Shown: piece after piece, positions 1-64,000 of the stretch | How the letters are laid out: every line of letters begins with the position of its first letter | How positions within the stretch are numbered: position 1 is the stretch's first letter | From: an uncultured Bifidobacterium sp. | Lineage (GTDB): Bacteria; Actinomycetota; Acidimicrobiia; Acidimicrobiales; Ilumatobacteraceae | DNA: 64,000 nucleotides | Reading direction: 5' to 3' | Assembly: GCA_964556145.1 (NCBI GenBank) | Contig: CAZKVD010000001.1 | Coordinates: forward strand, 8,379-72,378 | Notes under the pieces: generated by a model | What the model saw: only the letters and a program-made list of their open reading frames with translations | Told to the model about the DNA's origin: nothing | Databases searched by the model: none | Translations under genes and position numbers: made by a program

Positions 1-511
1 TCGTGGTGCCGATGAAGATCTCATCGGGAATTCCGAGGATGCGCCGGATGTCTTTTTCGAACACGCCGTGCAACGTGGTGAACGCGGCACCCAGGCCCAG
101 CGCACGGGCCGCAACAACCAGGTTCTGGCTGGCGGCATAGACCGCCGAGTACATGAACGTCTCGCGAGGTGCGTCAGCGGGATAGATGTTGCGGCCGCAC
201 ACGAAGATGATGCAGGGGAAGTTGCCCATGTTCTCGCCCAGGTTGCGGGCTCCGGCCAGTGTCCGCTTGTCGACCGCGCTCTCCGGAACGGGCATCTTCG
301 CAACCCTTTCGGCGAACGGCTTGAACAAATCGCCGATCTGGCGACGCACGTCGGCATCGGTGACGACGACGAAGTCCCAGCCCTGCGTGTTGTTCGGGCT
401 GCTCGCACGCGTGGCGGCCCACAGCACCTTGTCGATCAACTCTTGGGGAACCGGGTCGGGTTTGAAAAAGCGCATTGCGCGCGCGGTGCCCATTGCTTCG
501 AAGACGTCCAT
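1..511 (-). CDS. nitroreductase-family protein (N-terminal part; 3' end lies beyond the left window edge)
   Basis: Minus-strand frame is open from the window edge up to the ATG (complement of 509-511). My translation is MDVFEAMGTARAMRFFKPDPVPQELIDKVLWAATRASSPNNTQGWDFVVVTDADV..., typical of the nitroreductase fold. It is absent from the ORF track because no stop lies inside the window. Confidence 0.65.
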   Translation of the reverse strand, partial: MDVFEAMGTARAMRFFKPDPVPQELIDKVLWAATRASSPNNTQGWDFVVVTDADVRRQIGDLFKPFAERVAKMPVPESAVDKRTLAGARNLGENMGNFPCIIFVCGRNIYPADAPRETFMYSAVYAASQNLVVAARALGLGAAFTTLHGVFEKDIRRILGIPDEIFIGTT

Positions 512-543
512 GGCCCCTATCGTGCCAAATGGAGGACACAGGA

Positions 544-1050
544 ATGGCAGGCGAGACCCACAAGTTCGAAACGGGCCTGATCGTCGGGCGTTTTCACCCG
601 CCGCACCTGGGCCATTCCTGGTTCATCGACGAGGCAGCCGCTCGCTGCGAACGCCTCGTTGTCTTCGTGAACACGCGCGAAGGTGAAACGGTGCCGGGAA
701 CGCTGCGCGCGCAGTGGCTGGCCGATCTTCACCCGCGCGTCACGGTGCGTCAGGTTGCGCACAACCTGAACACCGACTGGAACGACGAGGAACTGTGGGC
801 AAAGTGGATTGCACTCTTTCGTGGTCACTGGCCCCACGAAGTCGGTCCACACGCGGTGTTTTCGTCCGATCCGTACGTCGACGAGCTTGCCCGACGACTG
901 CAAGCCGAAGCGGTGATCGTCGACGAACCACGCGTGAACGTTCCGATCAGCGCCACCCAGATACGCAACGACCCACTCGGCAACCTCGGGATGCTTGCTC
1001 CGTCGGTGCGCGAGTGGGTCGAAACGAATCACCGGCTGTTCGGCCGGTGA
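544..1050 (+). CDS. NadR/NMN-adenylyltransferase-like nucleotidyltransferase
   Basis: ORF 475..1050. Start chosen at ATG 544, 8 nt after GGAGGA. Contains the HxGH motif (GRFHPPHLGH) and ISATQIR (ISxTxxR) of the cytidylyl/adenylyltransferase superfamily. Confidence 0.7.
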   Translation: MAGETHKFETGLIVGRFHPPHLGHSWFIDEAAARCERLVVFVNTREGETVPGTLRAQWLADLHPRVTVRQVAHNLNTDWNDEELWAKWIALFRGHWPHEVGPHAVFSSDPYVDELARRLQAEAVIVDEPRVNVPISATQIRNDPLGNLGMLAPSVREWVETNHRLFGR

Positions 1051-1053
1051 CGG

Positions 1054-1692
1054 TTACTTCTTGTTCGGCTGGGGCAAAACGCGCAGGTAGGGCTTCACCG
1101 TCTTCCAGCCACCGGGGAACAAGGTCTTGGCCTCGTCGTCGCTGACGGCTGCGCCGATGATGACGTCGTCGCCGTCCTTCCAGTTAGCCGGTGTTGCCAC
1201 CTTGTAATTGGCGGTCAACTGCAGCGAGTCGATGACGCGCAGCACTTCGTCGAAGTTGCGGCCGGTCGACGCGGGGTAGGTGATGGTGAGCTTGACCTTC
1301 TTGTCGGGTCCGATGACGAACACCGAGCGCACGGTCAACGTGTCGTTTGCGTTCGGGTGGATCATGTCGTAGAGGTCGCTGACCTTGCGGTCGGGGTCGC
1401 CGATCATCGGGAAGTTGACCGGTGTGCCCTGTGTTTCACCGATGTCACCTTCCCACTTCAGGTGCGAATCAACCGGGTCGACCGACAGGCCGATGACCTT
1501 GACGTTGCGCTTGTCGAACTCGGGCTTGATCTTTGCGACGTAACCAAGTTCGGTGGTGCACACCGGGGTGAAGTCCTTGGGGTGGGAAAAGAGAACGCCC
1601 CACGAGCTGCCGAGCCATTCGTGGAATGAGATCGTGCCCTGGGTGGTCTCTGCAGTGAAATCGGGTGCGGTATCGCCAAGTCGTAGTGCCAT
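1054..1692 (-). CDS. 1-Cys peroxiredoxin (Prx6-type, AhpC/TSA family)
   Basis: ORF 1054..1713. Start taken at MALRLGDTAPDF. Active-site motif HPKDFTPVCTTELG. Confidence 0.9.
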   Translation of the reverse strand: MALRLGDTAPDFTAETTQGTISFHEWLGSSWGVLFSHPKDFTPVCTTELGYVAKIKPEFDKRNVKVIGLSVDPVDSHLKWEGDIGETQGTPVNFPMIGDPDRKVSDLYDMIHPNANDTLTVRSVFVIGPDKKVKLTITYPASTGRNFDEVLRVIDSLQLTANYKVATPANWKDGDDVIIGAAVSDDEAKTLFPGGWKTVKPYLRVLPQPNKK

Positions 1693-1710
1693 GGGCGGCA
1701 GGATAACGCG

Positions 1711-1741
1711 CAAAACAGAAAACCCGACAACTTTGGTCGGG
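1711..1741 (-). terminator. intrinsic terminator downstream of the TetR gene
   Basis: On the minus strand, CCCGAC-caaagtt-GTCGGG is followed by TTTTCTGTTTTG, immediately after the stop at 1744. Confidence 0.6.
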
Positions 1742-1743
1742 AT

Positions 1744-2337
1744 TTAGATCCCCCGAATTGCCGCGGCGGCAAGACGCCCAACCGATGCAACCATGTCGTC
1801 AACACTTCGTCCGGCGGGGATCTTGCGTGACAGCGGCCCGTCGAGGAGCAGCGTTGCGGTGCCATGGACCTGTGACCACAACAGAACCGCCAGGTCGAAA
1901 GCGTCGATCTCGGAGATGTCGGCCGGTCCAACCCGGCGCACGAGCATCATCAATGCCCCCATCGCGCGATCGGCAGCCGCTTTGGCCCCGGCGTGGGTTT
2001 CGACCATGCACAGTTCGGGCCGGAACATGATGCGGAAATGGGCCGGGTGGGCGAGGGCAAAGTTCACGTAGGCGATGAAGCACGTCTCGGCGGGCTCGCC
2101 CGGGCCGGCCAAGGCGGACGTCATTGCCTCGCTCAGTTTGTCGAAACCCTGAATGGCGATGTGGGCCAGAACGTCGCCGCGGTCGGCGAAGTAGTGGTAG
2201 GGCGCCTGGTGCGAAACCCCCGCACGACGCGCAACTTCACGCATCGACAGTGCCCCCAAGCCCTCGGACTCGACAATGTCAACGGCCGCGGCGATGACTG
2301 CGTCGCGAACGTTTCCCTCTGCTGCCGCCGGTCCCAC
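1744..2337 (-). CDS. TetR-family transcriptional regulator
   Basis: N-terminal HTH LSMREVARRAGVSHQAPYHYF. Divergent from the MFS exporter gene. Confidence 0.9.
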   Translation of the reverse strand: MGPAAAEGNVRDAVIAAAVDIVESEGLGALSMREVARRAGVSHQAPYHYFADRGDVLAHIAIQGFDKLSEAMTSALAGPGEPAETCFIAYVNFALAHPAHFRIMFRPELCMVETHAGAKAAADRAMGALMMLVRRVGPADISEIDAFDLAVLLWSQVHGTATLLLDGPLSRKIPAGRSVDDMVASVGRLAAAAIRGI

Positions 2338-2395
2338 GCGGGCAGTTTAAACAGCGTACTTGACAGCGTCAAGCAAAACCTAGACACTGTCAGGT

Positions 2396-3943
2396 ATGAA
2401 CATCACCGACCCCCGCGTGCACGCTCGTCGCTGGCAGATCCTCGCCGTGCTCTGCCTGTCGCTTTTTCTCGTTGTCGTCGACAACCTCATCGTCAACGTC
2501 GCGTTGCCCACGCTGTCGCGCGAACTGAACGCCGGCACGTCGGCCCTGCAGTGGATCGTCGACTCGTACAGCCTCGTCTTCGCAGGTCTGCTTCTCGCCG
2601 CAGGCGGCATCGGTGACCGCTTCGGCCGGAAGGGAACGCTGCAGATCGGCCTCGTCCTCTTTGCCGCGTGTTCAACATTTGCTGCGTTCTCGGGTTCGAC
2701 GAGTGCGCTCATCTTCTGGCGAGGTGCGATGGGTGTTGGTGCCGCACTTGTCTTCCCCGCGACACTCGCGATCGTCACCAACGTTTTCACCGACCCCGTC
2801 GAGCGTGCGAAGGCCATCGGTGTGTGGTCGGCGGTATCAGGTGCCGCCGTTGCGTTCGGCCCGGTCATGGGCGGACTCTTGCTCGAGCACTTCTGGTGGG
2901 GTTCGGTGTTTCTCATCAACGTGCCGATCGTGGCCATTGCGCTGATTCTGGGTCACCGCCTCGTGCCGACGTCGAAGGATCCGTCGGGCCATCACATCGA
3001 ACCACTCGGATTCGTTCTGTCGATTGCGATGATTGGCCTGCTCGTCTACACCGTGATCGAGGGACCGCACCAAGGGTGGGCATCGGCCACGACTCTTTTC
3101 AGTTTCGCCTTCGTTGCCGTACTTCTCGCGTCATTCATTGCCTGGGAACTGCACGTTGCAAACCCGCTTCTCGACGTGCGCACGTTCCGCAACGCACGTT
3201 TCAGCGCGGGTTCAATGGCGATCTTCATCGCGTTCTTTGCACTCTTCGGTTTCACATTCCTCGTGACCCAGTACTTCCAATACGTGCGCGGCTACTCGAC
3301 GCTCAGTGCGGGTCTGCACACCCTGCCGTTCGCAATCGGCGCGGGCGTCACCGCACCATCGGCGGCGCGTCTGGCACTGCGCTTCGGCACCAAGCGTGTC
3401 GTGTCGTGGGGGCTGTTCTCGATGGCAATCGGCCTCAGCGTTGCCTCGCAGATCGATGGCGGCACGTCGTACTGGGCCGTCATCGTTCCATCGATGTTGT
3501 TCCTTGCATCGGGTCTTGCCTGTGTCACTTCTCCGGCCACCGAGGCTGTGATGGGTTCGGTCACGCGCGAAAAAGCGGGTGTGGCCTCGGCGGTCAACGA
3601 CACAGCGCGCGAAGTCGGCGGAACCCTCGGCGTTGCCGTGGTGGGCAGCGTGTTTGCCTCGCTGTACGGCCCGAAGATCGTCGACAACCTTGCCGGATTG
3701 CCGATTCCCGACGAGGCCCTCGACGCGGCCGAAGGGTCGATGGCAGCAGCATTGATCGTGGCCGAACGAGCCCCCGCCGCCGGAGCACAGGCAATCGTGG
3801 CCGCAGCACGCGACGCGTTCATGAGCGGCTGGATGACCGCCTGTCTCGTTGCAGTCGGTGTGGCGCTGGTGGGCAGCGTGCTGACGCTCGTGTTCCTGCC
3901 CAATCGCGCGGCTTCGCAAGAAACAGCTACCGAAGCGGCTTGA
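2396..3943 (+). CDS. MFS transporter, 14-TMS drug:H+ antiporter (EmrB/QacA-like)
   Basis: 515 aa, highly hydrophobic, with the MFS motif GGIGDRFGRKGTL. Divergent TetR partner. Confidence 0.9.
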   Translation: MNITDPRVHARRWQILAVLCLSLFLVVVDNLIVNVALPTLSRELNAGTSALQWIVDSYSLVFAGLLLAAGGIGDRFGRKGTLQIGLVLFAACSTFAAFSGSTSALIFWRGAMGVGAALVFPATLAIVTNVFTDPVERAKAIGVWSAVSGAAVAFGPVMGGLLLEHFWWGSVFLINVPIVAIALILGHRLVPTSKDPSGHHIEPLGFVLSIAMIGLLVYTVIEGPHQGWASATTLFSFAFVAVLLASFIAWELHVANPLLDVRTFRNARFSAGSMAIFIAFFALFGFTFLVTQYFQYVRGYSTLSAGLHTLPFAIGAGVTAPSAARLALRFGTKRVVSWGLFSMAIGLSVASQIDGGTSYWAVIVPSMLFLASGLACVTSPATEAVMGSVTREKAGVASAVNDTAREVGGTLGVAVVGSVFASLYGPKIVDNLAGLPIPDEALDAAEGSMAAALIVAERAPAAGAQAIVAAARDAFMSGWMTACLVAVGVALVGSVLTLVFLPNRAASQETATEAA

Positions 3944-3997
3944 TCGCCTCGAGCAGCTCTTCGAGGTCGTCGACAATCGTTGCCAAAGCGCTGTTCA

Positions 3998-4291
3998 TCA
4001 ACGTCCGTGTTCGACGTGGGAGTCGGAGCCTCTGGCGAGCATTAGTGGCGCGACTGCCCGGGCGAGTTCGTCACCGTGTCGGTGTCGAATTCGTTCGATC
4101 GCCAGCTCCGTGGAACTCGCAGAGGGGAAGCGCCGAGTCAGAAAGTCATCTTCGGCTTGGTGCATCCATTTTTGTCGTTGTTCGGCCATTGCCAGCCGCT
4201 CGGAGATCGACTTTCGGCGAATCGCAGCGATTTGGAGCTTCCACACTTCGAGCGAAGTGTCAGCGGGAACCGCGGCGCAGTCGAAGGACAT
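3998..4291 (-). CDS. hypothetical small protein (97 aa)
   Basis: ORF lies 43 nt downstream of the MMPL gene on the same strand. Composition looks protein-like, but I recognise no family. Confidence 0.35.
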   Translation of the reverse strand: MSFDCAAVPADTSLEVWKLQIAAIRRKSISERLAMAEQRQKWMHQAEDDFLTRRFPSASSTELAIERIRHRHGDELARAVAPLMLARGSDSHVEHGR

Positions 4292-4333
4292 AGGGGCATC
4301 GTAGCGAGGGGGTGCAGCCCCCTCGCTCGAGCG

Positions 4334-6484
4334 TCAGTGGCTGAATTCGACCTTGGGCAACACGCGGTCGAGCCACTTGGGCAAGTACCAGGTCTTGTCG
4401 CCGAGAAGACCGAAGAGTGATGGCACCAACATCATTCGGATCAGCGTCGCGTCGAGGAGAACCGCGACGGCCAGGGTGATGCCGAGCTCCGTCGGAGGAA
4501 TGGGGCCGGTCACGCCGAAGGCGATGAACACCACGATCATGATGAGTGCAGCATCGGTGATGGGCCGACCCGTGCGTGCGATGCCCTCGCGGATCGCGAG
4601 TTGCGAATCACCCGTTGCATCGTGGTGCTCCTTGATCGAAGCCAACAGGAACAACTGGTAATCCATCGACAGGCCGAACAACAACGCAAAGAAGAAGAGC
4701 GGCGCCCAGGCATTGATGAACCCTTGCTCCTCGATGCCGATCAGGTTCGCACCGATGCCGTGCTGGAACACGATTGTTGCGAAACCGAAGCTGGCCGCAA
4801 CCGAGATGAGATTCATCACCACCGATGCGATTGCGATGGTGATGCTGCGGAACACGACGAGCAGCAACACGAATGCAACGAGCATGATGAGCGCCACTGC
4901 CAGTGGGAACGAACCAATCAGTGCATCGGTGAGGTCGCCGTTCTGGGATCCCGGTCCTCCGACGAGGGCCGAGGGCGACACTTCAGCAACCGCACTGCGC
5001 AGGCGTGCAACGGTGTCATCGGTGGCATTGTCGGACGGGCCGGTCTTCGGAAATGCACGAATGGCGAGGCGCCCGCTCTGCGCTGGTTCGGTGACGATGC
5101 CGACCTGGACGATGTTCGGATCCTTGCCGACGACGTCGACGATTGCTTGTGCGTCGGCTGCGGGGGCGGTGATGAAGAGAGGGGCCACTCCACCGTCGCC
5201 GAACGCAGCAACTGCAGCGTCGTAGCCGTCGCGACTCTGCGCGCCGCGGTCGACCACGCGTGCATCGGGCATACCGAGGTCCATGCCGATTGCGGGTGCG
5301 GCCAATCCGAGCAGAAGGAAAAGGCCGAGAGCAAGCGTGCGGCGTGGCTTCCACAGTGCCTTCGACGTCCAGCGCGCCCACCGACCCTCGGCGGCGCGGT
5401 CCGGGTCTTCCTTGGCCCGGTTGACGAGAACGCGGTCACCCATCGAAGCGAGAACGGCCGGCAACAGAGTGAAGCTGGCGAGCGAAACCGCAACCACCGA
5501 GAGGATCATGCCGAGCGCCATCGAGCGGAACACCATGATGGGAACGAGGAACAGTGCGGCAAGGGACAGCACAACCGCAAGTGCCGACAAGAACACGGCC
5601 TTTCCTGCGGTGCCGAGCGCGCTCGCCATGGCCTCGCTCGTGTCCTTTCCGTCCTCACGTTCCTCGCGGTAGCGGGTGGTGATGAAGAGGCTGTAGTCGA
5701 TGCCGACCGCGAGGCCGATCATCATCGAAAAGTTCATCGACCACACCGACAAGGGTGTGACGTTGCTGAGGAGATTGATCGATGCCCAACCGATGAAGAT
5801 GCCGGCCACGGCGAGGATCAGGGGAATTCCCGCGGCGATCGCCGAGCCGAAGGCGATGAACAAGAGAATCAGTGTCGGAAGGCCCGACAGCAGCTCGGCC
5901 TTGTGCAACGCCTTTTCGTTCGACTTGTTGAAGTCGTGCCACACGGCCCATTCGCCGGTCACGTTTGCACTGACACCCGCCGGCAATTCCTGCTCGGCGA
6001 CGAAGTGCATCAACTCGCCGGCCGACTCCGGACGATCGGCGTCGACCTCGGCTGCAAGTGCAACGGGAATCAGCGCGGTCTTGCCGTCGGGGGAGATGAG
6101 CCCCGACTCGGCGGGCATCGACGTGGGGTCGATCGCGCCGGCTGCGCCCGGCGCATTCATCAATGCAGCAGCAAGTGTCTTCACCGCATCCGGCGAGTCG
6201 GCGATCGGCTTGTCCTGAACGACAACAACCATTGCTGCCTCGGCTCCGGCCTGGGCAAAGTCGCGACGAAGTTCATCGCGCACATCGACCGCCGTCGAGC
6301 CCTGCGCTTCCCAGCCGGCTCCCGACAGTGCACTGGTCAGCGTGAGTGCCAACGGTGCAGCTGCCACGGTGACCACCGCCCAGAATGCGATCATCGCCCA
6401 GCGGTAGCGAACGGAGAATCGCGCAGTTGCGGGAAGCAGTCCGCGTGCGTGCGTGTGAACTTGAGTTGGGGCGTGCGAGGTCAA
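4334..6484 (-). CDS. MMPL-family (RND superfamily) membrane transporter
   Basis: 716 aa with two 6-TMS bundles separated by soluble loops, typical MMPL architecture. Lies 43 nt downstream of the CsoR-family gene. Confidence 0.85.
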   Translation of the reverse strand: MTSHAPTQVHTHARGLLPATARFSVRYRWAMIAFWAVVTVAAAPLALTLTSALSGAGWEAQGSTAVDVRDELRRDFAQAGAEAAMVVVVQDKPIADSPDAVKTLAAALMNAPGAAGAIDPTSMPAESGLISPDGKTALIPVALAAEVDADRPESAGELMHFVAEQELPAGVSANVTGEWAVWHDFNKSNEKALHKAELLSGLPTLILLFIAFGSAIAAGIPLILAVAGIFIGWASINLLSNVTPLSVWSMNFSMMIGLAVGIDYSLFITTRYREEREDGKDTSEAMASALGTAGKAVFLSALAVVLSLAALFLVPIMVFRSMALGMILSVVAVSLASFTLLPAVLASMGDRVLVNRAKEDPDRAAEGRWARWTSKALWKPRRTLALGLFLLLGLAAPAIGMDLGMPDARVVDRGAQSRDGYDAAVAAFGDGGVAPLFITAPAADAQAIVDVVGKDPNIVQVGIVTEPAQSGRLAIRAFPKTGPSDNATDDTVARLRSAVAEVSPSALVGGPGSQNGDLTDALIGSFPLAVALIMLVAFVLLLVVFRSITIAIASVVMNLISVAASFGFATIVFQHGIGANLIGIEEQGFINAWAPLFFFALLFGLSMDYQLFLLASIKEHHDATGDSQLAIREGIARTGRPITDAALIMIVVFIAFGVTGPIPPTELGITLAVAVLLDATLIRMMLVPSLFGLLGDKTWYLPKWLDRVLPKVEFSH

Positions 6485-6527
6485 GGTGGTGTCGCTTTCG
6501 TGAGTGGCTGAGACGTCGGTCGGCGCG

Positions 6528-6797
6528 CTAGGCGAGCTTCAGGAACATCTTTTGAACATCGTCGATCGAGTAACCCTCGCGGCGTGAGCGTTCGGGGTTG
6601 CCGACGCACCAGGTGAGACCGGCCGCCACGAGATTGAACCCGACCTGCTCGAGGGCCTTGCCAGCAGCGGAGATCTGGTTCACGATCTCGCGGCAGTCGC
6701 GGTCTTCGTCGAGCATTTGCTGGATCCCTCGAACCTGCCCTTCGATCCGGCGAAGACGCTTTTGCAGATCGGCGATGGTGTCCTGTGGGATTTCCAT
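6528..6797 (-). CDS. CsoR/RcnR-family (DUF156) sensor-repressor, Cys-x-Cys type
   Basis: C-terminal 89 aa of ORF 6528..7037: MEIPQDTIADLQKRLRRIEGQVRGIQQMLDEDRDCREIVNQISAAGKALEQVG... Start taken at ATG (complement of 6795-6797) because the longer form overlaps the deacetylase gene. Confidence 0.85.
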   Translation of the reverse strand: MEIPQDTIADLQKRLRRIEGQVRGIQQMLDEDRDCREIVNQISAAGKALEQVGFNLVAAGLTWCVGNPERSRREGYSIDDVQKMFLKLA

Positions 6798-6808
6798 GCG
6801 GTCAGCAT

Positions 6809-6824
6809 ATACCCCCTGGGGTAT
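6809..6824. promoter_or_regulatory. candidate CsoR-family operator (ATACCCC-CT-GGGGTAT)
   Basis: 7-bp perfect inverted repeat, 12 nt upstream of the regulator start codon. G/C-tract palindromes flanked by ATA/TAT are the known CsoR-type operator style. Confidence 0.65.
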
Positions 6825-6838
6825 CAAGGCAAGCCCTG

Positions 6839-7540
6839 TCACCCCTGTGGCACCGCACCTGTCAGGTGGTCGCGGAGCAGCACCGGTTGCAGGCCCGCCT
6901 TCGCTGCAACCCGCAGCACAACCTCGAGGCTTCTCGGCAATGAATCGAGGTAGTGCATCAACACGATGTCGCCACGACGCAGGCCCGAGCCCCCGTCGGA
7001 GCGCACGATCGTTCCCTGGTCGGCGACGACGTTCCACAACACGACACGCGACATCCGGCAGGCCTTGGCCGCGCGAACGGTGTCGTCGTTCCAGCCACCG
7101 CCCGGAGGGCGGAAGAAGGTCGGCGTGCGGCGGATCACCCGCCGTATTTCGCGGGTTCCGGCGCAGATCTCGGCCTTTTGGGCCGCGAACGACATGGTGC
7201 TGACGGTGCGGTGGGTCTGCGAATGATTCTCGAAGGTCATCCCTGTTTGGCGTAACAGGTTGATGAAACGGCGTCGGTTGTGGTTCACCTGTTCGGGCAG
7301 CGCAAACGTCGTGATCGGAATCCGCATGTTGCGGATGTACTGCACCGAACTGCGTGGCAGGTGCGTGCCGTCATCGACCGTGATGAAGAAGATCGGCTTG
7401 TTCGTGCGCACGTGGTCAATGACGTAGTCCGAGGGCCCGGATCCCACGCTGACCGACACCGACCGTGCATGGGAGGTGTCCGGAAGAAAGGCCCAGGCGA
7501 CCAGCACTGCTGCCACGCAATGGATCATTCGTCGACGCAT
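6839..7540 (-). CDS. secreted polysaccharide deacetylase (NodB homology domain, CE4)
   Basis: N-terminal signal peptide. Motifs FFITVDDGTH (DD metal/catalytic motif) and ENHSQTH. Confidence 0.85.
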   Translation of the reverse strand: MRRRMIHCVAAVLVAWAFLPDTSHARSVSVSVGSGPSDYVIDHVRTNKPIFFITVDDGTHLPRSSVQYIRNMRIPITTFALPEQVNHNRRRFINLLRQTGMTFENHSQTHRTVSTMSFAAQKAEICAGTREIRRVIRRTPTFFRPPGGGWNDDTVRAAKACRMSRVVLWNVVADQGTIVRSDGGSGLRRGDIVLMHYLDSLPRSLEVVLRVAAKAGLQPVLLRDHLTGAVPQG

Positions 7541-7579
7541 GTACTGTCACTATGGCAGAACGCCTGCGCCGCGGCCGAG

Positions 7580-7605
7580 CGAACAATTCTTCGCAGAAAG
7601 TGTCC
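7580..7605 (+). promoter_or_regulatory. candidate ECF-type promoter (cGAAC-N17-GTCC)
   Basis: GAAC at 7581-7584 and GTCC at 7602-7605, about 80 nt upstream of the ECF sigma start. The pattern match is weak. Confidence 0.25.
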
Positions 7606-7682
7606 GCCGATCGCGGCTCGGTGGCTCTCTTCGACATGGATCGAGGGAGTCGCGAGGCCGGATGCGGGGTGGTTGGAGCGAA

Positions 7683-9260
7683 ATGGTGGATTCAAGCGAG
7701 CACAGCGAGATCGTCGAGGGTCTGCGTTCGGGCACGAACGAGGGTCTTGCGGCGTTCTACGACCTCTACGCCGACAAGCTCTACGACTTTGCCCGTCGCC
7801 AGTTGCGTGACGCCTCGCTTGCCGCCGACGTCGTGCACGACACGGTGCTCATCGTGAGAAGCCGCATCGGCCAGCTGCGCGACGAGTCGAAGTTCCGTGC
7901 CTGGGTGTATGCCATCGTGCGCAACGAAGTGCGCGCAAAGGCCCGTGCCCGCTCTCGCCACGTCCGCGAGGAGTACGCACCCGAACAATCCGTCGACCCC
8001 GACTTTGCCGGTGACCACGACCGCCGTGAGCTTGCCTCGTTGATCGACGAGGCCGTTGCCGGCCTGACCGAACGCGAACAAGAGGTGTTCCATCTCTTCG
8101 CCCGTCAGGGACTGTCGAATGACGAAATCGCCGCCAGCCTCGAGCTGAGTTTTGCCAACGCACAAAAGCTCGTGCAGCGCGTACGCGACCGCATCGCCCG
8201 CTCGGCAGGCGCGCTGCTCGTTGCCCGTCAGGGCCGCAAGGACTGCAACGACCTCAACATCCTGCTCGTCGACTGGGACGGCACGTTCTCGCCGCTGTGG
8301 CGCAAGCGCATCGCCCGCCATGTCGACGAATGCAGCGCCTGCGAACGTCGTCGTGCCGTACTGCTGCAGCCCGGTGGTGCCGTCATGGCGGCGCCGTACC
8401 ACGTGGCCCCGGCGTCGCTGCGCTCGCGCATCTTCGATTCGGTTGCTTCCGGCGTGCAGGTCGATCTCAGTGCGGTTCCCAAGGGTCCGTTCGTGCGTCG
8501 GCCCGCGGTGCTGTCGTCGGTTGCGGGGGTTGCCTTCGTGGTACTCGTTGGCGTTATGGCGAACAACGGCGGCGAGTCGCCGCGACTCGTGACGTCTGAA
8601 TCGGCGCCGGCGACGGCGTCGGTGGCGGAACCCGCCGACTCAACTGCCACCACCGCGCCGGTTGCGACCGTCGACTCGACTGCTTCCGCTGGCGCTACAG
8701 CAACTGTCTCCTCGACGGCCCCACCGACGCCCGGGACCATCGTCTCGCCGACAACTACCGCGAAGAAGCGGCCGACGACGTCTGTGCCGGCGGCGGAAAC
8801 CGTCGACTCGACTGCTGGCGCTGCAGCAACTGTCTCGTCGACGCTTCCGTCACCGACGTCAACGTCGCCGGCAGTCGTCCCAGCGGAGTCCGCATCGGCG
8901 ACGACCGTCTCGCCGTCCCCTGTTTCGGCCGTGCCGGCGACCACGACGACGTTGGCGGTGTCGAATTCACCCTCGAAGATTTCGTTCAACTCGTGTCTGC
9001 GATTCGGCGCCACGAACCAGAAGAACTTCGCCTATTCGGTGAGGGTGTCGGACCCGCAGGGAATTGCAGCGGTTCGGATGCAGATCAGTGGTGCGTCCGT
9101 GTGGCACGCCGCCGGCAGCTTCGGCAACGGAGTCTGGTTCACATCGATCGACAAACTCGATACTGCGGCAACCAAGGCGATGGTTGCCATCGAGGCGACC
9201 GACAAGGCAGGCGGGGTCACAACGGCCCAGATTCCGGTCTACGCAGCCACCTGCCCCTGA
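7683..9260 (+). CDS. ECF sigma factor fused to a ZAS anti-sigma domain, TM helix, Ser/Thr/Pro/Ala-rich linker and extracytoplasmic C-terminal domain
   Basis: ORF 7476..9260, start taken at ATG 7683 (MVDSSEHSE). Sigma region 2 (FRAWVYAIVRNE) and region 4 (LTEREQEVFHLFARQGLSNDEIA) are followed by HVDECSAC (Hx3Cx2C) and the TM segment PAVLSSVAGVAFVVLVGVMA. Confidence 0.8.
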   Translation: MVDSSEHSEIVEGLRSGTNEGLAAFYDLYADKLYDFARRQLRDASLAADVVHDTVLIVRSRIGQLRDESKFRAWVYAIVRNEVRAKARARSRHVREEYAPEQSVDPDFAGDHDRRELASLIDEAVAGLTEREQEVFHLFARQGLSNDEIAASLELSFANAQKLVQRVRDRIARSAGALLVARQGRKDCNDLNILLVDWDGTFSPLWRKRIARHVDECSACERRRAVLLQPGGAVMAAPYHVAPASLRSRIFDSVASGVQVDLSAVPKGPFVRRPAVLSSVAGVAFVVLVGVMANNGGESPRLVTSESAPATASVAEPADSTATTAPVATVDSTASAGATATVSSTAPPTPGTIVSPTTTAKKRPTTSVPAAETVDSTAGAAATVSSTLPSPTSTSPAVVPAESASATTVSPSPVSAVPATTTTLAVSNSPSKISFNSCLRFGATNQKNFAYSVRVSDPQGIAAVRMQISGASVWHAAGSFGNGVWFTSIDKLDTAATKAMVAIEATDKAGGVTTAQIPVYAATCP

Positions 9261-9309
9261 TCCGGCAAAAAAAGTGTCCGCCTGCCGGGCCCTTGTGGCT
9301 CTGTAGGGC

Positions 9310-10977
9310 ATGAAGCCACGACTCGCCCTCATTGCCACCACGTTCATCGTCGCCACGGCCACGGCCGTGGCATGCGCTCAAACCGCCTTTGCCGCAACCG
9401 ACAGCCGCGTCGTTTACGTGACGGCGGGCGACAAGCACACCTGCGCGCTGCTCGCCGACGGGGCGGTGCAGTGCTGGGGCAGCAACGACTTCGGCCAGCT
9501 GGGCAACGAAGACGTGGCGTCGTCGTCGACACCGGTGCCGGTCGCACTGCCCGCCGATGCACACATCGTTGCCATCGCCGCCGGTGGCTTTCACACCTGC
9601 GCCGTGGCCCGCGATCACCGAGTCTTTTGCTGGGGCTACAACGGTTGGGGGTCGCTTGGCATTGGAAACTCAACGAGTTCGGCGGTTCCAACTGAGGTCA
9701 CCCTTGCACCCACCGACGCAATTGCCACCGATGTGGCCGCAGGTGGCTTCACGTCGTGTGTGTTGTTGTCGAACGGCCGTGCGCAGTGCTGGGGTCGCAA
9801 CCAGTACGGCGAAGTGGGAGATGGCACCCGCGTCCTTCGCAACGTGCCCACGGCGGTCATCGGCATCGTTGACGCGCTCGACATCGAGGCGGGTGACAAC
9901 CACGTGTGTGCCCTGCGCGCCGTCGGCCGCATGCAGTGTTGGGGACGCAACCCCGACGGTCGCGCGGGTGACCCGACCATGGAAAACATTGCCGAGGTCA
10001 GCGCCGGCGCGGCGCACACGTGTGCGCGCACCACGGTGGGTGCACTGCGTTGCTGGGGCAACAACACCTACGGCCAGTTGACGCCGAACAACATTGACGC
10101 CGACGTCGCACGCGTGGCGGCAGGTGGCACGCACACGTGCGTCGTCAGCGCAGCCGGTGCAGTGGTGTGCTGGGGCGACTCGAGCCTCGGACAGTTGGGT
10201 GATCTCGACGCAATGCTGGCCGACCACCGTGCGAGCGACGTCGTGTCGGGCAAGCAGCACACCTGTGCGCTTCTCGACGATGCTTCAGTGTGGTGCTGGG
10301 GTCTCAGCCTGTCGGGCCAGGCCGGCAGTCATCCATTGGCGAATGCCGATGTTCCCGTGCGTTTGATGGCCGGAGTGGCGACCCCACCGGCACCCGAGCC
10401 GCAGCCGACACAGCCCGAACCGACATTGCCCCAGCCCGTGACTCCCGAGCCGACACCGACGACGCCGGTGATCGAAGCCCCGATTGCACCGACACCCGCA
10501 CCGGTGGTGACCCAGCCGGTCGTCGAAGCACCTGCACCGGTCGAGAAGTCGGCGCCGTCGCCCGAGGTTGTCGTGGTGCCGCCCGCAGTGGCGCCACAAC
10601 CCGTGACGCCGTCGATTCCGAAGTTGGCATACGTGGAACTGCGCCTTGGCCAGCAGGTGGGTCTGGTGCGACTTGGTCGTAGTGCAGGTGTGCGCCTGCC
10701 GGGGTCGTTGATCGCGGGTTCGTTGACTCGTCAGCGCAGCGTGAGCGCGCATCCATTCAACGCACTGCGCGTCGAGGCAACGGTCAGCCATCCGCGCAAC
10801 TGCCGCAACGTGTTGACGTCGAACCTTGGCGCGGCGGTGCGCGCGACACGGGTGGGGGAGTGCCGCGTGACGTTGCGCATCAACCGTGGTGCCAAGCCCG
10901 CCTTGGAGCGCACGGTGGTCATTCGCACGACGGCTTATGCGGTGCCCGGGAACAACTTGGCGCGCAATACCCGTTGA
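9310..10977 (+). CDS. secreted RCC1-repeat beta-propeller protein with Pro-rich linker and C-terminal domain
   Basis: Signal peptide ending AQTAFA. At least 7 repeats of HTCAL...CWG.N.(F/Y)GQLG. Followed by a PxP linker of about 90 aa. Confidence 0.85.
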   Translation: MKPRLALIATTFIVATATAVACAQTAFAATDSRVVYVTAGDKHTCALLADGAVQCWGSNDFGQLGNEDVASSSTPVPVALPADAHIVAIAAGGFHTCAVARDHRVFCWGYNGWGSLGIGNSTSSAVPTEVTLAPTDAIATDVAAGGFTSCVLLSNGRAQCWGRNQYGEVGDGTRVLRNVPTAVIGIVDALDIEAGDNHVCALRAVGRMQCWGRNPDGRAGDPTMENIAEVSAGAAHTCARTTVGALRCWGNNTYGQLTPNNIDADVARVAAGGTHTCVVSAAGAVVCWGDSSLGQLGDLDAMLADHRASDVVSGKQHTCALLDDASVWCWGLSLSGQAGSHPLANADVPVRLMAGVATPPAPEPQPTQPEPTLPQPVTPEPTPTTPVIEAPIAPTPAPVVTQPVVEAPAPVEKSAPSPEVVVVPPAVAPQPVTPSIPKLAYVELRLGQQVGLVRLGRSAGVRLPGSLIAGSLTRQRSVSAHPFNALRVEATVSHPRNCRNVLTSNLGAAVRATRVGECRVTLRINRGAKPALERTVVIRTTAYAVPGNNLARNTR

Positions 10978-11006
10978 ACAGGTCGTGTTGCCGTGGTGGG
11001 CACATG

Positions 11007-11040
11007 AAAAGAGCCCCGGCCGTGCGGCCGGGGCTCTTTT
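11007..11040. terminator. bidirectional intrinsic terminator between convergent genes
   Basis: AAAA-GAGCCCCGGCC-gtg-(C)GGCCGGGGCTC-TTTT, located between the RCC1 gene stop (10977) and the ABC ATPase stop (11100). Confidence 0.8.
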
Positions 11041-11099
11041 GCATTCGTCTTTCGACTGGCGTCGTCCTAGTGGCCTCCGCTGTGTCTAGCGGCTTCGGC

Positions 11100-11822
11100 C
11101 TAGTGGCCTCCGCCGAGATAGCTCGCCTCGAGGAGGGCGCGGTTGGCCTGCAGTTCCTTGGCGGAACCTTCCATCGTGAGCTCGCCGTGTGCCATGACGT
11201 AGCCGCGGTCGGCGACGCTGAGCGCGAGGCCGACGTGCTGCTCGACCATCAACACGCCTGCGCCCGTCTTGTCCGCAATTTCGCGGACGATCGGGAGCAT
11301 GCGCTCGACGATGATCGGTGCAAGACCGAGGCTCATTTCGTCGACCAGCAGCACCTTTGGCTCGGAGGCAAGGCCGCGGGCCATGGCGAGCATCTGCTGC
11401 TCGCCACCCGACAACAAGCCCGCACGACGGTCGACGAGCGGCCGCAGTGCAGGGAACATTGTGAGGGCGTTTTCCATGGCTGCCGCACGCTGTGCGCGGT
11501 CGGGTGTGAGCCCGAGTCGCAGGTTCTCCTGAACGGTGAGGTCGAAGAAGAGCGAGCGGTCTTCGGCCACGTGGGCCATACCGCGACGCGCAATCTTGTC
11601 GGGACGTTCACCGATGGTTGACTGGCCGAGCACGTTGATGTTGCCCGACACCGGCTTCAGGATGCCGCTGATCGTGAGGAGGGTCGTGGTCTTTCCCGCA
11701 CCGTTGGGTCCGAGAAGAGCGACGACTTCACCCGGGTTGACGTGCAGGTTGAGACCGCGGACGACGGGGATGCCGCCGTAACCCGCGTTCAGGTTCTGCA
11801 CTTCGATGACTGGCTGACTCAT
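11100..11822 (-). CDS. branched-chain amino-acid-type ABC transporter ATP-binding protein (LivF-like)
   Basis: ORF 11100..11987, start taken at MSQPVIEVQNL. Walker A GPNGAGKTT, signature LSGGEQQ. Confidence 0.9.
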   Translation of the reverse strand: MSQPVIEVQNLNAGYGGIPVVRGLNLHVNPGEVVALLGPNGAGKTTTLLTISGILKPVSGNINVLGQSTIGERPDKIARRGMAHVAEDRSLFFDLTVQENLRLGLTPDRAQRAAAMENALTMFPALRPLVDRRAGLLSGGEQQMLAMARGLASEPKVLLVDEMSLGLAPIIVERMLPIVREIADKTGAGVLMVEQHVGLALSVADRGYVMAHGELTMEGSAKELQANRALLEASYLGGGH

Positions 11823-11824
11823 GA

Positions 11825-12628
11825 TCAGTGTCCTCCCTGCTGGCGCGCTGCGGCGCCTTCCTGTGCCTGAATTTCTCCGGCCGATTCGCCGAGATAAGCC
11901 TTGATGACTTCGGGATGCTTGCGGACCTCGTCGGGTGTTCCCTCGGCGATGATCTTTCCGAAGTCGAGCACGTAGATGTAATCGCACACGCTGAGCACGA
12001 GGCCCATGTCGTGGTCGATCAGGAACAACGTGATGTCCCGCTTCAGAATTTCGCGGAGGTGAGAACCCAACTGCTGCGACTCGACGGTGTCGAGACCGGC
12101 AGCGGGTTCATCCAACAGCAAAAGGTCGGGCTTTGCGGCCAGGCCTCGGGCGACGCTGACCAGCTTGCGCTGGCCGTGCGAGAGGTCGAGGGTGAGGCGA
12201 TCCTTCCGGGCGGACAGACCAAGAAGATTGAGCGCCCACTCGGCCTGCTCTTCGACGCCCACCTTGCGGCGCGGCTGGACGATGTCGGCGAGGAACGACC
12301 ACCACTTGGTCTCTTCGGCCATCACGATGAGGTTGTCCCACACCGTCAGGTCTTCGAAGAGCTCGAGCGACTGGAAGGTACGCACGAGGCCGTTGCGCGA
12401 ACGCTGAGCCGGCGTGGAACCCACCATGTCCTGGCCGCGGAATTCGGCCTTGCCCGATGAGATGTTGGTGAACCCCGTGATGGCATCGATGAAGGTGGTC
12501 TTGCCGGCACCATTCGGGCCGATGAGACCCGTCAACTTGCCTTTTTCCACCTTGATGTTGACGTTCGAGTTTGCGTGCAGACCGCCGTACGAAACGGTGA
12601 GGTCGTGTGTTTCGAGAAGAGCACTCAC
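11825..12628 (-). CDS. branched-chain amino-acid-type ABC transporter ATP-binding protein (LivG-like)
   Basis: Walker A GPNGAGKTT, signature LSHGQRK, and the C-terminal extension typical of LivG. Confidence 0.9.
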   Translation of the reverse strand: MSALLETHDLTVSYGGLHANSNVNIKVEKGKLTGLIGPNGAGKTTFIDAITGFTNISSGKAEFRGQDMVGSTPAQRSRNGLVRTFQSLELFEDLTVWDNLIVMAEETKWWSFLADIVQPRRKVGVEEQAEWALNLLGLSARKDRLTLDLSHGQRKLVSVARGLAAKPDLLLLDEPAAGLDTVESQQLGSHLREILKRDITLFLIDHDMGLVLSVCDYIYVLDFGKIIAEGTPDEVRKHPEVIKAYLGESAGEIQAQEGAAARQQGGH

Positions 12629-14958
12629 TTTGCTGCCTCCATTTCGGCGAGGAATTTCTGAAGTTCGGCTTCTTTGGCTGCCGCAACCTTGCGGGCGGCG
12701 ATCACCTGAACGGCAATCGAGCGGATGAAGAAGACCAGGAAGATTCCCGTCATTGCCATCCAGAAGCGTGAGTAGTCATCGGTACGCCACGGGTTGATGC
12801 CGATGGCACCCCACGCGGCGCCGCCCACGAGGTACGGGCCGTAGCGCTTGACCGAGGTGAACCACTCCTTGGCACGAGCCTTCAACAGCCAACCACCGAG
12901 ATGCTGCATGAGCGGCTGGAAGATCGATGCCTGACCTGCGGGGTGAATCACCGCGGTCAGGATCATTCCGATGCCACCCATGATCGAGGTGTAGTTGAAG
13001 AGGCCCGGTGAGTTCCATGTTCCGAAGAACGCAACGATGCCACCGCCGGCGATCATGCCGCCGAGAATCGCACCGTTGATCGACGTGATGCCACCGAGGT
13101 AGCAGAAGGCAAGGGCGCTGAGGCCGATGCCGTACTCCCACGAGGTGGCTGCCGTTTGGCTGGTTTGGTACGCGGTCATGATGCCTGCGACGCCTGCAAC
13201 CGCCGACGCGAGACCGAAGGCGAGGAACTTCGTCTTCGGCACGTCGATGCCGGCCGATGCCGCTGCACGCTCGTTGGCGCGCACTGCCAGGAACCGGCGA
13301 CCCGAGCTACCGCGTCGGATATTGGCGACGAACACGCAGAGTCCTGCGAGCACGATCAACGCGAACAACGCGAACTTCGGTGAGTCGGTGAGACCCGAAC
13401 TGCTGGTCGATCCGATGTCGACACCGAAGAACGTCGGCTTCGGGAACGTGTAGGCCGAACCACCCTGCAGGGCGGTCAGCTTCGAGTTCTCGAAGTAGAA
13501 CGTGTAGATCGAGATCGACGCCGCAATGGTGACGACCGCCAACTGAACGCCGCGGATTCGCAGCGCCGGAATTGCCAACAGCAATCCGACGATGACGGCA
13601 ACCGCAATACCGACGACTGATGCAAGCGGCCACGGCCAACCGGGTCCGCTGACGGCGAACGGGTCGAACTCGGCCGTACGGGCACCGCCCTTGGCAATCA
13701 GTCGAGCCGTCACGAACGCCGCGATACCGGCGAGGGTGATCTGCACGAGCGAGATCTGGCCGACGTAGCCCGAGAGCAACACCATCGAGAGTCCGAGCAT
13801 TCCTGCCACGAGGCTGGTCGTGAAGGCAAATCCCCACGGTCCGGTGAGACCACCCCAGCCCCAGTCGCCGGGAAGACCGGCGGCGAAGACGAAGCCCAGC
13901 GGCACGAAGACGGCCACGTACTTGCCGACTCGCTGCGGGTACGGAGCCAACGGGAGGCGCTTTTCTTCGATGTTGCCACGCACCGGGAGGCTCTTGCCTC
14001 GGGTGAACAGCACGATCACGATGATGATGAGCGGCACCGCTTCGCGGATACCCGACTGTCCCCACTCGGGGAACCAGTGCTGGCTGACCATCCACGTTCC
14101 GGTGAAGTTCTGCAACAGGCCAATGATGAGGCCACCCGCAACCGCGAGCGGAATCGAGGACATGCCGCCGATGAGGGCTGCGCCCAATGCCGGCACGATG
14201 AGGCCGGTGAACTTGCCGACGCCGAGCGAGCCCGTGATGGTTCCCGAGAAGATTCCGACCACGCCGGCGAGGGCAGCGGCAAGCATCCAGTTGTACAGAG
14301 CGAGGCGATCGGGGGAGTAGCCGAGAAGCACTGCACCCTTTTCGTTGCCCGCAGCGGCTCGCGTTGCGAGTCCTGCACGTGTGTAGGCGTAGAACCACCA
14401 CACCGCACCACCAATGATGATCGACAGTGCCGCGAAGGCAAGCGACTCATACGACACCTGGCCACCAAGACCGAGGAAGTTCTTGAAGGTCTTGCCCTTG
14501 AACAACACCGCCTCGGGGTTCGGAATCTGTGAGCCGAATTGCAGCGACGCAAGACCAAGGAAGTATGTCATCACGCCGATGGCGCCGATGACCTTTCCGA
14601 GAGGTGCTGCGTTGCGCAACGGTTTGAACACGAGGTAGTGGATTCCGGCACCGAGAAGGAGCGCGGTTGCCATGGCAAGAATTGCGGCCAACAACACGTT
14701 GACACCAACTCCGTTGTTCAGCGAGAAGCGAACGGGCAAGTTCAACGTTTTTGTGGGAAGGATGTCGAACCACGGCAAGTGGAAGATTCCTTCGTTGCGC
14801 AAATAGAAGAATTGGAAGGCGACGTACATCGCGATTGCACCGTGTGCAAAGTTGATGACGCCCGACCCCTTGTATGCCGTCACGATTCCCATCGCCATCA
14901 GAGCGAAGAAACCGCCGGCACCCAATCCCATGATCGAGTAGAGCAGTGCTTCTTTCAT
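12625..14958 (-). CDS. fused LivH-LivM-type ABC permease
   Basis: ORF 12625..15123, start taken at MKEALLYSIMGLG. It is 777 aa with two permease modules in one polypeptide. Its stop overlaps the ATPase gene start. Confidence 0.8.
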   Translation of the reverse strand: MKEALLYSIMGLGAGGFFALMAMGIVTAYKGSGVINFAHGAIAMYVAFQFFYLRNEGIFHLPWFDILPTKTLNLPVRFSLNNGVGVNVLLAAILAMATALLLGAGIHYLVFKPLRNAAPLGKVIGAIGVMTYFLGLASLQFGSQIPNPEAVLFKGKTFKNFLGLGGQVSYESLAFAALSIIIGGAVWWFYAYTRAGLATRAAAGNEKGAVLLGYSPDRLALYNWMLAAALAGVVGIFSGTITGSLGVGKFTGLIVPALGAALIGGMSSIPLAVAGGLIIGLLQNFTGTWMVSQHWFPEWGQSGIREAVPLIIIVIVLFTRGKSLPVRGNIEEKRLPLAPYPQRVGKYVAVFVPLGFVFAAGLPGDWGWGGLTGPWGFAFTTSLVAGMLGLSMVLLSGYVGQISLVQITLAGIAAFVTARLIAKGGARTAEFDPFAVSGPGWPWPLASVVGIAVAVIVGLLLAIPALRIRGVQLAVVTIAASISIYTFYFENSKLTALQGGSAYTFPKPTFFGVDIGSTSSSGLTDSPKFALFALIVLAGLCVFVANIRRGSSGRRFLAVRANERAAASAGIDVPKTKFLAFGLASAVAGVAGIMTAYQTSQTAATSWEYGIGLSALAFCYLGGITSINGAILGGMIAGGGIVAFFGTWNSPGLFNYTSIMGGIGMILTAVIHPAGQASIFQPLMQHLGGWLLKARAKEWFTSVKRYGPYLVGGAAWGAIGINPWRTDDYSRFWMAMTGIFLVFFIRSIAVQVIAARKVAAAKEAELQKFLAEMEAAK

Positions 14959-15090
14959 GATCCCCCTGTTGAGTCGCGGCGTTTTCGCCGACAACGACGC
15001 TTGTTGCATGTACAAAAAGCGTTGCTCGATGTTACACGCGTCACGCCTCACCCAAGGAAAAATCAGAGCGGGAAGATCGAACCGAGAGAA

Positions 15091-15130
15091 CAAAAAAGTA
15101 AGAGGGGGTGGTCTTGCGACCACCCCCTCT
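15091..15130 (-). terminator. strong intrinsic terminator/attenuator between the binding-protein gene and the permease gene
   Basis: On the minus strand, AGAGGGGGTGGTC-gcaa-GACCACCCCCTCT (13-bp perfect stem) is followed by TACTTTTTTG. Confidence 0.8.
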
Positions 15131-15173
15131 TCTTCGAGTTCTTCCGCACGAAGCGGATGATCGAAGTGTTACT

Positions 15174-16685
15174 TCACTTCACTTCTTCAAGGCGCAGTTC
15201 GTCACCCTTGCCGACAAGCACGAGGCCCGAGAAGTCTTGGGCGCCCTTCACTGCCTTCAGCTTGGTGCCGTTCCACTGGCTCGCCGAAACTTCCGAAGCA
15301 CACACTGCGACGTACGGCTTGATTGCCTTGGCGCAGTTCATGCCGGTCGCGCCGAATGCAACGTGACCATTCGTGGCCTTGAACTTCTTCTGCACATCGG
15401 CACCGGTCGCCTTGGCGCCGCCTGCGAGGTCCATCATCATCCAGATGTTGATGACGCCACCGAAGCCCTGCGTTGCAAAGCCGGTACCGGTGAGCTTCTG
15501 GTCCTTCGAGTACTTCGCCATCTTGTCGCGGTAGGTGATAGCAGCGGTCTTCTGGAAGCCGGTGAGGGCATCCGGGTCGAGGATCGACAGACCACCGATG
15601 GTGTAGATGCCCTTGATCTGGTTGCCGAGCTTGCCCATCGTCACGAGGTCGATGCAAGCACCAGACAGAACGACCGGGAAGCTCTTCGGGGTCCAGCCCT
15701 GCTTGATCATCTCGTTCATCCAGGTCCAGCACTCCGAACCCTGGTTCGAGTAGACCATTACGTCCGGCTTGAAGTTGAGGATCTGTGCCACTTCGGCCGA
15801 CACGTCGGCCTTGCCGGTGATGACCGGAACGCCCACGTAGCTCGTCTTCGGCATGGTGCCCTTCAACTTGGCTGTCGACTTGATCTTGGCTCCCGAAAGG
15901 GTCTTGCCGGCGAGCGTGTCGAGCGGCTTTGCCTCGAGGTCGTTGTAGCAGAAGATGCCAGGTGCCGACTTGGCCCACGGAACGCCGACCTTGCCACCCT
16001 GGGGCTTCTTCAACGTGTTCTTCAGCAGGTACTGCGTCGCGTAGGTGATCAAACCGAGGTGAACACCGAGGCAGCCGCCGCCTGCGCCGATGGCGAAGGT
16101 TGCGGGCGAGGTGAAGTCCTTCGGGTAGATCGGCGTACCGACGATTACCGGGATCTTGCGAGCCTGGTAGATCGGGAAGTGCGCGTCACCGAATGCAAGC
16201 GAAGCGAACACCAAAAGCGGGTTCTTCGCCGACAAGGTGTTTGCACAACCCGGCAGTTCGGCCGGAACGAGTGCGTTGTACTTGCACACCTCGAGCTTCA
16301 GCGGACGGCCAGGGATTCCCTTGGCAACGTCGGCGCCAATGCCACCGAGCTGGTTGTTGATGTACTCGACTGCAGCCTCGGCTGCGACGCGGTACTCAGG
16401 GAAGTTGATGACCGGACCCTCGGGGTTCTGGAAACCGATGGTGATCGCGTCACCAGACGCGACGAGCGGGGCCTTGTCACCGCATGCGAGGCGCTGGGCC
16501 AGCCAGCCGGCGTTCAAGCCTTCCTTCGCATCGAGTGCGGCATTCAACTTGACGGTGCACTTGGCACCTGCGGACTTGACGCCCGCATTGTTGCTCTTTG
16601 CGGAAACCGCGCCGGCACCCATCGACAGAGCTGCTGCAACAGCGACTGCGACGGGAACCAGGAATTTCCTTTTCTGGTTCTTCAA
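15174..16685 (-). CDS. ABC transporter substrate-binding protein (LivJ/K-like periplasmic binding fold type I)
   Basis: ORF 15174..17108. Start proposed at TTG (complement of 16683-16685), 5 nt after GGGGGA, giving the signal peptide LKNQKRKFLVPVAVAVAAALSMGAGAVSA. An alternative ATG lies at 16742. Confidence 0.8.
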   Translation of the reverse strand: MKNQKRKFLVPVAVAVAAALSMGAGAVSAKSNNAGVKSAGAKCTVKLNAALDAKEGLNAGWLAQRLACGDKAPLVASGDAITIGFQNPEGPVINFPEYRVAAEAAVEYINNQLGGIGADVAKGIPGRPLKLEVCKYNALVPAELPGCANTLSAKNPLLVFASLAFGDAHFPIYQARKIPVIVGTPIYPKDFTSPATFAIGAGGGCLGVHLGLITYATQYLLKNTLKKPQGGKVGVPWAKSAPGIFCYNDLEAKPLDTLAGKTLSGAKIKSTAKLKGTMPKTSYVGVPVITGKADVSAEVAQILNFKPDVMVYSNQGSECWTWMNEMIKQGWTPKSFPVVLSGACIDLVTMGKLGNQIKGIYTIGGLSILDPDALTGFQKTAAITYRDKMAKYSKDQKLTGTGFATQGFGGVINIWMMMDLAGGAKATGADVQKKFKATNGHVAFGATGMNCAKAIKPYVAVCASEVSASQWNGTKLKAVKGAQDFSGLVLVGKGDELRLEEVK

Positions 16686-16703
16686 ATGTTCCCCCTGTGA
16701 ACA

Positions 16704-16719
16704 CGGGCACGTGTGCCCG
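16704..16719. promoter_or_regulatory. perfect 16-bp palindrome CGGGCACGTGTGCCCG upstream of the binding-protein gene
   Basis: Read directly from the sequence. Lies 19 nt upstream of the proposed TTG start. Function unknown (operator or leader hairpin). Confidence 0.3.
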
Positions 16720-16918
16720 ATTGTTGATGTGACAACCGGCATGCCGGCTCGCTCACTATAACCATGGTCACACCGCCAAGTAAATGGAACCGCAACACAA
16801 AACCCTTGCAAAACAAGGCTTCTTTGCAGGGTGCAGGAAGTTCGCTCGTGCAATTGCGAACGCCGCAACGTCGCTTCGCGAGTTACCGCGCGGTACGCGC
16901 CGTAATCGAAACGAAAAC

Positions 16919-17821
16919 TCAGTCGATGAGGGCTGTTCCCGATACGACGATCTCGTTCGGGGTGGGGTCGTTGCGCCGCAGCCATACGTTGACTTTTCGT
17001 ACAGGAGAGCCGGCGAACGTGTCGGTTCCGATGACTTCGCCGCCCGCCACGACGCAATCGCCGTCGAACACGGGGCGGTGGAAAGCCACGGTGAGACGGC
17101 GCACACACCCTGCGCCGGCGAAGCCGTGCAGCGCATTGACGATGTAGCTGAGGTTCAGCGGACCCTGGTTGATCACGCGGCCACCGAGGCCCATCTCGGT
17201 TGTTGCTGCGCGGTCCCAGTGCACGCGGTACGGGTCGCGCAGAATCGCGGCCATTGTTTTCATGCGTTGCGCATCGACGGAGTCAACGGCGAACTCGGGC
17301 AACTGCTGTGTGGCAATTGCATCGTCCTGCACGGTCTTTTCGGCCGGTTTCTTGTACGCAGCCGTTGCGTGCTGACGACGGAAACGCCACGAGTTGGTGA
17401 CGCGCGCGACGAGTTCGTTTCCGGCGTTCACGTCGCGCAGTTCGATCGAGAACTTCATCGCGTCGTAGGCGTTGCCCTTGTCGTCGACCATGTGCTCCCA
17501 GTGAACGATCGAACCCTGCACGTCGTATTCGGTCTCGATGCGCGGTGGCGAGAAGTACTCCCAGTCGTAGCCGTCGAGGCCGACCGAGCCCGGACCCTCG
17601 GCACCGCACACCTCGAAGAGCTTCGCGATGTTGATGCCCGAACCGAGGATCGGCACGTGGAAAAGTGCGACGGGGTGCACGAGGCGGTCGGGCAATTGCT
17701 CGGCCGTCGTGCAGTCGGTGAGGAGGAAGTTCTCCCAATGGGCAATCGTGTACCGTCCACCTGGGAAGCGGTAGCCGAGGATCTCGTTGTCGGGAAGCCC
17801 CGAGCGTTCCGTCGTAGTCAT
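16919..17821 (-). CDS. double hot-dog fold MaoC-like (R)-hydratase/dehydratase
   Basis: 300 aa. The C-terminal half has a MaoC-like pattern (RVHWD...GRVINQGPL) and the N-terminal half is hot-dog-like. Confidence 0.65.
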   Translation of the reverse strand: MTTTERSGLPDNEILGYRFPGGRYTIAHWENFLLTDCTTAEQLPDRLVHPVALFHVPILGSGINIAKLFEVCGAEGPGSVGLDGYDWEYFSPPRIETEYDVQGSIVHWEHMVDDKGNAYDAMKFSIELRDVNAGNELVARVTNSWRFRRQHATAAYKKPAEKTVQDDAIATQQLPEFAVDSVDAQRMKTMAAILRDPYRVHWDRAATTEMGLGGRVINQGPLNLSYIVNALHGFAGAGCVRRLTVAFHRPVFDGDCVVAGGEVIGTDTFAGSPVRKVNVWLRRNDPTPNEIVVSGTALID

Positions 17822-17836
17822 AAAGGGGAGTTTGAC

Positions 17837-18649
17837 ATGTCATCGAAGGTCTCGCGCACGCACACTCCGGTCGACCCGGCCGATGCGAACGTCATGGAGT
17901 TGTTCCGCATGGACGGCATGGTCGCCGTCGTCACGGGTGCAGGGCGCGGAATCGGCCGCGGAATTGCGCTGGCTTTCGCCGATGCCGGTGCAACCGTGGT
18001 GTTGACCGCACGTCGCGAGCACGAGCTCGACGAGGTTGCCGAGCGCATCGCCGAGCGCGGGCAGAAGTCGATGAAGGTTGTCGCCGACATCACCCAGCCC
18101 GACACGATTCCCACCATCGTCGACCGGGCGATGAACGAACTCGGTTCGATCGACACCTGGGTCAGCAACGCAGGCACCTCCGACTATCCGGGCAACTTTG
18201 CCTTCGAGGACTTTCCCGATTGGCACTGGGACAACCAGATCGCCCTCAACCTGCGCCCGCACTTCGTTGCGGCGCGTGCATGTGCGGCCGTCATGAAGCC
18301 CGGTTCGACACTCATCGGTATCTCGTCGATCGCGTCGTTGAAGCCGGCGGTCAACTTCGCCGCCTACGGTGCGGCCAAGTCGGGCATGAACTCGCTGTCG
18401 CTCACTCTTGCCACGGAATTGGGCCCGAAGGGCATCCGCTCGAACTGCATCTCGCCCGGCACGGTTCCCACCGAGGCGACAAAGACCGTTGGTCACGTCA
18501 CCGATGCGCAACTCGAGGCCACCGCGGTGCGCGTGCCGATTCGTCGTCTCGGTACGCCGACCGACTGCGGTGCAGCCGCCGTCTGGCTGGCGTCACCCGC
18601 AGGTTCGTGGATCACGGGTCAGAACATCGTGGTGTCCGGCGGCGCCTGA
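17837..18649 (+). CDS. short-chain dehydrogenase/reductase (SDR)
   Basis: C-terminal part of ORF 16784..18649, with ATG 17837 after AAAGGGGAG. Motifs TGAGRGIG and YGAAK. Confidence 0.9.
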   Translation: MSSKVSRTHTPVDPADANVMELFRMDGMVAVVTGAGRGIGRGIALAFADAGATVVLTARREHELDEVAERIAERGQKSMKVVADITQPDTIPTIVDRAMNELGSIDTWVSNAGTSDYPGNFAFEDFPDWHWDNQIALNLRPHFVAARACAAVMKPGSTLIGISSIASLKPAVNFAAYGAAKSGMNSLSLTLATELGPKGIRSNCISPGTVPTEATKTVGHVTDAQLEATAVRVPIRRLGTPTDCGAAAVWLASPAGSWITGQNIVVSGGA

Positions 18650-18900
18650 GCGCCGGCCACACGCACGCGTTTCACCCGAGCTTTTTCACCCGACGCCAGC
18701 GTCACCGCCGACACCCGTACGCCGAACCATTCGGCGACGAAGCGCACCAGTTCGTCGTTTGCCTTGCCTTCGACGGCTGGTGCGGCCAAACGGATGCGCA
18801 CGCAGTCGTTGATCTCACCGGCGACTGCCGACTTCTTGGCACCCGGCACGGCACGCACGGAAACTTCGACACCGCCGTCAACGACGCGCCACCAGGTCAC
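18619..18900 (-). CDS. DUF167 (YggU-like) protein
   Basis: 93 aa. VRAVPGAKKSAV...RIRLAAPAVEGKANDELVRFVA is characteristic of DUF167. Confidence 0.7.
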   Translation of the reverse strand: MTWWRVVDGGVEVSVRAVPGAKKSAVAGEINDCVRIRLAAPAVEGKANDELVRFVAEWFGVRVSAVTLASGEKARVKRVRVAGAQAPPDTTMF

Positions 18901-18913
18901 GTTGCTTCGCGAA

Positions 18914-20224
18914 TCAGAACGTGACGGGAAGGTTCCAGCAGGCGTGCATTTCGCCCCATGCCTTGCACTTCATCACCGGGCTCGCCCCTGCTGCCAACTT
19001 GATGTTGGGCAACATTTCCAGCACGACCTGTGATGCAGTGGTGACGGTGTCGCGCGTGATCGCGTAGAGCGAACGCGGCCGGCCCACCGGCAGGGCGGGA
19101 AACTTCGACGGCGTGCCGAGTGCAGGAGTGATGCCCGCCGGCAGGCCGTCGGCGCGGTATTGGCCGCGGGGTTCGCGTTGCACCAAGTCCTTTCGGCCGA
19201 CGATGAACTGATCGGGGTCCTTGAAGATGCGTTCGTCGCGGTTGGCCGCACCGGCCGAACAGATGACGAGTGCGCCCTCGGGGATGAGCAGGCCGAATCG
19301 TTCCACCTCGCGCCGCGCGAACCGATCGGCGCTGATGACCGGGGTCGAGTGGCGGACGGTCTCGAGGTACGCGTACTTCACCAGGCGGCGTTCGCCACGC
19401 ACGGATTCCAGTTGATCGGGGTGCGTGAGGAGAAGCATCCACAGGTTGGCAAGAGCTCCGTGCAGTGTTTCGTGGTCGCCCTCGAGCAGCGTTGCAACGA
19501 CGTCGTGCGCGGTGGTTGCGGGTCCGTCGACTTCAAGCGTTGCAATTGCCGAGAGCCAGTCGTCTTGCGGGTCGTTGCGACGTTTGTCGAGAAGCGGCGT
19601 GAAGTAGTCGACCAGTTCGCGCATTGCGCGCGTGCCCGACGCCTGGTTGGTGGGGTGCCAACGCCAGCCGCGCTGCATGCGCAGGTAACGCTCGGCGAAC
19701 TGTGCAAGGTCGGCATCGGGGATGCCGATGGTGCGACCGAGAACGAGAAGAGGAAACGGTGCGGCGAAGTCTGCGACCAGGTCGGCCTTGCCGTTCTTTG
19801 CGAATCCGGCAATCAGTTCCTCGGCGGCCGATTGGGCGTTGGCATCGATTCCCTTTGCCTGTGCCGTCAACACCGGGACCTGGTTGCGCAGATCACGGCC
19901 GAAGTCGTTCAGGTGGTAGTGCCAGCGCTTCGAGCGCGATGCGAAGTTCGCCGAGTCTGTGAGAATCGATGTGACGTCGTTGTAGTGGGTGACCCAGAAA
20001 CAGTTCCCCGGCCAGTCGCGCCAGGCGGGTCCGTATGCACGAAGTTTGGCGAGCAGCGAATACGGATCGTCGAGGTATTCCTGCGTGCGCATCTGGCCGG
20101 GCTTGACGGGCGGTGGCGCACCGACGCGTTCGCGTTGGAACACCTCGTAACTGCGATAGCCGGCTTCGTCGTCGCCGCGTTCACTTGCGAGTGTGTCGTT
20201 CTCGTTGTCCGAGCTGTAGGTCAT
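18914..20224 (-). CDS. cytochrome P450-like protein lacking the canonical Cys-ligand loop
   Basis: ORF 18914..20296, start taken at MTYSSDNE. I-helix-like EGDHET and ExxR (ETVRHS) are present. Where FxxGxxxCxG is expected, the sequence reads FPALPVGRPRSLYA. Confidence 0.7.
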   Translation of the reverse strand: MTYSSDNENDTLASERGDDEAGYRSYEVFQRERVGAPPPVKPGQMRTQEYLDDPYSLLAKLRAYGPAWRDWPGNCFWVTHYNDVTSILTDSANFASRSKRWHYHLNDFGRDLRNQVPVLTAQAKGIDANAQSAAEELIAGFAKNGKADLVADFAAPFPLLVLGRTIGIPDADLAQFAERYLRMQRGWRWHPTNQASGTRAMRELVDYFTPLLDKRRNDPQDDWLSAIATLEVDGPATTAHDVVATLLEGDHETLHGALANLWMLLLTHPDQLESVRGERRLVKYAYLETVRHSTPVISADRFARREVERFGLLIPEGALVICSAGAANRDERIFKDPDQFIVGRKDLVQREPRGQYRADGLPAGITPALGTPSKFPALPVGRPRSLYAITRDTVTTASQVVLEMLPNIKLAAGASPVMKCKAWGEMHACWNLPVTF

Positions 20225-20225
20225 C

Positions 20226-21668
20226 TCAGGCCTTTTCGAACTCGAGCCACAGCTCGTTGATTGCACCGAGACCGATGGGTGCAAGCGACACGCCATCGAT
20301 GTCCTTGGGCATGCGGTCCTCGACGATGGCGACGTTCTTCACGCGCTTCGACATGATGTTCGAGCCGATCGAAGCCTCTTGGTGTGAAATCCAGGCTCCC
20401 GGGCACAGGTGCGGGCCCACACCGAAGGCCATGTGGTTGCACTTGCCCTCTTTGCGGTAGCCGGCACGCACGATTTTCTCGGTGTAGAGGTCGTTGCGGA
20501 AGATGTCGAACTTTTCGGGCTCGCTGAACACTCGCGGGTCGTGGTTGGCGGCCCAGTCGACCATGTTCATCAACGAACCGGCGGGAATCTTCAGCCCGTG
20601 CATTTCGATGTCGAAGGTGTTGTGGCGCGGCTGGCCACCGATCGACGACGAGTGGCGCAACGTCTCGTGGAATGCGGCGTCCCACAACGAGTCGTCGGCG
20701 AGCACCGCCGACATCTGGGTGGGGTGCTGCAGCAACAGGTACCACATGTTCAGAATTGCGCCGCGTGTCGTTTCGCCACCACCACCGACGATCAGTGCAA
20801 TGTTCGACGTGATCTCTTCGGTCGAGAGATAGTCGCCGTCGATCACGGTTTGGCACAGTTCGGAGATGATGTCGGGTGCGACCTGGTTTCCGTTGTCGTC
20901 GAGAAGGTATTGCGGTGAAGTGCGGCGCTGTTCGACGATTTCTTCGACGAAATCCTCGAGGTCCTGACGCGCCATCAAGCCCTTTTGCTCGAAGTCACGG
21001 CCACCGATGCCGCCCATCATGTTCTTGTACCAGTAGAAGAAGCGGTCCTGGGCATCGTCGGGGAAGCCGAGCACCTGGCACACCACGCGGATGGGGAAGT
21101 CGTTGGCGAATGCACGGCCGAGTTCGATCACGTATTTGCCCGTTGCCGGGTCGTATTCCGATACGCCCGACGCCGGGTCGAACCATGCGTCGATCATGTC
21201 GTTGGCCATCTTGCAGATTGCACCGAACCGTTTGGTCAGTGCACTGCCGACGAGATGGCGTCCGTAGAGATTGCGTCGGCGGCTGTGTTCGATACCGCTC
21301 AGTTCCAATTGTGTGTTGCCGAGAACGTGATTCGAACTGCCCTTGGGAATGGTGTTGAAACCAAGGCCGTCGAAGTACGCATCGTTGACGTCGGCGTAGC
21401 GCGTGACGAAGTAGCAGTTGTTCAACTTGTCGTGGAAGACCGGATAGTGGTCCTGCATGATGTGGTAGTAGGGGTACGGGTTGCGCTGGAATTCGCGCGA
21501 ACCGAAAATGCGCGGGTCGATCAACGGCACGCCGTTTTCATCGCGACCCATGTCGCACGCGGTGCCAAGGGGCATCAGCGGAAAATCGATCTGCTCGGTC
21601 GACGCGTGTTGCGCACCGATCTCGAAGGCTCCACTGACTGCACTTTTCAGGTTTTCGGTCAACGACAT
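20226..21668 (-). CDS. cytochrome P450 monooxygenase
   Basis: 480 aa with ETLRHS (ExxR) and the canonical heme loop FGVGPHLCPG. Its stop lies 1 nt before the start of the next P450-like gene. Confidence 0.9.
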   Translation of the reverse strand: MSLTENLKSAVSGAFEIGAQHASTEQIDFPLMPLGTACDMGRDENGVPLIDPRIFGSREFQRNPYPYYHIMQDHYPVFHDKLNNCYFVTRYADVNDAYFDGLGFNTIPKGSSNHVLGNTQLELSGIEHSRRRNLYGRHLVGSALTKRFGAICKMANDMIDAWFDPASGVSEYDPATGKYVIELGRAFANDFPIRVVCQVLGFPDDAQDRFFYWYKNMMGGIGGRDFEQKGLMARQDLEDFVEEIVEQRRTSPQYLLDDNGNQVAPDIISELCQTVIDGDYLSTEEITSNIALIVGGGGETTRGAILNMWYLLLQHPTQMSAVLADDSLWDAAFHETLRHSSSIGGQPRHNTFDIEMHGLKIPAGSLMNMVDWAANHDPRVFSEPEKFDIFRNDLYTEKIVRAGYRKEGKCNHMAFGVGPHLCPGAWISHQEASIGSNIMSKRVKNVAIVEDRMPKDIDGVSLAPIGLGAINELWLEFEKA

Positions 21669-21747
21669 GATTCCCCCCGGTCGGTCGACTCGTCTCCACT
21701 ATATGAGGACGGAAATCCGGGTCTCGGAGTCGGACTAACTTCGACCC

Positions 21748-22611
21748 ATGGGCACAACATTGAAGGGGCGCCGGGCGCTCGTCACCGGGGCAGCAGCAGG
21801 ACTCGGCAGGGCATATGCGGCGGCACTCGCACAAGCGGGTGCCGATGTCGCAATCTGTGACGTCAATGATTCCGTGACTGTTCTCGGCAACGAACTCGGC
21901 GCGCTGGGTGTCAACGTCTGGGCGCAGGTTGCCGACGTTGCGAACCCGAGCGACGTGAAATCGTTCGTCGACGGTGCGGCGCAGAAGCTGGGAGGACTCG
22001 ACATCGTGGTGTCGAATGCCGGTGTGGTTCGCGTGACGAACCCGGCGAAGGACGACTACGACAAGGCCATCGACGACTTCACGTTCATGATGGACGTGAA
22101 CCTTCGCGGCGTGTACCTCACGGGTCGTGCGGCGATTCCGTATTTGGTCAGGAACGGCGGCGACCTCATCAACGTGACGACCGATCACATCCACACGTGC
22201 GGATGGCCCGAGGTGCACTCGCATGACGACGCCCAGTTGTGTGCATGGAAAGACGTGCAGCGCTCGGCCGTGGGCGGGCCGGGTTTCGACGTGTACGACG
22301 CATCGAAGTGGGCGATCAAGGGTTTCACCAACGCGTGGGCCCGCGCACTTGCCCCGCACAAGGTGCGCGTGAACTCGTTCGGCATGGGGGCAACCGCAAC
22401 GCCGATGTACCTCGGTTTTCTCGGTGACCGCGCTCCCGCACCGGGTGTGATGACCCCCGAGGGCGTGGCATCGGTGCTCATCGACCTCATCAACGAGGGC
22501 CCGTCGGGTCGTACCGGCGACTGCATTCAGCTGTGGGCCGGCCACCCAACCGTTCTGCCGCCGCCGATGCTCGACGGAATTCTCTGCGCCGCCGATCTGG
22601 CGCGGAACTGA
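21748..22611 (+). CDS. short-chain dehydrogenase/reductase (SDR)
   Basis: Motifs TGAAAGLG and YDASK. Confidence 0.85.
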   Translation: MGTTLKGRRALVTGAAAGLGRAYAAALAQAGADVAICDVNDSVTVLGNELGALGVNVWAQVADVANPSDVKSFVDGAAQKLGGLDIVVSNAGVVRVTNPAKDDYDKAIDDFTFMMDVNLRGVYLTGRAAIPYLVRNGGDLINVTTDHIHTCGWPEVHSHDDAQLCAWKDVQRSAVGGPGFDVYDASKWAIKGFTNAWARALAPHKVRVNSFGMGATATPMYLGFLGDRAPAPGVMTPEGVASVLIDLINEGPSGRTGDCIQLWAGHPTVLPPPMLDGILCAADLARN

Positions 22612-22624
22612 CTCGGAGGATCAC

Positions 22625-23062
22625 GTGTCGGGAAACGATCTCGCCTCGATTCGGGCCGCAGCCACCGCCCTCAGTCCGTGGGCACACATCGCCACGATCG
22701 GCCGTGACGGTCGACCCGACGTGGTTCCCGTTCATCCGTGCTGGGAAGGCGACACGTTGTGGATCATGATCGGGATGGATTCGGTCAAGGCAAAGAATGT
22801 GCGTCACAACAACCACGTTGCGCTGCATTGGCAGGTGACTGAAAAAGGTGACGGTGTCGAGATTTGGGGCACCGCGTCGCTGCACTCCGACATCGACACC
22901 AAGCGGCGTCTGTGGAACGGTGTCTTCGATTACGACCTCAATGCATTTGCACCGGGAGGGCCCGACAATTCGCCCGGAGCCGGGTTCATGCGTGTCGATC
23001 CCTACCGTGCGCTTCACCTGCCCGCATACGGAATGGGGGGTCGCTTCGAATGGCGCGCTTGA
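22625..23062 (+). CDS. pyridoxamine 5'-phosphate oxidase-family (split-barrel, possibly F420/FMN-binding) protein
   Basis: 145 aa. ATIGRDGRPDVVPVHP...VALHW is typical of PPOX-class proteins. Confidence 0.65.
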   Translation: MSGNDLASIRAAATALSPWAHIATIGRDGRPDVVPVHPCWEGDTLWIMIGMDSVKAKNVRHNNHVALHWQVTEKGDGVEIWGTASLHSDIDTKRRLWNGVFDYDLNAFAPGGPDNSPGAGFMRVDPYRALHLPAYGMGGRFEWRA

Positions 23063-23838
23063 CCACACTCAGCAGGTCGGTTGCCGGCAAGACGGTCATT
23101 GTCACCGGTGCTGCAAGTGGCATGGGGAGAGCAACCGCCCATCTGTTCGCCGACGAGGGAGCACATGTCGTCGTTGCCGACATTGGCGCCGACCGTGTCG
23201 CCTACGTCGTCAACGAGATCAGCGCGGCACACGGTTCCGAATGCGTTCTTGGTGTCCCCACCGACGTGACGAATGACGAACAACGACGCGCGCTGGTCGA
23301 TGCGACGGTGAACCGTTTCGGCGAGATCAACATCCTCGTCAACAACGCGGGTATCAGCCGCGCGTCGTCGGTCTTTGCCCGTGACGGCGAATTCACCGAT
23401 GCGTGGAATGCAACCCTTGCGGTGAACCTCAGTGCTTACGCACACCTCGTTCGCCTCGTTGTGCCGCACATGCAGGCTGCGGGCGGTGGCCGCATCGTGA
23501 ACGTTGCATCGACCGAGGCGATCGTTGCCACGCCCGGCCTTGCCGCTTATTCGGCCGCCAAACACGGCGTCGTCGGCTTGACGAAGAGCCTCGCAGCAGA
23601 GTTGGGGCGCCGCGGCATCAATGTGAATGCCGTTTGTCCCGGACCGATCAACACGGCGATGACTTCTGCCATTCCCGACGAGTCGAAGACGATCTACGCC
23701 AAGCGCAAGGTTCCCTTGCGGCGGTACGGAGAACCCGAAGAGGTGGCACAGATGACCCTGAGCGCATGTCTTCCCGCCGCCAGTTTCCTGAACGGTGCGA
23801 GCATCGTCGTCGACGGTGGCATGACGATCCTGCATTGA
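23050..23838 (+). CDS. short-chain dehydrogenase/reductase (SDR)
   Basis: ORF 22864..23838, start taken at MARLTTLS. Motifs TGAASGMG, NNAG and YSAAK. Confidence 0.9.
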   Translation: MARLTTLSRSVAGKTVIVTGAASGMGRATAHLFADEGAHVVVADIGADRVAYVVNEISAAHGSECVLGVPTDVTNDEQRRALVDATVNRFGEINILVNNAGISRASSVFARDGEFTDAWNATLAVNLSAYAHLVRLVVPHMQAAGGGRIVNVASTEAIVATPGLAAYSAAKHGVVGLTKSLAAELGRRGINVNAVCPGPINTAMTSAIPDESKTIYAKRKVPLRRYGEPEEVAQMTLSACLPAASFLNGASIVVDGGMTILH

Positions 23839-23880
23839 CCGGGATGATCCTGCATTGATAGGGCATGAAAGAGTGGCGAC

Positions 23881-24120
23881 GTGGCCCGACACAACGAGAA
23901 GAACGAAGTACCGGCCCGACGCCTGATCGGCGCCAAGCAAGTGGCGTGGGCGGTCGTCGCGGTCGTCGCCGTTTTGTTTCTTGTGCTGAACAATGAAAAG
24001 ACTGAGATCAATTTTCTCGTCGCCTCTCCGGAGTGGCCGATGTGGGCGATGGTTGTCGCATCGATGTGTCTCGGGTTTCTTCTCGCCAAGTTGACGGGTT
24101 GGCGACGCAGGGACGACTGA
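23881..24120 (+). CDS. small membrane protein, LapA/DUF1049-like
   Basis: 79 aa with two TM helices and a basic C-terminus (GWRRRDD). Confidence 0.5.
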   Translation: MARHNEKNEVPARRLIGAKQVAWAVVAVVAVLFLVLNNEKTEINFLVASPEWPMWAMVVASMCLGFLLAKLTGWRRRDD

Positions 24121-24140
24121 TCGATGGCGGGCGGAATTTC

Positions 24141-24155
24141 TTCAATTTGATTGAA
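24141..24155. promoter_or_regulatory. AT-rich palindrome TTCAAT-TTG-ATTGAA, candidate TetR operator
   Basis: Read directly from the sequence. Sits in an AT-rich island about 25 nt upstream of the TetR start, and GAATTTC is directly repeated at 24134 and 24153. Confidence 0.5.
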
Positions 24156-24176
24156 TTTCAATTAGGTTACGGAGAC

Positions 24177-24797
24177 ATGAAGACCCGTTCGGCACTTGCC
24201 CAAGCGACGATTGATCGCATCGTCGATGCCACGATCGCTGCAATCGATGCCGGCGGCGAACCATCGTTGCGTGTCAACGACATCGCGCGCGACAGCGAAG
24301 TCTCGGTTGCAACGCTCTACCACTACTTCGGCGACCGTGAGGGCCTTGTCGTTGCCGCGCGGCTCAAACAGTATGCGGGCAGCACCGGCGTCTACTTCGA
24401 TGAGTTCGCCAAGGCAGCGGACGCAACATCGAATGCCACCGAGTTCGCAACACTCGTTCGTCGGTTCTTCGAACATGCCGTTGCCGAGTCGAACCGTTCG
24501 ACCCGTTTCCTGCGCGCCGAGATCATTGGTTCGTCGCGAACCCGTCCGCAACTTGCCGCGTCGCTCCGCGAAATTCAGGTCGACCATGTCGAACGGCTCG
24601 CCGATGTGTTCCAACGCGCACGCGAGCGCGGGTTCGTGACCAGAGCGATCGCCCCCCGCGACGTCGCCGAATTTGCGTTGGTGATGCACGTCGGGTCGGT
24701 GCTTCCCGACCTCATCGCCGGCGAAGGGCAGGTCTCGACCTCGCTCAGCCGCGTGCTCGCCGAGCTCATCGACTCGGTTCTCGTCACCACGGCCTGA
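24177..24797 (+). CDS. TetR-family transcriptional regulator
   Basis: ORF 24033..24797, start taken at MKTRSALAQ after GGAGAC. HTH LRVNDIARDSEVSVATLYHYF. Confidence 0.9.
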   Translation: MKTRSALAQATIDRIVDATIAAIDAGGEPSLRVNDIARDSEVSVATLYHYFGDREGLVVAARLKQYAGSTGVYFDEFAKAADATSNATEFATLVRRFFEHAVAESNRSTRFLRAEIIGSSRTRPQLAASLREIQVDHVERLADVFQRARERGFVTRAIAPRDVAEFALVMHVGSVLPDLIAGEGQVSTSLSRVLAELIDSVLVTTA

Positions 24798-24853
24798 ACC
24801 GCCGCGGGTCTCCGCCTCTCGGGGCATCCCCGCTGCTGGGTTACCCTCTGCCC

Positions 24854-26251
24854 ATGGAGCAGACACTTCCCGACCCGAACCTTGCCAAGGGCGAACATCG
24901 TTGCCCGGGGGAGTCGTACCAGGACGTACTTCGTCGCGACGAAACCGGCGCACCACCGCAGATGTTGACCGAGTCGTACCAGTTCCTCGGCGACGAGCGC
25001 ATCGGGTTCTATCGCTACACGTCGAAAGAGTTCCTCGATCTCGAGTTCGAAAAAGTGTGGTCGAAGGTGTGGCAGTGGGCGTGTCGGGAAGAGCACATTC
25101 CGAACGTCGGCGACTACTACGTCTATGACATCGGCCATCGTTCGATCATCATCGTTCGCGGTGACGACGGAAAGATCCGCGCGGTCGACAACTTCTGCGG
25201 TCACCGTGGAACGCAGTTGAAGCCTTCATGGGACAACGGCAACGCAAACCGTTTCACCTGCCGCTTCCACGGCTGGGCATGGTCGACGAACGGCAACATT
25301 GCATCGGTTCCGTGCCGTTGGGACTTTCCCGGATGGTCCGACGACGACCTCAAGTTGCCGTCAATTCAGGTCGATACCTGGGGTGGATTCGTGTGGGTCA
25401 ACTTCGACAAGGACGCTGCACCGCTGCGCGAATACCTGGGGATCATGCCCGAGCACTTCGTCGGGAACTGGGATCTTTCCGACCGTTACCTCGAGCTGCA
25501 CCTCCGCAAACGCTTGCCCGCCAACTGGAAGGCGTCGATGGGTGCCTTCCTCGAGGCTTACCACGTGTACAAGACGCACCCCGAGGGCCTTCGTGCGACG
25601 GGTGATGCCAACGCGCAGTACGACGTGTTCGGTGAGAACGTCTCGAGGTTCATGCACTCGTCGGGCACGCAGAGCCCGCACATCGAGCGCAAGCAGACCG
25701 AGCAGGAAATCCTGAACTTCGTGCTTCGCCGCCGTTACGGCAATCCCGACGACGTGCCGAAGATTCCCGAGGGCAAGACCGCCCGCGACGTCTACTACAA
25801 GATCGTCCAGGATGAATTGAAGCAGCGCTTCAACCACGACTTCTCCGACTTCAAGGTTGCCGAGACTCTCGACTCGATCGAGTACTTCGTGTTTCCGAAC
25901 GCGTTCTTCTTTCCGGGCGCCGCGCGGCCGATGGTGTACCGCTTCCTGCCGCATCCCACCGATCCCGATGAGTGCATCTTCGAACTGTTGTTCCTGCGCT
26001 TTGCACCCGATGGCCAGGAAGCACCGCCACCGGCGAAGCCCTACGACGTCGATGTCAACGAGAGCTACATGTCGGCACCGGGAATGGAAAAGGGCCTTGG
26101 TTTCGTTTACGACCAGGACACCGACAACCTCGCGGCACAGCAACGTGGGTTCAAGGGAAGCCTGCGGGGCGGCGAAGTTCTCGGCAACTATCAAGAGGTT
26201 CGCGTGCGTCACGTGCACCAGATCATCGACAAATATCTGTCGATGCCCTGA
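24854..26251 (+). CDS. Rieske [2Fe-2S] non-heme-iron oxygenase, alpha subunit
   Basis: Rieske motif CGHRG...CRFHGW. Mononuclear-iron motif EAYHVYKTH. Confidence 0.9.
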   Translation: MEQTLPDPNLAKGEHRCPGESYQDVLRRDETGAPPQMLTESYQFLGDERIGFYRYTSKEFLDLEFEKVWSKVWQWACREEHIPNVGDYYVYDIGHRSIIIVRGDDGKIRAVDNFCGHRGTQLKPSWDNGNANRFTCRFHGWAWSTNGNIASVPCRWDFPGWSDDDLKLPSIQVDTWGGFVWVNFDKDAAPLREYLGIMPEHFVGNWDLSDRYLELHLRKRLPANWKASMGAFLEAYHVYKTHPEGLRATGDANAQYDVFGENVSRFMHSSGTQSPHIERKQTEQEILNFVLRRRYGNPDDVPKIPEGKTARDVYYKIVQDELKQRFNHDFSDFKVAETLDSIEYFVFPNAFFFPGAARPMVYRFLPHPTDPDECIFELLFLRFAPDGQEAPPPAKPYDVDVNESYMSAPGMEKGLGFVYDQDTDNLAAQQRGFKGSLRGGEVLGNYQEVRVRHVHQIIDKYLSMP

Positions 26252-26273
26252 TCGCGAATCGGGCTCGTAAGAA

Positions 26274-26305
26274 AACCCGAAGAATTCGGGTTCGCGACTT
26301 TTTCG
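26274..26305 (+). terminator. intrinsic terminator after the Rieske oxygenase gene
   Basis: AACCCGAA-gaa-TTCGGGTT followed by CGCGACTTTTTCG. Confidence 0.6.
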
Positions 26306-26312
26306 TGTCGGG

Positions 26313-27719
26313 GTGAGGGTTTACCCTTGCCTCACCGTGAACGATCAAGACCCCTTTACTAATCCACCGCGCGCGCGGACATGGCGCGACATTCCGCCCA
26401 CCCCTCCACTCGGTGCACCTTTGCCACCACCGGTGGCGTCGTACGACGATCCCGAAACACCCACGCCGCGCCGCGGAAAGTTGGTACGAGTGGTCGCGGT
26501 TCTCGTTGCATTGGCCCTTGTCGGTGGGGGAGCCGCGGCCGTCTTCACGGGTGACGACAATGCTGCGAGCACTCCGACACCCACCACCGTTGCCTCCGAA
26601 GATTCGACCGACAAGAACGACGAAGAATCAAGCCCCACCACCGAGCCGTCGGGGTCGGGTACGGCGCCGGCAGGGAGCCCCGAGCAGGTTGCCAAGTCGG
26701 TTGGTCCGTCGGTTGTGCAGATCGAGGCCAATGGCGAAATCGGCAGCGGAGTCATCTACGACAAGGCGGGTCTCGTTCTCACTGCTCACCACGTGGTCGA
26801 AGCGGGAGACACCTTCAACGTGACGCTGAACGACGGAACGAAGTTGCAGGGTCGCGTGGTTGGTCGTCGCCCGGCGCGCGATCTCGCGGTGCTCGTGGTC
26901 GACTCAACAACGGATCTCCCTGCCGCCAACCTGGGTGGCGAAGACCTGGCAATTGGTCAGCCGGTCATCGCACTCGGAAGTCCATTTGGTTACCAAGCGT
27001 CGGTGACATCGGGAATCATCAGCGGCCTCAATCGGCAACTGACGATTGGTTCGCTCACTCTGACGGGTCTCATCCAAACGGATGCGGCGATCAACCCCGG
27101 CAACTCGGGTGGCCCCTTGGTCGACGCAAAGAATCGCGTGATCGGAATCAACACCGCGATTGCGAGCACCACGGGTGGCAGCAATGGTGTCGGCTTTGCG
27201 GTTCCGATTCCCGACGCGCAGGATCTGATGGACGAAGTCGAACAAGCGGGCGGAGTCGAGGCACCCACGGCCCCGGCGCCCGAGGGATCAATGTCGAATC
27301 CCGGAAACGGTTTCGACTTTCAGTTGCCCGACTCGCTGGGGGATCTGTTCGGCGATCTCTTCGACCAACTCGACCCGGGCCAGACGATGCCCGGGGATGA
27401 CGGAAGTTCGCCACTCGCCCCACAGGCCGATGCCGGCATCATCGATATCGACCCGTTGCCACAGGGTTGGCAGGAATCGAACAACATGTCGTTCAGTTCG
27501 GGTGACCAGGGCGTCGAGACGATCATTCTCAACGGGCCCGGGGGAACCGTGACAATCACGGCGACCAAGGGTCCCGACGCCGGTTCCGTCGCCGATGCCT
27601 ACAAGGGCGGTGGCGAGATGCGTCGCCTGTCCGACAAGTTGACCGTGATCGTCGAGGGAACCCCGGGTGTGTCGTCCAAGGATCTGCGCGCGATCGCCGA
27701 TGCCGTGAAGGAAAAGTGA
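26313..27719 (+). CDS. membrane-anchored trypsin-like serine protease (HtrA/S1C-like) without a recognisable PDZ domain
   Basis: Pro-rich cytoplasmic N-terminus and a TM segment (VVAVLVALALVGGGAAAVF). Catalytic triad context TAHHV, RDLAVL, GNSGGPL. An alternative GTG start lies at 26337. Confidence 0.85.
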   Translation: MRVYPCLTVNDQDPFTNPPRARTWRDIPPTPPLGAPLPPPVASYDDPETPTPRRGKLVRVVAVLVALALVGGGAAAVFTGDDNAASTPTPTTVASEDSTDKNDEESSPTTEPSGSGTAPAGSPEQVAKSVGPSVVQIEANGEIGSGVIYDKAGLVLTAHHVVEAGDTFNVTLNDGTKLQGRVVGRRPARDLAVLVVDSTTDLPAANLGGEDLAIGQPVIALGSPFGYQASVTSGIISGLNRQLTIGSLTLTGLIQTDAAINPGNSGGPLVDAKNRVIGINTAIASTTGGSNGVGFAVPIPDAQDLMDEVEQAGGVEAPTAPAPEGSMSNPGNGFDFQLPDSLGDLFGDLFDQLDPGQTMPGDDGSSPLAPQADAGIIDIDPLPQGWQESNNMSFSSGDQGVETIILNGPGGTVTITATKGPDAGSVADAYKGGGEMRRLSDKLTVIVEGTPGVSSKDLRAIADAVKEK

Positions 27720-27726
27720 GCCATCG

Positions 27727-28680
27727 ATGAACGAAAAACTCGAAACCCTCCGGTCGGAACTCGCACGCCACGTCGTTGGTCAGGATCGTGTCGTCGAGCG
27801 GCTGATTGTGGCCATGGTTGCCAACGGGCATTGCCTCCTCGAGGGCGTGCCGGGTGTGGGCAAAACCATGATGACCTCGACGCTTGCGCGCATGGTGGGT
27901 GGAACGTTTTCACGAATCCAGTTCACCCCCGACCTGCTCCCGGCCGACATCGTCGGCACGCGGATCTACCGCGCCTCGCGTGAATCCTTCGACATCGAAC
28001 TCGGTCCGGTGTTTGCAAACTTCGTGCTCGCCGATGAAATCAACCGCGCGCCGGCCAAGGTGCAGTCGGCCCTGCTCGAGGTCATGGCCGAACGTCAGGT
28101 GTCGATCGGCGGTGTCACCAACAAGGTTGCACTGCCCTTCATGGTGTTGGCCACGCAGAACCCGATCGAACAAGAGGGTGTCTACGCCCTGCCCGAAGCA
28201 CAGCGCGATCGATTTCTCATGCGTGTGCCCGTCGACTATCCGACGCCCGCGCAAGAGGCAGAAATTGCCCGGCGCAGCGCGCGCCCCACGACTGCACCGG
28301 CGCAGATCCTCACGATCGAAGAGCTGCTCGACCTTCAACGTGTCGCGAACGACCTGCCCGTTCCCGATGCGGTCGCCGACTACGCCGTTCGCCTCGTGGT
28401 TGCGACCCGCGACCCCCGTTCGTTCGGCTTCGATTCCCTCGATGGTTGGCTGTCGTTCGGCGCCAGCCCGCGCGCGACGCTCGGACTTCTTGCTGCGGCC
28501 CGCGCGATGGCATTGATGCGTGGTCATTCAACTGTGCGGGTGCAGGACATCTACGACATCGCCTACGACGTGTTGAACCATCGTCTTGTCTTGTCGTGGG
28601 ATGCCGTCACGCGCGGTGCAACCGTCGATGAGTTCATCGTTGCATTGCTCGAGCGGGTTCTCGCCCCGTCCGGGTGGTGA
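27727..28680 (+). CDS. MoxR-family AAA+ ATPase
   Basis: Walker A GVPGVGKT, Walker B LADEINRA, 317 aa. Confidence 0.9.
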   Translation: MNEKLETLRSELARHVVGQDRVVERLIVAMVANGHCLLEGVPGVGKTMMTSTLARMVGGTFSRIQFTPDLLPADIVGTRIYRASRESFDIELGPVFANFVLADEINRAPAKVQSALLEVMAERQVSIGGVTNKVALPFMVLATQNPIEQEGVYALPEAQRDRFLMRVPVDYPTPAQEAEIARRSARPTTAPAQILTIEELLDLQRVANDLPVPDAVADYAVRLVVATRDPRSFGFDSLDGWLSFGASPRATLGLLAAARAMALMRGHSTVRVQDIYDIAYDVLNHRLVLSWDAVTRGATVDEFIVALLERVLAPSGW

Positions 28681-29579
28681 ATGATTTCGTGATGCACCGT
28701 TCGGCCCCACCACGTCTGCCGAGGTCGCTGATTCCGGTGACGCGCCGCATCTCCGGACTGCTGCACGGCGATTACTCGGGTCTGCTGCACCGAGCCGGAT
28801 CGGAGCTCGGCGACATTCGCCGGTACAACGAGGGCGACGACGTTCGCCGAATCGACTGGCCGGCAACTGCGCGGACGAACGAAACCCAGGTGCATGACAC
28901 GATCGCCGACCACGAACTCGACGTGTGGTTGGTGGTGGATGCGTCGGCAAGCATGTCGTTCGGAACCGCGCGGTCGACCAAGTACAGGCTCGCCATCGAT
29001 GTGGCCGGAGCCGTGGGGTTGCTTGTCGCCCAATCGGGCAATCGAGTCGGTTGTGTCCTTGCGGGCAATGACGGCCACGTCGTCCCACGTGCCGGAACGG
29101 CCCACCTGGCGGGAGTTCTGGCCACGCTGGAACGTGCGGGTGCAAGCGCGGGTGGGTCGGTCGCCGATCCCGTTCGTGCGCTTGCCGTTCCCATGTCGCC
29201 GCGCACGCGGCGCGGCCTCGTCGTCGTCGCCTCTGACTTCTTCGATCCCGGATGGCCGGTCGAACTGTCGCGGTTGTCACGTCGGCACGACGTCATCGCG
29301 GTGGTGGTTTTGGATCCGCGCGAGCTGTCGTTGCCTGACGTCGGCGTGGTCGACTTCGAGGATCCCGAAACCGGCAATGTGGCCACCATCGACACGTCGC
29401 GGGGCGACGTTCGGGAACGTTTCGCCGTCGAAACGCGCCGCCGTCTCGACCAACGAATTGCCGCATTGCGGGCCGCAAGGGTCGATGTCGTCGAACTTCG
29501 GACCGACTCCGATTGGGTGCCGGTGCTGGCCGGATTTCTCAGATCCCGTAAGCGCCGCTTGGCAACGGTGGCACGGTGA
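28674..29579 (+). CDS. DUF58 domain protein (MoxR-associated, VWA-like)
   Basis: IRRYNEGDDVRRIDWPATART...VDASASMSFG is the hallmark DUF58 motif. Overlaps the MoxR stop. Confidence 0.85.
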   Translation: MVNDFVMHRSAPPRLPRSLIPVTRRISGLLHGDYSGLLHRAGSELGDIRRYNEGDDVRRIDWPATARTNETQVHDTIADHELDVWLVVDASASMSFGTARSTKYRLAIDVAGAVGLLVAQSGNRVGCVLAGNDGHVVPRAGTAHLAGVLATLERAGASAGGSVADPVRALAVPMSPRTRRGLVVVASDFFDPGWPVELSRLSRRHDVIAVVVLDPRELSLPDVGVVDFEDPETGNVATIDTSRGDVRERFAVETRRRLDQRIAALRAARVDVVELRTDSDWVPVLAGFLRSRKRRLATVAR

Positions 29580-30538
29580 TGGTTGCTCTCACTTTCCTGT
29601 CGGCATGGCGGCTCAGCTTTCTCGTGTTGCCGGCCGCGCTCGTGGTGCTGGCGTTCGTCAGCGCCAAGCGGCGCCCCGGGCGTACCGTCAAGTTCAGTTC
29701 GCTCGAATTGTTCGAGGGGCTCGTTGTCAGGCCGTCACGGGCCAAGCAGGCCCTTCCCGTCGCACTCGTTGCTTTGGCAATGTGCGCCGGTGTCGTTGGT
29801 GCGGCACGTCCCGCCTACGAAGAGACCGACAAGAGCGAAAAAGCCGTGGTCGTGCTGGCGATCGATGTCTCGTTGTCAATGAGTGCGACCGACGTTGCGC
29901 CATCGCGCATCGAGGTGGCAAAGAAGTCAGCGATTCGCTTCGTCGACAATGCACCCGCCGACACTCTCATCGGTGTCGTTGCATTCGACAGCAATGCCCA
30001 ACAGATCATCTCGGCCACAGACAATCGCGAAGCGTTGCGACGCGTCATCTCGCGGCTTGAACCCGGCACCGGAACCGCAATCGGTGAGGCGATCTTTGCC
30101 TCGCTCGACACAATCTCGGCGGCTGCCGACTCGACCGATGCCGACAAGGCGATCGGCACCATCATCTTGTTGTCCGACGGAACCACCACCACGGGCCGGC
30201 CCGACAACGAGGCCGCCGCTGCCGCGCAGGCACGCGGGGTCAAGGTCAACACGATCGCCTTCGGAACTCCCGACGGCACGGTCGTCACTCCTGACGGGCA
30301 AACCGTTCCGGTGCCACCCGATGAGCAGGCGTTGCAGAACATCGCAGACACCGCGCGGGGCAAGTCGTTCAGTGCGACGACGGAAGATGCACTGACGAAG
30401 ATCTACGATTCGCTCGGCAGTTCCATCGTTCGCAAGGTCGTGGTCCGCGAAGTCTCGGGCTGGTTCGCCCTCAGCGGCGTGCTGTTGATTTTCGCCGCAG
30501 CCGTTCTGTCGTTGCGCTGGTTCCGTCGACTCGTCTAG
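29576..30538 (+). CDS. membrane-anchored von Willebrand factor A protein (BatA-like)
   Basis: N-terminal and C-terminal TM helices. MIDAS motif DVSLSMS. Confidence 0.85.
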   Translation: MMVALTFLSAWRLSFLVLPAALVVLAFVSAKRRPGRTVKFSSLELFEGLVVRPSRAKQALPVALVALAMCAGVVGAARPAYEETDKSEKAVVVLAIDVSLSMSATDVAPSRIEVAKKSAIRFVDNAPADTLIGVVAFDSNAQQIISATDNREALRRVISRLEPGTGTAIGEAIFASLDTISAAADSTDADKAIGTIILLSDGTTTTGRPDNEAAAAAQARGVKVNTIAFGTPDGTVVTPDGQTVPVPPDEQALQNIADTARGKSFSATTEDALTKIYDSLGSSIVRKVVVREVSGWFALSGVLLIFAAAVLSLRWFRRLV

Positions 30539-31125
30539 TTGGCGTTGATGATCGCCATTGCCGCGTCAGCGACGGTGGCGGCCGCACGCTCGCCGAGGGC
30601 GGCGCTCATCGCCTCCATGTTCGGAATGTCGAACAGCGCGGCGACAACGACCAGCTTTTCGTCGGACACACGTTTGATGTCGTCGCCCAGCCATCGGCGC
30701 AACTGTTGATTCAACAACTCGACCCGTCCGAACCGGGCCATTGCGGCTGCCGGCCACTCGTGGGCAAGGGCTTCGGATGTGCGGGTGATGACTCCCTGCT
30801 TCTCCGAGAATTCGACGCGCAGTTCCGCTAGGGCCAACAGTCGCGACGCCAAGTCACCATTGGGTGGATCAGCGTTGAAGTACTGCTCGACACGCGGGTA
30901 CCAGTAGCCGATCATTCCGGCAATGACCTCGTTGAACGAGCCGAAGTAGCGGAAGAGCGTGCGCTCCGAGACCCCTGCGCGGGCGGCAACTTCGGCAACG
31001 GGCGGGTTGTAGCGACCTTCGGAGAAGAGTTCGGCCAACGCCTCGTAAACCGCGCGCTTGCCACGCTCGACACGTTCGTGCCGGCCGTCCTTCTTCTCGT
31101 CGTTGCCCGCTGGTTCGTCGGCCAT
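30535..31125 (-). CDS. TetR-family transcriptional regulator
   Basis: ORF 30535..31212, start taken at MADEPAGND. HTH VAARAGVSERTLFRYF. Confidence 0.85.
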   Translation of the reverse strand: MADEPAGNDEKKDGRHERVERGKRAVYEALAELFSEGRYNPPVAEVAARAGVSERTLFRYFGSFNEVIAGMIGYWYPRVEQYFNADPPNGDLASRLLALAELRVEFSEKQGVITRTSEALAHEWPAAAMARFGRVELLNQQLRRWLGDDIKRVSDEKLVVVAALFDIPNMEAMSAALGERAAATVADAAMAIINAN

Positions 31126-31189
31126 CACTGCCAATTTATCGCTCCAGAAGTGGCTAGTGGCAGACCGCCTGCCAAATACGGCAAACCCT

Positions 31190-32410
31190 ATGCTCGCCTC
31201 CATGAACCCCACGCCAGCCGACGATTTCTACCGCCGGTGCGGCATCGTGCGACATGAAGGCGGGATGGAGTTCTGGGCCGATCTCGCATTGCGATCCGGT
31301 GACGATGTCGCAACGGAGATTGGTGATGTCCTCGAGCGTCGCGCCTACGGACGCGCCGGCGCCGGTGACGTCGAGGTGTTCTGTGCCGATGTCGATCGGC
31401 AACGCGTGACGGTTGATGCATCGGCACCACACACTTGGACGTGGTTGAACGTCTTGGCGGGCGTGTCCGACGTTGATACAGCTCTCGATCTCGGGTGCGG
31501 TGGGGGAGTCGCAACGTGCTTCGTTGCCGAACGCCATCCCGACGCGCGCGTCGTCGGAGTGGATTCCAGTCCCATCGCGATCGCCACGGCGCGCGCAATG
31601 GCCGCAGAACTCGGCTTGTCGAATGTCGAGTTCATCGTTGCCGACGTGGCGGGTCTCGGTCTCGACTGCGAATTCGATCTGGTGATGTCGAGTGCGGTGT
31701 GGGCAGAGACCGTCGACTGGGTTCACGGCGGACGTTGGTGGTCGGCATTGAACGAACTACCGAAACTGCTCGCCCCTGGCGCGGTGCACAGCGCCCTCGC
31801 ACAGACTGCGGCACGTCACCTTGCCGCAAACGGTGTTTACCTGTCGCTCGAACGATGCCGTGACCTCGCCGGTTTGGGTGCGTGGGTGGCGGCACAACAA
31901 AACGTCGGTCTCAACTTCGATACTGCGATCAGCGACATTCTGACGATCGACGGCGTGCTGACCGGGCCCGAGCGACTGCCACTCGTCGCGGTGCACCGCA
32001 AGACCCTTCCGGCGTCGCCCAACGACATCGTGCAGTGGCGACTCAGCGTCGGCGATCCGAAACTCGACGAGGGGATCCTCACCGAGGTGGCCATGGCGTC
32101 CGGCCCACCGTGGGCACTCTCCGAGGGCGTGGTGTTCGACGCGCGCGAGAACCTCGATGATTTCGCAGCCGCGCTGTTGTTGCTTGAACGCGGAGACGAA
32201 GGGAAGTTGTATTTCGCCACGACACGTGGCGTGCGGGAAGTTCTGGCGTCGAGTCCCGACGGAGGGGTCGATCAGTTCCGTCCCCTGTACCGCCGAATGC
32301 GCAACGAAATCGGCCAACGGCGGATGGTTGTTGGCCGGCGCGACGCGGTCGCAAGCGACCTTGCCGAGATTCTGCCGCGACCACCGGTCAGTCGTGGTGG
32401 GGGACGATGA
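31190..32410 (+). CDS. class I SAM-dependent methyltransferase with a C-terminal extension of about 200 aa
   Basis: ORF 31058..32410, start taken at MLASMNPT. Motif I LDLGCGGG, then VGVDSSP and ADV. Confidence 0.75.
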   Translation: MLASMNPTPADDFYRRCGIVRHEGGMEFWADLALRSGDDVATEIGDVLERRAYGRAGAGDVEVFCADVDRQRVTVDASAPHTWTWLNVLAGVSDVDTALDLGCGGGVATCFVAERHPDARVVGVDSSPIAIATARAMAAELGLSNVEFIVADVAGLGLDCEFDLVMSSAVWAETVDWVHGGRWWSALNELPKLLAPGAVHSALAQTAARHLAANGVYLSLERCRDLAGLGAWVAAQQNVGLNFDTAISDILTIDGVLTGPERLPLVAVHRKTLPASPNDIVQWRLSVGDPKLDEGILTEVAMASGPPWALSEGVVFDARENLDDFAAALLLLERGDEGKLYFATTRGVREVLASSPDGGVDQFRPLYRRMRNEIGQRRMVVGRRDAVASDLAEILPRPPVSRGGGR

Positions 32411-32819
32411 CCACCGGCACCTTGCTGTGCGCAGCCACGTACGAGGCAACCGATCCGAGAATCAAGCCGCTGAGTCCCGTATGCCCCTTGGCACCGATCA
32501 CCACCAAGTCGGCATCGGAGTCGCGCAACTCGATTCGGGCTTCACCCTGCACCAAGGCGTGTTTCAACATGACCTGGTGATCCTTTGCCAGTGGCAGGAA
32601 CTCCTTGAATTCGTTGTCGATCAACTCGGTGGGAACCGATTCGTCGATGGTCATCGCCGCGCCGAGTTCGTTGCCGTAGATGTACGGATGCCACACGTGC
32701 AACAACAGCACTGTGTCGCCGGGCTGCGAGTTTTCGATGGCCCAGTGCGCCGCACTTCGTGCGTTGGGTGACCCGTCGGTTCCCACCACGATTCGTTTTG
32801 CCTTGTGTCTGTCTCTCAT
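32388..32819 (-). CDS. universal stress protein (UspA family)
   Basis: ORF 32388..32972, start taken at MRDRHKAKRIVVGTDGS. C-terminal GAKGHTGLSGLILGSV ATP-binding motif. Confidence 0.85.
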   Translation of the reverse strand: MRDRHKAKRIVVGTDGSPNARSAAHWAIENSQPGDTVLLLHVWHPYIYGNELGAAMTIDESVPTELIDNEFKEFLPLAKDHQVMLKHALVQGEARIELRDSDADLVVIGAKGHTGLSGLILGSVASYVAAHSKVPVVIVPHHD

Positions 32820-32860
32820 TTCAACCACCTCCTGAGTGGAACTCGACTGTGAACGTTGCA

Positions 32861-34318
32861 TCAGGTCAGCCTCTCGAGAAGCTCGTCGAGGTTGGCAACT
32901 GCGAAGCCGATCGATTGGTCGGCGATTCCGAACGGGATGAGGAGATTGCCGCCCGCTCTCATCGAGCCACACGAATAAACGACGTTCGGAACGTACCCGT
33001 CACGTTCGCTCTGAAGCGGTGCCAGCAACGGTTCGTCGAGGGTGCTGATCACGCGCATCGGATCGTGGAGATCGAGAAGCATTGCACTCAGGGTGTAGGT
33101 ACGCATCGGTCCCACGGCGTGGGTCAGCACAAGCCACCCTGCCTCGGTCTCGATGGGTGGACCGGAGTTGCCCAGCTGAATCAACTCCCACGGTCGTGTG
33201 GGGCGCTGCAGAATCTCGCTCTTTTCCCAATACTCGAGGTGGTGTGAAAACGCGATCGAGTTGGTCTCGAAGTCGGCCCGCGACAACGCGACGTACCAGC
33301 CATCGATCTTCTTGGGAAAGATCGCAAGACCCTTCCCCTCGGCAGCGGGCCCAGAGACCGGCGAGATGTCGAAAGTGAGGAAGTCGTCCGTCTCGATGAG
33401 TTGTTGCGAGATGTCCCTTCCATCGAAGGCGGTATAAGTCGCAACGTACTTGGCCTCGCCCGATGACCAGTTGGTTCGTGTGAACCGAGCATCCTCCATT
33501 CCGCGCCACTCGGCTGCAGCGAAGGGCCAGAGAACGCGTTCGGACTCTTTTGACTCGGAGGAAAATGTGACCTTGTAATTCCGCTCCGCGATCGCATGAA
33601 AATGTTCCGAGGTTTGCTCTGCGTACCTGTACGTGTCGCGGTCATGAACCAAGCGGGTCAGGCGTTCTTCAAGTTCGCCAAGCGAGAATGAATCACCGAG
33701 TCCCTCGAGGACGTACCGCGCATTTTCCCCGAAATCCCCCATTTTTTCGAGCAATCCGACGAAGGCCATGTGTTCGAGTTTCGATTCGCCGTGTGCGCCC
33801 GCTGTGAGACACGAGCCGACCTCATCTAGGGCAACGTTTCCGCGTGTGTCCACCACCCCCGTCCGGAAGCCGATCGAGGACCTGTGCCCCTCGCCGATAC
33901 AACGCACGCTCATGATGAATCGGGTGTGATCGGGCGGAAGCGCCGACTGGTCCGGGTGTGCGACCGCCGACGGGTTGGTGATGCTTGCACCCTCGATCGA
34001 GCACTCGTGACTGAAGAATGCGCCGATGAGCCGCCAACGTTCTTCGTCGAGTGCAATGTCGGGTGCGATTCGATTCGCCACGCGCTGGGCGTGTGTCTCG
34101 AGAACCAGACCGAATTCCGGGTGGCGGTCGCCGAACCTGTCCTCGACATCGGCGAGTGCGGCGCGCACCTCGGCAGGCGACAACTGCATCACCCGACCAA
34201 TGATGATGCTGGTTCGAGATTCACGCGAGCCGAAGTCGTCGTGGCCCGCCACGAAGAGACGAGAAAGGACCCGCGAAGTATCGGGTGTGATGACGTGTGT
34301 CGTGCGTCGTGCGACCAT
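32861..34318 (-). CDS. GH130-like beta-propeller glycosidase/phosphorylase with an N-terminal extension of about 180 aa
   Basis: ORF 32861..34690, start taken at MVARRTTHV. The C-terminal half (NSGPPIETEAGWLVLTHAVG...YVPNVVYSCG...LIPFGIAD) resembles the GH130/DUF377 family. Confidence 0.6.
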   Translation of the reverse strand: MVARRTTHVITPDTSRVLSRLFVAGHDDFGSRESRTSIIIGRVMQLSPAEVRAALADVEDRFGDRHPEFGLVLETHAQRVANRIAPDIALDEERWRLIGAFFSHECSIEGASITNPSAVAHPDQSALPPDHTRFIMSVRCIGEGHRSSIGFRTGVVDTRGNVALDEVGSCLTAGAHGESKLEHMAFVGLLEKMGDFGENARYVLEGLGDSFSLGELEERLTRLVHDRDTYRYAEQTSEHFHAIAERNYKVTFSSESKESERVLWPFAAAEWRGMEDARFTRTNWSSGEAKYVATYTAFDGRDISQQLIETDDFLTFDISPVSGPAAEGKGLAIFPKKIDGWYVALSRADFETNSIAFSHHLEYWEKSEILQRPTRPWELIQLGNSGPPIETEAGWLVLTHAVGPMRTYTLSAMLLDLHDPMRVISTLDEPLLAPLQSERDGYVPNVVYSCGSMRAGGNLLIPFGIADQSIGFAVANLDELLERLT

Positions 34319-34329
34319 GGTGAACGGAG

Positions 34330-35367
34330 TCAGTCCGTTCCGGTCAGCAAGCGCTCGTGTTGGAGAGTCGTGATCATCGCAATTGTCGATTCGGCCCCCT
34401 GGTTCTCGTTCGGGCGATCGGGGTGGAGGCCGTCGTAGCCACCGTGGCTTTCCGGGTCGAACATCGAAACTCCGGCATCGTTCTTCCCATGGAACCACGA
34501 CGTGGCAAGCGAGACGCCCTTCAACCAATGGTTGTCGCTCGTCAAGTGCCATGCCCGCGCGCAGGCGTTTGCGATGCCGGCCACCTCGATCGGCTGTTGG
34601 TCGAAGGCGGGCTGATTGTCCCGCGGTCCGCGGCCCCCGACGGGTGTCACTGACAGCCGATCGTCGAGGGTCTCGCGATTCAACAGCCACTCAAGAAGAT
34701 CGAGGCCAGTCTCGATGTAGTCAATGCACCCGGTCCCTTCGCCTGCGGCGAGCAGAGCCTCGGGAATGAGTGCGTTGTGGTATGCCAAACGGTCCTCGGG
34801 CCAGGGCCACGTGCGATCCGCGCGCACCAAGTCGCACACCTCCTGCGCGGCGTCGTGCAAGAGAAATGCGGCGTCGTGGTGATGAGGATCAATGCGGGCC
34901 ACTTCGGCGGCCCCGAGCGCCGCGTAGCACATCGAACGAATCGACGAGCCACGTTGAAGGCACGCGTGATCGAAGGCCCGTTGGGCTTCGGACCGAACGT
35001 GATTGTCGAACCCCAATCGTGCGGCACTGCCGAATGCCCACAAAGCCCGCCCCCAGCAGTCATCAGTAGAAGGTGCGTCCGTCCACACTCTTTGGAAACT
35101 CAGGCGATTGCGAATCATTCCGGAATCGTCGACGGCATCGTGGATGAATTTCAACGCGATGCGTCCCAGCACTTCCGACCCGAATGACCGGCCCTCGTCG
35201 TGCAGCGCTGCCACGACGAGCCGAGCATTGTCGTCCGTGCAGTATCCGAAACTGAACCGCGGGTGGCGGCCCTTTGCATGCTCAAGAATTCCTCGATCGT
35301 CCGTGAGGCGCGAGAGATGACGAAAACTCACCTTCTGCGAGTTGTCGATGGCCGTCTTCGTCGTCAT
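34330..35367 (-). CDS. hypothetical protein, possibly (alpha/alpha)6-barrel glycoside-hydrolase-like
   Basis: ORF 34330..35451, start taken at MTTKTAIDN, with an ATGA overlap onto the GT4 stop. Repeated helical W/A-rich pattern. The fold assignment is a guess. Confidence 0.35.
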   Translation of the reverse strand: MTTKTAIDNSQKVSFRHLSRLTDDRGILEHAKGRHPRFSFGYCTDDNARLVVAALHDEGRSFGSEVLGRIALKFIHDAVDDSGMIRNRLSFQRVWTDAPSTDDCWGRALWAFGSAARLGFDNHVRSEAQRAFDHACLQRGSSIRSMCYAALGAAEVARIDPHHHDAAFLLHDAAQEVCDLVRADRTWPWPEDRLAYHNALIPEALLAAGEGTGCIDYIETGLDLLEWLLNRETLDDRLSVTPVGGRGPRDNQPAFDQQPIEVAGIANACARAWHLTSDNHWLKGVSLATSWFHGKNDAGVSMFDPESHGGYDGLHPDRPNENQGAESTIAMITTLQHERLLTGTD

Positions 35368-36518
35368 TGTCCGACTCCGAACTCGAGAGCTGCAACGGGG
35401 TTGGCCACTCGCGCCGCGAGATCCGCGTAGTCGGCGGCAACTGCAGACCATCGGTACGACGGTGCCATCGACGCCGCGAGCATCCCCATGTTGGCGACGA
35501 GGCCGGGGTCGGTGATCACGCGCTCCATGGCATCGGCAAGTTCGTGGGCGGAGCCGTGCGACACCAACAGACCTGCGCCGTCAGCGAGAATTTCCGTCGC
35601 GTGCGGGAACCTGGTGGCGATGACGGGACGTCCCGCGGCAATCGCGTCCACGAGCACACCCGATGTGATCTGGTCGTCCGAGTCGTACGGCAAGATGACG
35701 CACGTCGACTCGGTGATCAATTCCACGAGTGACCCGAGTGGACGATACGACGGGTCGAAAATCACCGAGTCGGCGATGCCGAGGCTTTCGGCACGCGCAA
35801 GCAGCATGTCGCGGTATGCCTCGCCGTCGTTCTCCAGAACCCGGGGATGCGTCCTGCCGGCGACGATGTAGCGAGCCGAGATACCGCGAGTCGCGAGCTC
35901 GCCCAAGGCATCGATCACCCATTCGATTCCCTTGCCCGGGCCGAGAAGTCCCCACGTCAGGAACGTGATTCCCGACGAGCGCGACGGGGCACCAAGCGTG
36001 CGCGGAACCGTTGCTCCGTGCACGATCGTGTTGACCTTGCTCGCCTCGACGTCGTAGCCAGCAACCAATCGCATGTGCGCAGTGTCGGTCATTGTGACCA
36101 CGGCAGACGATGCGTCCACGATTCGCTCGAGTATGCGACGTTGAGATGCCGAAGGGTTGAGTGGCACCGTGTGCAGCGTGGTGACGACGGGAACCTCGAC
36201 ATCGTCGAGGAGAGCGAGTATCTCCTCGCCATCTTGCCCCCCGAAGATTCCGTACTCGTGCTGCAACAGCAAACACTCGTATCCATTCACGCGTCGTGCA
36301 ACGGCACGACGGGAGGATGCCGAACCGGGACGCAAAACCGCAACCACCCGCATGTCGGTTGACCGGCTGTCGTCGACAGCGGCGCGTACCACGCCGACGT
36401 CGCGGATGCCGATCTCCGACAAACCGTTCGTCAGCGCGGCCGCGAACGTGGCGAGTCCGCACGGCGTCGGCGGGTAGGTGCTGAGGACTGCCAAAGCAGG
36501 TGATCTCCACTGGCTCAT
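35364..36518 (-). CDS. glycosyltransferase family 4 (GT-B, group 1)
   Basis: 384 aa. N-terminal STYPPTPCGLATF and a C-terminal E-x7-E-like region (PYDSDDQITSGVLVDAIAAGRPVIAT). Confidence 0.8.
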   Translation of the reverse strand: MSQWRSPALAVLSTYPPTPCGLATFAAALTNGLSEIGIRDVGVVRAAVDDSRSTDMRVVAVLRPGSASSRRAVARRVNGYECLLLQHEYGIFGGQDGEEILALLDDVEVPVVTTLHTVPLNPSASQRRILERIVDASSAVVTMTDTAHMRLVAGYDVEASKVNTIVHGATVPRTLGAPSRSSGITFLTWGLLGPGKGIEWVIDALGELATRGISARYIVAGRTHPRVLENDGEAYRDMLLARAESLGIADSVIFDPSYRPLGSLVELITESTCVILPYDSDDQITSGVLVDAIAAGRPVIATRFPHATEILADGAGLLVSHGSAHELADAMERVITDPGLVANMGMLAASMAPSYRWSAVAADYADLAARVANPVAALEFGVGQ

Positions 36519-36521
36519 TGT

Positions 36522-38510
36522 TCAGATTTTCCTTTCCTTGCGGGTCGATCCGTTCGTACGAACATTCAGGAATCCGATCAATGCGCCGACAACGAGGAGC
36601 GCCAGCGCCGCGAAGAGAAAGCCGACGTTGAAGCGAGGACCGGTATTCGGAAGTTCGTCGGGAAAGAGCACGAGGAAGTCACTCTCAACCGGCGCCGTCG
36701 TCGTGGTCGGTTGCAGAAGTGCCTGAAACTCGGGTGCTGCTGTTGTCGACGGTGATGTCGTTGTCGTCGTGGACGGAGGGGCGGTTGTTGTCACGACGTT
36801 TGCGACAAAAGTGGTCGTTGGGCCCGTCGTTGTCGATGGTGCGACGGTCGTTGGCGCCACGGTTGTCGGCGCCACGGTCGTTGGCGTAACGGTTGTGGTC
36901 GGTGCGATTGTCGTCGTCGTCGTGGTTGTTGTCGTTGTGGTTGTTGACGTGGTCGTCGAAGTTGGTGGAACCACGACGGCGGTGATGGTTGCCGTGCGCA
37001 GTGGCGAGGTGACCCCGGCACCTGACGCGGTTGCTTTGTTCGTCACGGTCGCACTGTCGAGGTCGGCCGACGTGACCGCATAATTGGCAGTGCACGACAC
37101 CGACGAACCGGGCGCAAGCGTGGTCGTGGCGGCTCCACACGGGAAGGGCGTGCCGTTGGCGATGTGGTCGTCGGTGACCGTGAACTGTGCAGGGCCAAGC
37201 GGGACGTCGCCGTTGTTGGTGATCGTGTAGGTGTAGACGATGGCGTCGTCAACTTCATCAAAAGTGGTCGGTGATGCCGTTTTTTCGAGATCGATCGACA
37301 TCGGTCCGGTCACCGTGTTGCGGAAGATGCAGGTGACGATTTCTCCTTCGCGGACGTCGATCTCCACCCCACCGTTGATCGGAGTCTGACGGCCTCCATT
37401 CGGGTCTGCCACCGTGCAGTCCGCCGAAGACAATTGAAAGTCGTTACCGGTCATTTCGGTGATCGTGTGCATGCCGAAGTTGACGATGTTGCCGAACGTC
37501 TTCGTGTTCGCGGTCGTCCCGTCATCGACCAGTGAAAAGTTCGTCAACGGTGCGGGCGCTGCGACGAAGTCGTAAGCGGCGGATCCTTCGATCGAGGCCT
37601 CTTTGATGACGGTGATCGAAGCCCCGTATACGACAGCTTCACTCGACAATGACCGATCCTGGTTTCCTGCGCCGCAGTTCGTTGTATCGGAACAGCCGAG
37701 ACTGATGATTCGCATGTGGTAGGGCGAGCCCGGTAGTGACACGGCCGACTTGCCCGTTCCCCAGTCGCGTCGTTCGGCAATGTGGCCACCCCACGCCAGG
37801 ACGACGGTGTCGGAACTGGCGGTGACATAGACAGTGATGCTGGTCTGGCTGTTGTCCGCGTACGAACCAGTCCTTGTGTGCGGCGATGGGTTGGCTGCGA
37901 TCGTGCACGTGGCGGTTGCGCAGAGATCACCGTCGTTGTTCACCACCTGGCCTGCGGTGGGAAACGAGGCCCCGAATGCAGAGAACATGCGATCCGACAC
38001 CTCCGTGACGCCGGCTGCCGCAACATTCGGATCGAGCGGTATCGCCAACTCCGCCGTTGCGCCGCAGGTCGATGGCGTGCACGGATCCGCGGTCTGGACA
38101 CTCCGATCGAATGACGTGAGGTAATCGATCGCATGCTTGCCCGATTGCGTCGTATCCCATTCGATCGTGATGGCATACGTTGCCCCGACGGCCAGATCTG
38201 TCATCACGGCGCGGTACGCAACGCTTTCACCTTCGAGATAGCGCGAGTTGTTCGCGTTCAGATTCCCGTGCTGCCACTGTTCCGGGTGCGCGGTGTCGCA
38301 GGTTGTCCCCAGATTCGCGCACTGATCAAGCGTGATTCCGGCTTTTGCCTGTGCCGGTGCGACGATGCCGATCGCCCACGCCCCACTGCCTGCCACAAGA
38401 GCAGCAGCGAGTAACGCAATGAAACGACGTTTGCGTCGCAGGAACGATTCGAGTCGCCGCCTGCCGACGTTGAGTTCGGCCACCGAGCCGATGTCTTCCG
38501 AGGATCCCAT
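36522..38510 (-). CDS. sortase-anchored (LPNTG) cell-surface protein with DUF11-like repeat domain and Thr/Pro-rich stalk
   Basis: ORF 36522..38600, start taken at MGSSEDIG. Signal peptide ...APAQA. C-terminal LPNTG plus a hydrophobic helix plus RTNGSTRKERKI. Confidence 0.85.
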   Translation of the reverse strand: MGSSEDIGSVAELNVGRRRLESFLRRKRRFIALLAAALVAGSGAWAIGIVAPAQAKAGITLDQCANLGTTCDTAHPEQWQHGNLNANNSRYLEGESVAYRAVMTDLAVGATYAITIEWDTTQSGKHAIDYLTSFDRSVQTADPCTPSTCGATAELAIPLDPNVAAAGVTEVSDRMFSAFGASFPTAGQVVNNDGDLCATATCTIAANPSPHTRTGSYADNSQTSITVYVTASSDTVVLAWGGHIAERRDWGTGKSAVSLPGSPYHMRIISLGCSDTTNCGAGNQDRSLSSEAVVYGASITVIKEASIEGSAAYDFVAAPAPLTNFSLVDDGTTANTKTFGNIVNFGMHTITEMTGNDFQLSSADCTVADPNGGRQTPINGGVEIDVREGEIVTCIFRNTVTGPMSIDLEKTASPTTFDEVDDAIVYTYTITNNGDVPLGPAQFTVTDDHIANGTPFPCGAATTTLAPGSSVSCTANYAVTSADLDSATVTNKATASGAGVTSPLRTATITAVVVPPTSTTTSTTTTTTTTTTTTIAPTTTVTPTTVAPTTVAPTTVAPSTTTGPTTTFVANVVTTTAPPSTTTTTSPSTTAAPEFQALLQPTTTTAPVESDFLVLFPDELPNTGPRFNVGFLFAALALLVVGALIGFLNVRTNGSTRKERKI
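36838..36955. repeat. 15-bp tandem units (PTTVA) followed by a poly-Thr coding run inside the LPXTG gene
   Basis: Read directly from the sequence: GGCGCCACGGT(C/T)GT(T/C) units, then a GTN-rich run encoding T12 on the minus strand. Confidence 0.8.
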
Positions 38511-38642
38511 GTCAGCCTCCCGTTGAGCGTTGGAAACTGATCGGGGTCCGGGATCAGGATCGGCAACGTAACGGCGTGCTGCAGTCGAGCGACACGACAA
38601 TCCTCACATCCCTTTCGGGGGAGTCATTCGTACAGTCGAAAC

Positions 38643-39698
38643 ATGACGAGAAAGTTGTCGACATGCATCTCCGCATGCATGGTGGTGGTGACGCTTGCTT
38701 TTGTTCCGTCATCAGCGATCCTCGTGCGCGTCGATCCGTTGTTCGGTTACCATCGCGCGCCGGTCAGGGTTTTGATGACGCGTGCCGAGGCTGTGACCGT
38801 TGATCGCATGCAGCGCAGTGTGGTCACCAATGCAATCGGCATTCCCAGAACCGCCGCTTCCGTGGAATGGTTGATCGAGCCATCGGCGGTCCCCAGTCGG
38901 ACGCTGGACTTGTCGCGCAAGGTTCTTGCTCGTCTGCAGTTTCTCTTCGAAGACCTGGGTTTGACGAGGGCCGATCGCACGTTCGTCGTCGTCGGCCGTA
39001 GTCAAAAATTCATCAACGAGACTCTCGAATCCGTCGACTGTTTTCCGAACCTCGTTCGCACGGGCGGTGTGCACCTGATGGGTGCGGCGGTCTGCAACCG
39101 ACGCGTCATCGTGATCAACTTGACGGGTTATTTCTTTTTGCTGCGTGCGGGCGATGCGCTGACCTCGGACATGGAGACGAAGCCCGAACCGAGATTGTCC
39201 GGTTTCAACTACAAGATCGCCGACAGAAACATCTCCGGATTGGCGCACGAGTGGGTGCACGTGGCGCGCGCATCGGCGCACGATGGTCGTGTTGCAGTCG
39301 ACGAACCTGCGTGGGTGCGCGAGGGATTTGCGGAGTTGATGGCAGGTATCGCGCGTGTTCTTGCGTTCGCTCCGCGCATGGACTACCTCGACTTCCACGT
39401 TGTTCGACTGCGCAAGTTCGCCGACTGGGGTCGCTCCTGTCCACAATCTCTTCGCCGCTACCGAGAGGATTCGGACCTGCTCGCAGGTTGCGAGTACTAC
39501 CTCGGAGCCGTTGCGATGGAATACCTCGTTGCGCAATTGGGTGGTCTTCCGAAGGTGATCGAACTGTTTCGCGCAAGTGCCGAAGGTTTGAATTTCGGTC
39601 GGGCATTCCGCGAGACCTACGGCATCTCCCTCGACGCATTCGAAGCACGCGCTGACGCATATTTGCGACGCATCGCCGACCTTCCTGATCCGTCCTAG
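38643..39698 (+). CDS. secreted/membrane-anchored gluzincin-like protein (HExxH ... EGxAE, peptidase MA-like)
   Basis: N-terminal hydrophobic segment. HEWVH followed 18 aa later by WVREGFAEL. Confidence 0.55.
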   Translation: MTRKLSTCISACMVVVTLAFVPSSAILVRVDPLFGYHRAPVRVLMTRAEAVTVDRMQRSVVTNAIGIPRTAASVEWLIEPSAVPSRTLDLSRKVLARLQFLFEDLGLTRADRTFVVVGRSQKFINETLESVDCFPNLVRTGGVHLMGAAVCNRRVIVINLTGYFFLLRAGDALTSDMETKPEPRLSGFNYKIADRNISGLAHEWVHVARASAHDGRVAVDEPAWVREGFAELMAGIARVLAFAPRMDYLDFHVVRLRKFADWGRSCPQSLRRYREDSDLLAGCEYYLGAVAMEYLVAQLGGLPKVIELFRASAEGLNFGRAFRETYGISLDAFEARADAYLRRIADLPDPS

Positions 39699-39808
39699 GG
39701 GAATTCAACAGGGTACGGATGTCTCCTGACAGGACGTTTGGCGTGGTCTTTACTTCTCTTCGAAGACGTATCCGTCCGGAGGGGACGGTCGAAAGACAGG
39801 AGAATTCA

Positions 39809-40477
39809 ATGATCAGGACACTGTTGTGTGACGACCATGCGCTGGTGCGCGAATCGCTGCCGTTGGCGCTGGAGGCCGAGGGGGACTTCAAGGTTGTGGG
39901 GGCGGTGGCCACCGTGGCAGATGCCCTCGAGGTTGCCCGACGTGAGGACCTTGATGTTGCCCTCATCGACCTGCATCTTGCCGGCGAGAGCGGACTGTCA
40001 CTTGTCGAGGCCTTGCGCGGTACGTTGCCCGACTGTCGGCCGGTGATTCTGTCGGGGTTTCCTTCCGACGACTTGATCTACGAAGCCGGCAGGCTCGGCG
40101 CGTTCGACGTGATCGACAAGCAGTCGTCCACCCGCGACATTGCCTCACGCGTGCGCACCGCTGTCGGCGGGCGTCGAATGCTCGACGACTTCACCCGTCG
40201 TGCTGCAAAGGATCGTCTCGTGGGCGAAGGCCTGTTGACCTACAAGGAACTCGGGGCGACTGACCGGGAGATTCTCGCCTTGATTGCACAGGGCATGACC
40301 GACAAGCAGATCAGCCAGCGCGTGTTTCTGAGCGCCCAGACCGTTCGCAACCGCATCTCGCGACTGCTCGGTCTTCTTGGTCGCGACAACCGCACACAGC
40401 TCGCATTGATGGTGACGGCGATGGATCCGTTCGTTGAAGGTGTCTTGGTGCCTGCGTCCGCGACTGTTGGGAAGTAG
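39809..40477 (+). CDS. NarL/LuxR-type response regulator (REC + HTH)
   Basis: ORF 39719..40477, start taken at MIRTLLCDDH after AGGAGA. Contains the acidic pocket DD, a phospho-acceptor context ALIDLHL, and the LuxR HTH LTDREILALIAQGMTDKQISQRVFLSAQTVRN. Confidence 0.85.
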   Translation: MIRTLLCDDHALVRESLPLALEAEGDFKVVGAVATVADALEVARREDLDVALIDLHLAGESGLSLVEALRGTLPDCRPVILSGFPSDDLIYEAGRLGAFDVIDKQSSTRDIASRVRTAVGGRRMLDDFTRRAAKDRLVGEGLLTYKELGATDREILALIAQGMTDKQISQRVFLSAQTVRNRISRLLGLLGRDNRTQLALMVTAMDPFVEGVLVPASATVGK

Positions 40478-40482
40478 TCGAG

Positions 40483-40743
40483 GTGGAGAGCGACCCCGTG
40501 GCAACGGGTGACCACGATGTCGTGCGTCAACTCCGTGAGGCGCTTGATTCGCGCGTGGTCATCGAACAAGCGAAGGGAATGATCGCAGTTCAACGCAGGT
40601 TGCCGGTTGCGGCTGCTTTCGAGCAGCTACGTACCGAAGCGCGTCGACGCCGTGTCTCGATACATGTCGTGGCTGCAGAGGTGGTGCAGGCGCACGAGAG
40701 CCCGTCCGGCCCGGGGCTCATTGTCCGGCAAGGATGGGAGTGA
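40483..40743 (+). CDS. stand-alone ANTAR-domain protein (RNA-binding antiterminator domain)
   Basis: 86 aa. LDSRVVIEQAKGMIAVQRRLPVAAAFEQLRTEARRRRVSIHVVAAEVV matches the ANTAR pattern (IxQAKGxL...AF..LR). Confidence 0.7.
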   Translation: MESDPVATGDHDVVRQLREALDSRVVIEQAKGMIAVQRRLPVAAAFEQLRTEARRRRVSIHVVAAEVVQAHESPSGPGLIVRQGWE

Positions 40744-42307
40744 GTGTCAGCTCGGGTTCGTCGGCCAGCAGGCGCTGCAGTCGGAACTTGTTCTCGAAGA
40801 GCGCAACGAGCGCGTCGTCGCCACGCTTCAGGATTCTGATACCGCCGATTGCCTGAAGGCGGGGCACGCTTGCCTTGTCGGTCAAGCGAATGGCTTGGTA
40901 CACGGTCGGGCGGACCTCGATCGGTGCATTGAACTCGCCGGCCAAGCGATGCGCAAACACCTCCAACTGCAGGGCGCCGACCGCTGCGAGGATCGGATCG
41001 CTGTCACCCAGATCGGGGTCGCGCAGCACCTGAACAACACCTTCCTCGTCGAGTTGTGCGAGGCCCTTGCGGAACTGCTTGAAACGCCCCGAGTCGAGGG
41101 GACGTGCGGTGGCAAAGACTTCGGGCTCGAATCGTGGCACGCCGGGGAATTCGACGGCATCGTCGGCATAGAGAGTGTCGCCGATGCGCAGGTCGTTGGC
41201 GTTGATGAGGCCGATGATGTCGCCCGGATAGGCGGTCTCGATCGTTTCGCGGTCGTTCCCGAACGCCGTCGTTGCATACTTCGTGGCAACGAGTCGTTTC
41301 GATCTGATGCACGTGGCGTCCATTCCGCGTTCGAAAACGCCCGAGCACACCCGTGCAAATGCGAGTCGGTCACGGTGATTCGGGTCCATGTTCGCCTGGA
41401 TCTTGAAAACGAACGCCGAGAATGGCGAGTCGAGTTCGCGGGGCACGTCGTTCACGTCGGTACGCGGCGCGGGAGCCGGTGCAAGATCAACGACTGCGTC
41501 AAGGAGCATGCGAACACCGAAGTTGGTGAGTGCCGAGCCGACGAACACGGGCGTCGTGGATCCGGCCAGGAATGACTCGATGTCGACATTGGCACCGATT
41601 GCGTCGAGCAGAGAGCAGCCGTCGATGGCCGCGGTCCAAGCGGCACCCTCGGCTGCTGCCGCCTCGTCGGCCGGAACGACCTCTTCGGGGGAAAGTTCGG
41701 CACCGTGGGCAGTACGAACGAAACGGACGAAGTTGCCCGTGCGCCTGTCGATGACGCCCCGGAAATCGCCGGGGATGCCGACCGGCCAGGTGACCGGCGT
41801 CGGCTTCAGGCCGATCTGTTCTTCAACTTCGTCGAGCAGCTCGAGGGGATCGCGCCCCGGCCGGTCGTACTTGTTGAAAAACGTGATGACGGGCAGGTTG
41901 CGTGAACGACACACCTGGAACAACTTGAGCGTCTGGGACTCGATGCCCTTTGCCGTGTCGAGCACCATGACGACCGAGTCGACGGCGGCGAGTACGCGGT
42001 AGGTGTCTTCGGAGAAGTCGCGGTGGCCGGGAGTGTCGAGCAGGTTGAACGTGTGGCCGCGGTAGGGAAACTGCAGAACGGCCGATGAAATCGAGATACC
42101 TCGTTGCTTTTCGAGATCCATCCAGTCGGAGGTGGCCGCCTTGCGTCCACCGCGAGCCCGAACGGCCCCGGCCTCTTGCACCGCGCCTGCGTACAAGAGA
42201 AATTTTTCGGTCAACGTCGTTTTGCCCGCATCGGGGTGGGAGATGATTGCGAACGTACGCCGGTTGGCTGCCTGTGCCGACACGTCGGACTTTTGCTGGG
42301 GGTTCAT
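40718..42307 (-). CDS. prfC: peptide chain release factor 3 (translational GTPase)
   Basis: ORF 40718..42379, start taken at MNPQQKSD. Motifs RRTFAIISHPDAGKTTLTEKFLL, DTPGHRDF and NKYDR. Confidence 0.9.
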   Translation of the reverse strand: MNPQQKSDVSAQAANRRTFAIISHPDAGKTTLTEKFLLYAGAVQEAGAVRARGGRKAATSDWMDLEKQRGISISSAVLQFPYRGHTFNLLDTPGHRDFSEDTYRVLAAVDSVVMVLDTAKGIESQTLKLFQVCRSRNLPVITFFNKYDRPGRDPLELLDEVEEQIGLKPTPVTWPVGIPGDFRGVIDRRTGNFVRFVRTAHGAELSPEEVVPADEAAAAEGAAWTAAIDGCSLLDAIGANVDIESFLAGSTTPVFVGSALTNFGVRMLLDAVVDLAPAPAPRTDVNDVPRELDSPFSAFVFKIQANMDPNHRDRLAFARVCSGVFERGMDATCIRSKRLVATKYATTAFGNDRETIETAYPGDIIGLINANDLRIGDTLYADDAVEFPGVPRFEPEVFATARPLDSGRFKQFRKGLAQLDEEGVVQVLRDPDLGDSDPILAAVGALQLEVFAHRLAGEFNAPIEVRPTVYQAIRLTDKASVPRLQAIGGIRILKRGDDALVALFENKFRLQRLLADEPELTLTPILAGQ

Positions 42308-42371
42308 CGGACTACAGACGCTACCGACCGACGTAGTGTGACGCGGGGCAACGACGGGAAATGGGGAAGCA

Positions 42372-43454
42372 GTGAACAACGACGGAGTCTTTCAGCGGAT
42401 CGAGTTTTCCCATGGTCCGGCCATGGCGAACCGGCTGATGCTGGCCCCGCTGACGAACCAGCAGAGCCACTCCGACGGCACGCTGTCGGACGATGAGCAT
42501 CGTTGGCTCACGATGCGCGCCCTCGGCGGATTTGGTCTCACCATGACGTGTGCCGCGTCGGTGCAGTTCGCCGGAATCGGCTTCGCGGGACAACTCGGTG
42601 TTCACGACGATGCCCACGTGCCCGGCCTCACACGCTTGGCATGCGACATCAAGATGGCCGGCAGCGTCGCCATCGTGCAACTGCACCATGCAGGAAACCG
42701 CTCGCCACGTGAACTCACGGGCACCGATCCGCTGTGTCCGTCCGACGATCCGGAAACCGGTGCGCGTGCGATGACGAACGATGAAGTGCACGAGATGATC
42801 GGTGCCTTCGTTGCAGCAGCACGCAGGACGCAAAGTGCCGGGTTCGACGGGGTTGAACTGCACGGTGCGCACGGGTACCTGCTGTGCCAGTTCCTGTCGG
42901 CCGAACTGAACCATCGCGGTGACGAGTTCGGCGGGACGTTGGAGAATCGGTCGAGGCCACTGTTCTCGATCATCGATGGCATTCGCCGCGAATGCGGCGA
43001 TGACTTCCATGTCGGCGTTCGTTTGTCGCCGGAACGCTTCGGAATGCGGATCGACGAAATCATCGACGTCTACCGCCGTCTCGTCTCTGACGGGCAGGTC
43101 GACATGATCGACATGTCCCTGTGGGATTGGTCGAAGAATGCCAACGAAGAAGCACACGCCCACAGCCGGCTGATCGACATCTTCGCCGGAATCGAACGTC
43201 GCAACGTCAAATTGGCGGTTGCCGGAAAGCTGTACACCGCGGCTGCCGTCAGGGCCGTCATCGAATCGGGTGCCGACATCGCGGCAATCGGCCGGGCAGC
43301 GATCACGAACCACGACTTTCCGCACCGCATGCGTGACGACGAGGACTTCTCGATGCGTGCGCTCCCCGTAAGCGCCCAAATCCTGCGCGACGAGGGCTTG
43401 TCCGACACGTTCGTCGGCTACATGCGGAACTGGAAGGGTTTCGTCGCGGACTGA
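42372..43454 (+). CDS. NADH:flavin oxidoreductase (Old Yellow Enzyme family)
   Basis: 360 aa with motifs RLMLAPLTN, IVQLHHAG and GVELHGAHGYLLCQFLS. Confidence 0.85.
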   Translation: MNNDGVFQRIEFSHGPAMANRLMLAPLTNQQSHSDGTLSDDEHRWLTMRALGGFGLTMTCAASVQFAGIGFAGQLGVHDDAHVPGLTRLACDIKMAGSVAIVQLHHAGNRSPRELTGTDPLCPSDDPETGARAMTNDEVHEMIGAFVAAARRTQSAGFDGVELHGAHGYLLCQFLSAELNHRGDEFGGTLENRSRPLFSIIDGIRRECGDDFHVGVRLSPERFGMRIDEIIDVYRRLVSDGQVDMIDMSLWDWSKNANEEAHAHSRLIDIFAGIERRNVKLAVAGKLYTAAAVRAVIESGADIAAIGRAAITNHDFPHRMRDDEDFSMRALPVSAQILRDEGLSDTFVGYMRNWKGFVAD

Positions 43455-43474
43455 CCAGGGCTACGGTTTGCGCG

Positions 43475-44314
43475 GTGGAGGTGAAGCGACTGACCGGTGT
43501 GTTCGGCGCCGAGGTGGTTGTCGACGACGTACGTCGCCTTGGTACGACCGAAGTCGATGAACTTCGGCGCCACGTCTGTGACCATGAAGTCGTCGTCCTG
43601 CGCGGACAAACGTTGTCGGTCGCCGAGCAGGTGGAATTGTCGCGTCGGCTCGGACCGGCCGGCCCGGTGCCGTTCATCGAAGCGAGCCCCGACCATCCCG
43701 AAGTCATCAAGGTCGTCAAAGAGGCCGGCGACGGTGATGCCTTCAATTTCGGCGGGGCATGGCACAGCGACTTCAGCTTCCAGCCCGAGCCCCCGGCATT
43801 CACCCTCCTGTACGCGATCGACATCCCGCCATTCGGTGGCGACACCTTGTGGGCCTCGATGACGGCGGCATGGCGCGGTCTCTCGCCCGAAAGGCAGGTC
43901 GAACTGTCCCGGTTGGTCGCCGTTCACACCGCGCGCGATGCGTACTCACGAAAGATGCAACCGCTCCATTCCGGACTGTCGGGGATGAACATTGTCTGCG
44001 ACGACACTGCCAATGACGCCGAAGCGCATCCCCTGGTGGTGACTCACCCCGAGACCGGAAGAAAGTCCCTCTTTTTCAATCGGGCTTATGTTCGGGACTT
44101 GGTCGACGTCGACGACAAAGAGGCGGCGAGGCTCCTCGAGTGGCTGCACGCACACACGACCGACGCGCGGTTCACTCTGCGCCATCGTTGGTCGGTGGGG
44201 GATCTCGTCATCTGGGACAACCGGTCGACTCAGCACTATGCGTTGAATGACTACGCCGGATTTCGTCGTGAGTTGCATCGCACGACGGTCGCCGGCGATC
44301 GCCCACGGAGTTGA
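43475..44314 (+). CDS. TauD/TfdA-family Fe(II)/2-oxoglutarate dioxygenase
   Basis: HxD motif WHSDFSF. Distal His context VIWDNRSTQHYA. Confidence 0.85.
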   Translation: MEVKRLTGVFGAEVVVDDVRRLGTTEVDELRRHVCDHEVVVLRGQTLSVAEQVELSRRLGPAGPVPFIEASPDHPEVIKVVKEAGDGDAFNFGGAWHSDFSFQPEPPAFTLLYAIDIPPFGGDTLWASMTAAWRGLSPERQVELSRLVAVHTARDAYSRKMQPLHSGLSGMNIVCDDTANDAEAHPLVVTHPETGRKSLFFNRAYVRDLVDVDDKEAARLLEWLHAHTTDARFTLRHRWSVGDLVIWDNRSTQHYALNDYAGFRRELHRTTVAGDRPRS

Positions 44315-44320
44315 TCAACG

Positions 44321-45178
44321 ATGTTCCTGGCAATCGCAAGCACCGGTCGCACGGCAACGTCATACGTTGCCGAAGCACTGAACCATGTCGACGGGATTGC
44401 CGCGCTTCACGAGGGTCACTTGGGGAACGACGCAGGCTCCGATGTGCTTCCGATGGTGAATCTCGACAACTTCCAGTGCTTCAAGAGTCCTGAACGGGCG
44501 AAAATGGTCGTTTCCGAAAAGCGGAATCCCGAACTTCTCGAAGGCGTGTGTCGAGGCCTCGGTGTCGAGATGCTCGTCGACGTTGCCTATTACAACTCCG
44601 TTCTCTTGGCCGAGATGCTTGAACAGGTGCCGACGTCTCACGGTGCGATCATCATCAGGGACTGCGAGTCCTTTGTCCGGTCGGCAACGTGGTTCACGGG
44701 TACCGATCCGATGCCCGTCGGTTGGCCCGACCCGGCGAAGGCTCTCGATTCCCGTGAACGGTTCATTGGCCTCGGTCGACTTCGCCCATTCGATGGCGAT
44801 GATCTGCGCGAGTGGGCGGGTTGGGGTGCTGTCGAACGCAACATCTGGTTGTGGCGCGCAACAAACACCGTGTTGTGCAACACCTGGCAACGCTTTCCCG
44901 ATCGCGTGCACTTTCTCGATTTCAAGGAACTCATCAGCGATCCGACGGGCATTCTGCAGGGTCTGTTGGCTACCATCGGTCGTCCCCTCGTTGATGACCG
45001 CTTTGGCCAGCTCGAGAGGGCGCTCGTCGAGGCGCACCAGCGTCAAAACGAGCGGCGCGGCGGTTATCAGGTCGGTGCATCCGACACCTGGACCGCCGAG
45101 CAACGTCGTCTCTTGTCCGAGGCAACGAAGGAAATCGCGAGTCGAGTGGAGAAGTTGCGTGGCCGACGGGCTGGTTGA
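44321..45178 (+). CDS. hypothetical protein, sulfotransferase-like (P-loop-type STGRTATSY and RDCESFVRS)
   Basis: 285 aa. The resemblance to the 5'-PSB and 3'-PB motifs of sulfotransferases is by eye only. Confidence 0.4.
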   Translation: MFLAIASTGRTATSYVAEALNHVDGIAALHEGHLGNDAGSDVLPMVNLDNFQCFKSPERAKMVVSEKRNPELLEGVCRGLGVEMLVDVAYYNSVLLAEMLEQVPTSHGAIIIRDCESFVRSATWFTGTDPMPVGWPDPAKALDSRERFIGLGRLRPFDGDDLREWAGWGAVERNIWLWRATNTVLCNTWQRFPDRVHFLDFKELISDPTGILQGLLATIGRPLVDDRFGQLERALVEAHQRQNERRGGYQVGASDTWTAEQRRLLSEATKEIASRVEKLRGRRAG

Positions 45179-45185
45179 CCAAATA

Positions 45186-45407
45186 GTGGACATCATCAAG
45201 TCGGTGCTGTCGGCGCGGGGAGCCACCGACGTCGCGGTCTCGATCGACTCGGGAATGGGCAACCCTCCGGCGTGGGACTCGCTTGCCTTCGTCGAGATTT
45301 TCACGACCGTTTCCACGCGGCTCGGAATCGATGTCAGCGACGACGATGCAATCCACTTCATGACGGTGCGCGAAATCGTCGACTTCGTCGCCGATCAAGC
45401 CGGCTGA
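45186..45407 (+). CDS. acyl/peptidyl carrier protein (DltC-like)
   Basis: Tail of ORF 44562..45407. GTG 45186 lies 8 nt after the preceding stop. 73 aa with the phosphopantetheine-Ser context AWDSLAFVEI. Confidence 0.75.
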   Translation: MDIIKSVLSARGATDVAVSIDSGMGNPPAWDSLAFVEIFTTVSTRLGIDVSDDDAIHFMTVREIVDFVADQAG

Positions 45408-45415
45408 GGAGTCCC

Positions 45416-46933
45416 GTGTCGATTTTGCGTCGGGTCTTGTCCGATCGTTGGCGCGTACCAGTCGATGCCCCGGCTTTCGAGGGGCCCTTTGGTGCCGACA
45501 AAAAGACGGTCCTCAGCGAAACAGACGTCGTGTCACGACTCGCAGCGTTGCGTTGCGCGCTCATCGATGCCGGAGTCGGCAAGGGCTCCCGCGTGGGTGT
45601 CCTCAGCAATCACAGAGTCGAGACTTACCTTGCAGTGCTGGCCGCGGTATCGGTTGGTGCGACCTTCGTACCCCTCAACCCGAAATTTCCACTCGACAGG
45701 CTTCGCACAATTCTCGACCTCGCACAACCGAACGTGATTCTGGGCGACCCCGCGACGCTCGACGTACATCGCGAAATCGCCGACGGCATTCCGCTGATCG
45801 ACGTGTCAACGGTTCGGCCGATGGCCGAAGAGGTGGGGACGTGGAACGCTGCACTCGATTCAAGTGATGTCGCACCCGGTGACACCGCCTACATCATGTT
45901 CACTTCGGGTTCCACGGGTACGCCGAAGGGTGTGCCGATCTCGTACGGCAACCTGTCGGCGTACATCGACGGCGCAACGGCTCTTCTCGAAATTCCGGAG
46001 GGGTCTCGATTCTCACAGTTTTTCGACCTCAGCTTCGACTTGTCGATGCACGACATCTTCGTGTCGACGCGGCTGCGCGGCACTCTGGTGGCCCCGTCTC
46101 AAGTCGATGTGATGATGCCGGGTGCATACGTTGTGCGCGAGCGGATCGATGCATGGTTCTCCGTTCCGCTGTTGGGCGCGCAGTTGGGTGGGGCGACACG
46201 CAAGGCGGACTTTCCCGGGCTCCGATCGATGCTCTTTTGCGGCGAGGCACTGCCGATGGAAACCGTCATCGCGTGTCGGGGTTGGCTCGCCGACGGTGGT
46301 CGGATGTGGAATCTCTATGGCCCCACCGAAGCGACGATCGCCTTCACGGCCGCCGATGTCACCGATTCGACCCGAAGCGAGGGCAATGCGTCAATCGGCA
46401 CGGCCTTCGGCAAAAACTTCACCGCCTTGTTGAATGCCGACGGCACGGTCGACCTCGACCCCGACATCGACTCAGAAGGTGAACTGTTGTTGGGTGGCCC
46501 CCAGGTGTTCGCCGGGTACTCCACCGACGCGCCGTCGCCGTTCGTGCGACATGCGGAGACGTCCTACTACCGCAGCGGAGATTTGGTGCGTATCGACACC
46601 GAGGGTGTGTATTTCCGGGGTCGTGTCGACTCTCAGGTGAAGTTCCGCGGCTACCGAATCGAACTCGGGGAGATCGAAACCGTGGCCCGTCGTACATTCG
46701 GCCTGAAGACACTGGCAGTTGTGGTGTCCGGAGAAGGTGCGGGTGCTCGTTTGACGATGTACCACCTTGCAGCCGAGAACAAAGCGGACGCAGCGCTCGA
46801 TCTTCGTCGGCTCGCCGAGACGCTGCCCGCGTACATGATTCCGTCCGAGTCCGTCGGCCTCGAGGTCATGCCAACCAATCAGAACGGCAAGATCGACCGT
46901 CGAGCGCTGACAGTGCTGGCATCGGGCGGTTGA
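45416..46933 (+). CDS. stand-alone adenylate-forming enzyme (DltA-like carrier-protein ligase)
   Basis: ORF 45272..46933, GTG 45416 after GAGGAG. Motifs YIMFTSGSTGTPKGV, FDLSFDLS, NLYGPTEATI, YRSGDL, KFRGYRIELGEIE and NGKIDR. Confidence 0.85.
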   Translation: MSILRRVLSDRWRVPVDAPAFEGPFGADKKTVLSETDVVSRLAALRCALIDAGVGKGSRVGVLSNHRVETYLAVLAAVSVGATFVPLNPKFPLDRLRTILDLAQPNVILGDPATLDVHREIADGIPLIDVSTVRPMAEEVGTWNAALDSSDVAPGDTAYIMFTSGSTGTPKGVPISYGNLSAYIDGATALLEIPEGSRFSQFFDLSFDLSMHDIFVSTRLRGTLVAPSQVDVMMPGAYVVRERIDAWFSVPLLGAQLGGATRKADFPGLRSMLFCGEALPMETVIACRGWLADGGRMWNLYGPTEATIAFTAADVTDSTRSEGNASIGTAFGKNFTALLNADGTVDLDPDIDSEGELLLGGPQVFAGYSTDAPSPFVRHAETSYYRSGDLVRIDTEGVYFRGRVDSQVKFRGYRIELGEIETVARRTFGLKTLAVVVSGEGAGARLTMYHLAAENKADAALDLRRLAETLPAYMIPSESVGLEVMPTNQNGKIDRRALTVLASGG

Positions 46934-46940
46934 TCAACCG

Positions 46941-47990
46941 ATGACCCCATTGGCCCATGTCGTGACGATTCTGGCGGTTCTGCCGGTCGCTCATTTTCTC
47001 TCGCCCAGGGTCCGGCTTGCATTCGTCACGTTCGCCGGCGCGGTCTTCATGTTGATGCTCGCTCCAGCCGGTTTCTGGGTGGTTCTCGTCAGCATCGTCG
47101 AAGGCCTGATTCTCGAGCGCCTTCTGCGCAACCTTCCGAAGAAGTCGGCCGTCAGGCAATACGTGCCGTACCTGCTTCTCGTCAACGTGTTCACCACCGA
47201 TCTTGCCGGCGGCGTCTTTTCCGGTCAGCGGTTCGTGACTGCGGGTGTGGCATTCGCCGTTGTTCGCGTGTTCATGACAACCAAGCAATTGTTGGGTGCC
47301 AAGTCCACCACGGGCACGCAACGAGTCATGTCGCTCGCGGCCGGCGGATGGTTTCTGCCGGCGATTGTCGTGGGCCCGGTCTTTTCCGGCACGACTCTGT
47401 GGGACCAAACACGAAAAGACGCAGTGGAATCAGTGACGTCGCCGACCGAATTCCTCTATCGCAAGTTGTTCGGCGGTTGGATTCTGGCGGCTCTGTTGGC
47501 GGATTGGCTGGCGCACGAGGCAGGGGGTACGCATCTCGACAGGTGGACCGCTCCGTTCGTTCTTCTTGCTTTGTTCGGACACCTGTTCACCGCGTTCTGG
47601 GGACAGTCCCTCATTGCCGAATCGGGTGCCGCCCTTGCCGGATTCGACATTCCTGCAAACTTCAATCGTCCTTGGCTCGCGGTCGACATTCGTGATTTCT
47701 GGAATCGCTGGCACATGTCGATGGCGCGATTCGTCATGCAGTACTTCTTTCTGCCGCTCAACTTGCGTGGCGTGAACGCCCGTCTGGCGACCGCGGTGGC
47801 TTTCCTCTTCATGGGTCTGTGGCACGAGGTTCGTCCCGGCTATGTGATCTGGGGCTTGGCTCACGGTTGTCTCATGGCCTTCGCACCGAAGTCGGCCGAC
47901 ATCACGATCCGAACCGGGCGCATCATCAACCGTGTTGCAACGATCTCGTCGGTCGTTCTTCTCTCGTACGTGGCGAATTATGCGTTCTGA
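46941..47990 (+). CDS. membrane-bound O-acyltransferase (MBOAT; DltB/AlgI-like)
   Basis: 349 aa polytopic protein. FWNRWHMSMARF and GLWHE carry the conserved MBOAT His residues. Confidence 0.8.
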   Translation: MTPLAHVVTILAVLPVAHFLSPRVRLAFVTFAGAVFMLMLAPAGFWVVLVSIVEGLILERLLRNLPKKSAVRQYVPYLLLVNVFTTDLAGGVFSGQRFVTAGVAFAVVRVFMTTKQLLGAKSTTGTQRVMSLAAGGWFLPAIVVGPVFSGTTLWDQTRKDAVESVTSPTEFLYRKLFGGWILAALLADWLAHEAGGTHLDRWTAPFVLLALFGHLFTAFWGQSLIAESGAALAGFDIPANFNRPWLAVDIRDFWNRWHMSMARFVMQYFFLPLNLRGVNARLATAVAFLFMGLWHEVRPGYVIWGLAHGCLMAFAPKSADITIRTGRIINRVATISSVVLLSYVANYAF

Positions 47991-49050
47991 CCGTCGCAGC
48001 TTCCGTCGACACGTGGTTCGTCGCGTGGTGCTTCCACTGATCGCGCTGGCGATGGTTTTCGTTCCTTCCTACAGTTGGCTGCGTGCCGGTCGTGTGCCGG
48101 GCAAGTACGTCAACCGGTGTCAGGCTGACGTCTACGAGAGTGACGCGCCCGCGGCCGACCTGTTGTTGATCGGGGCAAGCCGAACCGGATTCGGCATCGA
48201 CGACGACCTCGTGGATCTGCGATTGTCGGCAGTGCAAAGCCATCGAACCGACAAGATCGTGTTGCTCGGCAACGCCGACTCCGATTCGAACATGGCGCTT
48301 CGGACGTACCTGCGTGAGCGTGGCGTCCCCGAAAGCCTCGGCATCGAGGTCCTCATCACCCGCGTGGCGGGGGAGTCAATGGCGCCGCGCTACGGAGCGT
48401 CGCTGACCAACCGCAGTTACGCGCTGTTCGGCGCACGGGCCTACTCGGGCTACCTCGGATCCCTCGTCGACAACGAGGTCTTGGGCTGGCGTGACGTCTA
48501 CGCGCGTTCCTACTTCCCGTCGCCGTTCAAGTTTTTCTTCGAACACCTGCAGGTCGGTTTCGACAATGCCTTGCGCGAAATCGACAGGGCGATCGACCCT
48601 CTCGGTGAATGCGACCGTACGGTTTTGCCGGCGTGGGGGCCGGTCGCCGCAGCCCCGTTCACCGAGACGACGCCACGTCCGTCCGACAGGAAGATCGCAC
48701 AGTTGAACAAGGAAGTTGCGCGCTACGTGAAGGTCAACCTCGACAGCCGGCGCGCATCGGGTGAACTTGCGGTCATGCGCGACATGGTTGACGTTGCGCG
48801 AAGCGCGGGCGTGAAGAACTTGTTCTTCTACTACTTCCCATCGTTCGGCGAGACTTCGGACGTGATGGATCTCGGTCGATTGGGAGAATTGATTCCGGGC
48901 GTCGACATGTTCGACGCGCGGCCGATCATCAGCGATCCGAACAAGCCCGGGCTCGACCTGCAGTACAAGGATCGGGCGCATCTCACCAAGTACGCCGCTT
49001 ACGAGGTGACGACGGACCTCGTGGATTTCTTGAAGGAGCTTGGCAAGTGA
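47980..49050 (+). CDS. N-terminally anchored DltD/SGNH-like acyl-transfer protein
   Basis: ORF 47932..49050. ATG 47980 overlaps the MBOAT stop. One TM helix, then LLIGASRTG (candidate Ser block) and a C-terminal DRAH (DxxH block). Confidence 0.55.
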   Translation: MRSDRRSFRRHVVRRVVLPLIALAMVFVPSYSWLRAGRVPGKYVNRCQADVYESDAPAADLLLIGASRTGFGIDDDLVDLRLSAVQSHRTDKIVLLGNADSDSNMALRTYLRERGVPESLGIEVLITRVAGESMAPRYGASLTNRSYALFGARAYSGYLGSLVDNEVLGWRDVYARSYFPSPFKFFFEHLQVGFDNALREIDRAIDPLGECDRTVLPAWGPVAAAPFTETTPRPSDRKIAQLNKEVARYVKVNLDSRRASGELAVMRDMVDVARSAGVKNLFFYYFPSFGETSDVMDLGRLGELIPGVDMFDARPIISDPNKPGLDLQYKDRAHLTKYAAYEVTTDLVDFLKELGK

Positions 49051-49178
49051 GGAAATTCCTCGTGGCGCACCCGCGAACCCGTGCCGTTGCAGCGTGGGTG
49101 GGGTTGATCCTTGCCGCCGCATTGCTGCTGCGCTGGGTCGAGCCGGCCGTTTTCGAATCCCCCTACAACAACTTCTGA
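49047..49178 (+). CDS. 43-aa single-pass micro-protein, DltX-like (C-terminal ...FESPYNNF)
   Basis: My own translation: VRKFLVAHPRTRAVAAWVGLILAAALLLRWVEPAVFESPYNNF*. The GTG overlaps the upstream stop (GTGA). It falls below the ORF-track size cut-off. Confidence 0.55.
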   Translation: MRKFLVAHPRTRAVAAWVGLILAAALLLRWVEPAVFESPYNNF

Positions 49179-49195
49179 ACGTAGGCTGTCCAGCC

Positions 49196-50368
49196 ATGGG
49201 AAACCCGTGGTTTGAAACAGTTGCCGTTGCACAGCGCAGGGCACAACGGCGGCTGCCGAAATCCGTGTACGGCGCAATCGTCGGGGGATCGGAAAAGGGC
49301 CTCACGTTCAACGACAACCTGAGCGCGTTCGACGAACTCGGGTTTGCGCCTCACATCGCGGGTCTTCACGCCGGTCGAGATCAATCGATCACGGTCATGG
49401 GCCAGCAGGTGTCGATGCCGGTCGTCATTTCGCCGACCGGTGTGCAGGCCGTTCATCCCGATGGTGAGGTGGCCGTTGCGCGGGCTGCAGCCAACCGGGG
49501 AGTCGCGATGGGGCTCAGCTCGTTTGCCAGCAAGTCGATCGAAGACGTCACCGCGGTCAACAACCAGGTTCTCTTTCAGATGTACTGGTCGGGCGGTCGC
49601 GACACGATGGTGCAGCGACTCGAACGAGCAAGAGCAGCCGGAGCCAAGGGCATCATCCTCACCCTCGACTGGACGTTTTCGAACGGTCGGGATTGGGGCA
49701 GCCCGTGGATTCCCGAAAAGGTCGGCCTGAAGGAAATGATCAAGCTCGCACCACAGGGTCTCTCCCGGCCCAAGTGGTTGTGGATGTATGCGAAGACGCT
49801 CGGGCTGCCCGACCTCACGACCCCGAACATGGCCGCTCCCGGTGAAAAGCCACCGACGTTCTTCGGTGCGTATTTCGAGTGGATGCAAAGTCCGCCACCG
49901 AGTTGGGACGACATTGCCTGGTTGCGTTCGCAATGGGATGGCCCATTCATGGTGAAGGGTGTCTGTCGGGTCGACGATGCAAAGCGCGTTGTCGACGCAG
50001 GTGCCACTGCTTTGTCGGTGTCGAATCACGGCGGAAACAATCTCGACGGCACGCCCGCCCCGATTCGGTCGTTGCCGGCGATCGCCGACGCGGTTGGTGA
50101 CCAGATCGAAATCCTGCTCGACGGCGGTGTGCGGCGTGGTAGTGACGTCGTGAAGTGTCTTGCGCTCGGCGCGCGGGCCGTCATGATCGGACGCGCCTAC
50201 CTGTGGGGCTTGTCTGCGAATGGCCAAGCAGGTGTCGAGAACGTCCTGGACATCCTTCGCGGGGGCATCGACTCTGCGTTGCTGGGCCTTGGCAAGTCGC
50301 ACGTCAGCGAACTCAATCGCGACGACATCGTGATTCCCGACGGATTCACACGACAACTCGGTGTCTGA
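49196..50368 (+). CDS. FMN-dependent alpha-hydroxy-acid oxidase/dehydrogenase (LldD/lactate oxidase family)
   Basis: ORF 49040..50368, start taken at MGNPWFETV. Motifs SNHGGNNLDG and DGGVRRGSDVVKCLALGA. Confidence 0.85.
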   Translation: MGNPWFETVAVAQRRAQRRLPKSVYGAIVGGSEKGLTFNDNLSAFDELGFAPHIAGLHAGRDQSITVMGQQVSMPVVISPTGVQAVHPDGEVAVARAAANRGVAMGLSSFASKSIEDVTAVNNQVLFQMYWSGGRDTMVQRLERARAAGAKGIILTLDWTFSNGRDWGSPWIPEKVGLKEMIKLAPQGLSRPKWLWMYAKTLGLPDLTTPNMAAPGEKPPTFFGAYFEWMQSPPPSWDDIAWLRSQWDGPFMVKGVCRVDDAKRVVDAGATALSVSNHGGNNLDGTPAPIRSLPAIADAVGDQIEILLDGGVRRGSDVVKCLALGARAVMIGRAYLWGLSANGQAGVENVLDILRGGIDSALLGLGKSHVSELNRDDIVIPDGFTRQLGV

Positions 50369-50500
50369 AGTCTTTTCTTAACGCACGTCCTTCATCGTAC
50401 GAACAACGGTCACGTCGATCGATCCCGGCGCCGTTCGGGACATTCCGTTGCCTTTCCTGCTGTCTGGGCAATTCGGCCCGACAAAAGACAGGAGACAGGC

Positions 50501-50680
50501 ATGAAGCGACTCATCGTTCGCATCAACACCCGACTCGCGGACGTGCGCGAAGCGCACGACCACGGCGGCGTCGCGGCGGAATACGGGGTGCTGCTGGCCG
50601 GCATTGTGGCAGTGGTGGCAGTTGCTGCCGCGGCACTCGGCGGACGCATCGACGGAATCTTCGACTCGATCCTTCCGTGA
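50501..50680 (+). CDS. flp: Flp-family type IVb prepilin
   Basis: My own translation (59 aa, not in the ORF track): MKRLIVRINTRLADVREAHDHGGVAAEYGVLLAGIVAVVAVAAAALGGRIDGIFDSILP*. G/xxxxEY processing motif. RBS AGGAGA. Confidence 0.85.
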   Translation: MKRLIVRINTRLADVREAHDHGGVAAEYGVLLAGIVAVVAVAAAALGGRIDGIFDSILP

Positions 50681-51072
50681 TCCGTCGTCGTTCGGTCCCC
50701 GGGTCCAAGACCCGGGGACCGGACGATGCGGGGGTTGTGGCGGTTGAGTTCGCGCTCGTCGTTCCGCTCCTCATCGTCCTTCTCTTCACAATCATCCTCG
50801 GTGGGTCCGTGTGGCTCGACCAAATGCACCTGCAGTCGGCCGTGCGCAATGCCGCTCGAGTCGGTGCCGTTGCGCCGTCGTCGGCATGCAGTGCCGCGAC
50901 GGCGGACCTCACCGGCAACGACGTGGGAACCGTGACCTGCGATCTCCTCGATGACTGTTCATCGGGAACCGCACGAGTGCAATTGACCGCCCTCCAGACC
51001 ATCGACCTGCCGCTCGTCGGCGAAAGGAATGTGACATTGCATGCAACGTCATCGTTCGTCTGCAACCCGTGA
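50677..51072 (+). CDS. tadE: TadE-like pseudopilin
   Basis: Tail of ORF 50155..51072. The GTG overlaps the flp stop. Contains the TadE motif GVVAVEFALVVPLLIVLLF. Confidence 0.75.
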   Translation: MIRRRSVPGSKTRGPDDAGVVAVEFALVVPLLIVLLFTIILGGSVWLDQMHLQSAVRNAARVGAVAPSSACSAATADLTGNDVGTVTCDLLDDCSSGTARVQLTALQTIDLPLVGERNVTLHATSSFVCNP

Positions 51073-52012
51073 CGTTCGCGATGAGCGCGGCGTGATTGCC
51101 ATCATGACGGCAGTCGCGTTTGTCCCGCTTGCTTTCATGTTGGCCCTTGTTGCCGATGCCGGTCGCGTGTGGGTTGCGCGCGAACGTCTGCAGAACTCGG
51201 TTGAAGCCGTTGCCGTCGCCACCGCATCCGAGTGGGCCAACGGAGGGTCAAGTTGCTCGACACGTGCGCTTTCCTTTTTCACTTCCGATGGTTCGAGTCC
51301 GGACGGCACCGGTTGCTCGACCACGGGCACGCGACAATCCGGTGTCGTGTCGGCTTCCGCCGACGAAGAGGTTGACCTGATGTTCAGTGACGTTGTCGGC
51401 CGGTCGACCAGTCGTGTCTCGGCGTCGGCACGGGTGCGCGTATCGACGGCGTCGGCCGTGCGGGGACTGTGGCCGTTCGGTCTCTGTGCCGACAACACTG
51501 CGATCTCGGCTTGGATTTCGGCTGGGTTCCCCGAGGGTCGTCGGGCGACGATCACGTTTCAACAGCCCTCGCAACTGTGCGGCGGCGACGTCTCGGGTAA
51601 CTGGGCCGTGCTCGATTTCAACGGCGGATCGGTGTCGAACAGCGAGACCCAACACTGGGTCACGTCTGGTTATCAGTCGACCGTGACGGTCGGCGACGTA
51701 GTCAACGGTAGTCCCGGTGCGCCGTCAACCTCTCTCGACATGACGCCGGCGATCGGCGAGACGATTCTCTTTCCTCTCTACCGATACCCGCGCAACAACG
51801 GCAGCAACGCCAGATACACGATCGTCGGTTTTGCGACGGCACGAGTCGACGCGGTTCGCCTCACGGGTGGTGCCGCTCAACGCAGCATCACGATCACCTT
51901 CAAAACCGGGACCACCGCCTCGGGGGCAACGAGCACGGCCATGAGCGGGGGAAATTTCGGACTGACCGCATGGAGCGTCTGCTCCTTTGACGAATACGGA
52001 GTGTGCCAATGA
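51041..52012 (+). CDS. TadG-like pilus assembly protein (Tad_N domain)
   Basis: ERGVIAIMTAVAFVPLAFMLALVADAGRVWVARERLQNSVEA is typical of the TadG N-terminus. Confidence 0.7.
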   Translation: MQRHRSSATRDVRDERGVIAIMTAVAFVPLAFMLALVADAGRVWVARERLQNSVEAVAVATASEWANGGSSCSTRALSFFTSDGSSPDGTGCSTTGTRQSGVVSASADEEVDLMFSDVVGRSTSRVSASARVRVSTASAVRGLWPFGLCADNTAISAWISAGFPEGRRATITFQQPSQLCGGDVSGNWAVLDFNGGSVSNSETQHWVTSGYQSTVTVGDVVNGSPGAPSTSLDMTPAIGETILFPLYRYPRNNGSNARYTIVGFATARVDAVRLTGGAAQRSITITFKTGTTASGATSTAMSGGNFGLTAWSVCSFDEYGVCQ

Positions 52013-52617
52013 ATGTGAAGTCGATAGCCCGTCGCGCGGCGCCAGCGGTCGGCGTCTTTTCGCTGACCTTTCTCGGAGTCCTCGCGCTGGTGCCGAAGGA
52101 CTCGGTTGACGACGATGAACTGGTGCCCGTCGTGGTCGCGACGCGCACATTGTCCGACGGAACCGACGCGTCAGAAGTGCGCGGTGCGGTCGAGGTGCGG
52201 ATGGTCCCCGACATCGCCCGCAGCGAGGGTGCGCTTGCGGCTCTCGAAGCGCTTCCCGATGGTGTTCTTGCGTTCGATCACGTGCCCGGTCAGCAAATTC
52301 TCACCACTTCGTTCGCAAGAAACCATGTCGGGAGTCTCGGCGCGGATTTCGTCGCAGTGTCAGTGACGCTCGATCCGCAACGCTGGGTGGGGCCGTGGCT
52401 TCAGGCCGGGCGCATCGTCGACGTCTACGACACACGTGAACCGAACCCGGTACTCGCTGCCGAACGTGCGGTGATTCTCGATGCACCCGATGACCCGGAT
52501 GCGGTCGAGCTCGAACCGACCGAAGACACCGTCATTTCGCTTGGCGTGCCGAAGGACTCGCTCACCGAGGTTCTCGCCGCAGCCGAAAACGGCACCGTCT
52601 GGCTGGTTGGGCGATGA
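52003..52617 (+). CDS. CpaB/RcpC-like (SAF-domain) pilus assembly protein
   Basis: N-terminal anchor, then the VPVVVATRTLSDGT pattern. Located immediately upstream of the pilus ATPase gene. Confidence 0.55.
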   Translation: MPMNVKSIARRAAPAVGVFSLTFLGVLALVPKDSVDDDELVPVVVATRTLSDGTDASEVRGAVEVRMVPDIARSEGALAALEALPDGVLAFDHVPGQQILTTSFARNHVGSLGADFVAVSVTLDPQRWVGPWLQAGRIVDVYDTREPNPVLAAERAVILDAPDDPDAVELEPTEDTVISLGVPKDSLTEVLAAAENGTVWLVGR

Positions 52618-53828
52618 TCGCCCAGGACATCGCCCGCGCGGTCCGCGAACGTCTCGCTGCCATTCCGGAACGGGCGAACCTCCCCGATGATGAATTGCGC
52701 AGGCTCGTCGAAGAACAGATCGACTCGGTACAGCAGCTACCCACTTTCGCGGATGTCGAGAATCCCGACGGCGTCCGCCGCTCGGTCGTCAACGATCTGC
52801 TCGGATTCGGCCCGATCCAGGAACTGCTCGACGACCCCTCGATCTCCGAAATCATGGTGAACGGACCCGGGGAAATCTGGATCGAACGAGCGGGGACCAT
52901 CTCGCTCAGTGACGGGGCGTTCGAATCGTCGGAACAGTTGATGCGCATCATCGACCGTATGGTGCGGTCCTCGGGCAGACGTGTTGATCAATCCTCGCCG
53001 ATGGTTGATGCTCGTCTGCCCGATGGTTCACGCCTCAACGTCGTGTTGCCGCCGTTGTCGGTGGACGGTCCTGCGATCACGATCAGAAAATTCACCTCGT
53101 CGGGGCTCGGTATCGACGATCTTGTCGCATCGGGCACCATTTCGGCGTCGGGGGCCGATTTTCTTCGGGATGCAGTCGCTTCGAGAATGAACGTTCTCGT
53201 CAGCGGGGGCACGGGTACGGGCAAGACGACGGTTCTCAACATCTTGTCCTCGTTCATCGATCGCGATGAGCGCGTCGTGACGATCGAAGATGCCGTCGAG
53301 TTGACGTTGCGCCTGCCGAATCTGATTCGCCTCGAGGCACGCCCGAGCAATTCGGAAGGGGCCGGTGAAGTCAACATTCGCGACCTGGTGCGCAATTCGT
53401 TGCGCATGCGCCCGAACCGCATTGTGGTGGGTGAAGTGCGCGGCAGTGAAACGATCGACATGTTGCAGGCCATGAACACGGGGCACGAAGGTTCGCTGTC
53501 GACCGTGCACGCCAATTCGCCGAGGGATGCGCTCCGGCGACTCGAAACGATGATTCTGCTTGCCGGCGTCGATCTTCCGTTGCGTGCCGTTCGTGAACAA
53601 ATTGCCTCCTCCATCGACGTGATCGTGCACCTCGCCCGCGATGCACGTGGCCGACGGTTCGTCACGACCATCACCGAGGTGGTGGGCATGGAAAGTGACG
53701 TCGTGTCGACCGCCGATCTCTTCGCGCGTGACTTCACCGGTGTCGCCACCGAGACGTTGCCGGCATTGCAGACGACCGGCCTGGTGTCGAGTCGGCTCGG
53801 AATGCGCCGTGCACGGAGGGCCGCATGA
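52614..53828 (+). CDS. tadA: Tad/Cpa secretion ATPase (TadA/CpaF, T2SS-E family)
   Basis: Walker A GGTGTGKTT, an Asp box, and a His box (GHEGSLSTVHAN). Confidence 0.9.
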   Translation: MIAQDIARAVRERLAAIPERANLPDDELRRLVEEQIDSVQQLPTFADVENPDGVRRSVVNDLLGFGPIQELLDDPSISEIMVNGPGEIWIERAGTISLSDGAFESSEQLMRIIDRMVRSSGRRVDQSSPMVDARLPDGSRLNVVLPPLSVDGPAITIRKFTSSGLGIDDLVASGTISASGADFLRDAVASRMNVLVSGGTGTGKTTVLNILSSFIDRDERVVTIEDAVELTLRLPNLIRLEARPSNSEGAGEVNIRDLVRNSLRMRPNRIVVGEVRGSETIDMLQAMNTGHEGSLSTVHANSPRDALRRLETMILLAGVDLPLRAVREQIASSIDVIVHLARDARGRRFVTTITEVVGMESDVVSTADLFARDFTGVATETLPALQTTGLVSSRLGMRRARRAA

Positions 53829-54520
53829 GCTCGACGGTTCTGGCGGCAAGTGCATTCGGTGGTGCGGCGTCGTTGGGTGCGGTGCAACTTGCGCCCTTCG
53901 TTCGCCGGCGCATCCACGGTCGGCCCACGAACCCGGTCGACCGCATCAAGGCGATTCGTACCGAACGGGCGAGAAGCTCGGCGATCGAAGACCAGTTGGC
54001 GCCGGCCCTGCAATTGATCGTCGGCAACCTGCGCGTCGGGCGCAATGTCGTCGCTTCGTTTTCAGAAGTCGCAGAAGCCGTACCCGAACCACTGGGCGGA
54101 CTCTTGCGCGAGGTTGTGGCCGAGGCGAAGTTGGGCACGCCGGCCGGTGAAGTGTTGATGACGGTCGCCGAACGCGAGTCGAACCGGCACCTGGCGATCG
54201 TGGCATCGGCGCTCGTCCTCCACGGGCGCCACGGTGGATCTCTCGTTGAGATTCTCGAGACGGTCATCGAAACCGTCGAGGAAGAAGACCGTCTGCGGCG
54301 TGACCTGCGAAGCGTCACCGCAGACGGGCGACTGAGTGCCGTCGTGTTGTTGGCCATGCCTCCGGTCGTGCTCGTGTTCGTGTCGGCGATGAGTCCCGGC
54401 TACGCCGCCCCGTTGGTGACGACACCCCTTGGAATTGCGATGTCGGGGACCGCGGCCGTTCTTGGTGCGGTCGGCTGGCGGTGGCTGCACCGATTGGGCA
54501 ATCCGGAGATTGCGCTGTGA
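53825..54520 (+). CDS. tadB: TadB-like inner-membrane platform protein (T2SS-F family)
   Basis: 231 aa with TM helices at both ends and a cytoplasmic helical domain. Overlaps the tadA stop. Confidence 0.75.
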   Translation: MSSTVLAASAFGGAASLGAVQLAPFVRRRIHGRPTNPVDRIKAIRTERARSSAIEDQLAPALQLIVGNLRVGRNVVASFSEVAEAVPEPLGGLLREVVAEAKLGTPAGEVLMTVAERESNRHLAIVASALVLHGRHGGSLVEILETVIETVEEEDRLRRDLRSVTADGRLSAVVLLAMPPVVLVFVSAMSPGYAAPLVTTPLGIAMSGTAAVLGAVGWRWLHRLGNPEIAL

Positions 54521-55251
54521 GGGTTTTCGGGGCGGCTCTCATCGCCGTCGCGGTGGTTGCGGCCATCAATGCGTTCGGCGTGCCCAGACGGATCCGCAGT
54601 GGCACACGTTGGTTTCGGGTGTCGGTCATCGGCAATCGCAAGCGTGAGTCGGCATCGGTCAGTGCGCTCGGCGCGATACTCGGGCTTGGATTCGTCGCGG
54701 CCAGGCCGAATGTCGGCACGGTCGCAGCGGCCTCGATGATGGCGGCGGCAGGTTGGCAGATTCCCCTCATCCGCGCGCGGTCACGCGAGGAGTTGCGCCG
54801 CAAGCGTTTCGATCTCGAACTGTCCGATGCCCTGGGGGAGATGGTGATGGGCGTCGAGGCTGGGCTCACCCTTGAGGCTGTCATGAATCTCTACGCTCGT
54901 GCGCACCAATCCGAGCTCTCCGCCGAATTCGCGCGTGTCATTGATCTGGTGGGTCTCGGCGCAACGCGAAGTGCCGCACTCGACGAGTTCCGCACGCGCA
55001 CACCAACGCCGTTCGTTTCGATGTTCGTTTCTGCCGTGCAGCAGAATCAACGACTCGGGACCCCGCTCGCAACCGTGCTGCGTCAACAGGGAAGAACCGC
55101 ACGTCGCCGACGCCAACAAGCGGTCGAGGAGTACTCGGCGAAGCTGTCGCTGAAGATGATCTTTCCCACTGTCTTCTGTGTTCTTCCGGTGCTACTTATC
55201 GTCATCGTCGGACCGGCAGTGATACGCGTCATCGAGTCGTGGCCAAAGTGA
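54517..55251 (+). CDS. tadC: TadC-like inner-membrane platform protein (T2SS-F family)
   Basis: ORF 54481..55251. GTG 54517 overlaps the tadB stop (GTGA). C-terminal KMIFPTVFCVLPVLLIVIVGP. Confidence 0.75.
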   Translation: MRVFGAALIAVAVVAAINAFGVPRRIRSGTRWFRVSVIGNRKRESASVSALGAILGLGFVAARPNVGTVAAASMMAAAGWQIPLIRARSREELRRKRFDLELSDALGEMVMGVEAGLTLEAVMNLYARAHQSELSAEFARVIDLVGLGATRSAALDEFRTRTPTPFVSMFVSAVQQNQRLGTPLATVLRQQGRTARRRRQQAVEEYSAKLSLKMIFPTVFCVLPVLLIVIVGPAVIRVIESWPK

Positions 55252-55296
55252 CGGCTGTCAGTCGTGAGCGGCTGATTTGACTTCTACTTTGCCCGT

Positions 55297-55890
55297 ATGG
55301 ACACATTCAGAAAAATCTCAATCACGTTTATCGCATCCGTCGCAGTTCTTGGAACGGCCGGTGGTGTCGATGCAGCCAAGAAGTCGGGCGCAATGTGCGC
55401 GAATCGCGCGGCGACAATCACTTCGTCGAATGCAACCATTTACGGGACCGAATCCAGCGACGTGATCGTCGTGACGGGAGGAGGAAAACACACGATTCAG
55501 GCACTCGGTGGTGACGACATCATCTGTGGGTCGAGTGGCACCGACATTGTCTACGGCGGTCACGGCAACGATCGAATCGACGGCAGGGGCGGCAACGACG
55601 ATCTCGACGGCGATCTTGGCGACGACATCATTCTCGGCAACAACGGCAAGGATTCAATCAGCGGCGGCGATGGCCGCGACTATCTCTTTGGTCTGAACGA
55701 CAACGACGACATCACCGGTGACTCCGGCGACGACGTGATCTTTGGGGGAAACGGTAGTGATGACCTTGCTGGGAGCGCGGGTGTCGACTTGATTGTCGGC
55801 GGGGAAGGTGACGACACCATCATCGAAGAAGTCGGTGTCGACATCGTGTTCGATCCCGAGCCGCGCGGGTTGGACTTCAGGTCGAAGTGA
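55297..55890 (+). CDS. secreted calcium-binding beta-roll (RTX-type GGxGxD repeat) protein
   Basis: N-terminal signal peptide (ASVAVLGTAGGVDAA). At least 8 nonapeptide repeats such as GGHGNDRID, GRGGNDDLD and GGDGRDYLF. Confidence 0.8.
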   Translation: MDTFRKISITFIASVAVLGTAGGVDAAKKSGAMCANRAATITSSNATIYGTESSDVIVVTGGGKHTIQALGGDDIICGSSGTDIVYGGHGNDRIDGRGGNDDLDGDLGDDIILGNNGKDSISGGDGRDYLFGLNDNDDITGDSGDDVIFGGNGSDDLAGSAGVDLIVGGEGDDTIIEEVGVDIVFDPEPRGLDFRSK

Positions 55891-56543
55891 GGAAGGTCGC
55901 GCTCCTACTTGCCGTCGTCGTCCTGCCGGCACCGCTTCTTGTGGGTGCCGGCGGGACGGTGCGGTCTCCCGCCAAACTTCCGAAGATCTATTGCGGCGGG
56001 CGTTTGGCAACCGTCGCGTCGAATGCGGGAACGATCTACGGAACCGAGGGTGACGACGTGATCGTTGCCGTTGGTTCGAATCCGCACACGATTCGTGCAC
56101 TCGCGGGCAACGACATCGTCTGCGGAGGTTCGGGAGTCGATGCGATTTACGGCGGTGATGGGCGAGACCGAATCGACGGGCGCCAGGGCGACGATCGAAT
56201 CGAGGGTGGCCCGGGTGACGACGTTGTCTACGGCAACACAGGTAGCGACACGCTCGTTGGGGGCGACGGCCGCGATTACATCTTCGGTTTGAACGGCAAC
56301 GATGTTGCATCGGGCAACACGGGCGACGACGTCATCCTCGGGGGTCAGGGCAACGACCTTCTCGCCGGTGGTGCCGGCACCGACACCATCTACGGGGGCC
56401 CGGGACGCGACAACGTGATTGCCGACGATCCGCAGGACTTTGCATTCGACGACGAGCCCGTCGGGCTTGGCGTTGAGATCGGTGGTGACGTTCGTGTCAG
56501 GACATCATCTGGCGATCGAGAATCGAATACACCCGCTTGGTGA
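55887..56543 (+). CDS. secreted calcium-binding beta-roll (RTX-type repeat) protein, paralog of the preceding gene
   Basis: The GTG overlaps the upstream stop. Has a signal peptide and the same domain layout (TIYGTEGDDVIVA..., GGDGRDRIDG..., GGDGRDYIFG...). Confidence 0.8.
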   Translation: MRKVALLLAVVVLPAPLLVGAGGTVRSPAKLPKIYCGGRLATVASNAGTIYGTEGDDVIVAVGSNPHTIRALAGNDIVCGGSGVDAIYGGDGRDRIDGRQGDDRIEGGPGDDVVYGNTGSDTLVGGDGRDYIFGLNGNDVASGNTGDDVILGGQGNDLLAGGAGTDTIYGGPGRDNVIADDPQDFAFDDEPVGLGVEIGGDVRVRTSSGDRESNTPAW

Positions 56544-56907
56544 AGTACCAGCGGCCGTCTTTTTTGACGTATTCGTCCTCGTATCGACCCGTCACGTTCA
56601 TCTTCCCGCCGGCCTCGAGGTGAAGGAATTCTTGTTGGTACCAGGTTCCCTTGGCTGTGTCGCCGGTGACGATGATCGGACCCGCCGACGCGAAGAAGCC
56701 GACGAACGAAAACGCCGACATCGATTCTTGCCACATCGGGAAGAAGTTCGACTTGCCCTGAACCTCGCGGCCAGGCAGTGACCATGTGGCGTCGTCGGTC
56801 CAGTTCGACTGCCACGCCTCGCCGTCGAAGCGCATGACGGCGTCGTTGTACGACTCGACGAGTTCACGGATGGCGAGACGGTCTTCGATGGGGCCTTGGC
56901 TGATCAT
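56497..56907 (-). CDS. SnoaL-like / NTF2-fold protein
   Basis: ORF 56497..57093, start taken at MISQGPIEDRLAIRELVESYNDAV. C-terminal DGRWYFTKR. Confidence 0.7.
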   Translation of the reverse strand: MISQGPIEDRLAIRELVESYNDAVMRFDGEAWQSNWTDDATWSLPGREVQGKSNFFPMWQESMSAFSFVGFFASAGPIIVTGDTAKGTWYQQEFLHLEAGGKMNVTGRYEDEYVKKDGRWYFTKRVYSILDRQMMS

Positions 56908-56934
56908 GCTTCGGGATGGTAGTAGGTTGCCGAC

Positions 56935-57225
56935 ATGATCCGAGTCAGCGTTCTCTATCCGAAGACCGACGGTGCCACGTTCGACCACGACTACTACCGC
57001 ACGACGCACGTACCCATGGCAGTCAACGGTTGGAAACCCGCCCGCACCGAGATCGACAAAGGCCTCGACGGCCCGTACGAGGCCGCGGTTCACTTCTTCT
57101 TCGAGACAGCCGATCGGTTCCAGGCGTGCATGGGAATGCCCGTCACCGGCGAGCTCATGGCCGACCTGCCGAACTACACCACGATTCAGGCACAGATTCA
57201 GGTTTCAGAAGTCGTCGAATCCTGA
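56935..57225 (+). CDS. EthD-family protein
   Basis: 96 aa. MIRVSVLYPKTDGATFDHDYYRTTHVPM is characteristic of the EthD/TIGR02118-type family. Confidence 0.75.
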   Translation: MIRVSVLYPKTDGATFDHDYYRTTHVPMAVNGWKPARTEIDKGLDGPYEAAVHFFFETADRFQACMGMPVTGELMADLPNYTTIQAQIQVSEVVES

Positions 57226-57242
57226 TCCCGCGCCAGCGCTCC

Positions 57243-58325
57243 TCAATGCGAGTGCGAGCCACAGATGTCGACACGCTCATCGGTCGGCACGGCCGCTTGG
57301 CCCTCGGCCAGGCCTTCGACCGCCGCGAACGGTCCGCACGGATGGGGCACAACCCACACGTGAACCATCGGAATCCGGACGTTCGCGCGGCGTGATCCCG
57401 CGGGGCATTCTTCGTTGCCGTCGGTGATGCCGGTGATGGACGGGCGCAAATCATCGCCCAACTTCCAGCACAAGTTGTCGTGGATGTGCCACTGCATCAG
57501 CGGCCCGGCGTAGTCGGTGAGTTCCGCATCGTCGATTCCCGTGCCGAGATTGGCCATGTACATCGCCGACACCAGAATGCGTGTGTCGCCGTACACCTTG
57601 TAGACGATCGACTCGGGGGCTTCGGAGTCGAGAAACTTGCCGTCGATCAGCTTCATCGGGTTGACGAAGTGTTCGTAGCCCGTTCGTTCGTCGCCGATCG
57701 ATGTCCAGCCCTCGTCCTGTGCAACGCGATGGTCGCTCCAGCGCATCAGATCGCGCTGGGTGTCGAGCACCAACTGTCGGGCGCGGTCCTCTTGTTCGGG
57801 GCTGACACCGTCGACGCCGTCTATGTCGATGCCGATACCCGGAAAGTACGGGCGTGGCCAGGCGGTAGCGGACGATCCGTGGTCGTGCCCCGACGCGGTG
57901 ATCATTGCCGGCACGGCAAGAATCACGGCAAGCCCGACGGCCGACGTGCGTTCAAGGGTCAAGCGTGTCGCCAGCCGGGGTGCGACCGCAAAGGTCACTG
58001 CGAGTGCAGCGAGTATCGCGCACAGCAGGTCGGTTGTCTGCACGCTCTCGGCGGTCTGAAGACCGTCGACAAAACCAATGCCGACGGTCTTGGTCGCAAT
58101 CCAACCTGCAACCGACACGCCATTGACCAACCCGACGAGGAGGTCGAGCCTTTTTGTCGACACGACCACCGAAAGCACGCCGACGACCACTTGTGTGATG
58201 GCGAGAATCGCAAAGGTACGCGCCGAGGCCGGATGTTCGGTGTGGAGTCCAACGGCCACGCCGTGCACGAGGCCCGATGCAATCGAGAAATACCCCGCAA
58301 GTTTCACCGGCGTTGTGTCGCTCAT
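57243..58325 (-). CDS. integral membrane protein with a His/Cys-containing extracytoplasmic C-terminal domain, unknown function
   Basis: ORF 57243..58382, start taken at MSDTTPVKL. About 5 TM helices are followed by a soluble domain of about 200 aa (GHDHG, WHIHDNLCW, ...CGSHSH end). Confidence 0.55.
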   Translation of the reverse strand: MSDTTPVKLAGYFSIASGLVHGVAVGLHTEHPASARTFAILAITQVVVGVLSVVVSTKRLDLLVGLVNGVSVAGWIATKTVGIGFVDGLQTAESVQTTDLLCAILAALAVTFAVAPRLATRLTLERTSAVGLAVILAVPAMITASGHDHGSSATAWPRPYFPGIGIDIDGVDGVSPEQEDRARQLVLDTQRDLMRWSDHRVAQDEGWTSIGDERTGYEHFVNPMKLIDGKFLDSEAPESIVYKVYGDTRILVSAMYMANLGTGIDDAELTDYAGPLMQWHIHDNLCWKLGDDLRPSITGITDGNEECPAGSRRANVRIPMVHVWVVPHPCGPFAAVEGLAEGQAAVPTDERVDICGSHSH

Positions 58326-58399
58326 GGTTGCCATTCTTACCGCGGCATGGTCGGTTGTTTCGCGGGAACGACGGCACCACACGGGCTAGGTTGCGACCC

Positions 58400-58795
58400 G
58401 TGGGGGCAGACAAGGCGGTGTTCCGGCGGGCAAGCGATTGTCCGACCGAGTCGTGGAAAGACGACATCACGGGTCATGTTGATTGGTGGACGCTCTTCAG
58501 CGCCGACCGCACAGCGACGAATTCGCTGACGGTTGGAATTGCCGAGGTGCCGGTCGGTGCACCGCGACCCCCTCGTGGACACACTCACCAACAAGCCGAG
58601 GTGTACTACTTCCTCTCGGGGGTGGGTGAGGTTGTCGTCGACGGCGAGGTCACCCCGGTTGCTGCCGGTGATGCGGTGTTCATTGCAGGCAACGTCGAGC
58701 ACATGGCGGTGAACACGGGAAACGAACCGCTTCGGCTCTTCTATTTCTTTGCGGCCGATTCGTTTGGTGACATCGTCTACGAGTTTCCCGATTGA
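58400..58795 (+). CDS. cupin-domain protein
   Basis: ORF 58277..58795, GTG 58400. Cupin motifs GHTHQQAEVYYFLSG and GNVEHMAVN. Confidence 0.75.
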   Translation: MGADKAVFRRASDCPTESWKDDITGHVDWWTLFSADRTATNSLTVGIAEVPVGAPRPPRGHTHQQAEVYYFLSGVGEVVVDGEVTPVAAGDAVFIAGNVEHMAVNTGNEPLRLFYFFAADSFGDIVYEFPD

Positions 58796-58839
58796 TACGC
58801 ACGGGAAGCGCCGAAGAAGCGATCGGCTACCTTGGCGTG

Positions 58840-60966
58840 ATGACGAAAAGCCTGCACCCGGTCGATTCACCGCAAGTTGTCCGATCGGCTCATCGTCGCG
58901 CACTTCATGGCGCTCTCATGGTGTTCGTTGCAGTCGCGGCATTGGCAGCATGCGGCGGTGGCTCCGGCGAGTCGGGTAGCGGTTTCGACTGGGCAAAGGA
59001 ATGCGCCAAGGCGGCAGAGTCGGGTCTGCCGACGTCGTCACAGATCTGTGCCGACTCGGGTCTGCGGCCGGGTGACGACGGCTTCTCCTTCGAGAACTGG
59101 GGCGGCCCGGTGGCGGAAGATGCCGTCACGGTGACGACCGCCGTCGCAGTCTTTGGTCAGGAAGGAACATGTGCGCGCCTCGAGGGCGATGCATGCATCC
59201 CATTTCCTGCAGTGCAGCAATGGATTGACCAGACCAACCTCAGCATCGAGGGCGGACGGTGCGAGGGGATGGCGGTTCTCAGCCAGCGCATCAACGACGA
59301 AATGAACGCTCCCGGCGACTTCCAGGAGACGGCAACGCGAACGTTCGACCTGCAAAAGCCGTCGGTCCCGGTTGCGGGTTCGATCTCGCGTTGGTGGGTG
59401 ACGCAGACGCTGCCGAGCGTTGCCGAAGCGAATGCCCGTGCACAGGCGATGGAGCCAACGAAGATCGCCACGAACATTGCGAAGGCACTTCGCGCGAAGC
59501 AGGGCGTGACACTGGGTATGTACGCCAACGGAATGGGCCACGCGGTCACACCGGTTGCGGTGACGTGGTCCGATGGTGGCGCCATCGAAGTTCTCCTCTA
59601 CGACAACAACTATCCGGGGGAGATCACCGCGCTCACCATTGACTCCGAAACCGAAACGTGGACCTACGACGTCGGCGCCGCCAATGCAGGTGAAGCCGGT
59701 GCGATCTGGACCGGAACCACCGGATCAATGGACTACACCCTGATGGCCGACCGCGAGGGCGAGCAGAAAGTTCCGTGGTCCGATGACGACCGAGCCGGTG
59801 AGGCGAAGGGTTCGGCGCGGATCACCGTTACGACAGGCGGCAGATCCATTTCAGGTGTCATCGTCACACTCGGCGACAAGGTCGTCGACTCGCGTGATCT
59901 CACCTCGGCGACCGGCGGTATCAGGATCTTCCCGTCGCGCGGCGGCCTGGGCACCGGTGCAACAGTCGAGATTCCTGCCGGCCTCGCCGACCTCAAGGTG
60001 AAGCCGGTCATCGGCGAGGTTCTCGACCCTGCAGCAGGCGACATCGACCTGATCTTCGCCGTCGATTCTCCGGGACCCGGTTCGGTGATCGTGCGCGACC
60101 AAGTCGACCCGGCTGACGGCGAGTACGACGACTTCACGCTCGAGCTCTCGACCGACGACGACTTCGAGTCGAACATCGACGTGGCCGCCGACGCCGACGT
60201 CGAAGCCGGATATGCATTCGAGGAAGAGAGCATCGAGGCAGTGCTCGAAGACGGTCAAGACCTCGACATCGGCGATGCCACCGAAGAGGGCTCGATCGAC
60301 GTCTCGATCACCGACGAGTCGGGCGCCGAGCTCTACTCAGTCGACTTCGACGGCGAAGCCGAAGGCGACGAACTCGTCTCGGCAGAGATCGACATCAACG
60401 AAGAGACGGGCGAAGCCGAGATCACCGAGGTTCCCATCGGAGCCGAGGCACTGGACGACACGATCCTTGCTCTCGCCGAAGCTGATGCCGAAGCGTTCGA
60501 AGAACGCGAAGCCGCCGCCGAGGAAGCCTCTGCCGATTCGGATCCAACAGCCGACACGACCAATGCCGGCGAAGCCCCGGGTTCCACCGACGACGACGGG
60601 TCCCCAACATCCGATGGTGGTGGCTCGCCCGACGGTTCGACGAATGACGATGGCTCGTCCGGCAATTCATCGAACGACGGTGGTTCGGGCACCGATTCAT
60701 CGAACGACGGCGGCTCGGGAGATGAATCGCCGGACAGCGGTGGTTCGGGCGGAAGCACCAGTAGCGACGATGATTCACCGGCGACCACTGCGGCGCGCAG
60801 CAACAATGACGACGATGATTCACCGGCGACCACTGCGGCGCCCAGCAACAATGACGACGATGATTCACCGGCGACCACTGCGGCGCCCAGCAACAATGAC
60901 GACGATGATTCGCCACAGCCACCGGCCCCGCCCGCATCGGATGACTCGGGTGGCGCGGGTAGCTAG
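58840..60966 (+). CDS. lipoprotein with an N-terminal globular domain, a hyper-acidic region and a low-complexity repeat tail
   Basis: ORF 58792..60966, start taken at MTKSLHP. Lipobox AALAAC. The C-terminal half has about 300 aa rich in D/E, followed by S/G/D/N/T-rich repeats. Confidence 0.75.
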   Translation: MTKSLHPVDSPQVVRSAHRRALHGALMVFVAVAALAACGGGSGESGSGFDWAKECAKAAESGLPTSSQICADSGLRPGDDGFSFENWGGPVAEDAVTVTTAVAVFGQEGTCARLEGDACIPFPAVQQWIDQTNLSIEGGRCEGMAVLSQRINDEMNAPGDFQETATRTFDLQKPSVPVAGSISRWWVTQTLPSVAEANARAQAMEPTKIATNIAKALRAKQGVTLGMYANGMGHAVTPVAVTWSDGGAIEVLLYDNNYPGEITALTIDSETETWTYDVGAANAGEAGAIWTGTTGSMDYTLMADREGEQKVPWSDDDRAGEAKGSARITVTTGGRSISGVIVTLGDKVVDSRDLTSATGGIRIFPSRGGLGTGATVEIPAGLADLKVKPVIGEVLDPAAGDIDLIFAVDSPGPGSVIVRDQVDPADGEYDDFTLELSTDDDFESNIDVAADADVEAGYAFEEESIEAVLEDGQDLDIGDATEEGSIDVSITDESGAELYSVDFDGEAEGDELVSAEIDINEETGEAEITEVPIGAEALDDTILALAEADAEAFEEREAAAEEASADSDPTADTTNAGEAPGSTDDDGSPTSDGGGSPDGSTNDDGSSGNSSNDGGSGTDSSNDGGSGDESPDSGGSGGSTSSDDDSPATTAARSNNDDDDSPATTAAPSNNDDDDSPATTAAPSNNDDDDSPQPPAPPASDDSGGAGS
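60766..60914 (+). repeat. 3.3 copies of a 45-bp in-frame tandem repeat (DDDSPATTAA(R/P)SNND)
   Basis: Read directly from the sequence. Units are 60766-60810, 60811-60855 and 60856-60900. Units 2 and 3 are identical, unit 1 differs at one base, and a partial fourth unit follows. Confidence 0.9.
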
Positions 60967-61111
60967 AACGCGAGCGACGACAGAACGATCAGTTCAACAC
61001 CCCCGTGACCGCGTCCACATTGGAGGCGTCACCTGAATCAGGCGGGTGGCGCCGGAGAACAATTGAATGTAAATTCACCCTCGTTCGGCGAGTCGAGCCA
61101 GAGGGGGAGTC

Positions 61112-64000
61112 GTGCGCACACGAGCAGGGGCACTTTTGATCGCGTTGTCACTGATGTGGGGTGCCGCAGGATGTGGTGTCAGCGAACCCACGGCAGGCGA
61201 CCCGCGCCAAACGGATTCAGTCGACGAAGAAGGCGATCGTGATCGCAACATCGCCGGTGCGATCGGCACGGGTGTACTCACCACGATGGTGACGAACGGC
61301 CTTGCAATGGGTCTCGGCGCCATTCCGGGAATGCCGAAAGAAATCACGGCGCTCTTCGGTGGGGGCGGGTCCGACAACACAGCGGTTTTGGAAGCGATTG
61401 CCCAGGTGGCTGAACAGATTCGGCAATTGGACGCAAAGGTCGACCAGGTCTTGGCAAATGTGCAGGCACTCGACGACAAGGTCGCCAGCCTCGCGGCCGC
61501 GGTCCAGGGACTTGCAGAACAACAATGCGCGTCGTCGAAGTTCGCGCGTGAGGCCGAAATCAAAGAAGTGATGACTCTCGTCAACGTCACGTACGACGTC
61601 CTGTATGCACCGAGTACCGGTATTGCGACGGGTGTCGTGACCGACATCAAAAATTCGAACGATGCCACGACAACCGCGAGCAGCGATGCCATCGGTGAGT
61701 TGAAGGGCCAGTACGACGTACTCCGGAGAAACCCAAAGTTCGACCTCGTCTTCGACTCGTTGTACGACGCTTTGCTCGGCGGGCAGAACGATCAAGCGGG
61801 CCTTGTTGCGCACATGATGGCATGCACTCTCCAGGCGAAACGCTTTCTCACCACCGGCGACACGGAACAGTGGCGCAACTATGTCGAGTACTTCATCGTC
61901 ATCGCCGCAAAGGCGTTGCAGTTGACGGCATTCGTCGAGGGTTTCCGCGCATATCTTGACAACAACGACGTCAATCTCGACACTTTGAATCGTGCGGCGA
62001 TTGGTTTCGAACGTCTGTCGCGCGGGTTGTTGTTCATGACGCAGAACCAAATTCCGCGCGGGCAGATACTCGACAGCAAGACCAACAAGATGTGGACAGC
62101 GGGCGGAACCTGGACCGGTCGTCTCCACGTGACCCGAGCCGTCGACGCGATGAACACGTGTGTGTCCAATGGTTCGCGCCTCGAGAACATCGCGCGCAAT
62201 CCGGGAGCGTCGCTCGACCCGAATGCGGTCGTTCGCCTGAAGGATTGCGTGACCACGACAACGCTCGATTCGGATGGTGAGACCGGTCAGTGGCGGATTC
62301 CGCAGATTTACGAGCTCGTCAAGACGGGTGGTCAATCGGGGACGGCCACGATTTCGTGGGCACCGCCCAGCCTTTTCGGACTGATCGACGGCTGGTCGGA
62401 TGCGAGAATTTGTGCCGGTGGCACATCAACTTGCGGTTCTCCGTCCGACTACCTGACAGCCGCCGGAGCAGCATCGCTCGTCGATCGATACCACGAGGGG
62501 CTCCAGTACGTGTGGTCGAACACTTCGCTTGCGGCGGCACGCGGTCCCCGTGACCGTGCAACGAATGCGATCATGAGAGAAAACGACAAGGCGATGGCTG
62601 GGCCGAACGGCTTCGTCAACATGACGGGTTACCACTACAACGGCGGCTGGATCAACGGCTCCAACTTCATGAGGCACTACCAGAGAAGTTGCCGTGAGGA
62701 GTTCAATGTCGCACCAGTCGACGTTGCGCAGTTCAATCGTTGCAACGCTGACTTTGACAACGATGAAATGGGCCCGCGTTGTCGGGCCATCATGGCGGGC
62801 AACCCGATGCCGTTCTCCATGGCCTCGGTCCAGGTGGCAAACCTGGGCACCCAGAAGCCTCCCGTATGGGGTGTCAGCGTTGCGAACGGGAATTACGGTC
62901 AGCATGCGGGTGTTTACAACACGTCAGCCGGCAAGACATCGACGTTCTTGGCCGCGAAGTCATTCTTCAATCAATACTTTGCGTGTGGAACCTTCCACGA
63001 GGATTGCGATTGGACAGGTTCCTGCGACAAGTGGGAGACCAAGGATTTCGAGTCTGTCCTTCCGCAGTACGCACAAGTGGTCTTGGTTCGAGACCTGTTT
63101 CAGGGCGAAAGGTATTTCTTCACCGACCGCGGTGCATCGCCGCGATCATGGGTTGAGCGAGCCAGGTTCGAGGCGCCAATCGTGCGCGTGACACTCGCCA
63201 ACGCGGGACGTACCCGAATCAGTGCGCTGCCCTCGCAGCCCGGCCGTACGATCGAGGCACGTTGCGTGGTCAACCCCGCAACGCCCCCCAAGAGGTTCGA
63301 TGAATTGCCCGAGACATCGGGCACTTGCAAGGTGTCGGGGGCATTCAGACTGAAGCCGGGCCCCCACAAGATCTACGTGATGGCCAAGGACAAGGCAGTC
63401 GGTGGCGTCGAGTCATCGATGACCGTGACCGAACTGAGCGTGGGTGGCCAACGACCTGCCCCTGCAACGGATGTCACCACGACCGCAGGCAATCAGTCGG
63501 TTGAGTTCACGCTCGCCACGATGTCGCCCGATTACGACTACTACGGCGAAGTCGTCGCGGTCGATCAACAGGCGCGACCCGTCCAGTGCAAGATCGAAGC
63601 AGCGACCAAGCGCTGCACCATCGGACAGTTGGTGAACAACACGCGCTATTCGGCCAAGGTCATCACAGCCTTCGGAGTGTTGACGTCGGATTCCGCTGGA
63701 CAAGAGGTGATTCCGTTCGGTGCGCCGCGAACTCCCATCGCAACGGTCACGAAACGTGGCAACGGGACGATCGAGTTCTCGATCGAATCGCCCGATTCCG
63801 CCGCCATCAAGACCCCGGTCACGCGCTTCGAACTGTCGGCCGAAGGAGCAACTCCGGTTGAATGCGAAGCCGCCACGCAGCCGACACGATGTGTCCTTTC
63901 GGGCTTGGACAACGAAGTTGTCTACGACGTCATTGCGAAGGCCGTCAATCGGTTCGGCGAGACAATCGGTGCCGCGCCTGTTGCCGCCCAGCCGCTGGCC
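61112..64000 (+). CDS. large lipoprotein (over 962 aa, 3' end beyond the window) with coiled-coil, Cys-rich middle region and FN3-like C-terminal modules
   Basis: My own translation from GTG 61112 (RBS GAGGGGGAG): VRTRAGALLIALSLMWGAAGCGVSEP... The frame stays open to position 64000. It is not in the ORF track because there is no stop, and the track shows only antisense shadows here. Confidence 0.75.
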   Translation, partial: MRTRAGALLIALSLMWGAAGCGVSEPTAGDPRQTDSVDEEGDRDRNIAGAIGTGVLTTMVTNGLAMGLGAIPGMPKEITALFGGGGSDNTAVLEAIAQVAEQIRQLDAKVDQVLANVQALDDKVASLAAAVQGLAEQQCASSKFAREAEIKEVMTLVNVTYDVLYAPSTGIATGVVTDIKNSNDATTTASSDAIGELKGQYDVLRRNPKFDLVFDSLYDALLGGQNDQAGLVAHMMACTLQAKRFLTTGDTEQWRNYVEYFIVIAAKALQLTAFVEGFRAYLDNNDVNLDTLNRAAIGFERLSRGLLFMTQNQIPRGQILDSKTNKMWTAGGTWTGRLHVTRAVDAMNTCVSNGSRLENIARNPGASLDPNAVVRLKDCVTTTTLDSDGETGQWRIPQIYELVKTGGQSGTATISWAPPSLFGLIDGWSDARICAGGTSTCGSPSDYLTAAGAASLVDRYHEGLQYVWSNTSLAAARGPRDRATNAIMRENDKAMAGPNGFVNMTGYHYNGGWINGSNFMRHYQRSCREEFNVAPVDVAQFNRCNADFDNDEMGPRCRAIMAGNPMPFSMASVQVANLGTQKPPVWGVSVANGNYGQHAGVYNTSAGKTSTFLAAKSFFNQYFACGTFHEDCDWTGSCDKWETKDFESVLPQYAQVVLVRDLFQGERYFFTDRGASPRSWVERARFEAPIVRVTLANAGRTRISALPSQPGRTIEARCVVNPATPPKRFDELPETSGTCKVSGAFRLKPGPHKIYVMAKDKAVGGVESSMTVTELSVGGQRPAPATDVTTTAGNQSVEFTLATMSPDYDYYGEVVAVDQQARPVQCKIEAATKRCTIGQLVNNTRYSAKVITAFGVLTSDSAGQEVIPFGAPRTPIATVTKRGNGTIEFSIESPDSAAIKTPVTRFELSAEGATPVECEAATQPTRCVLSGLDNEVVYDVIAKAVNRFGETIGAAPVAAQPLA

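Follow-up and report, generated by a model that had tools for sequence, protein, structure and literature searches.

A probable six-gene Dlt-like aminoacylation module with a sulfotransferase-fold member, and its redox neighbours, in an uncultured Ilumatobacteraceae actinobacterium

Gene content and packing of the locus

The window, that is the complete stretch of 64,000 nucleotides analysed here, carries nine open reading frames on the plus strand between positions 42372 and 50368. They encode an Old Yellow Enzyme (OYE)-family flavin ene-reductase, a TauD-family dioxygenase, a sulfotransferase-fold protein, a carrier protein, an adenylation enzyme, a membrane-bound O-acyltransferase (MBOAT), an SGNH protein, a microprotein of 43 residues and an FMN-dependent enzyme of the FMN_dh family. 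The first-pass annotation had described a tightly packed same-strand run, and the spacings between the nine genes, in order 20, 6, 7, 8, 7, -11, -4 and 17 nt, bear this out. Its gene-family descriptions likewise agree with our profile and fold results, the last gene being refined to mftD, and the computed distance from this gene to the flp-like ORF is 132 nt, just as had been stated for the flp/tad locus; the identity of the downstream Tad genes is backed by Pfam.

On its upstream side the run faces prfC, the gene for RF3, which lies on the minus strand with its ATG at 42307 and is divergent from the OYE gene. The 64 nt between the two (42308..42371) contain TANNNT-type elements that are kept on both strands, and a gaacgctaccgac..tagtgtg motif in this region is kept in nine of the 13 loci listed; the TANNNT-type elements are candidate -10 boxes. 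The plus-strand spacer before mftD (49179..49195, 17 nt) contains a conserved TAGGCT. Either TAGGCT or TAGGAT stands 6-8 nt 5' of the mftD start codon in 12 of the 14 loci listed, AAGGA taking the place of TAGGCT in both loci that lack the TauD gene, and the element may serve as an internal -10 box or else as a weak site for ribosome binding. Since the spacers are short (17 nt ahead of mftD, 20 and 6 nt on the two sides of the TauD gene), all nine genes are likely to be co-transcribed in this genome. The OYE, TauD and mftD genes may share transcripts with the six genes that they flank.

A conserved relay of six genes

The relatives compared comprise an uncultured genus of the Ilumatobacteraceae, in which gene order was examined in 11 loci, then five more and then five metagenome loci, and one genome (G368) from another family of the Acidimicrobiia, the sole lineage examined beyond the genus. 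In every genus locus the relay genes follow the same order as far as each contig reaches. The relay contig of G368 has a length of 17.4 kb and encodes, in this order, the sulfotransferase-like protein (46% identity), the carrier (52%), the adenylation enzyme (59%), the MBOAT (60%) and the SGNH protein (31%); the start of a micro-ORF overlaps the SGNH stop codon and the micro-ORF is then truncated by the end of the contig. This contig continues for only 120 nt past the SGNH gene, which leaves the side downstream of the relay outside the view. No matches to the OYE, TauD or MftD proteins were found on the 17.4-kb contig. The functional unit at this locus is probably a rare six-gene Dlt-like envelope aminoacylation module (44321-49178), made up of the sulfotransferase-fold protein, the carrier, an amino-acid adenylase, a DltB-like MBOAT, a DltD-fold SGNH protein and a DltX-like microprotein, with the three redox genes as neighbours.

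The carrier (73 aa; 45186..45407, plus strand) scores 21.1 bits with PF00550 (PP-binding; cut-off 20.8). Its putative phosphopantetheine serine, within a DSL motif, aligns with the serine of acyl carrier proteins. NCBIfam returned only generic ACP models, every one of them below cut-off, and DltC is not among the best 60 of its 73 PDB matches. Downstream follows a stand-alone amino-acid adenylation enzyme that would be DltA-like in role (505 aa; 45416..46933, plus strand). It scores 198 bits with the AMP-binding family, 273 bits with the amino-acid adenylation domain TIGR01733 (cut-off 317) and 207-211 bits with the DltA models TIGR01734 and NF003417, well below their cut-offs of 560 and 476. 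In the pocket of DltA an Asp binds the amino group of the substrate and a Cys selects D-alanine over the L-form (PMC8972799). Both residues occur here, in FDLS and LFCGE, in 10/10 adenylase orthologues, and the pocket motifs FDLS(M/I)HDIF, LFCGEALP and NLYGPTEATIAFT are found in all ten whatever genes flank the relay; motif positions were set via alignment to LgrA rather than by direct alignment to DltA. Because the enzyme keeps the α-amino-binding Asp together with the DltA-type Cys, its cargo is predicted to be a small amino acid and not a hydroxy acid, with D-alanine or something closely analogous as the likeliest candidate. D-alanine itself is not secured as the cargo, since the residue equivalent to position 239 is a His, where the DltA pocket has Met, and since the enzyme stays below the DltA cut-offs. 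For the modified acid that the first-pass annotation had put forward as cargo, a hydroxy or oxo acid is consequently disfavoured by Asp and Cys, while a sulfated cargo is possible.

The MBOAT (349 aa; 46941..47990, plus strand) reaches 72 bits with PF03062 and 84 bits with the DltB equivalog TIGR04091 (cut-off 375). Its solved sequence relatives are exclusively DltB entries (6bug, 8jem; E 1e-13), with which WNRWH and WH are aligned, and the histidine pair H258 and H295 is invariant among 12 sequences; the protein is without an acyl-shuttle tail of its own. The gene for the membrane-anchored SGNH protein (356 aa; 47980..49050, plus strand) shares 11 nt with the end of the MBOAT gene. We place its start at the ATG at 47980 rather than at the first ORF start at 47932, as all 12 homologues in our alignment (A1) begin at or after this methionine, 11 of them exactly there. 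Neither Pfam nor NCBIfam contains a family matching the protein. A GxSR serine and a histidine are invariant in 21 distant relatives, the AF2 model (pLDDT 88.5) has an N-terminal helix spanning residues 5-34, and the five best Foldseek matches are DltD structures (E 4.6e-5 to 8e-4), with TM values of only 0.36-0.42.

The last gene of the module, for the DltX-like microprotein (43 aa; 49047..49178, plus strand), begins with a GTG that overlaps the SGNH stop codon. The micro-ORF is kept in 15/15 loci, that is the window and 14 others, two of which are sequence-identical. No Pfam or NCBIfam family matches the product, which has a basic N-terminus, a single hydrophobic helix and the C-terminal tail FESPYNNF, the pattern FESPY..F being invariant. 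A role for DltX and an acyl-shuttle motif, FXYXXF, at the C-terminus of this microprotein are described (PMC12148441). Here all 13 sequences compared keep Y40 and F43 and have Ser in place of the motif's first Phe (tail S-P-Y-N-N-F). By analogy, Tyr40 is a candidate acyl acceptor.

Modelled on the Dlt mechanism, the adenylation enzyme would activate a small α-amino acid and load it onto the 73-aa carrier, as its motifs suggest; the MBOAT would then transfer the acyl group through the membrane to the microprotein's extracytoplasmic tail, with Tyr40 as acceptor, from where the DltD-fold protein may take it onto its serine and esterify an envelope polymer or glycolipid. Five roles would be common to the module and the DltX-A-B-C-D pathway for D-alanylation in Firmicutes: those of a stand-alone adenylase, a small carrier, an MBOAT with two conserved histidines, an anchored SGNH protein of DltD-like fold and a one-helix microprotein with a Tyr..F tail. 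The module differs in that every part falls below the curated Dlt cut-offs or is without a family match, in its gene order (C-A-B-D-X), in the tail motif without the first Phe, in the sulfotransferase-fold gene as a fixed extra member and in its host, an actinobacterium of the Acidimicrobiia without a known teichoic acid acceptor. The acyl-CoA-fed PatA/PatB system and its relatives likewise pair an MBOAT with an SGNH transferase and use an acyl-tyrosine shuttle (PMC12148441). Such systems are without carrier, adenylase and microprotein and carry the motif at their MBOAT's C-terminus, whereas the module has a short MBOAT (349 aa) and carries the motif on a separate 43-aa protein. To our knowledge, the Dlt pathway of Firmicutes is the sole experimentally known carrier-fed MBOAT-SGNH relay; the module would add a complete yet very divergent one in abundant freshwater actinobacteria. 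Sequence divergence is much faster in the relay genes than in the genes beside them, the SGNH protein being 45-72% identical within the genus as compared with 86-92% for RF3; a surface trait subject to diversifying pressure would be expected to show such a pattern.

Redox genes flanking the relay

The OYE-family gene (360 aa; 42372..43454, plus strand) is the first in the co-directional run. Its product belongs to the Old Yellow Enzyme family (PF00724, Oxidored_FMN, 192 bits) and among solved structures it comes closest to generic NADH:flavin oxidoreductases (129 bits). An identity as mycofactocin FadH/OYE protein was considered and ruled out (149 bits vs 793). TauD/TfdA-family membership of the second product (279 aa; 43475..44314, plus strand), a predicted Fe(II)/2-oxoglutarate dioxygenase, follows from its score of 222 bits with PF02668. 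With 205 bits it stays below the cut-off of the taurine dioxygenase equivalog (313), and the best match among its solved relatives is (R)-phenoxypropionate dioxygenase (221 bits), with E. coli TauD at 156. The gene is a dispensable, lineage-specific insert: it is absent between the OYE and sulfotransferase genes in G021 (L072) and in the metagenome locus L090 and is not adjacent to the relay in G368, and the other TauD homologues in G021, G368 and the sister clade are only 34-48% identical and lie elsewhere in the genome.

In all genus loci that extend to it, the OYE gene lies directly upstream, and within the genus its product is 72-82% identical as compared with 86-92% for RF3, so that it has diverged faster than RF3, as have the relay genes. 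These two features speak for an alternative in which the OYE and, where present, TauD are recruited helpers that supply or recycle cargo in this genus, MftD alone being unrelated. The sulfotransferase might, for example, activate the β-hydroxyl of a carrier-bound serine-type residue for elimination, with the OYE reducing the resulting enoyl thioester, and the resemblance of the sulfotransferase fold to CurM and olefin-synthase domains (Z 13.5-13.7) would suit such a scheme. We regard it as unlikely. The only close homologue of the OYE (59-63%, reciprocal best) is found at another locus in four of four relay-free sister-clade genomes, and relay-bearing G368 has no OYE match at E <= 1e-30. On the six-gene reading, which as a whole we hold to be probable, the OYE is a neighbour of the relay and not a constant member; it would be a resident gene beside prfC and TauD an insert specific to a sublineage.

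The last gene of the run (390 aa; 49196..50368, plus strand) had been annotated as an FMN 2-hydroxy-acid oxidase. The family is right (FMN_dh, 362 bits) but the generic oxidase identity is not: with 698 bits against TIGR03966 (cut-off 470.85), in a genome that possesses a mycofactocin system, the product is specifically the pre-mycofactocin synthase MftD, and its gene is the sole copy in the assembly. Genes for MftA (tail IDGMCGVY), MftB (95 bits), MftC (619 bits) and MftF (353 bits) reside on another contig (C48); no MftE above cut-off was found in the genome. The role of MftD is the oxidative deamination of AHDP (PMC7491314). It belongs to the mycofactocin pathway and not to the relay, and would complete the cofactor from the products of mftABC(F) elsewhere in the genome; here mftD sits apart from mftABC and closes a run of genes unrelated to it. 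With 89-94% identity among the relatives, MftD resembles RF3 rather than the relay genes. Within the genus its gene is adjacent to the relay or within 2 kb of it, and in two loci, L029 (from G021) and L092, two opposite-strand GFO/IDH/MocA genes stand between the micro-ORF and mftD. MftD is present in 13/25 genus genomes, and mycofactocin FadH/OYE oxidoreductase 2 exceeds its cut-off in six of the 25; as none of these six has MftD, MftD tracks the form of the mycofactocin pathway. Presence and absence of MftD and of the relay are nearly identical across the genus genomes, which is one clade split, yet also what functional linkage would give, and relay-bearing G368 contains no MftD above cut-off.

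These data also bear on the interpretation as a single functional nine-gene operon, in which the OYE, TauD, sulfotransferase and FMN oxidase tailor a hydroxylated, oxidised or sulfated acyl group before or after loading. There are TauD-family enzymes which hydroxylate amino acids bound to a carrier, the genes are tightly packed, their order is kept within the genus and the distribution of MftD and relay is shared there. Such an operon is nevertheless very improbable: the last gene scores above the MftD equivalog cut-off in a genome that has the pathway, opposite-strand genes part mftD from the relay in one sublineage, TauD is absent from that same sublineage and not beside the relay in G368, and the adenylase, with its amino-binding Asp retained, has the same pocket with or without the flanking genes. 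The earlier proposal that the relay includes the three oxidoreductases placed around it did not survive the comparison of flanking genes, as conservation fails for all three; among the tailoring-type genes that might travel with the relay only the sulfotransferase-like one does so (46% identity in G368), and the OYE, TauD and oxidase genes do not. Tight packing alone had made three most likely unrelated redox genes resemble tailoring enzymes.

The sulfotransferase-fold protein

In every lineage with a contig that extends far enough, the one from the other family included, the gene for the cytoplasmic sulfotransferase-fold protein (285 aa; 44321..45178, plus strand) lies directly 5' of the carrier gene. 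Its presence co-varies with that of the relay, both in G368 (46%) and in the TauD-less sublineage (54-56%). This co-variation links a sulfotransferase-type sixth component to the relay, which is the new point of this analysis. Pfam gives only a weak match (Sulfotransfer_3, E 0.0036, 18 bits, cut-off 27) and a PDB sequence-profile search returned CurM ST only, with E 0.4. The fold, in contrast, is that of PAPS-dependent sulfotransferases: for an AF2 model with pLDDT 93, sulfotransferases fill 50/50 rows of the VIA-align result (best TPST1, Z 15.5, rmsd 3.8 over 216 residues), and Foldseek (23 matches with E <= 0.001) and Atlas concur. The P-loop differs from that usually seen in sulfotransferases. 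Among the invariant residues are T13, H30, E31, G32, R113 and S121, the pair R113-x7-S121 resembling a 3'-phosphate motif, and R10 is nearly invariant. The catalytic residues of TPST2 are Arg78 and Glu99 (PMC10951654). In the TPST2 alignment residue 1 of the model corresponds to residue 69 of the chain, and R10 and E31 fall on Arg78 and Glu99 by this alignment offset only, assuming no indel.

The sub-threshold Pfam score (18 vs 27 bits), the CurM ST match at E 0.4 as sole PDB profile result and the P-loop, which is unlike the usual one, would fit a protein that is a structural adaptor or an enzyme for another donor, in a module performing plain D-alanylation of an envelope polymer. We consider this improbable in view of a strong fold match that is exclusively to sulfotransferases, of Arg and Glu at the catalytic spacing of TPST2 and of the invariant R-x7-S pair. 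The fixed sixth partner of the relay would most likely sulfate the carrier-bound cargo or a cytoplasmic precursor of the acceptor. More specifically, and as a tentative proposal of low probability, it may O- or N-sulfate the carrier-tethered amino acid, after which the sulfated aminoacyl group would be exported, or activation as a leaving group would remodel the cargo before export.

The protein has its PAPS-sulfotransferase fold in common with CurM, olefin synthase (OLS) domains and tyrosylprotein sulfotransferases (Z 13.5-15.5), from all of which it differs as a stand-alone protein with 10-16% identity and without a thioesterase partner. The sulfotransferase domains of CurM and OLS sulfate carrier-bound β-hydroxyacyl groups, and a similar action on a carrier-bound substrate would fit the position of the gene 7 nt upstream of the carrier gene. 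We know of no described Dlt or Pat system with a dedicated sulfotransferase-type partner. If the partner modifies cargo or acceptor, this would define a new envelope decoration and offer a way into the surface chemistry of uncultured Acidimicrobiia, of which little is known. An exported sulfated aminoacyl group would be an anionic counterpart of D-alanylation on the envelope and sulfation as leaving-group activation would parallel curacin and olefin synthases, and either route, if true, would be a cell-surface chemistry undescribed for any MBOAT-SGNH system.

Plain D-alanine has no hydroxyl for sulfation. The genome encodes an APS kinase.

The gene run and the genes that travel with the relay

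The window carries nine plus-strand open reading frames (ORFs) between 42372 and 50368, and both their dense packing and the presence of an acylation relay with its microprotein are real. After refinement of the start codons the intergenic spacers amount to 20, 6, 7, 8, 7, -11, -4 and 17 nt. The gene for the SGNH protein was taken to start at 47980: of the 12 aligned homologues (A1), 11 begin exactly at the corresponding methionine and none begins before it. The families named in the first-pass annotation agree with the Pfam matches (Oxidored_FMN, TauD, PP-binding, AMP-binding, MBOAT and FMN_dh, with a weak Sulfotransfer_3), the remainder of the run consisting of one protein without family match and one ORF of 43 codons. 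The flp/tad locus described immediately downstream is likewise in place, with an flp-like ORF 132 nt past the end of the run and confirmed Tad genes behind it.

The SGNH protein occurs in 12 of the 61 genomes searched, namely in the window's own assembly (2.0 Mb, 81% complete) and in 11 of the 24 others of the genus, and is absent from all 36 genomes of other genera in the family and order. In a profile search only three of 401 genomes of the class contained the family, one of which (G368) belongs to another Acidimicrobiia family. Release factor 3 (RF3), encoded by prfC, splits the genus into one group with 85-93% identity to the window's RF3 and another with about 80%. In the first group the gene order, read in 11 loci and in fragments of G003, G004, G009 and G021, is, as far as the contigs reach, divergent prfC, OYE, TauD, sulfotransferase-like gene, carrier, adenylase, MBOAT, SGNH, micro-ORF, MftD, flp and tad. 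For the second group five loci were read next to prfC, where none of the 18 other query proteins found a match, and in one member, G022, unrelated genes adjoin prfC. Within the genus, identities are 45-72% for the SGNH protein and 59-77% for the adenylase, compared with 86-92% for RF3 and 89-94% for MftD. Broken matches were seen in two genomes: in G018 (contig C160, L026 4180-5516 and 7792-8728) adenylase and mftD are each matched as two segments, about 57 and about 75 query residues being missing, and in G002 (contig C108, L025 5429-6921) a frame change occurs in the adenylase near residue 439. Decay and assembly errors are both possible causes.

Three comparisons show which genes accompany the relay. 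In a sublineage devoid of TauD (G021 and the metagenome loci L090, L091 and L092) OYE is directly followed by the sulfotransferase-like gene, and the approximately 2 kb between the micro-ORF and mftD are occupied by two opposite-strand GFO/IDH/MocA genes; mftD is therefore not co-transcribable with the relay in these organisms. In L029, a locus of this sublineage (3380-5337, + strand), as in L092, these tandem genes run towards the micro-ORF, whose stop codon is directly adjoined by the 3' end of the second. Two same-strand ORFs in this interval of G021, which gave no Pfam match and are unrelated to the SGNH profile, were rejected since the opposite-strand frames are the GFO/IDH/MocA genes. 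The second comparison concerns G368, where a 17.4-kb contig encodes the sulfotransferase-like protein (46% identity), carrier (52%), adenylase (59%), MBOAT (60%) and SGNH protein (31%) as well as an ORF that begins on the SGNH stop codon with a hydrophobic helix at its start and runs off the end of the contig. No match for OYE, TauD or MftD was obtained on this contig. The whole G368 genome yielded neither an OYE homologue at E <= 1e-30 nor an MftD over cut-off, and its TauD homologues (34-48%) are encoded elsewhere only. Finally, in the relay-free genomes of the sister clade an OYE of 59-61% identity resides at a different locus (four of four searched), and a search of four relay-bearing genomes with the sister-clade OYE brought up, at E <= 1e-30, the OYE of the cluster and nothing else.

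It follows from these comparisons that co-variation with the five relay genes is shown by the sulfotransferase-like gene and not by the three oxidoreductases. Judged by gene content, the former emerges as the putative constant sixth member of the module (44321-49178). The idea of tailoring enzymes wrapped around the relay can thus be retained for the sulfotransferase-type gene, constant in G368 and the TauD-less loci, and is unsupported for OYE (42372..43454), TauD (43475..44314) and the FMN enzyme (49196..50368). Conservation of these flanking genes with the core did not hold in the genome comparison, TauD being absent from a sublineage and all three giving no match on the relay contig of G368. 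The module is probably a divergent Dlt-type system with a sulfotransferase-type sixth member. In full-text literature outside the subscription journals we found no Dlt-like system with a sulfotransferase and none in Actinobacteria.

A TAGGCT element is conserved 6-8 nt ahead of the mftD ATG in 12 of 14 loci, two TauD-less loci having AAGGA, and TANNNT elements are located about 9-10 nt ahead of the prfC start and, in most relatives, of the OYE start. They look like putative actinobacterial -10 boxes followed by short or absent leaders, but could equally be weak ribosome-binding sites. A scan returned one promoter-like and 11 terminator-like sites, which is within the range of shuffled sequences. 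In most relatives the OYE ATG lies 9 nt after a conserved TAGTGT; the window has CAA instead of that ATG and a GTG start 27 nt further on (42308-42371 region). A transcript shared by all nine genes would not alone make them one pathway.

Relay proteins and the predicted cargo

The adenylase contains an amino-acid adenylation domain and scores under the DltA cut-offs. When aligned with LgrA, through which the motif positions were set, its A4 motif retains the alpha-amino-binding Asp and its xxFCGE motif supplies a Cys. We take the latter to correspond to the L-Ala-excluding Cys of DltA. Exclusion of L-Ala by the DltA Cys is described in PMC8972799. The pocket motifs are present in 10 of 10 orthologues, that of G368 included; the C-terminal Lys motif pattern is found in nine of 10, G368 being unmatched. 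Since the pocket motifs are constant, the cargo should not depend on whether OYE, TauD or MftD stands beside the relay. It is predicted to be an amino acid, and D-Ala is the leading guess, while the His at the position equivalent to 239 would also allow another small residue. A hydroxy or oxo acid, one form of the earlier proposal, is disfavoured given the alpha-amino-binding Asp seen in the LgrA alignment. A canonical Firmicutes dltA was not among the 60 matches listed of 1236 plasmid records.

For the MBOAT (46941-47990) DltB entries are the only solved sequence relatives, and both conserved His residues are aligned and invariant. The protein is short (349 aa) and devoid of an acyl-shuttle tail; MBOATs fed by acyl-CoA bear an FXYXXF-type tail themselves, and in the Dlt pathway the microprotein DltX, between DltB and DltD, bears D-Ala on the Tyr within its FXYXXF tail (PMC12148441). 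In the microprotein of the window a basic N-terminus precedes a single hydrophobic helix, and the tail, which is invariant, contains Tyr40 and ends in Phe. It differs from DltX in that the first Phe of FXYXXF is replaced by Ser. The MBOAT's own C-terminus reads SYVANYAF invariantly, with an extra K in two lineages, and is rich in Tyr and Phe without conforming to FXYXXF.

The SGNH family is small and unnamed, with 48 matches in a set of 5.8 billion proteins and 74 representatives at E <= 0.001 (15 at E <= 1e-30) among 1.84 billion; none of 12 members scanned exceeded a Pfam cut-off. DltD structures are the best matches of the model (pLDDT 88.5) with a TM-score of only about 0.4, and all of 21 distant members retain the GxSR serine and a C-terminal His.

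The sulfotransferase-like protein

All best structural matches of the 285-aa protein (model pLDDT 93) are PAPS sulfotransferases, led by TPST1 (Z 15.5) and including mycobacterial Stf9 and Stf1 as well as olefin-synthase and CurM domains (Z 13.5-13.9). The same fold is given by the language-model atlas. Against PDB sequences the family profile retrieved only the CurM sulfotransferase, at a non-significant E of 0.4. An R113-x7-S121 pair is invariant and resembles the sulfotransferase 3'-phosphate motif; an APS kinase is encoded in the genome. The TPST2 alignment begins with model residue 1 at chain residue 69, which places R10 and E31, by offset only, onto Arg78 and Glu99, reported as catalytic in TPST2 (PMC10951654). 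The substrate could be the carrier-bound cargo, an acceptor precursor or something else.

Searches detected 167 members of the family, some of them named from Pseudomonadota (P0206, P0239); a sample of 400 other Actinomycetota yielded none, and plasmids gave no match. One member, P0219, appeared to be a sulfotransferase-carrier fusion. This was rejected because its middle reads as an out-of-frame Arg-rich stretch, and the protein would attest to sulfotransferase-carrier adjacency only.

MftD, mycofactocin genes and surroundings

The last gene of the run does belong to the FMN_dh family, and it is not a generic FMN 2-hydroxy-acid oxidase as originally named, since its score with the equivalog model for pre-mycofactocin synthase is 698 bits (cut-off 470.85), compared with only 227-251 bits for the LldD models. 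MftD converts AHDP to pre-mycofactocin by oxidative deamination, according to PMC7491314. The gene is the sole one of its kind in the assembly. Contig C48 of the same assembly harbours an mftA precursor ORF with the tail IDGMCGVY (L001 2817-2999, minus strand), mftB/mftC (L001 1399-2896) and mftF (C48 8177-9532), with an NDMA-dependent alcohol dehydrogenase divergent from them. The mycofactocin genes are scattered, with plsY and a DedA-family gene next after mftA-mftB-mftC, mftF beyond those, and mftD on another contig. MftE was not found over its cut-off (172 bits) in five genomes, four reaching 131.9-139.3 bits and the window's own giving no match.

MftC is present in 25 of 25 genomes of the genus and MftD in 13 of 25; none of five MftD-negative genomes scanned with the MftD family model gave a match over cut-off. 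The "mycofactocin system FadH/OYE oxidoreductase 2" (TIGR03997) exceeds its cut-off beside mftC in six MftD-negative genomes and in no MftD-bearing genome. In four further genomes the TIGR03997 matches are cut by contig ends, and MftD and the FadH/OYE pair occur together in none. Where MftD occurs therefore depends on which type of mycofactocin pathway a genome has. In this genus two FadH/OYE flavoproteins encoded as a pair beside mftC, for example in G011 (contig C32, 10582-21494), alternate with MftD.

Upstream of the run, the minus strand encodes a probable surface protein of 692 aa (36522-38600) in which DUF7507 and SpaA-type prealbumin-fold domains are recognised. Ahead of it come a protein of 351 aa that matches no family and a LuxR-type response regulator (39719-40477), both of them syntenic in the genus. 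Past the tad genes, two adjacent small proteins consist of RTX calcium-binding repeats (55297-56543).

Follow-up and report, generated by a model that had tools for sequence, protein, structure and literature searches.

The window, a 64,000-nucleotide stretch of DNA from a member of the Ilumatobacteraceae, carries a row of genes that an earlier note had read as a complete Dlt-like relay, in the order carrier protein, adenylating enzyme, MBOAT, DltD-like protein and microprotein. The locus raises the question of whether these genes represent a dlt operon or a system of their own. All five open reading frames and their quoted motifs were located on the plus strand, and each of the five Dlt-type roles was supported by HMM, fold and residue tests. 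The count of five genes did not stand, since the unit begins at 44321 with a sulfotransferase-like gene and therefore comprises six. We conclude that the cassette is a Dlt-like but separate, tightly conserved variant and not a canonical dlt operon. No description of the six-gene cassette was found in the searchable literature.

Gene content, order and distribution

The genes of the cassette and its upstream neighbour are as follows.

43475 to 44314, plus strand: TauD-family dioxygenase, 279 aa (PF02668, E 1.7e-65)
44321 to 45178, plus strand: sulfotransferase-like protein, 285 aa, cytoplasmic, sixth member of the cassette (PF13469, linkage)
45159 to 45407, plus strand: carrier protein, 82 aa from GTG 45159 or 73 aa from GTG 45186
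45279 to 45281, plus strand: codon of the phosphopantetheine Ser of the carrier, within WDSL (Ser41 in the 82-aa form)
45416 to 46933, plus strand: stand-alone amino-acid adenylating enzyme, 505 aa (PF00501, TIGR01733)
46941 to 47990, plus strand: short MBOAT, 349 aa (PF03062)
47980 to 49050, plus strand: membrane-anchored extracytoplasmic SGNH-fold protein, 356 aa (AF2 model, Foldseek)
49047 to 49178, plus strand: single-helix microprotein, 43 aa, DltX analogue (C-terminal P-Y-x-x-F)

Cassettes of this kind occur in at least three phyla, Actinomycetota (Ilumatobacteraceae), Pseudomonadota and Verrucomicrobiota, with Aurantiacibacter odishensis as a cultured host; the actinobacterial setting first proposed is therefore correct but not exclusive. 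Writing ST for the sulfotransferase, C for the carrier, A for the adenylase and X for the microprotein, the orders ST-C-A-MBOAT-SGNH-X, ST-C-A-SGNH-MBOAT-X and C-A-SGNH-MBOAT-X-ST were all observed, as was a form in which the SGNH-MBOAT pair is duplicated, so that the gene order noted as non-canonical for dlt is permuted further among relatives. The cassette is nevertheless conserved and co-inherited as a six-gene unit across phyla, and carrier, adenylase, MBOAT and SGNH genes occur together in all complete cassettes, whatever the phylum or order. In one variant (L042), no SGNH gene was detectable beside the cassette. A search with the sulfotransferase alone returned 31 metagenome loci, in each of which the carrier and adenylase genes are present to the extent that the contig covers them, and the sulfotransferase is an obligatory member of the cassette.

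The cassette repeatedly adjoins genes for Tad pili, sulfur metabolism and wall polymers. L042 has wall-glycopolymer genes and L018 a gene for a PG_binding_1 protein among its neighbours, and Peptidase_M23 is encoded near the cassette in L026 and L042. The TauD-family protein encoded upstream in the window is nearest to taurine dioxygenase, at a score under the equivalog cut-off. Its gene is absent from relatives at 45-52% identity, and a TauD-type gene (34% identical) lies 1.2 kb from the distant cassette L048; the window gene is outside the core and is possibly accessory.

Properties of the six proteins

The window sulfotransferase scored 18 bits against PF13469 (Sulfotransfer_3), under the gathering score of 27. 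The same model was matched by five of six members of the family, one of them above the cut-off and over its full length (29.9 bits), and many relatives at 70% identity carry a precomputed PF13469 match, some being named 'sulfotransferase' by NCBI. Its GRTAT loop (residues 9-13) and RDCESFVRS segment (residues 113-121) are conserved, and we take them to resemble the motifs that bind the 5'- and 3'-phosphates of PAPS.

The carrier contains the Ser context AWDSLAFVEI as described, but GTG 45159 is favoured over the 73-aa start at 45186, because the N-termini of nine relatives align with the longer form. It matched PF00550 with 24.3 bits (gathering score 20.8), and P..WDS[LM].F and DDDA are kept in the aligned carriers of ten cassettes. 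In an NCBIfam search its best models were those of ACPs, all under cut-off, and the DltC model was not matched.

In the adenylase, the motifs YIMFTSGSTGTPKGV, FDLSFDLS, GYRIELGEIE and NGKIDR are all present. The protein matched PF00501 (E 2.6e-58) and the amino-acid adenylation domain TIGR01733 (273 bits). In the PDB it is closest to NRPS A-domains, DltA being matched at E 5e-44, and it groups with DltA and the amino-acid adenylation domains rather than with fatty-acyl ligases. The alpha-amino substrate that had been suggested from the Asp of FDLS agrees with the presence of both Asp235 and Lys517. The Stachelhaus code reads DLHFLCLIAK and is identical in nine cassettes from different phyla; the mapping was validated with GrsA as a control, which returned DAWTIAAICK. 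By the same mapping DltA gave DLMTLCTVAK, and the comparison proposed in the earlier note thus yields six of ten identical positions, including Cys at position 301. From its specificity code, the adenylase points to a cargo of the Ala/D-Ala, Gly or Ser size class.

The MBOAT carries FWNRWHMS and GLWHE as reported and matched PF03062 with an E of 6e-20. Its sole significant PDB sequence matches are the DltB structures 6bug and 8jem (E about 1e-13), and its His258 and His295 align to His289 and His336 of DltB. Its C-terminus (...SYVANYAF) carries no fused shuttle motif.

The gene for the single-anchor protein with GASRT and DRAH starts at an ATG that lies ahead of the MBOAT stop, giving an 11-nt overlap. 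Pfam and NCBIfam searches gave no match for it, and hhalign against DltD returned a non-significant probability of 0.17%, so that no tie to DltD is seen at the sequence level. Its AF2 model (pLDDT 90, pTM 0.90) shows a helix spanning residues 5-36 near the N-terminus and an SGNH fold, that is, a hydrolase/acyltransferase fold: the top Foldseek match in the PDB was DltD (7dxm_B, E 6e-4, probability 1.00, TM 0.41), followed by the SGNH folds PAF-AH and PatB. The family is small, numbering 47 clusters in a set of 5.8 billion proteins and 76 representatives in one of 1.8 billion. All of 46 distant relatives retain Ser67, His334, Cys47, Cys211, Gly65, Asp74, Gly115 and Pro117, and D-x-x-H with Asp331 is kept in ten aligned cassette proteins. 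Because the two invariant Cys suggest a disulfide, the SGNH domain is probably extracytoplasmic. We predict that this protein is a functional analogue of DltD.

The 43-aa open reading frame ending in FESPYNNF has a GTG start that runs into the stop of the gene before it (GTGA) and is preceded by GGAG. Neither PF12459 nor any other Pfam or NCBIfam model matched it significantly; among the HMM checks that had been proposed, PF00550, PF00501 and PF03062 gave matches, whereas PF12459 and the Pfam search for the SGNH protein did not. The canonical shuttle motif FxYxxF of DltX is found here in part: Tyr at -4 and Phe at -1 are present and Phe at -6 is not, the hexapeptide being SPYNNF and the family form xPYxx[FY]. 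When 358,610 nt of related loci plus the window were scanned in six frames for P-Y-x-x-[FY]-stop, all 24 occurrences proved to be the micro-ORF at the 3' end of a cassette, and the motif is therefore more than a chance resemblance. Wherever the contig includes the 3' end of a cassette, an equivalent micro-ORF is found, in any gene order; at some loci gene callers had overlooked it. The basic N-terminus suggests an N-in topology, which would place the tail ...WVEPAVFESPYNNF outside the cytoplasm with Tyr40 as the candidate acyl acceptor.

A proposed relay and the alternatives to it

We consider it probable (about 0.7) that the cassette encodes a self-contained six-gene envelope-acylation system that works like Dlt and forms a separate lineage. 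The chemical steps, the identity of the cargo, the target of sulfation and the acceptor, as given here, are what we infer from the proteins described above. In the cytoplasm, the adenylase would activate a small alpha-amino acid and load it as a thioester onto the phosphopantetheine arm of the carrier, from which the short MBOAT with its conserved His pair would move the aminoacyl group through the membrane to Tyr40 of the microprotein. Ser67 of the SGNH protein, with Asp331 and His334, would accept the group and hand it on to a hydroxyl group on an extracytoplasmic acceptor. The cytoplasmic PAPS-type sulfotransferase would act in the same pathway and sulfate either the cargo, be it the free amino acid or its carrier-bound form, or an acceptor precursor. 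Such an acyl-Tyr relay is the published mechanism of Dlt and PatAB (PMC12148441). Several observations count against our explanation: the TM of the DltD match and the hhalign probability are low, the microprotein does not fit the DltX model and is devoid of Phe at -6, the L042 variant has no SGNH gene that could be detected beside the cassette, and Ala or Gly as cargo would offer no hydroxyl for sulfation.

An ordinary dltXABCD operon, horizontally acquired, rearranged and D-alanylating lipoteichoic acid, would account for the 'DltB' label given to the MBOAT by JGI pipelines, for the adenylase code with its D-enantiomer-selecting Cys and for DltB and DltD as nearest solved relatives. This origin is nonetheless highly improbable, as the DltA models reach 207-211 bits where their cut-offs demand 476-560, the DltB model (TIGR04091) reaches 83.9 bits where 375 are demanded, the DltD and DltX models are, like that of DltC, unmatched, and an extra gene is obligatory. 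Pseudomonadota and Verrucomicrobiota are among the hosts, and these are, to our knowledge, diderm lineages devoid of LTA. We give no more credence to an acetyl-CoA-type MBOAT/SGNH pair of the AlgI/AlgJ or PatA/PatB kind, O-acetylating polysaccharide or peptidoglycan beside a carrier and an adenylase placed there by coincidence. MBOAT-SGNH pairs are indeed widespread (PMC12148441), and AlgX, AT3-fused SGNH domains and AlgJ were weakly matched by a few distant proteins of the SGNH family. The constant company of carrier and adenylase argues against coincidence, however, and acetyl-type MBOATs have a C-terminally fused shuttle motif and no microprotein (PMC12148441), whereas the cassette MBOAT is short, has its motif on a separate microprotein and resembles DltB, not an acetyl-type MBOAT, among solved sequences.

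The remaining alternatives concern the product. In the window and in its relatives, Tad genes follow the cassette at a distance of 1.3-3.5 kb on the downstream side, 2.3 kb separate the distant cassette L025 from a tad locus, and the cassette of A. odishensis sits inside a tad locus, between flp-rcpC-secretin-tadZ-tadA and tadG-tadE, all of which would suit a relay that places aminoacyl groups, sulfate or both on pilin or on a pilus-associated adhesive polymer. We regard this as unlikely: where 5 kb or more of flanking sequence is available, most of the other contexts are free of tad genes (L018, L020, L021, L024, L027, L042, L045 and L048), the adjacent CpaF is missing in some Ilumatobacteraceae relatives (L011, L032 and L035), and, since L025 and L026 possibly belong to related lineages, the tad associations may amount to just two independent events. 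Moreover, we know of no SGNH transferase that acylates pilin. Somewhat less likely still is that MBOAT and SGNH acylate the head group of a membrane lipid or a secreted metabolite, for example to give a sulfated aminoacyl lipid. A self-contained cassette that crosses phyla without glycosyltransferases fits a universal small acceptor, a fatty-acid hydroxylase gene adjoins the cassette in L048, and the sulfotransferase gave weak profile matches, not significant at E 0.06-0.17, to the CurM (4gbm) and OLS (4gox) domains, which sulfate carrier-bound intermediates. Wall- or pilus-related neighbours are frequent, however, the putative disulfide would place the SGNH domain outside the cytoplasm, and the architecture of a microprotein with an anchored extracytoplasmic SGNH protein is known solely from envelope-polymer acylation (PMC12148441).

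Comparison with known systems

At the level of the family, the cassette sulfotransferase is akin to Sulfotransfer_3 proteins, including the CurM and OLS domains, and its gene is likewise physically coupled to a carrier protein, although the window protein remains under the Pfam cut-off and the CurM/OLS matches are not significant. PatA/PatB and AlgI/AlgJ/AlgX also combine an MBOAT and an extracytoplasmic SGNH transferase with a C-terminal Tyr shuttle motif (PMC12148441), and PatB is among the structural matches of the cassette SGNH protein; these systems use an acyl-CoA donor, lack carrier and adenylase and bear the motif on two extra MBOAT helices instead of a separate microprotein. The dlt genes published outside Bacillota are likewise Dlt-type, with a presumably non-teichoic acceptor, but they are described as dlt proper, and by that description the cassette, which does not satisfy the Dlt models and includes an additional sulfotransferase, is set apart from them. 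The closest parallel in roles and logic is Dlt itself, the teichoic acid D-alanylation system of Bacillota. In both, the A-enzyme stands alone, the carrier is small, the MBOAT bears no fused shuttle motif, the one-helix microprotein has Tyr at -4 and ends in an aromatic residue, and the SGNH protein, anchored by its N-terminus, contains Ser and D-x-x-H. The cassette differs from Dlt in that every Dlt-specific HMM fails or falls far under its cut-off, His/Phe/Leu replace Met/Thr/Thr at code positions 239/278/322, the shuttle motif is xPYxx[FY] in place of FxYxxF, the MBOAT is short, by about 70 residues relative to DltB, the gene order varies, a sulfotransferase is obligatory, and the cassette resides in Actinomycetota (Ilumatobacteraceae), Pseudomonadota and Verrucomicrobiota.

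Gene content and distribution of the cassette

Six closely packed open reading frames occupy the + strand between 44321 and 49178 and are referred to here as the cassette:

44321-45178, +, sulfotransferase (ST)
start at 45159, +, carrier protein (C)
45416-46933, +, adenylase (A)
46941-47990, +, DltB-like MBOAT protein (MBOAT)
47980-49050, +, SGNH protein, the DltD analogue (SGNH)
49047-49178, +, microprotein (X)

The earlier note had described the last five of these genes as resembling Dlt, the dltXABCD pathway of teichoic acid D-alanylation in Bacillota. All five were found and every quoted motif is present. The carrier start proposed at 45186 was moved to a GTG at 45159 (82 aa), which is the start in nine relatives and is more probably correct. 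The SGNH gene, with its ATG at 47980, overlaps the MBOAT gene by 11 nt, and the micro-ORF begins with a GTGA that overlaps the stop of the upstream gene and is preceded by GGAG. The GC content of the cassette (approximately 0.60-0.62) equals that of the remainder of the window, and a scan for promoters and terminators gave no signal above shuffled expectation. The micro-ORF is uncalled in the gene predictions of several public contigs, including those carrying the related loci L018 (9014-9190), L020 (5128-5244) and L026 (13586-13711), so that the microprotein component is invisible in standard annotation.

Upstream of the cassette (39719-42379) lie genes for a LuxR-type response regulator, a small ANTAR-domain protein and prfC, a synteny that holds in relatives down to 45% identity. 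Just 3' of the micro-ORF, an FMN-dependent dehydrogenase (49196-50368) scores 698 bits on the equivalog model of the pre-mycofactocin synthase MftD (cut-off 471), and its neighbours include no other recognisable mycofactocin gene. This dehydrogenase is kept downstream in Ilumatobacteraceae relatives, but was rejected as a cassette member because it is missing from distant cassettes. Elsewhere in the window, unrelated genes at 4334-6484, 9310-10977, 18914-21668 and 24854-26251 encode respectively an MMPL transporter, a 555-aa RCC1-repeat protein, two adjacent cytochromes P450 and the alpha subunit of a Rieske ring-hydroxylating oxygenase.

Close relatives (62-94% identity) all belong to Actinomycetota MAGs, several of them named Ilumatobacteraceae, and share the same neighbourhood. 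Distant cassettes keep all six genes in permuted order. Beyond Actinomycetota the host phyla include Pseudomonadota and Verrucomicrobiota; hosts include the cultured alphaproteobacterium Aurantiacibacter odishensis (L026), with which the window proteins share 32-46% identity, and an Akkermansiaceae MAG (L027).

Gene order in distant cassettes
L018: ST-C-A-MBOAT-SGNH-X
L020, L024, L025, L026: ST-C-A-SGNH-MBOAT-X
L021: ST-C-A-SGNH-MBOAT-SGNH-MBOAT-X
L023 (Pseudomonadota MAG): C-A-SGNH-MBOAT-X-ST

In L021 (6912-11197), and also in L022, the SGNH-MBOAT pair is in tandem duplicate with a single terminal microprotein. The Akkermansiaceae copy (L027, 143-1599 and 5107-6103) adjoins an integrase and a transposase, and a frameshift or a sequencing error divides its SGNH gene into two ORFs; these features are consistent with horizontal transfer and possible decay.

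Components of the putative acyl relay

Relays of the acyl-Tyr type, formed by bacterial MBOAT and SGNH proteins, are a mechanistic class reported by Schultz 2023 and Anderson 2025. In the published order, the acyl group passes from a thioester donor to the MBOAT His, to the Tyr of a C-terminal hexapeptide, to the SGNH Ser and finally to the polymer (PMC12148441). The donor in Dlt is DltC and the motif is carried by the microprotein DltX, whereas acetyl-CoA systems have it fused to the MBOAT itself (PMC12148441).

At the donor end, the carrier scores above the cut-off of the PP-binding model; a search of NCBIfam at E ≤ 1 gave no match to the DltC model and only general ACP models, all under cut-off. 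The adenylase reaches 273 bits on the generic amino-acid adenylation model TIGR01733 and far lower scores on fatty-acyl ligases, which agrees with the alpha-amino substrate suggested in the earlier note; judged by these scores it is an NRPS-type amino-acid adenylation enzyme. It fails both DltA models, with 207.2 bits on TIGR01734 (cut-off 559.85) and 210.6 bits on NF003417 (cut-off 476), and its nearest solved structures are NRPS A-domains followed by DltA (E 5e-44). The specificity code was extracted by aligning nine cassette adenylases (loci L001 to L025) with DltA and GrsA sequences recovered from the PDB, a mapping validated by GrsA, which gave its textbook code DAWTIAAICK. All nine adenylases have the identical code DLHFLCLIAK, to be compared with DLMTLCTVAK and DLMTMCTVAK for the DltA of B. 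cereus (3dhv) and B. subtilis (3e7w). Six of the ten positions are identical, including a common Leu299-Cys301-Ala331 core, whereas His239, Phe278 and Leu322 stand where DltA has Met, Thr and Thr. The presence of Asp235 and Lys517 points to an alpha-amino acid substrate. Among NRPS codes, L-x-L-I at positions 299, 301, 322 and 330 is typical of small-residue domains (Gly, Ser, Cys), and Leu236 with Phe278 is found in Ala codes. From these patterns and the core shared with DltA, the code appears compatible with a small amino acid of the Ala/D-Ala, Gly or Ser size class; it allows no finer assignment and does not prove D-Ala.

The only significant sequence relatives of the MBOAT among solved structures are DltB 6bug and 8jem (E 1e-13); on the DltB equivalog model TIGR04091 the protein obtains 83.9 bits and fails the cut-off of 375. 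His258 and His295 align with His289 and His336 of DltB, and the motifs WNRWH and [LFI]WH[ENQ] are kept in 10/10 aligned MBOATs; the cassette protein has the conserved catalytic His of the acyl-Tyr class. It is short (349 aa) and ends in ...SYVANYAF, without a fused shuttle motif. MBOAT C-termini in the cassette family share an S-[YFW]-x-A-N-Y segment (mostly SY[VIL]ANY) with the Tyr 3-5 residues before the end; by analogy with DltB, this segment might be a carrier-docking helix.

The SGNH protein has no match in Pfam or NCBIfam, including DltD (PF04914), and its family is small: a set of 5.8 billion proteins holds 47 clusters of it, and one of 1.8 billion holds 76 representatives. A structure predicted from 46 diverse relatives (pLDDT 90, pTM 0.90) superseded a mediocre model obtained from 20 close sequences (pLDDT 74) and has a single helix at the N-terminus, ahead of an alpha/beta domain. 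When this model was compared to the PDB with Foldseek, the best match was DltD (7dxm_B, E 6e-4, probability 1.00, TM 0.41), followed by the SGNH enzymes PAF acetylhydrolase and PatB; the earlier suggestion of a hydrolase/acyltransferase-type fold is thus upheld. All 46 relatives have Ser67 (in GASRTG), His334 and two cysteines without variation, and D-x-x-H is kept in 10/10 aligned cassettes, providing a predicted SGNH-fold partner with a candidate Ser-His-Asp triad, as expected of the acyl-Tyr class. A PDB profile search with the family did not retrieve DltD and returned only chance matches plus AlgJ (E 0.37), and hhalign against three DltD sequences from the PDB gave a non-significant alignment (probability 0.17%, E 0.35) in which DRAH is placed on DTIH. 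Because the fold match comes without a sequence-profile connection, the model indicates a DltD-like SGNH fold outside the DltD family.

The microprotein combines a basic N-terminus with a single hydrophobic helix and ends in the tail WVEPAVFESPYNNF; the basic N-terminus suggests an N-in, C-out topology. Its likeness to DltX, proposed in the earlier note, stood in part: the C-terminus SPYNNF has Tyr at -4 and Phe at -1 as in FxYxxF, but the Phe at -6 is missing and PF12459 (DltX) gave no match at E ≤ 0.1. All cassettes keep the Tyr at -4 together with an aromatic residue at -1, and position -6 is Ser or another residue, with Phe in 0/11 distinct cassettes. The tail would hence qualify as a Tyr-at--4 hexapeptide of the acyl-Tyr class, in a variant of FxYxxF. 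The pattern P-Y-x-x-[FY]-stop was not encountered outside the cassette micro-ORFs in a six-frame translation of 359 kb, and we rejected the interpretation of the micro-ORF as a chance ORF.

C-terminal tails of the cassette microproteins
FESPYNNF, FESPYAGF, VEGPYEGF, HESPYNGF, VESPYNEF
TESPYNTF, VQLPYAEY, VELPYAEY, VYIPYAQY

The sulfotransferase and the genomic surroundings

The sixth gene encodes the upstream ORF of 281-285 aa, for which 5/6 family members match PF13469 (Sulfotransfer_3, gathering score 27 bits), the L021 protein over its full length with 29.9 bits. The window protein alone obtains 18 bits, under the cut-off; many of its close relatives have precomputed PF13469 matches and some are named 'sulfotransferase' by NCBI. 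We therefore regard it as a probable Sulfotransfer_3 protein, a membership that holds at the family level. A PDB profile search with the family ranked spurious TRPV2 matches first, and CurM/OLS sulfotransferase matches were under significance. In a metagenome scan with the sulfotransferase as sole seed, carrier and adenylase followed in 31/31 loci, to the contig limit, and the SGNH gene, MBOAT and micro-ORF followed too on longer contigs. The sulfotransferase lacks a signal peptide and any membrane helix, and the PAPS-binding loop forms its N-terminus, so that it must act in the cytoplasm.

In the window lineage, a TauD-family, taurine-dioxygenase-like gene (43475-44314) abuts the sulfotransferase. 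It is lost in relatives at 45-52% identity, where the sulfotransferase is still joined to the carrier; a TauD-family gene 34% identical lies 1.2 kb from a distant cassette (L048, 7187-8065, - strand). We rejected the idea that TauD hydroxylates an amino acid at the beta position to supply the sulfotransferase, since its nearest match is taurine dioxygenase and its gene lies outside the core; it may be a sulfur-recycling accessory.

Sulfur genes also surround other cassettes. In L018 and L019 (9231-11961; 1742-3307, 12702-14267) genes resembling cysD, cysN and cysC, for PAPS synthesis, come after the cassette, which two sulfatases and a PG_binding_1 protein flank; the neighbours of L020 are another sulfotransferase and a 2OG oxygenase. 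L042 (2368-20843) lies in a wall-glycopolymer cluster comprising an AT3-SGNH acyltransferase, an ABC-2 permease, a GT4 glycosyltransferase, a Stealth protein, a UDP-glucose dehydrogenase and an epimerase. Here the MBOAT and microprotein are on the opposite strand to ST-carrier-adenylase, a Peptidase_M23-fn3 protein stands between the two halves, and no SGNH gene of the cassette family is detectable at the locus. Peptidase_M23 genes adjoin the cassette in both L026 and L042. In the window a Tad/Flp pilus locus lies directly downstream (50501-54520 and beyond), also encoding TadE-like and TadG-like proteins and CpaB:

50501-50680, Flp-like prepilin
52614-53828, CpaF ATPase
53825-54520, TadB

Besides the window lineage, the distant L025 has a Tad locus next to its cassette, and in A. 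odishensis the cassette is enclosed by one; most other contexts have no adjoining Tad locus. The neighbours all point to the envelope and single out no acceptor.

Proposed mechanism and comparison with known systems

Because the cassette has the Dlt layout, we infer the same relay via Tyr40, His295 and Ser67: by analogy, an aminoacyl group would pass from MBOAT His295 to microprotein Tyr40 and SGNH Ser67, then to a polymer. As the sulfotransferase is strictly linked in a phylum-crossing cassette without glycosyltransferases, its target could conceivably be the amino acid or aminoacyl-carrier supplied by the cassette itself. Alternatively it might act on an acceptor precursor, in which case the aminoacyl ester would balance the sulfate charge; D-Ala balances phosphate charge in teichoic acids. 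The most far-reaching of our readings, to which we give roughly one chance in four, is that a horizontally mobile cross-phylum six-gene system equips an extracytoplasmic target shared by many bacteria (peptidoglycan, wall glycopolymer or Tad/Flp pilus) with an aminoacyl ester that is sulfated or coupled to sulfation, the sulfotransferase acting on a carrier-bound or free amino acid and the cargo crossing on a new P-Y-x-x-F shuttle microprotein. Such a system, if real, would be a type of envelope modification so far undescribed. The question is directly testable, since the cassette is present in the cultured A. odishensis, within a tad pilus locus.

In the searchable literature we found no Dlt-like system in Actinobacteria, the sole match being an unrelated Lacticaseibacillus genome paper, and none coupled to a sulfotransferase or a tad locus; a mention in the supplementary bioinformatics of earlier work is possible. 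The carrier-dependent MBOAT/microprotein/SGNH relay appears in the searched literature only as dlt D-alanylation of teichoic acids. Here the same architecture forms an independent family, present in Ilumatobacteraceae (abundant freshwater Actinomycetota), Alphaproteobacteria and Verrucomicrobiota and distinguished by a different and strictly conserved specificity code, a variant shuttle motif that loosens the FxYxxF rule and an obligatory sulfotransferase, and it points to a so far undescribed envelope chemistry, possibly aminoacylation linked to sulfation.

We conclude that the cassette is a real, conserved and distinct variant of the Dlt-type relay. It would work like Dlt, yet fails all sequence-model tests of Dlt membership, and its interpretation as a canonical dlt operon was rejected. 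An acetyl-type MBOAT-SGNH pair with bystander neighbours was likewise rejected. In its features the cassette fits the wider acyl-Tyr class of MBOAT-SGNH systems, with a variant motif, and the obligatory sulfotransferase is without counterpart in the MBOAT-SGNH pathways described.

Follow-up and report, generated by a model that had tools for sequence, protein, structure and literature searches.

A 43-residue membrane peptide encoded at the end of a Dlt-like gene cassette probably acts in trans as the acyl shuttle of an MBOAT/SGNH acylation system that depends on a carrier protein. The peptide is predicted to cross the membrane once, with its C-terminus outside the cell, and Tyr40 is the proposed shuttle residue. 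Its open reading frame, at 49047–49178 of the 64,000-nucleotide stretch of DNA that was analyzed (the window), is a real gene under selection. In what follows, we describe the gene and its partners, trace both through related loci, and compare the arrangement with known acyl-shuttle systems.

The peptide gene

The translation of the ORF is VRKFLVAHPRTRAVAAWVGLILAAALLLRWVEPAVFESPYNNF. Its GTG (49047–49049), the earliest start codon past the preceding in-frame stop, overlaps the TGA (49048–50) of the upstream ORF as GTGA. Together with the AAGGAG listed in Table 1, this overlap implies translational coupling of the peptide to the DltD-like gene. Purine-rich stretches occupy the equivalent place in most related loci. 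The peptide stop ends at 49178, 17 nt before the ATG at 49196 of a gene whose product matches the MftD equivalog TIGR03966 at 2e-210. ORF 49040–50368 is an over-extended version of this MftD-like gene; we place the true start at ATG 49196 because TIGR03966 aligns from residue 3 and orthologues from residue 1. Promoter and terminator scans around the peptide ORF gave nothing informative. TAGGCT is conserved immediately 5' of the MftD-like ATG and suggests a separate promoter for that gene.

The predicted peptide consists of a basic N-terminus (residues 1–12), a transmembrane helix (approximately residues 13–31, with a hydropathy peak of 2.12 over residues 13–31), and an acidic extracytoplasmic tail, VEPAVFESPYNNF-COOH. 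The length of the ORF alone means nothing, since the DNA is 62% GC and full of such ORFs: 144 of at least 30 aa lie in the 12 kb around it. Comparison is informative. Loci located with the upstream protein, without using the peptide, conserve the frame and the C-terminus directly after the orthologous upstream gene in 12 of 12 genome loci and in both usable metagenome loci. The metagenome scan with a narrower alignment, A5, returned only three short loci. The peptide pN/pS is 0.38 overall, at a synonymous divergence of approximately 0.5–0.6, and 0.13 at pS 0.5 in the last 14 codons; judged by these substitutions, purifying selection acts strongly on the C-terminal third. By codon position, the GC content is 0.65/0.47/0.79 in the peptide and 0.63/0.44/0.78 in the upstream gene, a pattern absent from the other two frames.

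An earlier note on this DNA had described a GTG coupled to the upstream TGA, a product with a basic N-terminus, one hydrophobic helix and a Y-N-N-F end, an ORF filling the gap up to the next gene, and overlap only with an implausible N-terminal extension of ORF 49040–50368. Each of these points is borne out, the translation exactly. Conservation downstream of the DltD-like gene (14 of 14 loci) and a coding-like substitution pattern, both proposed there as checks, were likewise found. The ORF had also been called unannotated; that is true of the first-stage ORF track, while some NCBI MAG records do call orthologues, as “hypothetical protein” (e.g., MFM2115703.1 and MEY4159206.1).

Table 1. Features of the peptide locus, in window coordinates
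Feature	Position	Strand	Remarks
Old-yellow-enzyme (OYE)-type flavin oxidoreductase	42372–43454	+	Pfam match; co-directional, tightly spaced upstream
TauD-family dioxygenase	43475–44314	+	Pfam match; co-directional, tightly spaced upstream
Conserved 285-aa protein	44321–45178	+	Always 5' of the carrier-protein gene; part of the cassette by synteny
Carrier protein, 82 aa	45159–45407	+	WDSLAF phosphopantetheine-site motif; DltC-equivalent
Stand-alone NRPS-type adenylation enzyme, 505 aa	45416–46933	+	PF00501 at 3e-58; start refined; DltA-equivalent step
Short DltB-like MBOAT, 349 aa	46941–47990	+	PF03062 at 6e-20
DltD-like protein, 356 aa	47980–49050	+	N-terminal membrane anchor and SGNH-fold domain; start ATG 47980 from homologue lengths
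Shine-Dalgarno-like AAGGAG	49033–49038	+	8 nt 5' of the peptide GTG, within the end of the upstream gene
Peptide ORF	49047–49178	+	43-aa single-pass microprotein; proposed acyl-shuttle residue Tyr40

Partner genes

The cassette runs in the order 285-aa protein, carrier protein, adenylation enzyme, MBOAT, DltD-like protein, and, last, the peptide. The genes for the carrier, the adenylation enzyme, the MBOAT, and the DltD-like protein are co-directional and tightly packed. The cassette is a complete Dlt-like set with partners of the DltA/B/C/D type.

The MBOAT has one meaningful NCBIfam match, DltB (TIGR04091, 1.3e-23), and its only PDB sequence matches are the DltB entries 6bug and 8jem (1e-13). 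Its conserved His295 (GLWHE), invariant in 11 orthologues, aligns with the GFWHG histidine of DltB 6bug, His336 in the numbering of that chain, which we take to be the catalytic residue. DltB needs its counterpart of the universally conserved MBOAT histidine for activity (PMC12148441). Only 54 residues follow His295, and two features of self-shuttling MBOATs, the additional C-terminal helices and the FxYxxF motif, are missing from the protein. Its own aromatic C-terminus, which probably faces outward, is conserved as LSYVAN[YH][AT]F. We considered this terminus (SYVANYAF) as the main, fused shuttle and rejected it: the tyrosine spacing misfits YxxF-COOH, and neither tyrosine is invariant. The segment reads SFVANYT in one related locus (L026) and SYVANHAFG in another (L016), whereas the peptide tyrosine is invariant.

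The DltD-like protein matches no Pfam or NCBIfam family, and its profile found nothing in the PDB by sequence, so that a fold comparison was needed. Its candidate catalytic residues are Ser67 (in G-A/S-S-R), His334, and Asp331 (D, N, or S in distant relatives); Ser67 and His334 are invariant even at 25–38% identity. An AlphaFold2 model built from a 44-sequence alignment (pLDDT 82.8) places Ser67 where beta1 meets alpha1 and D331-x-x-H334 ahead of the last helix. The top five Foldseek matches in the PDB are all DltD (7dxm, 6o93, 3bma, 6pfx), followed by other SGNH hydrolases; the DltD matches have probabilities of 0.94–1.00, E of approximately 1e-3, and modest TM scores of 0.33–0.45. A first model, from 14 sequences, had a pLDDT of 66 and matched DltD at E 0.012. 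Going by the model, and with the fold match modest, the DltD-like protein is an SGNH-fold partner with a putative Ser nucleophile and block V His.

The adenylation enzyme matches TIGR01733 at 4e-81 and DltA models at approximately 5e-62, and its PDB matches are LgrA, PltF-like, and DltA ligases. The Asp of FDxS and the Lys of the terminal NGKxDR are both present; the assignment of the alpha-amino-binding Asp, in FDLS, is secure. A hand-read adenylation code (approximately D-L-H-L-L-C-L-I-A-K) was too uncertain to name the amino acid. The carrier gene is hidden within a longer spurious ORF (44562–45407). It was identified by comparison with a called 80-aa gene with a faint PP-binding match in locus L001 and is conserved from residue 1 in related loci. 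The 285-aa protein shows a weak sulfotransferase-fold resemblance (PF13469 E 0.0036, below the cut-off; PDB sulfotransferase E 0.47). Finally, TauD is present in L002–L012 and absent in L001, and the cassettes of L021 and L026 lack both TauD and the OYE-type gene. Thus, the OYE-type and TauD genes, conserved in the close lineage only, are optional accessories.

The peptide family and its gene order

We gathered 87 unique family members of 26–68 aa. In every one, a basic N-terminus is followed by a single transmembrane helix and an acidic tail whose end, E-S-P-Y-x-x-F-COOH, is invariant. The N-terminal part carries a mean net charge of +3.5 and the tail a charge of -2, and the positive-inside rule predicts an N-terminus in the cytoplasm and a C-terminus outside. 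Tyr(-4) and the terminal Phe(-1) are invariant in 87 of 87 sequences. Ser is invariant at position -6, and only 73 of the 87 have the nearest upstream Phe (-8). An invariant V-[E/D]-P lies farther upstream, giving the tail pattern VEPxxxESPYxxF-COOH. Length variation is confined to the N-terminal part, and the frame always stops after the Phe codon. The amino-acid motif is retained at 55% GC and in rearranged operons.

The peptide had no meaningful match in Pfam or NCBIfam; a DUF7439 match (E 0.076) was rejected as a hydrophobic-helix artefact, and the peptide profile found only chance matches to chlorophyll-binding proteins in the PDB. One family copy, in L026, had been left uncalled, and another had been mis-named archaellin.

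The peptide keeps company with the MBOAT/DltD-like pair through four gene orders. It follows the DltD-like gene in the window, L001, and L021–L023, and it directly follows the MBOAT in L016–L018 and L024. In L026 the order is A, DltD-like, MBOAT, peptide, and the DltD-like protein there scores only 79 bits. The locus sequence examined for L016–L018 and L024 contains no DltD-like gene; thus, the proposed acceptor enzyme is not always adjacent. A 396-aa protein encoded after the adenylation gene in L016, considered as a hidden DltD-like protein, was rejected: it gave a null hhalign result and has a sulfotransferase-like P-loop. Two opposite-strand genes part the peptide from the MftD-like gene in L001 and L010, which shows that the peptide belongs to the Dlt-like unit. 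No MftD-like gene lies near the peptide in L016–L026, where it still follows the MBOAT or the DltD-like gene. Some loci sit amid wall-glycopolymer genes: Stealth, glycosyltransferases, a TagGH-like ABC2 transporter, Bac_transf, and a cytidylyltransferase.

Proposed function and alternatives

By analogy with DltX and PatA, the peptide would work as follows. The adenylation enzyme would activate an alpha-amino acid and load it onto the 82-aa carrier protein. The short MBOAT would then move the aminoacyl group across the membrane onto Tyr40, and the flexible peptide tail would hand it to the catalytic Ser of the DltD-like protein. The latter, anchored in the membrane, would esterify an extracytoplasmic cell-envelope glycopolymer. 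The same two precedents are the basis for inferring a covalent acyl-Tyr intermediate, the direction in which the group moves, and what the acyl group and the acceptor are. The Tyr and terminal Phe of the peptide match the Tyr and last Phe of the FxYxxF motif of DltX and PatA (PMC12148441), and its layout agrees with that of Bacillus thuringiensis DltX (PMC5541007). The invariant Ser-Pro in place of the first Phe could possibly reflect a different local geometry or another role of the tail.

The chief competing explanation is that the peptide is a genuine small membrane subunit of the MBOAT complex that is never acylated. It could serve as an assembly, stabilizing, or gating factor, or it could tether the MBOAT to the extracytoplasmic transferase, with its tail a docking motif. 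Co-occurrence and selection demonstrate partnership rather than chemistry, the motif departs from FxYxxF at its first position in a peptide with no DltX homology, and the MBOAT possesses the conserved, probably outward-facing aromatic C-terminus described above. Nonetheless, we judge such a role unlikely. The best-conserved part of the peptide is Tyr(-4)...Phe-COOH, precisely the arrangement that carries the acyl group in DltX and PatA (PMC12148441). Moreover, the MBOAT is short, a form that depends on a shuttle in trans, and its own terminal tyrosines are replaceable, by F in L026 and by H in L016.

Two further readings carry far less weight. The precursor of mycofactocin, MftA, is a short, soluble peptide with a C-terminal Val-Tyr, encoded beside the radical-SAM gene mftC and mftB. 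With a strong MftD match 17 nt downstream and a conserved C-terminal aromatic motif, our peptide might be a comparable RiPP or cofactor precursor, processed by the MftD-like FMN dehydrogenase, TauD, and OYE enzymes. However, unlike MftA, it has a transmembrane helix, ends in YNNF, and lacks MftB and MftC beside it, neither of which occurs among the scanned ORFs around the peptide in the window. It is translationally coupled to the DltD-like gene, while the MftD-like gene appears to have its own promoter (TAGGCT), is cut off by the opposite-strand genes in L001 and L010, and is missing nearby in L016–L026; the absence of TauD from L001, and of both TauD and the OYE-type gene from L021 and L026, adds to this. 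Synteny thus largely refutes a precursor role, which we regard as very improbable. Least probable of all is an untranslated chance ORF in GC-rich DNA whose conservation stems from an overlapping regulatory element or 3' UTR. Spurious ORFs of similar size are indeed plentiful in the window, but the tail pN/pS of 0.13 at this synonymous divergence, the frame-specific GC3 pattern, the motif kept at 55% GC and across rearranged operons, and length that varies only N-terminally in a frame that always ends at the Phe codon lead us to regard this reading, on comparative sequence evidence, as refuted.

Implications

To our knowledge, DltX of Firmicutes is the sole characterized stand-alone acyl-shuttle microprotein. 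A 2025 paper on PatA/PatB states that other MBOAT pathways are without such a microprotein and have the motif fused to the MBOAT (PMC12148441). By analogy with these systems, the putative acyl-shuttle peptide described here most likely represents a second family of stand-alone acyl-shuttle microproteins, independent of DltX and found in Acidimicrobiia-type Actinomycetota alongside a short MBOAT and a carrier protein as donor. The literature on DltX-like proteins, on DltX/DltB in Actinobacteria, and on MBOAT acyl shuttles yielded no description of an ESPYxxF peptide family. Such a family would support the view that the kind of acyl donor and the split or fused arrangement of the Tyr motif go together. 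Its sequence rule, a transmembrane helix plus V[E/D]Pxxx-ESPYxxF-stop, offers a compact way of finding genes that callers often miss. The natural replacement of Phe-x by Ser-Pro could be used to test what the shuttle motif requires. The family also points to unstudied cell-envelope amino-acylation in Actinomycetota of freshwater and soil, which are abundant and for the most part uncultured.

We speculate, tentatively, that the cassette may specify a previously unrecognized envelope amino-acylation system, present in Acidimicrobiia-type Actinomycetota and in at least one lower-GC lineage. Its Tyr shuttle microprotein, with an ESPYxxF rule of its own, would be independent of DltX or diverged from it beyond recognition. 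The system would rely on a new family of DltD-like proteins and would require a sulfotransferase-fold protein. The amino acid that it attaches would not be D-alanine, and the acceptor would be a wall glycopolymer, either a non-teichoic-acid polymer or one resembling teichoic acid. In that case it would become a general design rule that a short MBOAT with a carrier protein implies a Tyr microprotein in trans, and the rule could locate hidden microproteins beside MBOATs in any genome.

Comparison with known systems

DltX is a microprotein of <50 aa with an invariant Tyr in a C-terminal FxYxxF motif (PMC12148441), and DltX of Bacillus thuringiensis ends in FIYNEF (PMC5541007). These sources verify the background on which the earlier note had named our peptide a DltX-type relay. 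The relay function is well supported by locus, architecture, and linkage; membership in the DltX family is not. Specifically, neither the window peptide nor the 19 further relatives scanned (20 family peptides, 17 + 3, one counted twice and so 19 distinct) matched PF12459 at E up to 10, whereas B. thuringiensis DltX scored 2e-21 (75.7 bits) in the same library. An hhalign comparison of the family profile with that DltX gave a probability of 1.4%. Motif and gene position differ as well. Most likely, then, the peptide family is separate from DltX and, by analogy, does the job of DltX.

The likeness to DltX of the Firmicutes dltXABCD operon is one of design. Both peptides are approximately 45 aa and (in our case by prediction) span the membrane with a single helix, between a basic N-terminus in the cytoplasm and a short tail outside. 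Both end in Phe and have an invariant Tyr at the fourth position from the end (FIYNEF in DltX, SPYNNF here). The genes that accompany each code for a carrier protein, an adenylation enzyme, a short MBOAT, and an SGNH protein of the DltD type that is anchored in the membrane. In contrast to DltX, the peptide has the motif E-S-P-Y-x-x-F, in which Ser stands in for the first Phe, preceded by an invariant V-[E/D]-P, and its tail is approximately 7 residues shorter between the Trp at the start of the transmembrane helix and the Tyr. Its gene is 3'-terminal, after the DltD-like or MBOAT gene, whereas dltX lies 5' of dltA. Its hosts are Actinomycetota (Ilumatobacteraceae-type MAGs) rather than Firmicutes, its cassette has the extra conserved 285-aa protein, and its adenylation enzyme is closer to generic NRPS A domains than to DltA (264 vs. 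approximately 150 bits in the PDB search).

Precedent exists outside Firmicutes. The Gram-negative Dlt-like operons of Dickeya, Pectobacterium, and similar bacteria begin with a small ORF whose product has DltX topology without sequence similarity (PMC5541007). Compared by published description only, these operons differ from ours in phylum, gene order, and motif, and they likewise pair a Dlt-like system with a sequence-unrelated protein of DltX topology.

Finally, the near-terminal Tyr and terminal Phe recall the self-contained MBOATs: PatA and, by extension, AlgI and others, whose SGNH partners are PatB and AlgJ/X. In such MBOATs, the proposed acyl relay from the MBOAT His to the SGNH Ser is a Tyr on the outer face, in a C-terminal hexapeptide whose last residue is Phe; in Campylobacter jejuni PatA, Tyr455 comes 140 residues beyond His315, and two extra helices absent from DltB carry the motif (PMC12148441). 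PatA-type MBOATs have the motif fused and use an acyl-CoA donor, whereas here the MBOAT is short, the motif resides on a separate gene product, and the donor would be a carrier protein.

The peptide reading frame and its conservation

The start codon of the 43-codon peptide ORF (GTG, 49047–49049), the earliest past the preceding in-frame stop, overlaps the TGA (49048–49050) of the upstream gene, and AAGGAG lies 8 nt 5′ of it. This overlap and the 43-codon product, described in an earlier note, hold in the sequence. That note's doubt about the N-terminal part of ORF 49040–50368 was likewise well placed: the ORF is a mere over-extension of the next gene, whose ATG (49196) follows the end of the peptide stop (49178). 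Frames of this size are common: the 12 kb around the peptide contain 144 ORFs that reach or exceed 30 aa; therefore, the existence of the peptide ORF is by itself no proof of a gene.

Searching for homologs of the peptide returned eight called proteins, all with the C terminus WVEPAVFESPY(NN/AG)F. An independent search that left out the peptide, with the upstream 356-aa protein as query and one genome per species, returned 11 loci from Actinomycetota/Ilumatobacteraceae MAGs. The small frame and its terminal motif, which the earlier note had proposed to seek downstream of MBOAT/DltD-like genes in relatives, follow the 356-aa gene in all 11 and in L001, one of the related loci (L001–L026) compared for gene order. 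They are also present in two metagenome loci found via 31–33% identical relatives, with ends ...VEPGAVESPYNGF and ...WVDPGASESPYNGF. At a pS of ~0.6, pairwise codon comparison gives a pN/pS of 0.38 over the whole peptide (N terminus 0.69, helix 0.34, last 14 codons 0.13), rather than the noncoding-like pattern that the note had named as counterevidence. Codon-position GC (0.65/0.47/0.79) agrees with that of neighboring genes in this frame only. Judged from these sequence comparisons, the peptide ORF is a real gene.

A Dlt-like cassette

Features at and around the peptide gene (window coordinates)
Feature	Position	Strand	Remarks
Release factor RF3 gene prfC	40718–42379	−	Divergent from operon start
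OYE-type flavoenzyme	42372–43454	+	Product assignment
TauD-family dioxygenase	43475–44314	+	Product assignment
285-aa protein	44321–45178	+	No Pfam or NCBIfam family; weak sulfotransferase resemblance
Carrier protein	45159–45407	+	82 aa, WDSLAF; concealed within longer spurious ORF
NRPS-type amino-acid adenylation enzyme	45416–46933	+	TIGR01733 4e-81; DltA models ~5e-62
MBOAT	46941–47990	+	349 aa; NCBIfam match: DltB only; PDB sequence matches: DltB 6bug and 8jem only
DltD-like protein	47980–49050	+	356 aa; no Pfam or NCBIfam family
Peptide	49047–49178	+	43-codon frame, translation VRKFLVAHPRTRAVAAWVGLILAAALLLRWVEPAVFESPYNNF
MftD-like FMN dehydrogenase	49196–50368	+	TIGR03966 pre-mycofactocin synthase MftD equivalog, 698 bits vs cutoff 471
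Tad/Flp pilus genes	50155–54520	+	TadE-like, TadG-like, T2SSE ATPase, T2SSF

The adenylation enzyme has both the FDLS Asp and the terminal Lys, and the MBOAT WH motif aligns with the WH of DltB 6bug/8jem. The 356-aa protein carries an N-terminal anchor, and its Ser67 (G-[AS]-S-R) and His334 are invariant even in relatives at 25–38% identity. Its first AlphaFold model was weak; a 44-sequence alignment gave a pLDDT of 82.8, and the top five Foldseek matches of the improved model in the PDB are all DltD (7dxm, 6o93, 3bma, 6pfx; probability 0.94–1.00, E ~1e-3, TM 0.33–0.45), with other SGNH hydrolases next. The locus thus encodes counterparts of DltC, DltA, DltB, and DltD, and a microprotein at its end. 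The mechanical ORF list masks the carrier-protein gene as the tail of a 281-aa ORF (44562–45407), and an over-extended adenylation ORF (45272–46933) overlaps it; the adenylation gene in fact begins at GTG 45416, with GAGGAG before it. The 285-aa protein, with weak sulfotransferase-fold hints (PF13469, E 0.0036; PDB 22ga, E 0.47), is always encoded directly 5′ of the carrier-protein gene, even in the cassettes that diverge most (L016, L021, L023, L026). The classical dlt operon has no counterpart of it.

At the upstream edge, the plus-strand ORF 40607–41575 is an antisense shadow of prfC, to which its apparent conservation in related loci is due. Downstream, the pilus set is syntenic in related loci and unrelated to the peptide. 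The MftD-like gene has no mftA, mftB, or mftC beside it; its product is 89–94% identical across loci (neighboring genes, 50–80%), a degree of conservation that is unusual in an orphan MftD. TAGGCT (49182–49187) lies 8 nt before its ATG. This hexamer, TAGGCT(G), often with TTCGAA before it, is kept in the window and in L002–L007, L009, and L011, just past the peptide stop and 6–8 nt 5′ of the MftD-like ATG. It resembles an actinobacterial −10 element (TANNNT) that would serve a leaderless or near-leaderless mRNA, in which case the peptide gene closes the Dlt-like operon.

The peptide family and its linkage

A profile search yielded 65 clusters, which with the loci give 87 unique family sequences of 26–68 aa. 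All 87 share seven invariant residues, L(−17), V(−13), E(−7), S(−6), P(−5), Y(−4), and F(−1), and every member terminates in Phe; the C termini are ESPYNNF (56), ESPYAGF (17), and ESPYNGF (14). Net charge averages +3.5 in the variable, basic N-terminal part and is −2 in the acidic tail, and hydropathy in the window peptide peaks at residues 13–31. We infer a single-pass topology with the N terminus inside and the C terminus outside. The family is systematically under-annotated or misannotated; JGI, for example, misnames the 35-aa member P0187 as "FlaG/FlaF family flagellin (archaellin)."

The order 285-aa protein, carrier protein, adenylation enzyme, MBOAT, DltD-like protein, peptide is intact in L001 and in L021/L022, where greA follows. 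In L014 and L023, transcription of the last three genes runs divergently from that of the first three. The peptide lies directly 3′ of the MBOAT gene in L016–L018 and L024, where no DltD-like gene was found within up to 9 kb. In L026, a contig of 55% GC with a DltD-like protein that reaches only 79 bits with the DltD-like profile, the DltD-like gene precedes the MBOAT gene after the usual first three, and a 38-codon ORF missed by the gene finder (5128–5244; MKKPAARELVFWAILVLVSAVLLNIVEPGLHESPYNGF) stands immediately 3′ of the MBOAT. In L001 and L010, the peptide and MftD-like genes are not adjacent: two oxidoreductase genes on the opposite strand lie between them. Thus, across rearranged loci, the peptide travels with the MBOAT/DltD-like pair and nothing else.

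Several loci have a wall-glycopolymer context, with Stealth, glycosyltransferase, TagGH-like ABC-2, Bac_transf, cytidylyltransferase, and AT3-SGNH genes as neighbors. In L016 (6562–9207), L017, L018, and L024, where the surrounding wall-polymer genes are of Stealth, glycosyltransferase, ABC-2, and AT3-SGNH type, a Peptidase_M23+fn3 protein is encoded 5′ of the MBOAT.

A proposed acyl relay

DltB moves D-Ala from DltC onto DltX, at the invariant Tyr of its C-terminal FxYxxF motif, and DltX hands it on to a DltD Ser; PatA-like MBOATs carry FxYxxF on two extra C-terminal helices and are self-acetylated (PMC12148441). The window MBOAT is of the short kind and is paired with a carrier protein: 54 residues follow His295, whereas Tyr455 of Campylobacter jejuni PatA lies 140 residues past His315. 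The peptide would supply the outward-facing tail, its invariant Tyr at −4 and C-terminal Phe matching the spacing of DltX FIYNEF (PMC5541007) and FIYANF, and Tyr40 would relay the acyl group from the MBOAT to the DltD-like enzyme. By this analogy, we consider such a role for Tyr40 likely, through a presumed acyl-Tyr chemistry.

A noncovalent, purely structural subunit is an improbable alternative, though the strongest of the rivals. The adjoining MftD-like gene (TIGR03966, 2e-210) could suggest a RiPP or mycofactocin-type precursor, but the transmembrane helix of the peptide, the coupling of its translation to that of the DltD-like gene, and its synteny contradict this reading, which we regard as very unlikely; a chance ORF, refuted by the comparative data, is slightly less probable still.

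The MBOAT C terminus, LSYVANYAF, is conserved, yet its Tyr positions accept other residues (SFVANYT in L026, SYVANHAFG in L016). In the window (47964–47990) and in L001–L026, this end is a near-invariant LS[YF]VAN[YH][AT]F plus 0–2 residues (cut short to ...NYT in L026). Basic residues precede the last MBOAT helix, and the aromatic end is probably also outward-facing, beside the peptide tail.

Comparison with DltX

The earlier note had called the product a DltX-type relay peptide. As a statement of function this is well supported, given the invariant Tyr at −4, the Phe end, and the Dlt-like partners; as a statement of family it falls. Specifically, PF12459, the model that the note had suggested, matched none of 20 family peptides scanned (17 + 3; 19 distinct), while the positive control, Bacillus thuringiensis DltX, scored 2e-21 in the same run, and hhalign against DltX gave a probability of 1.4%. 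At −6, the peptide family has an invariant Ser where DltX has Phe; the peptide tail is shorter; and the peptide gene is last in its operon, whereas that of DltX is first. Thus, the peptide probably acts as DltX does, yet it is not a member of the DltX family.

A literature search found no description of this actinobacterial family, which marks an uncharacterized, putative Dlt-like amino-acylation cassette in Acidimicrobiia-type Actinomycetota. By analogy with DltX, we regard it as a second, predicted family of free-standing Tyr acyl-shuttle microproteins. Gram-negative Dlt-like operons encode small proteins with the same topology and no sequence similarity (PMC5541007), and therefore provide a precedent for sequence-unrelated DltX analogs.
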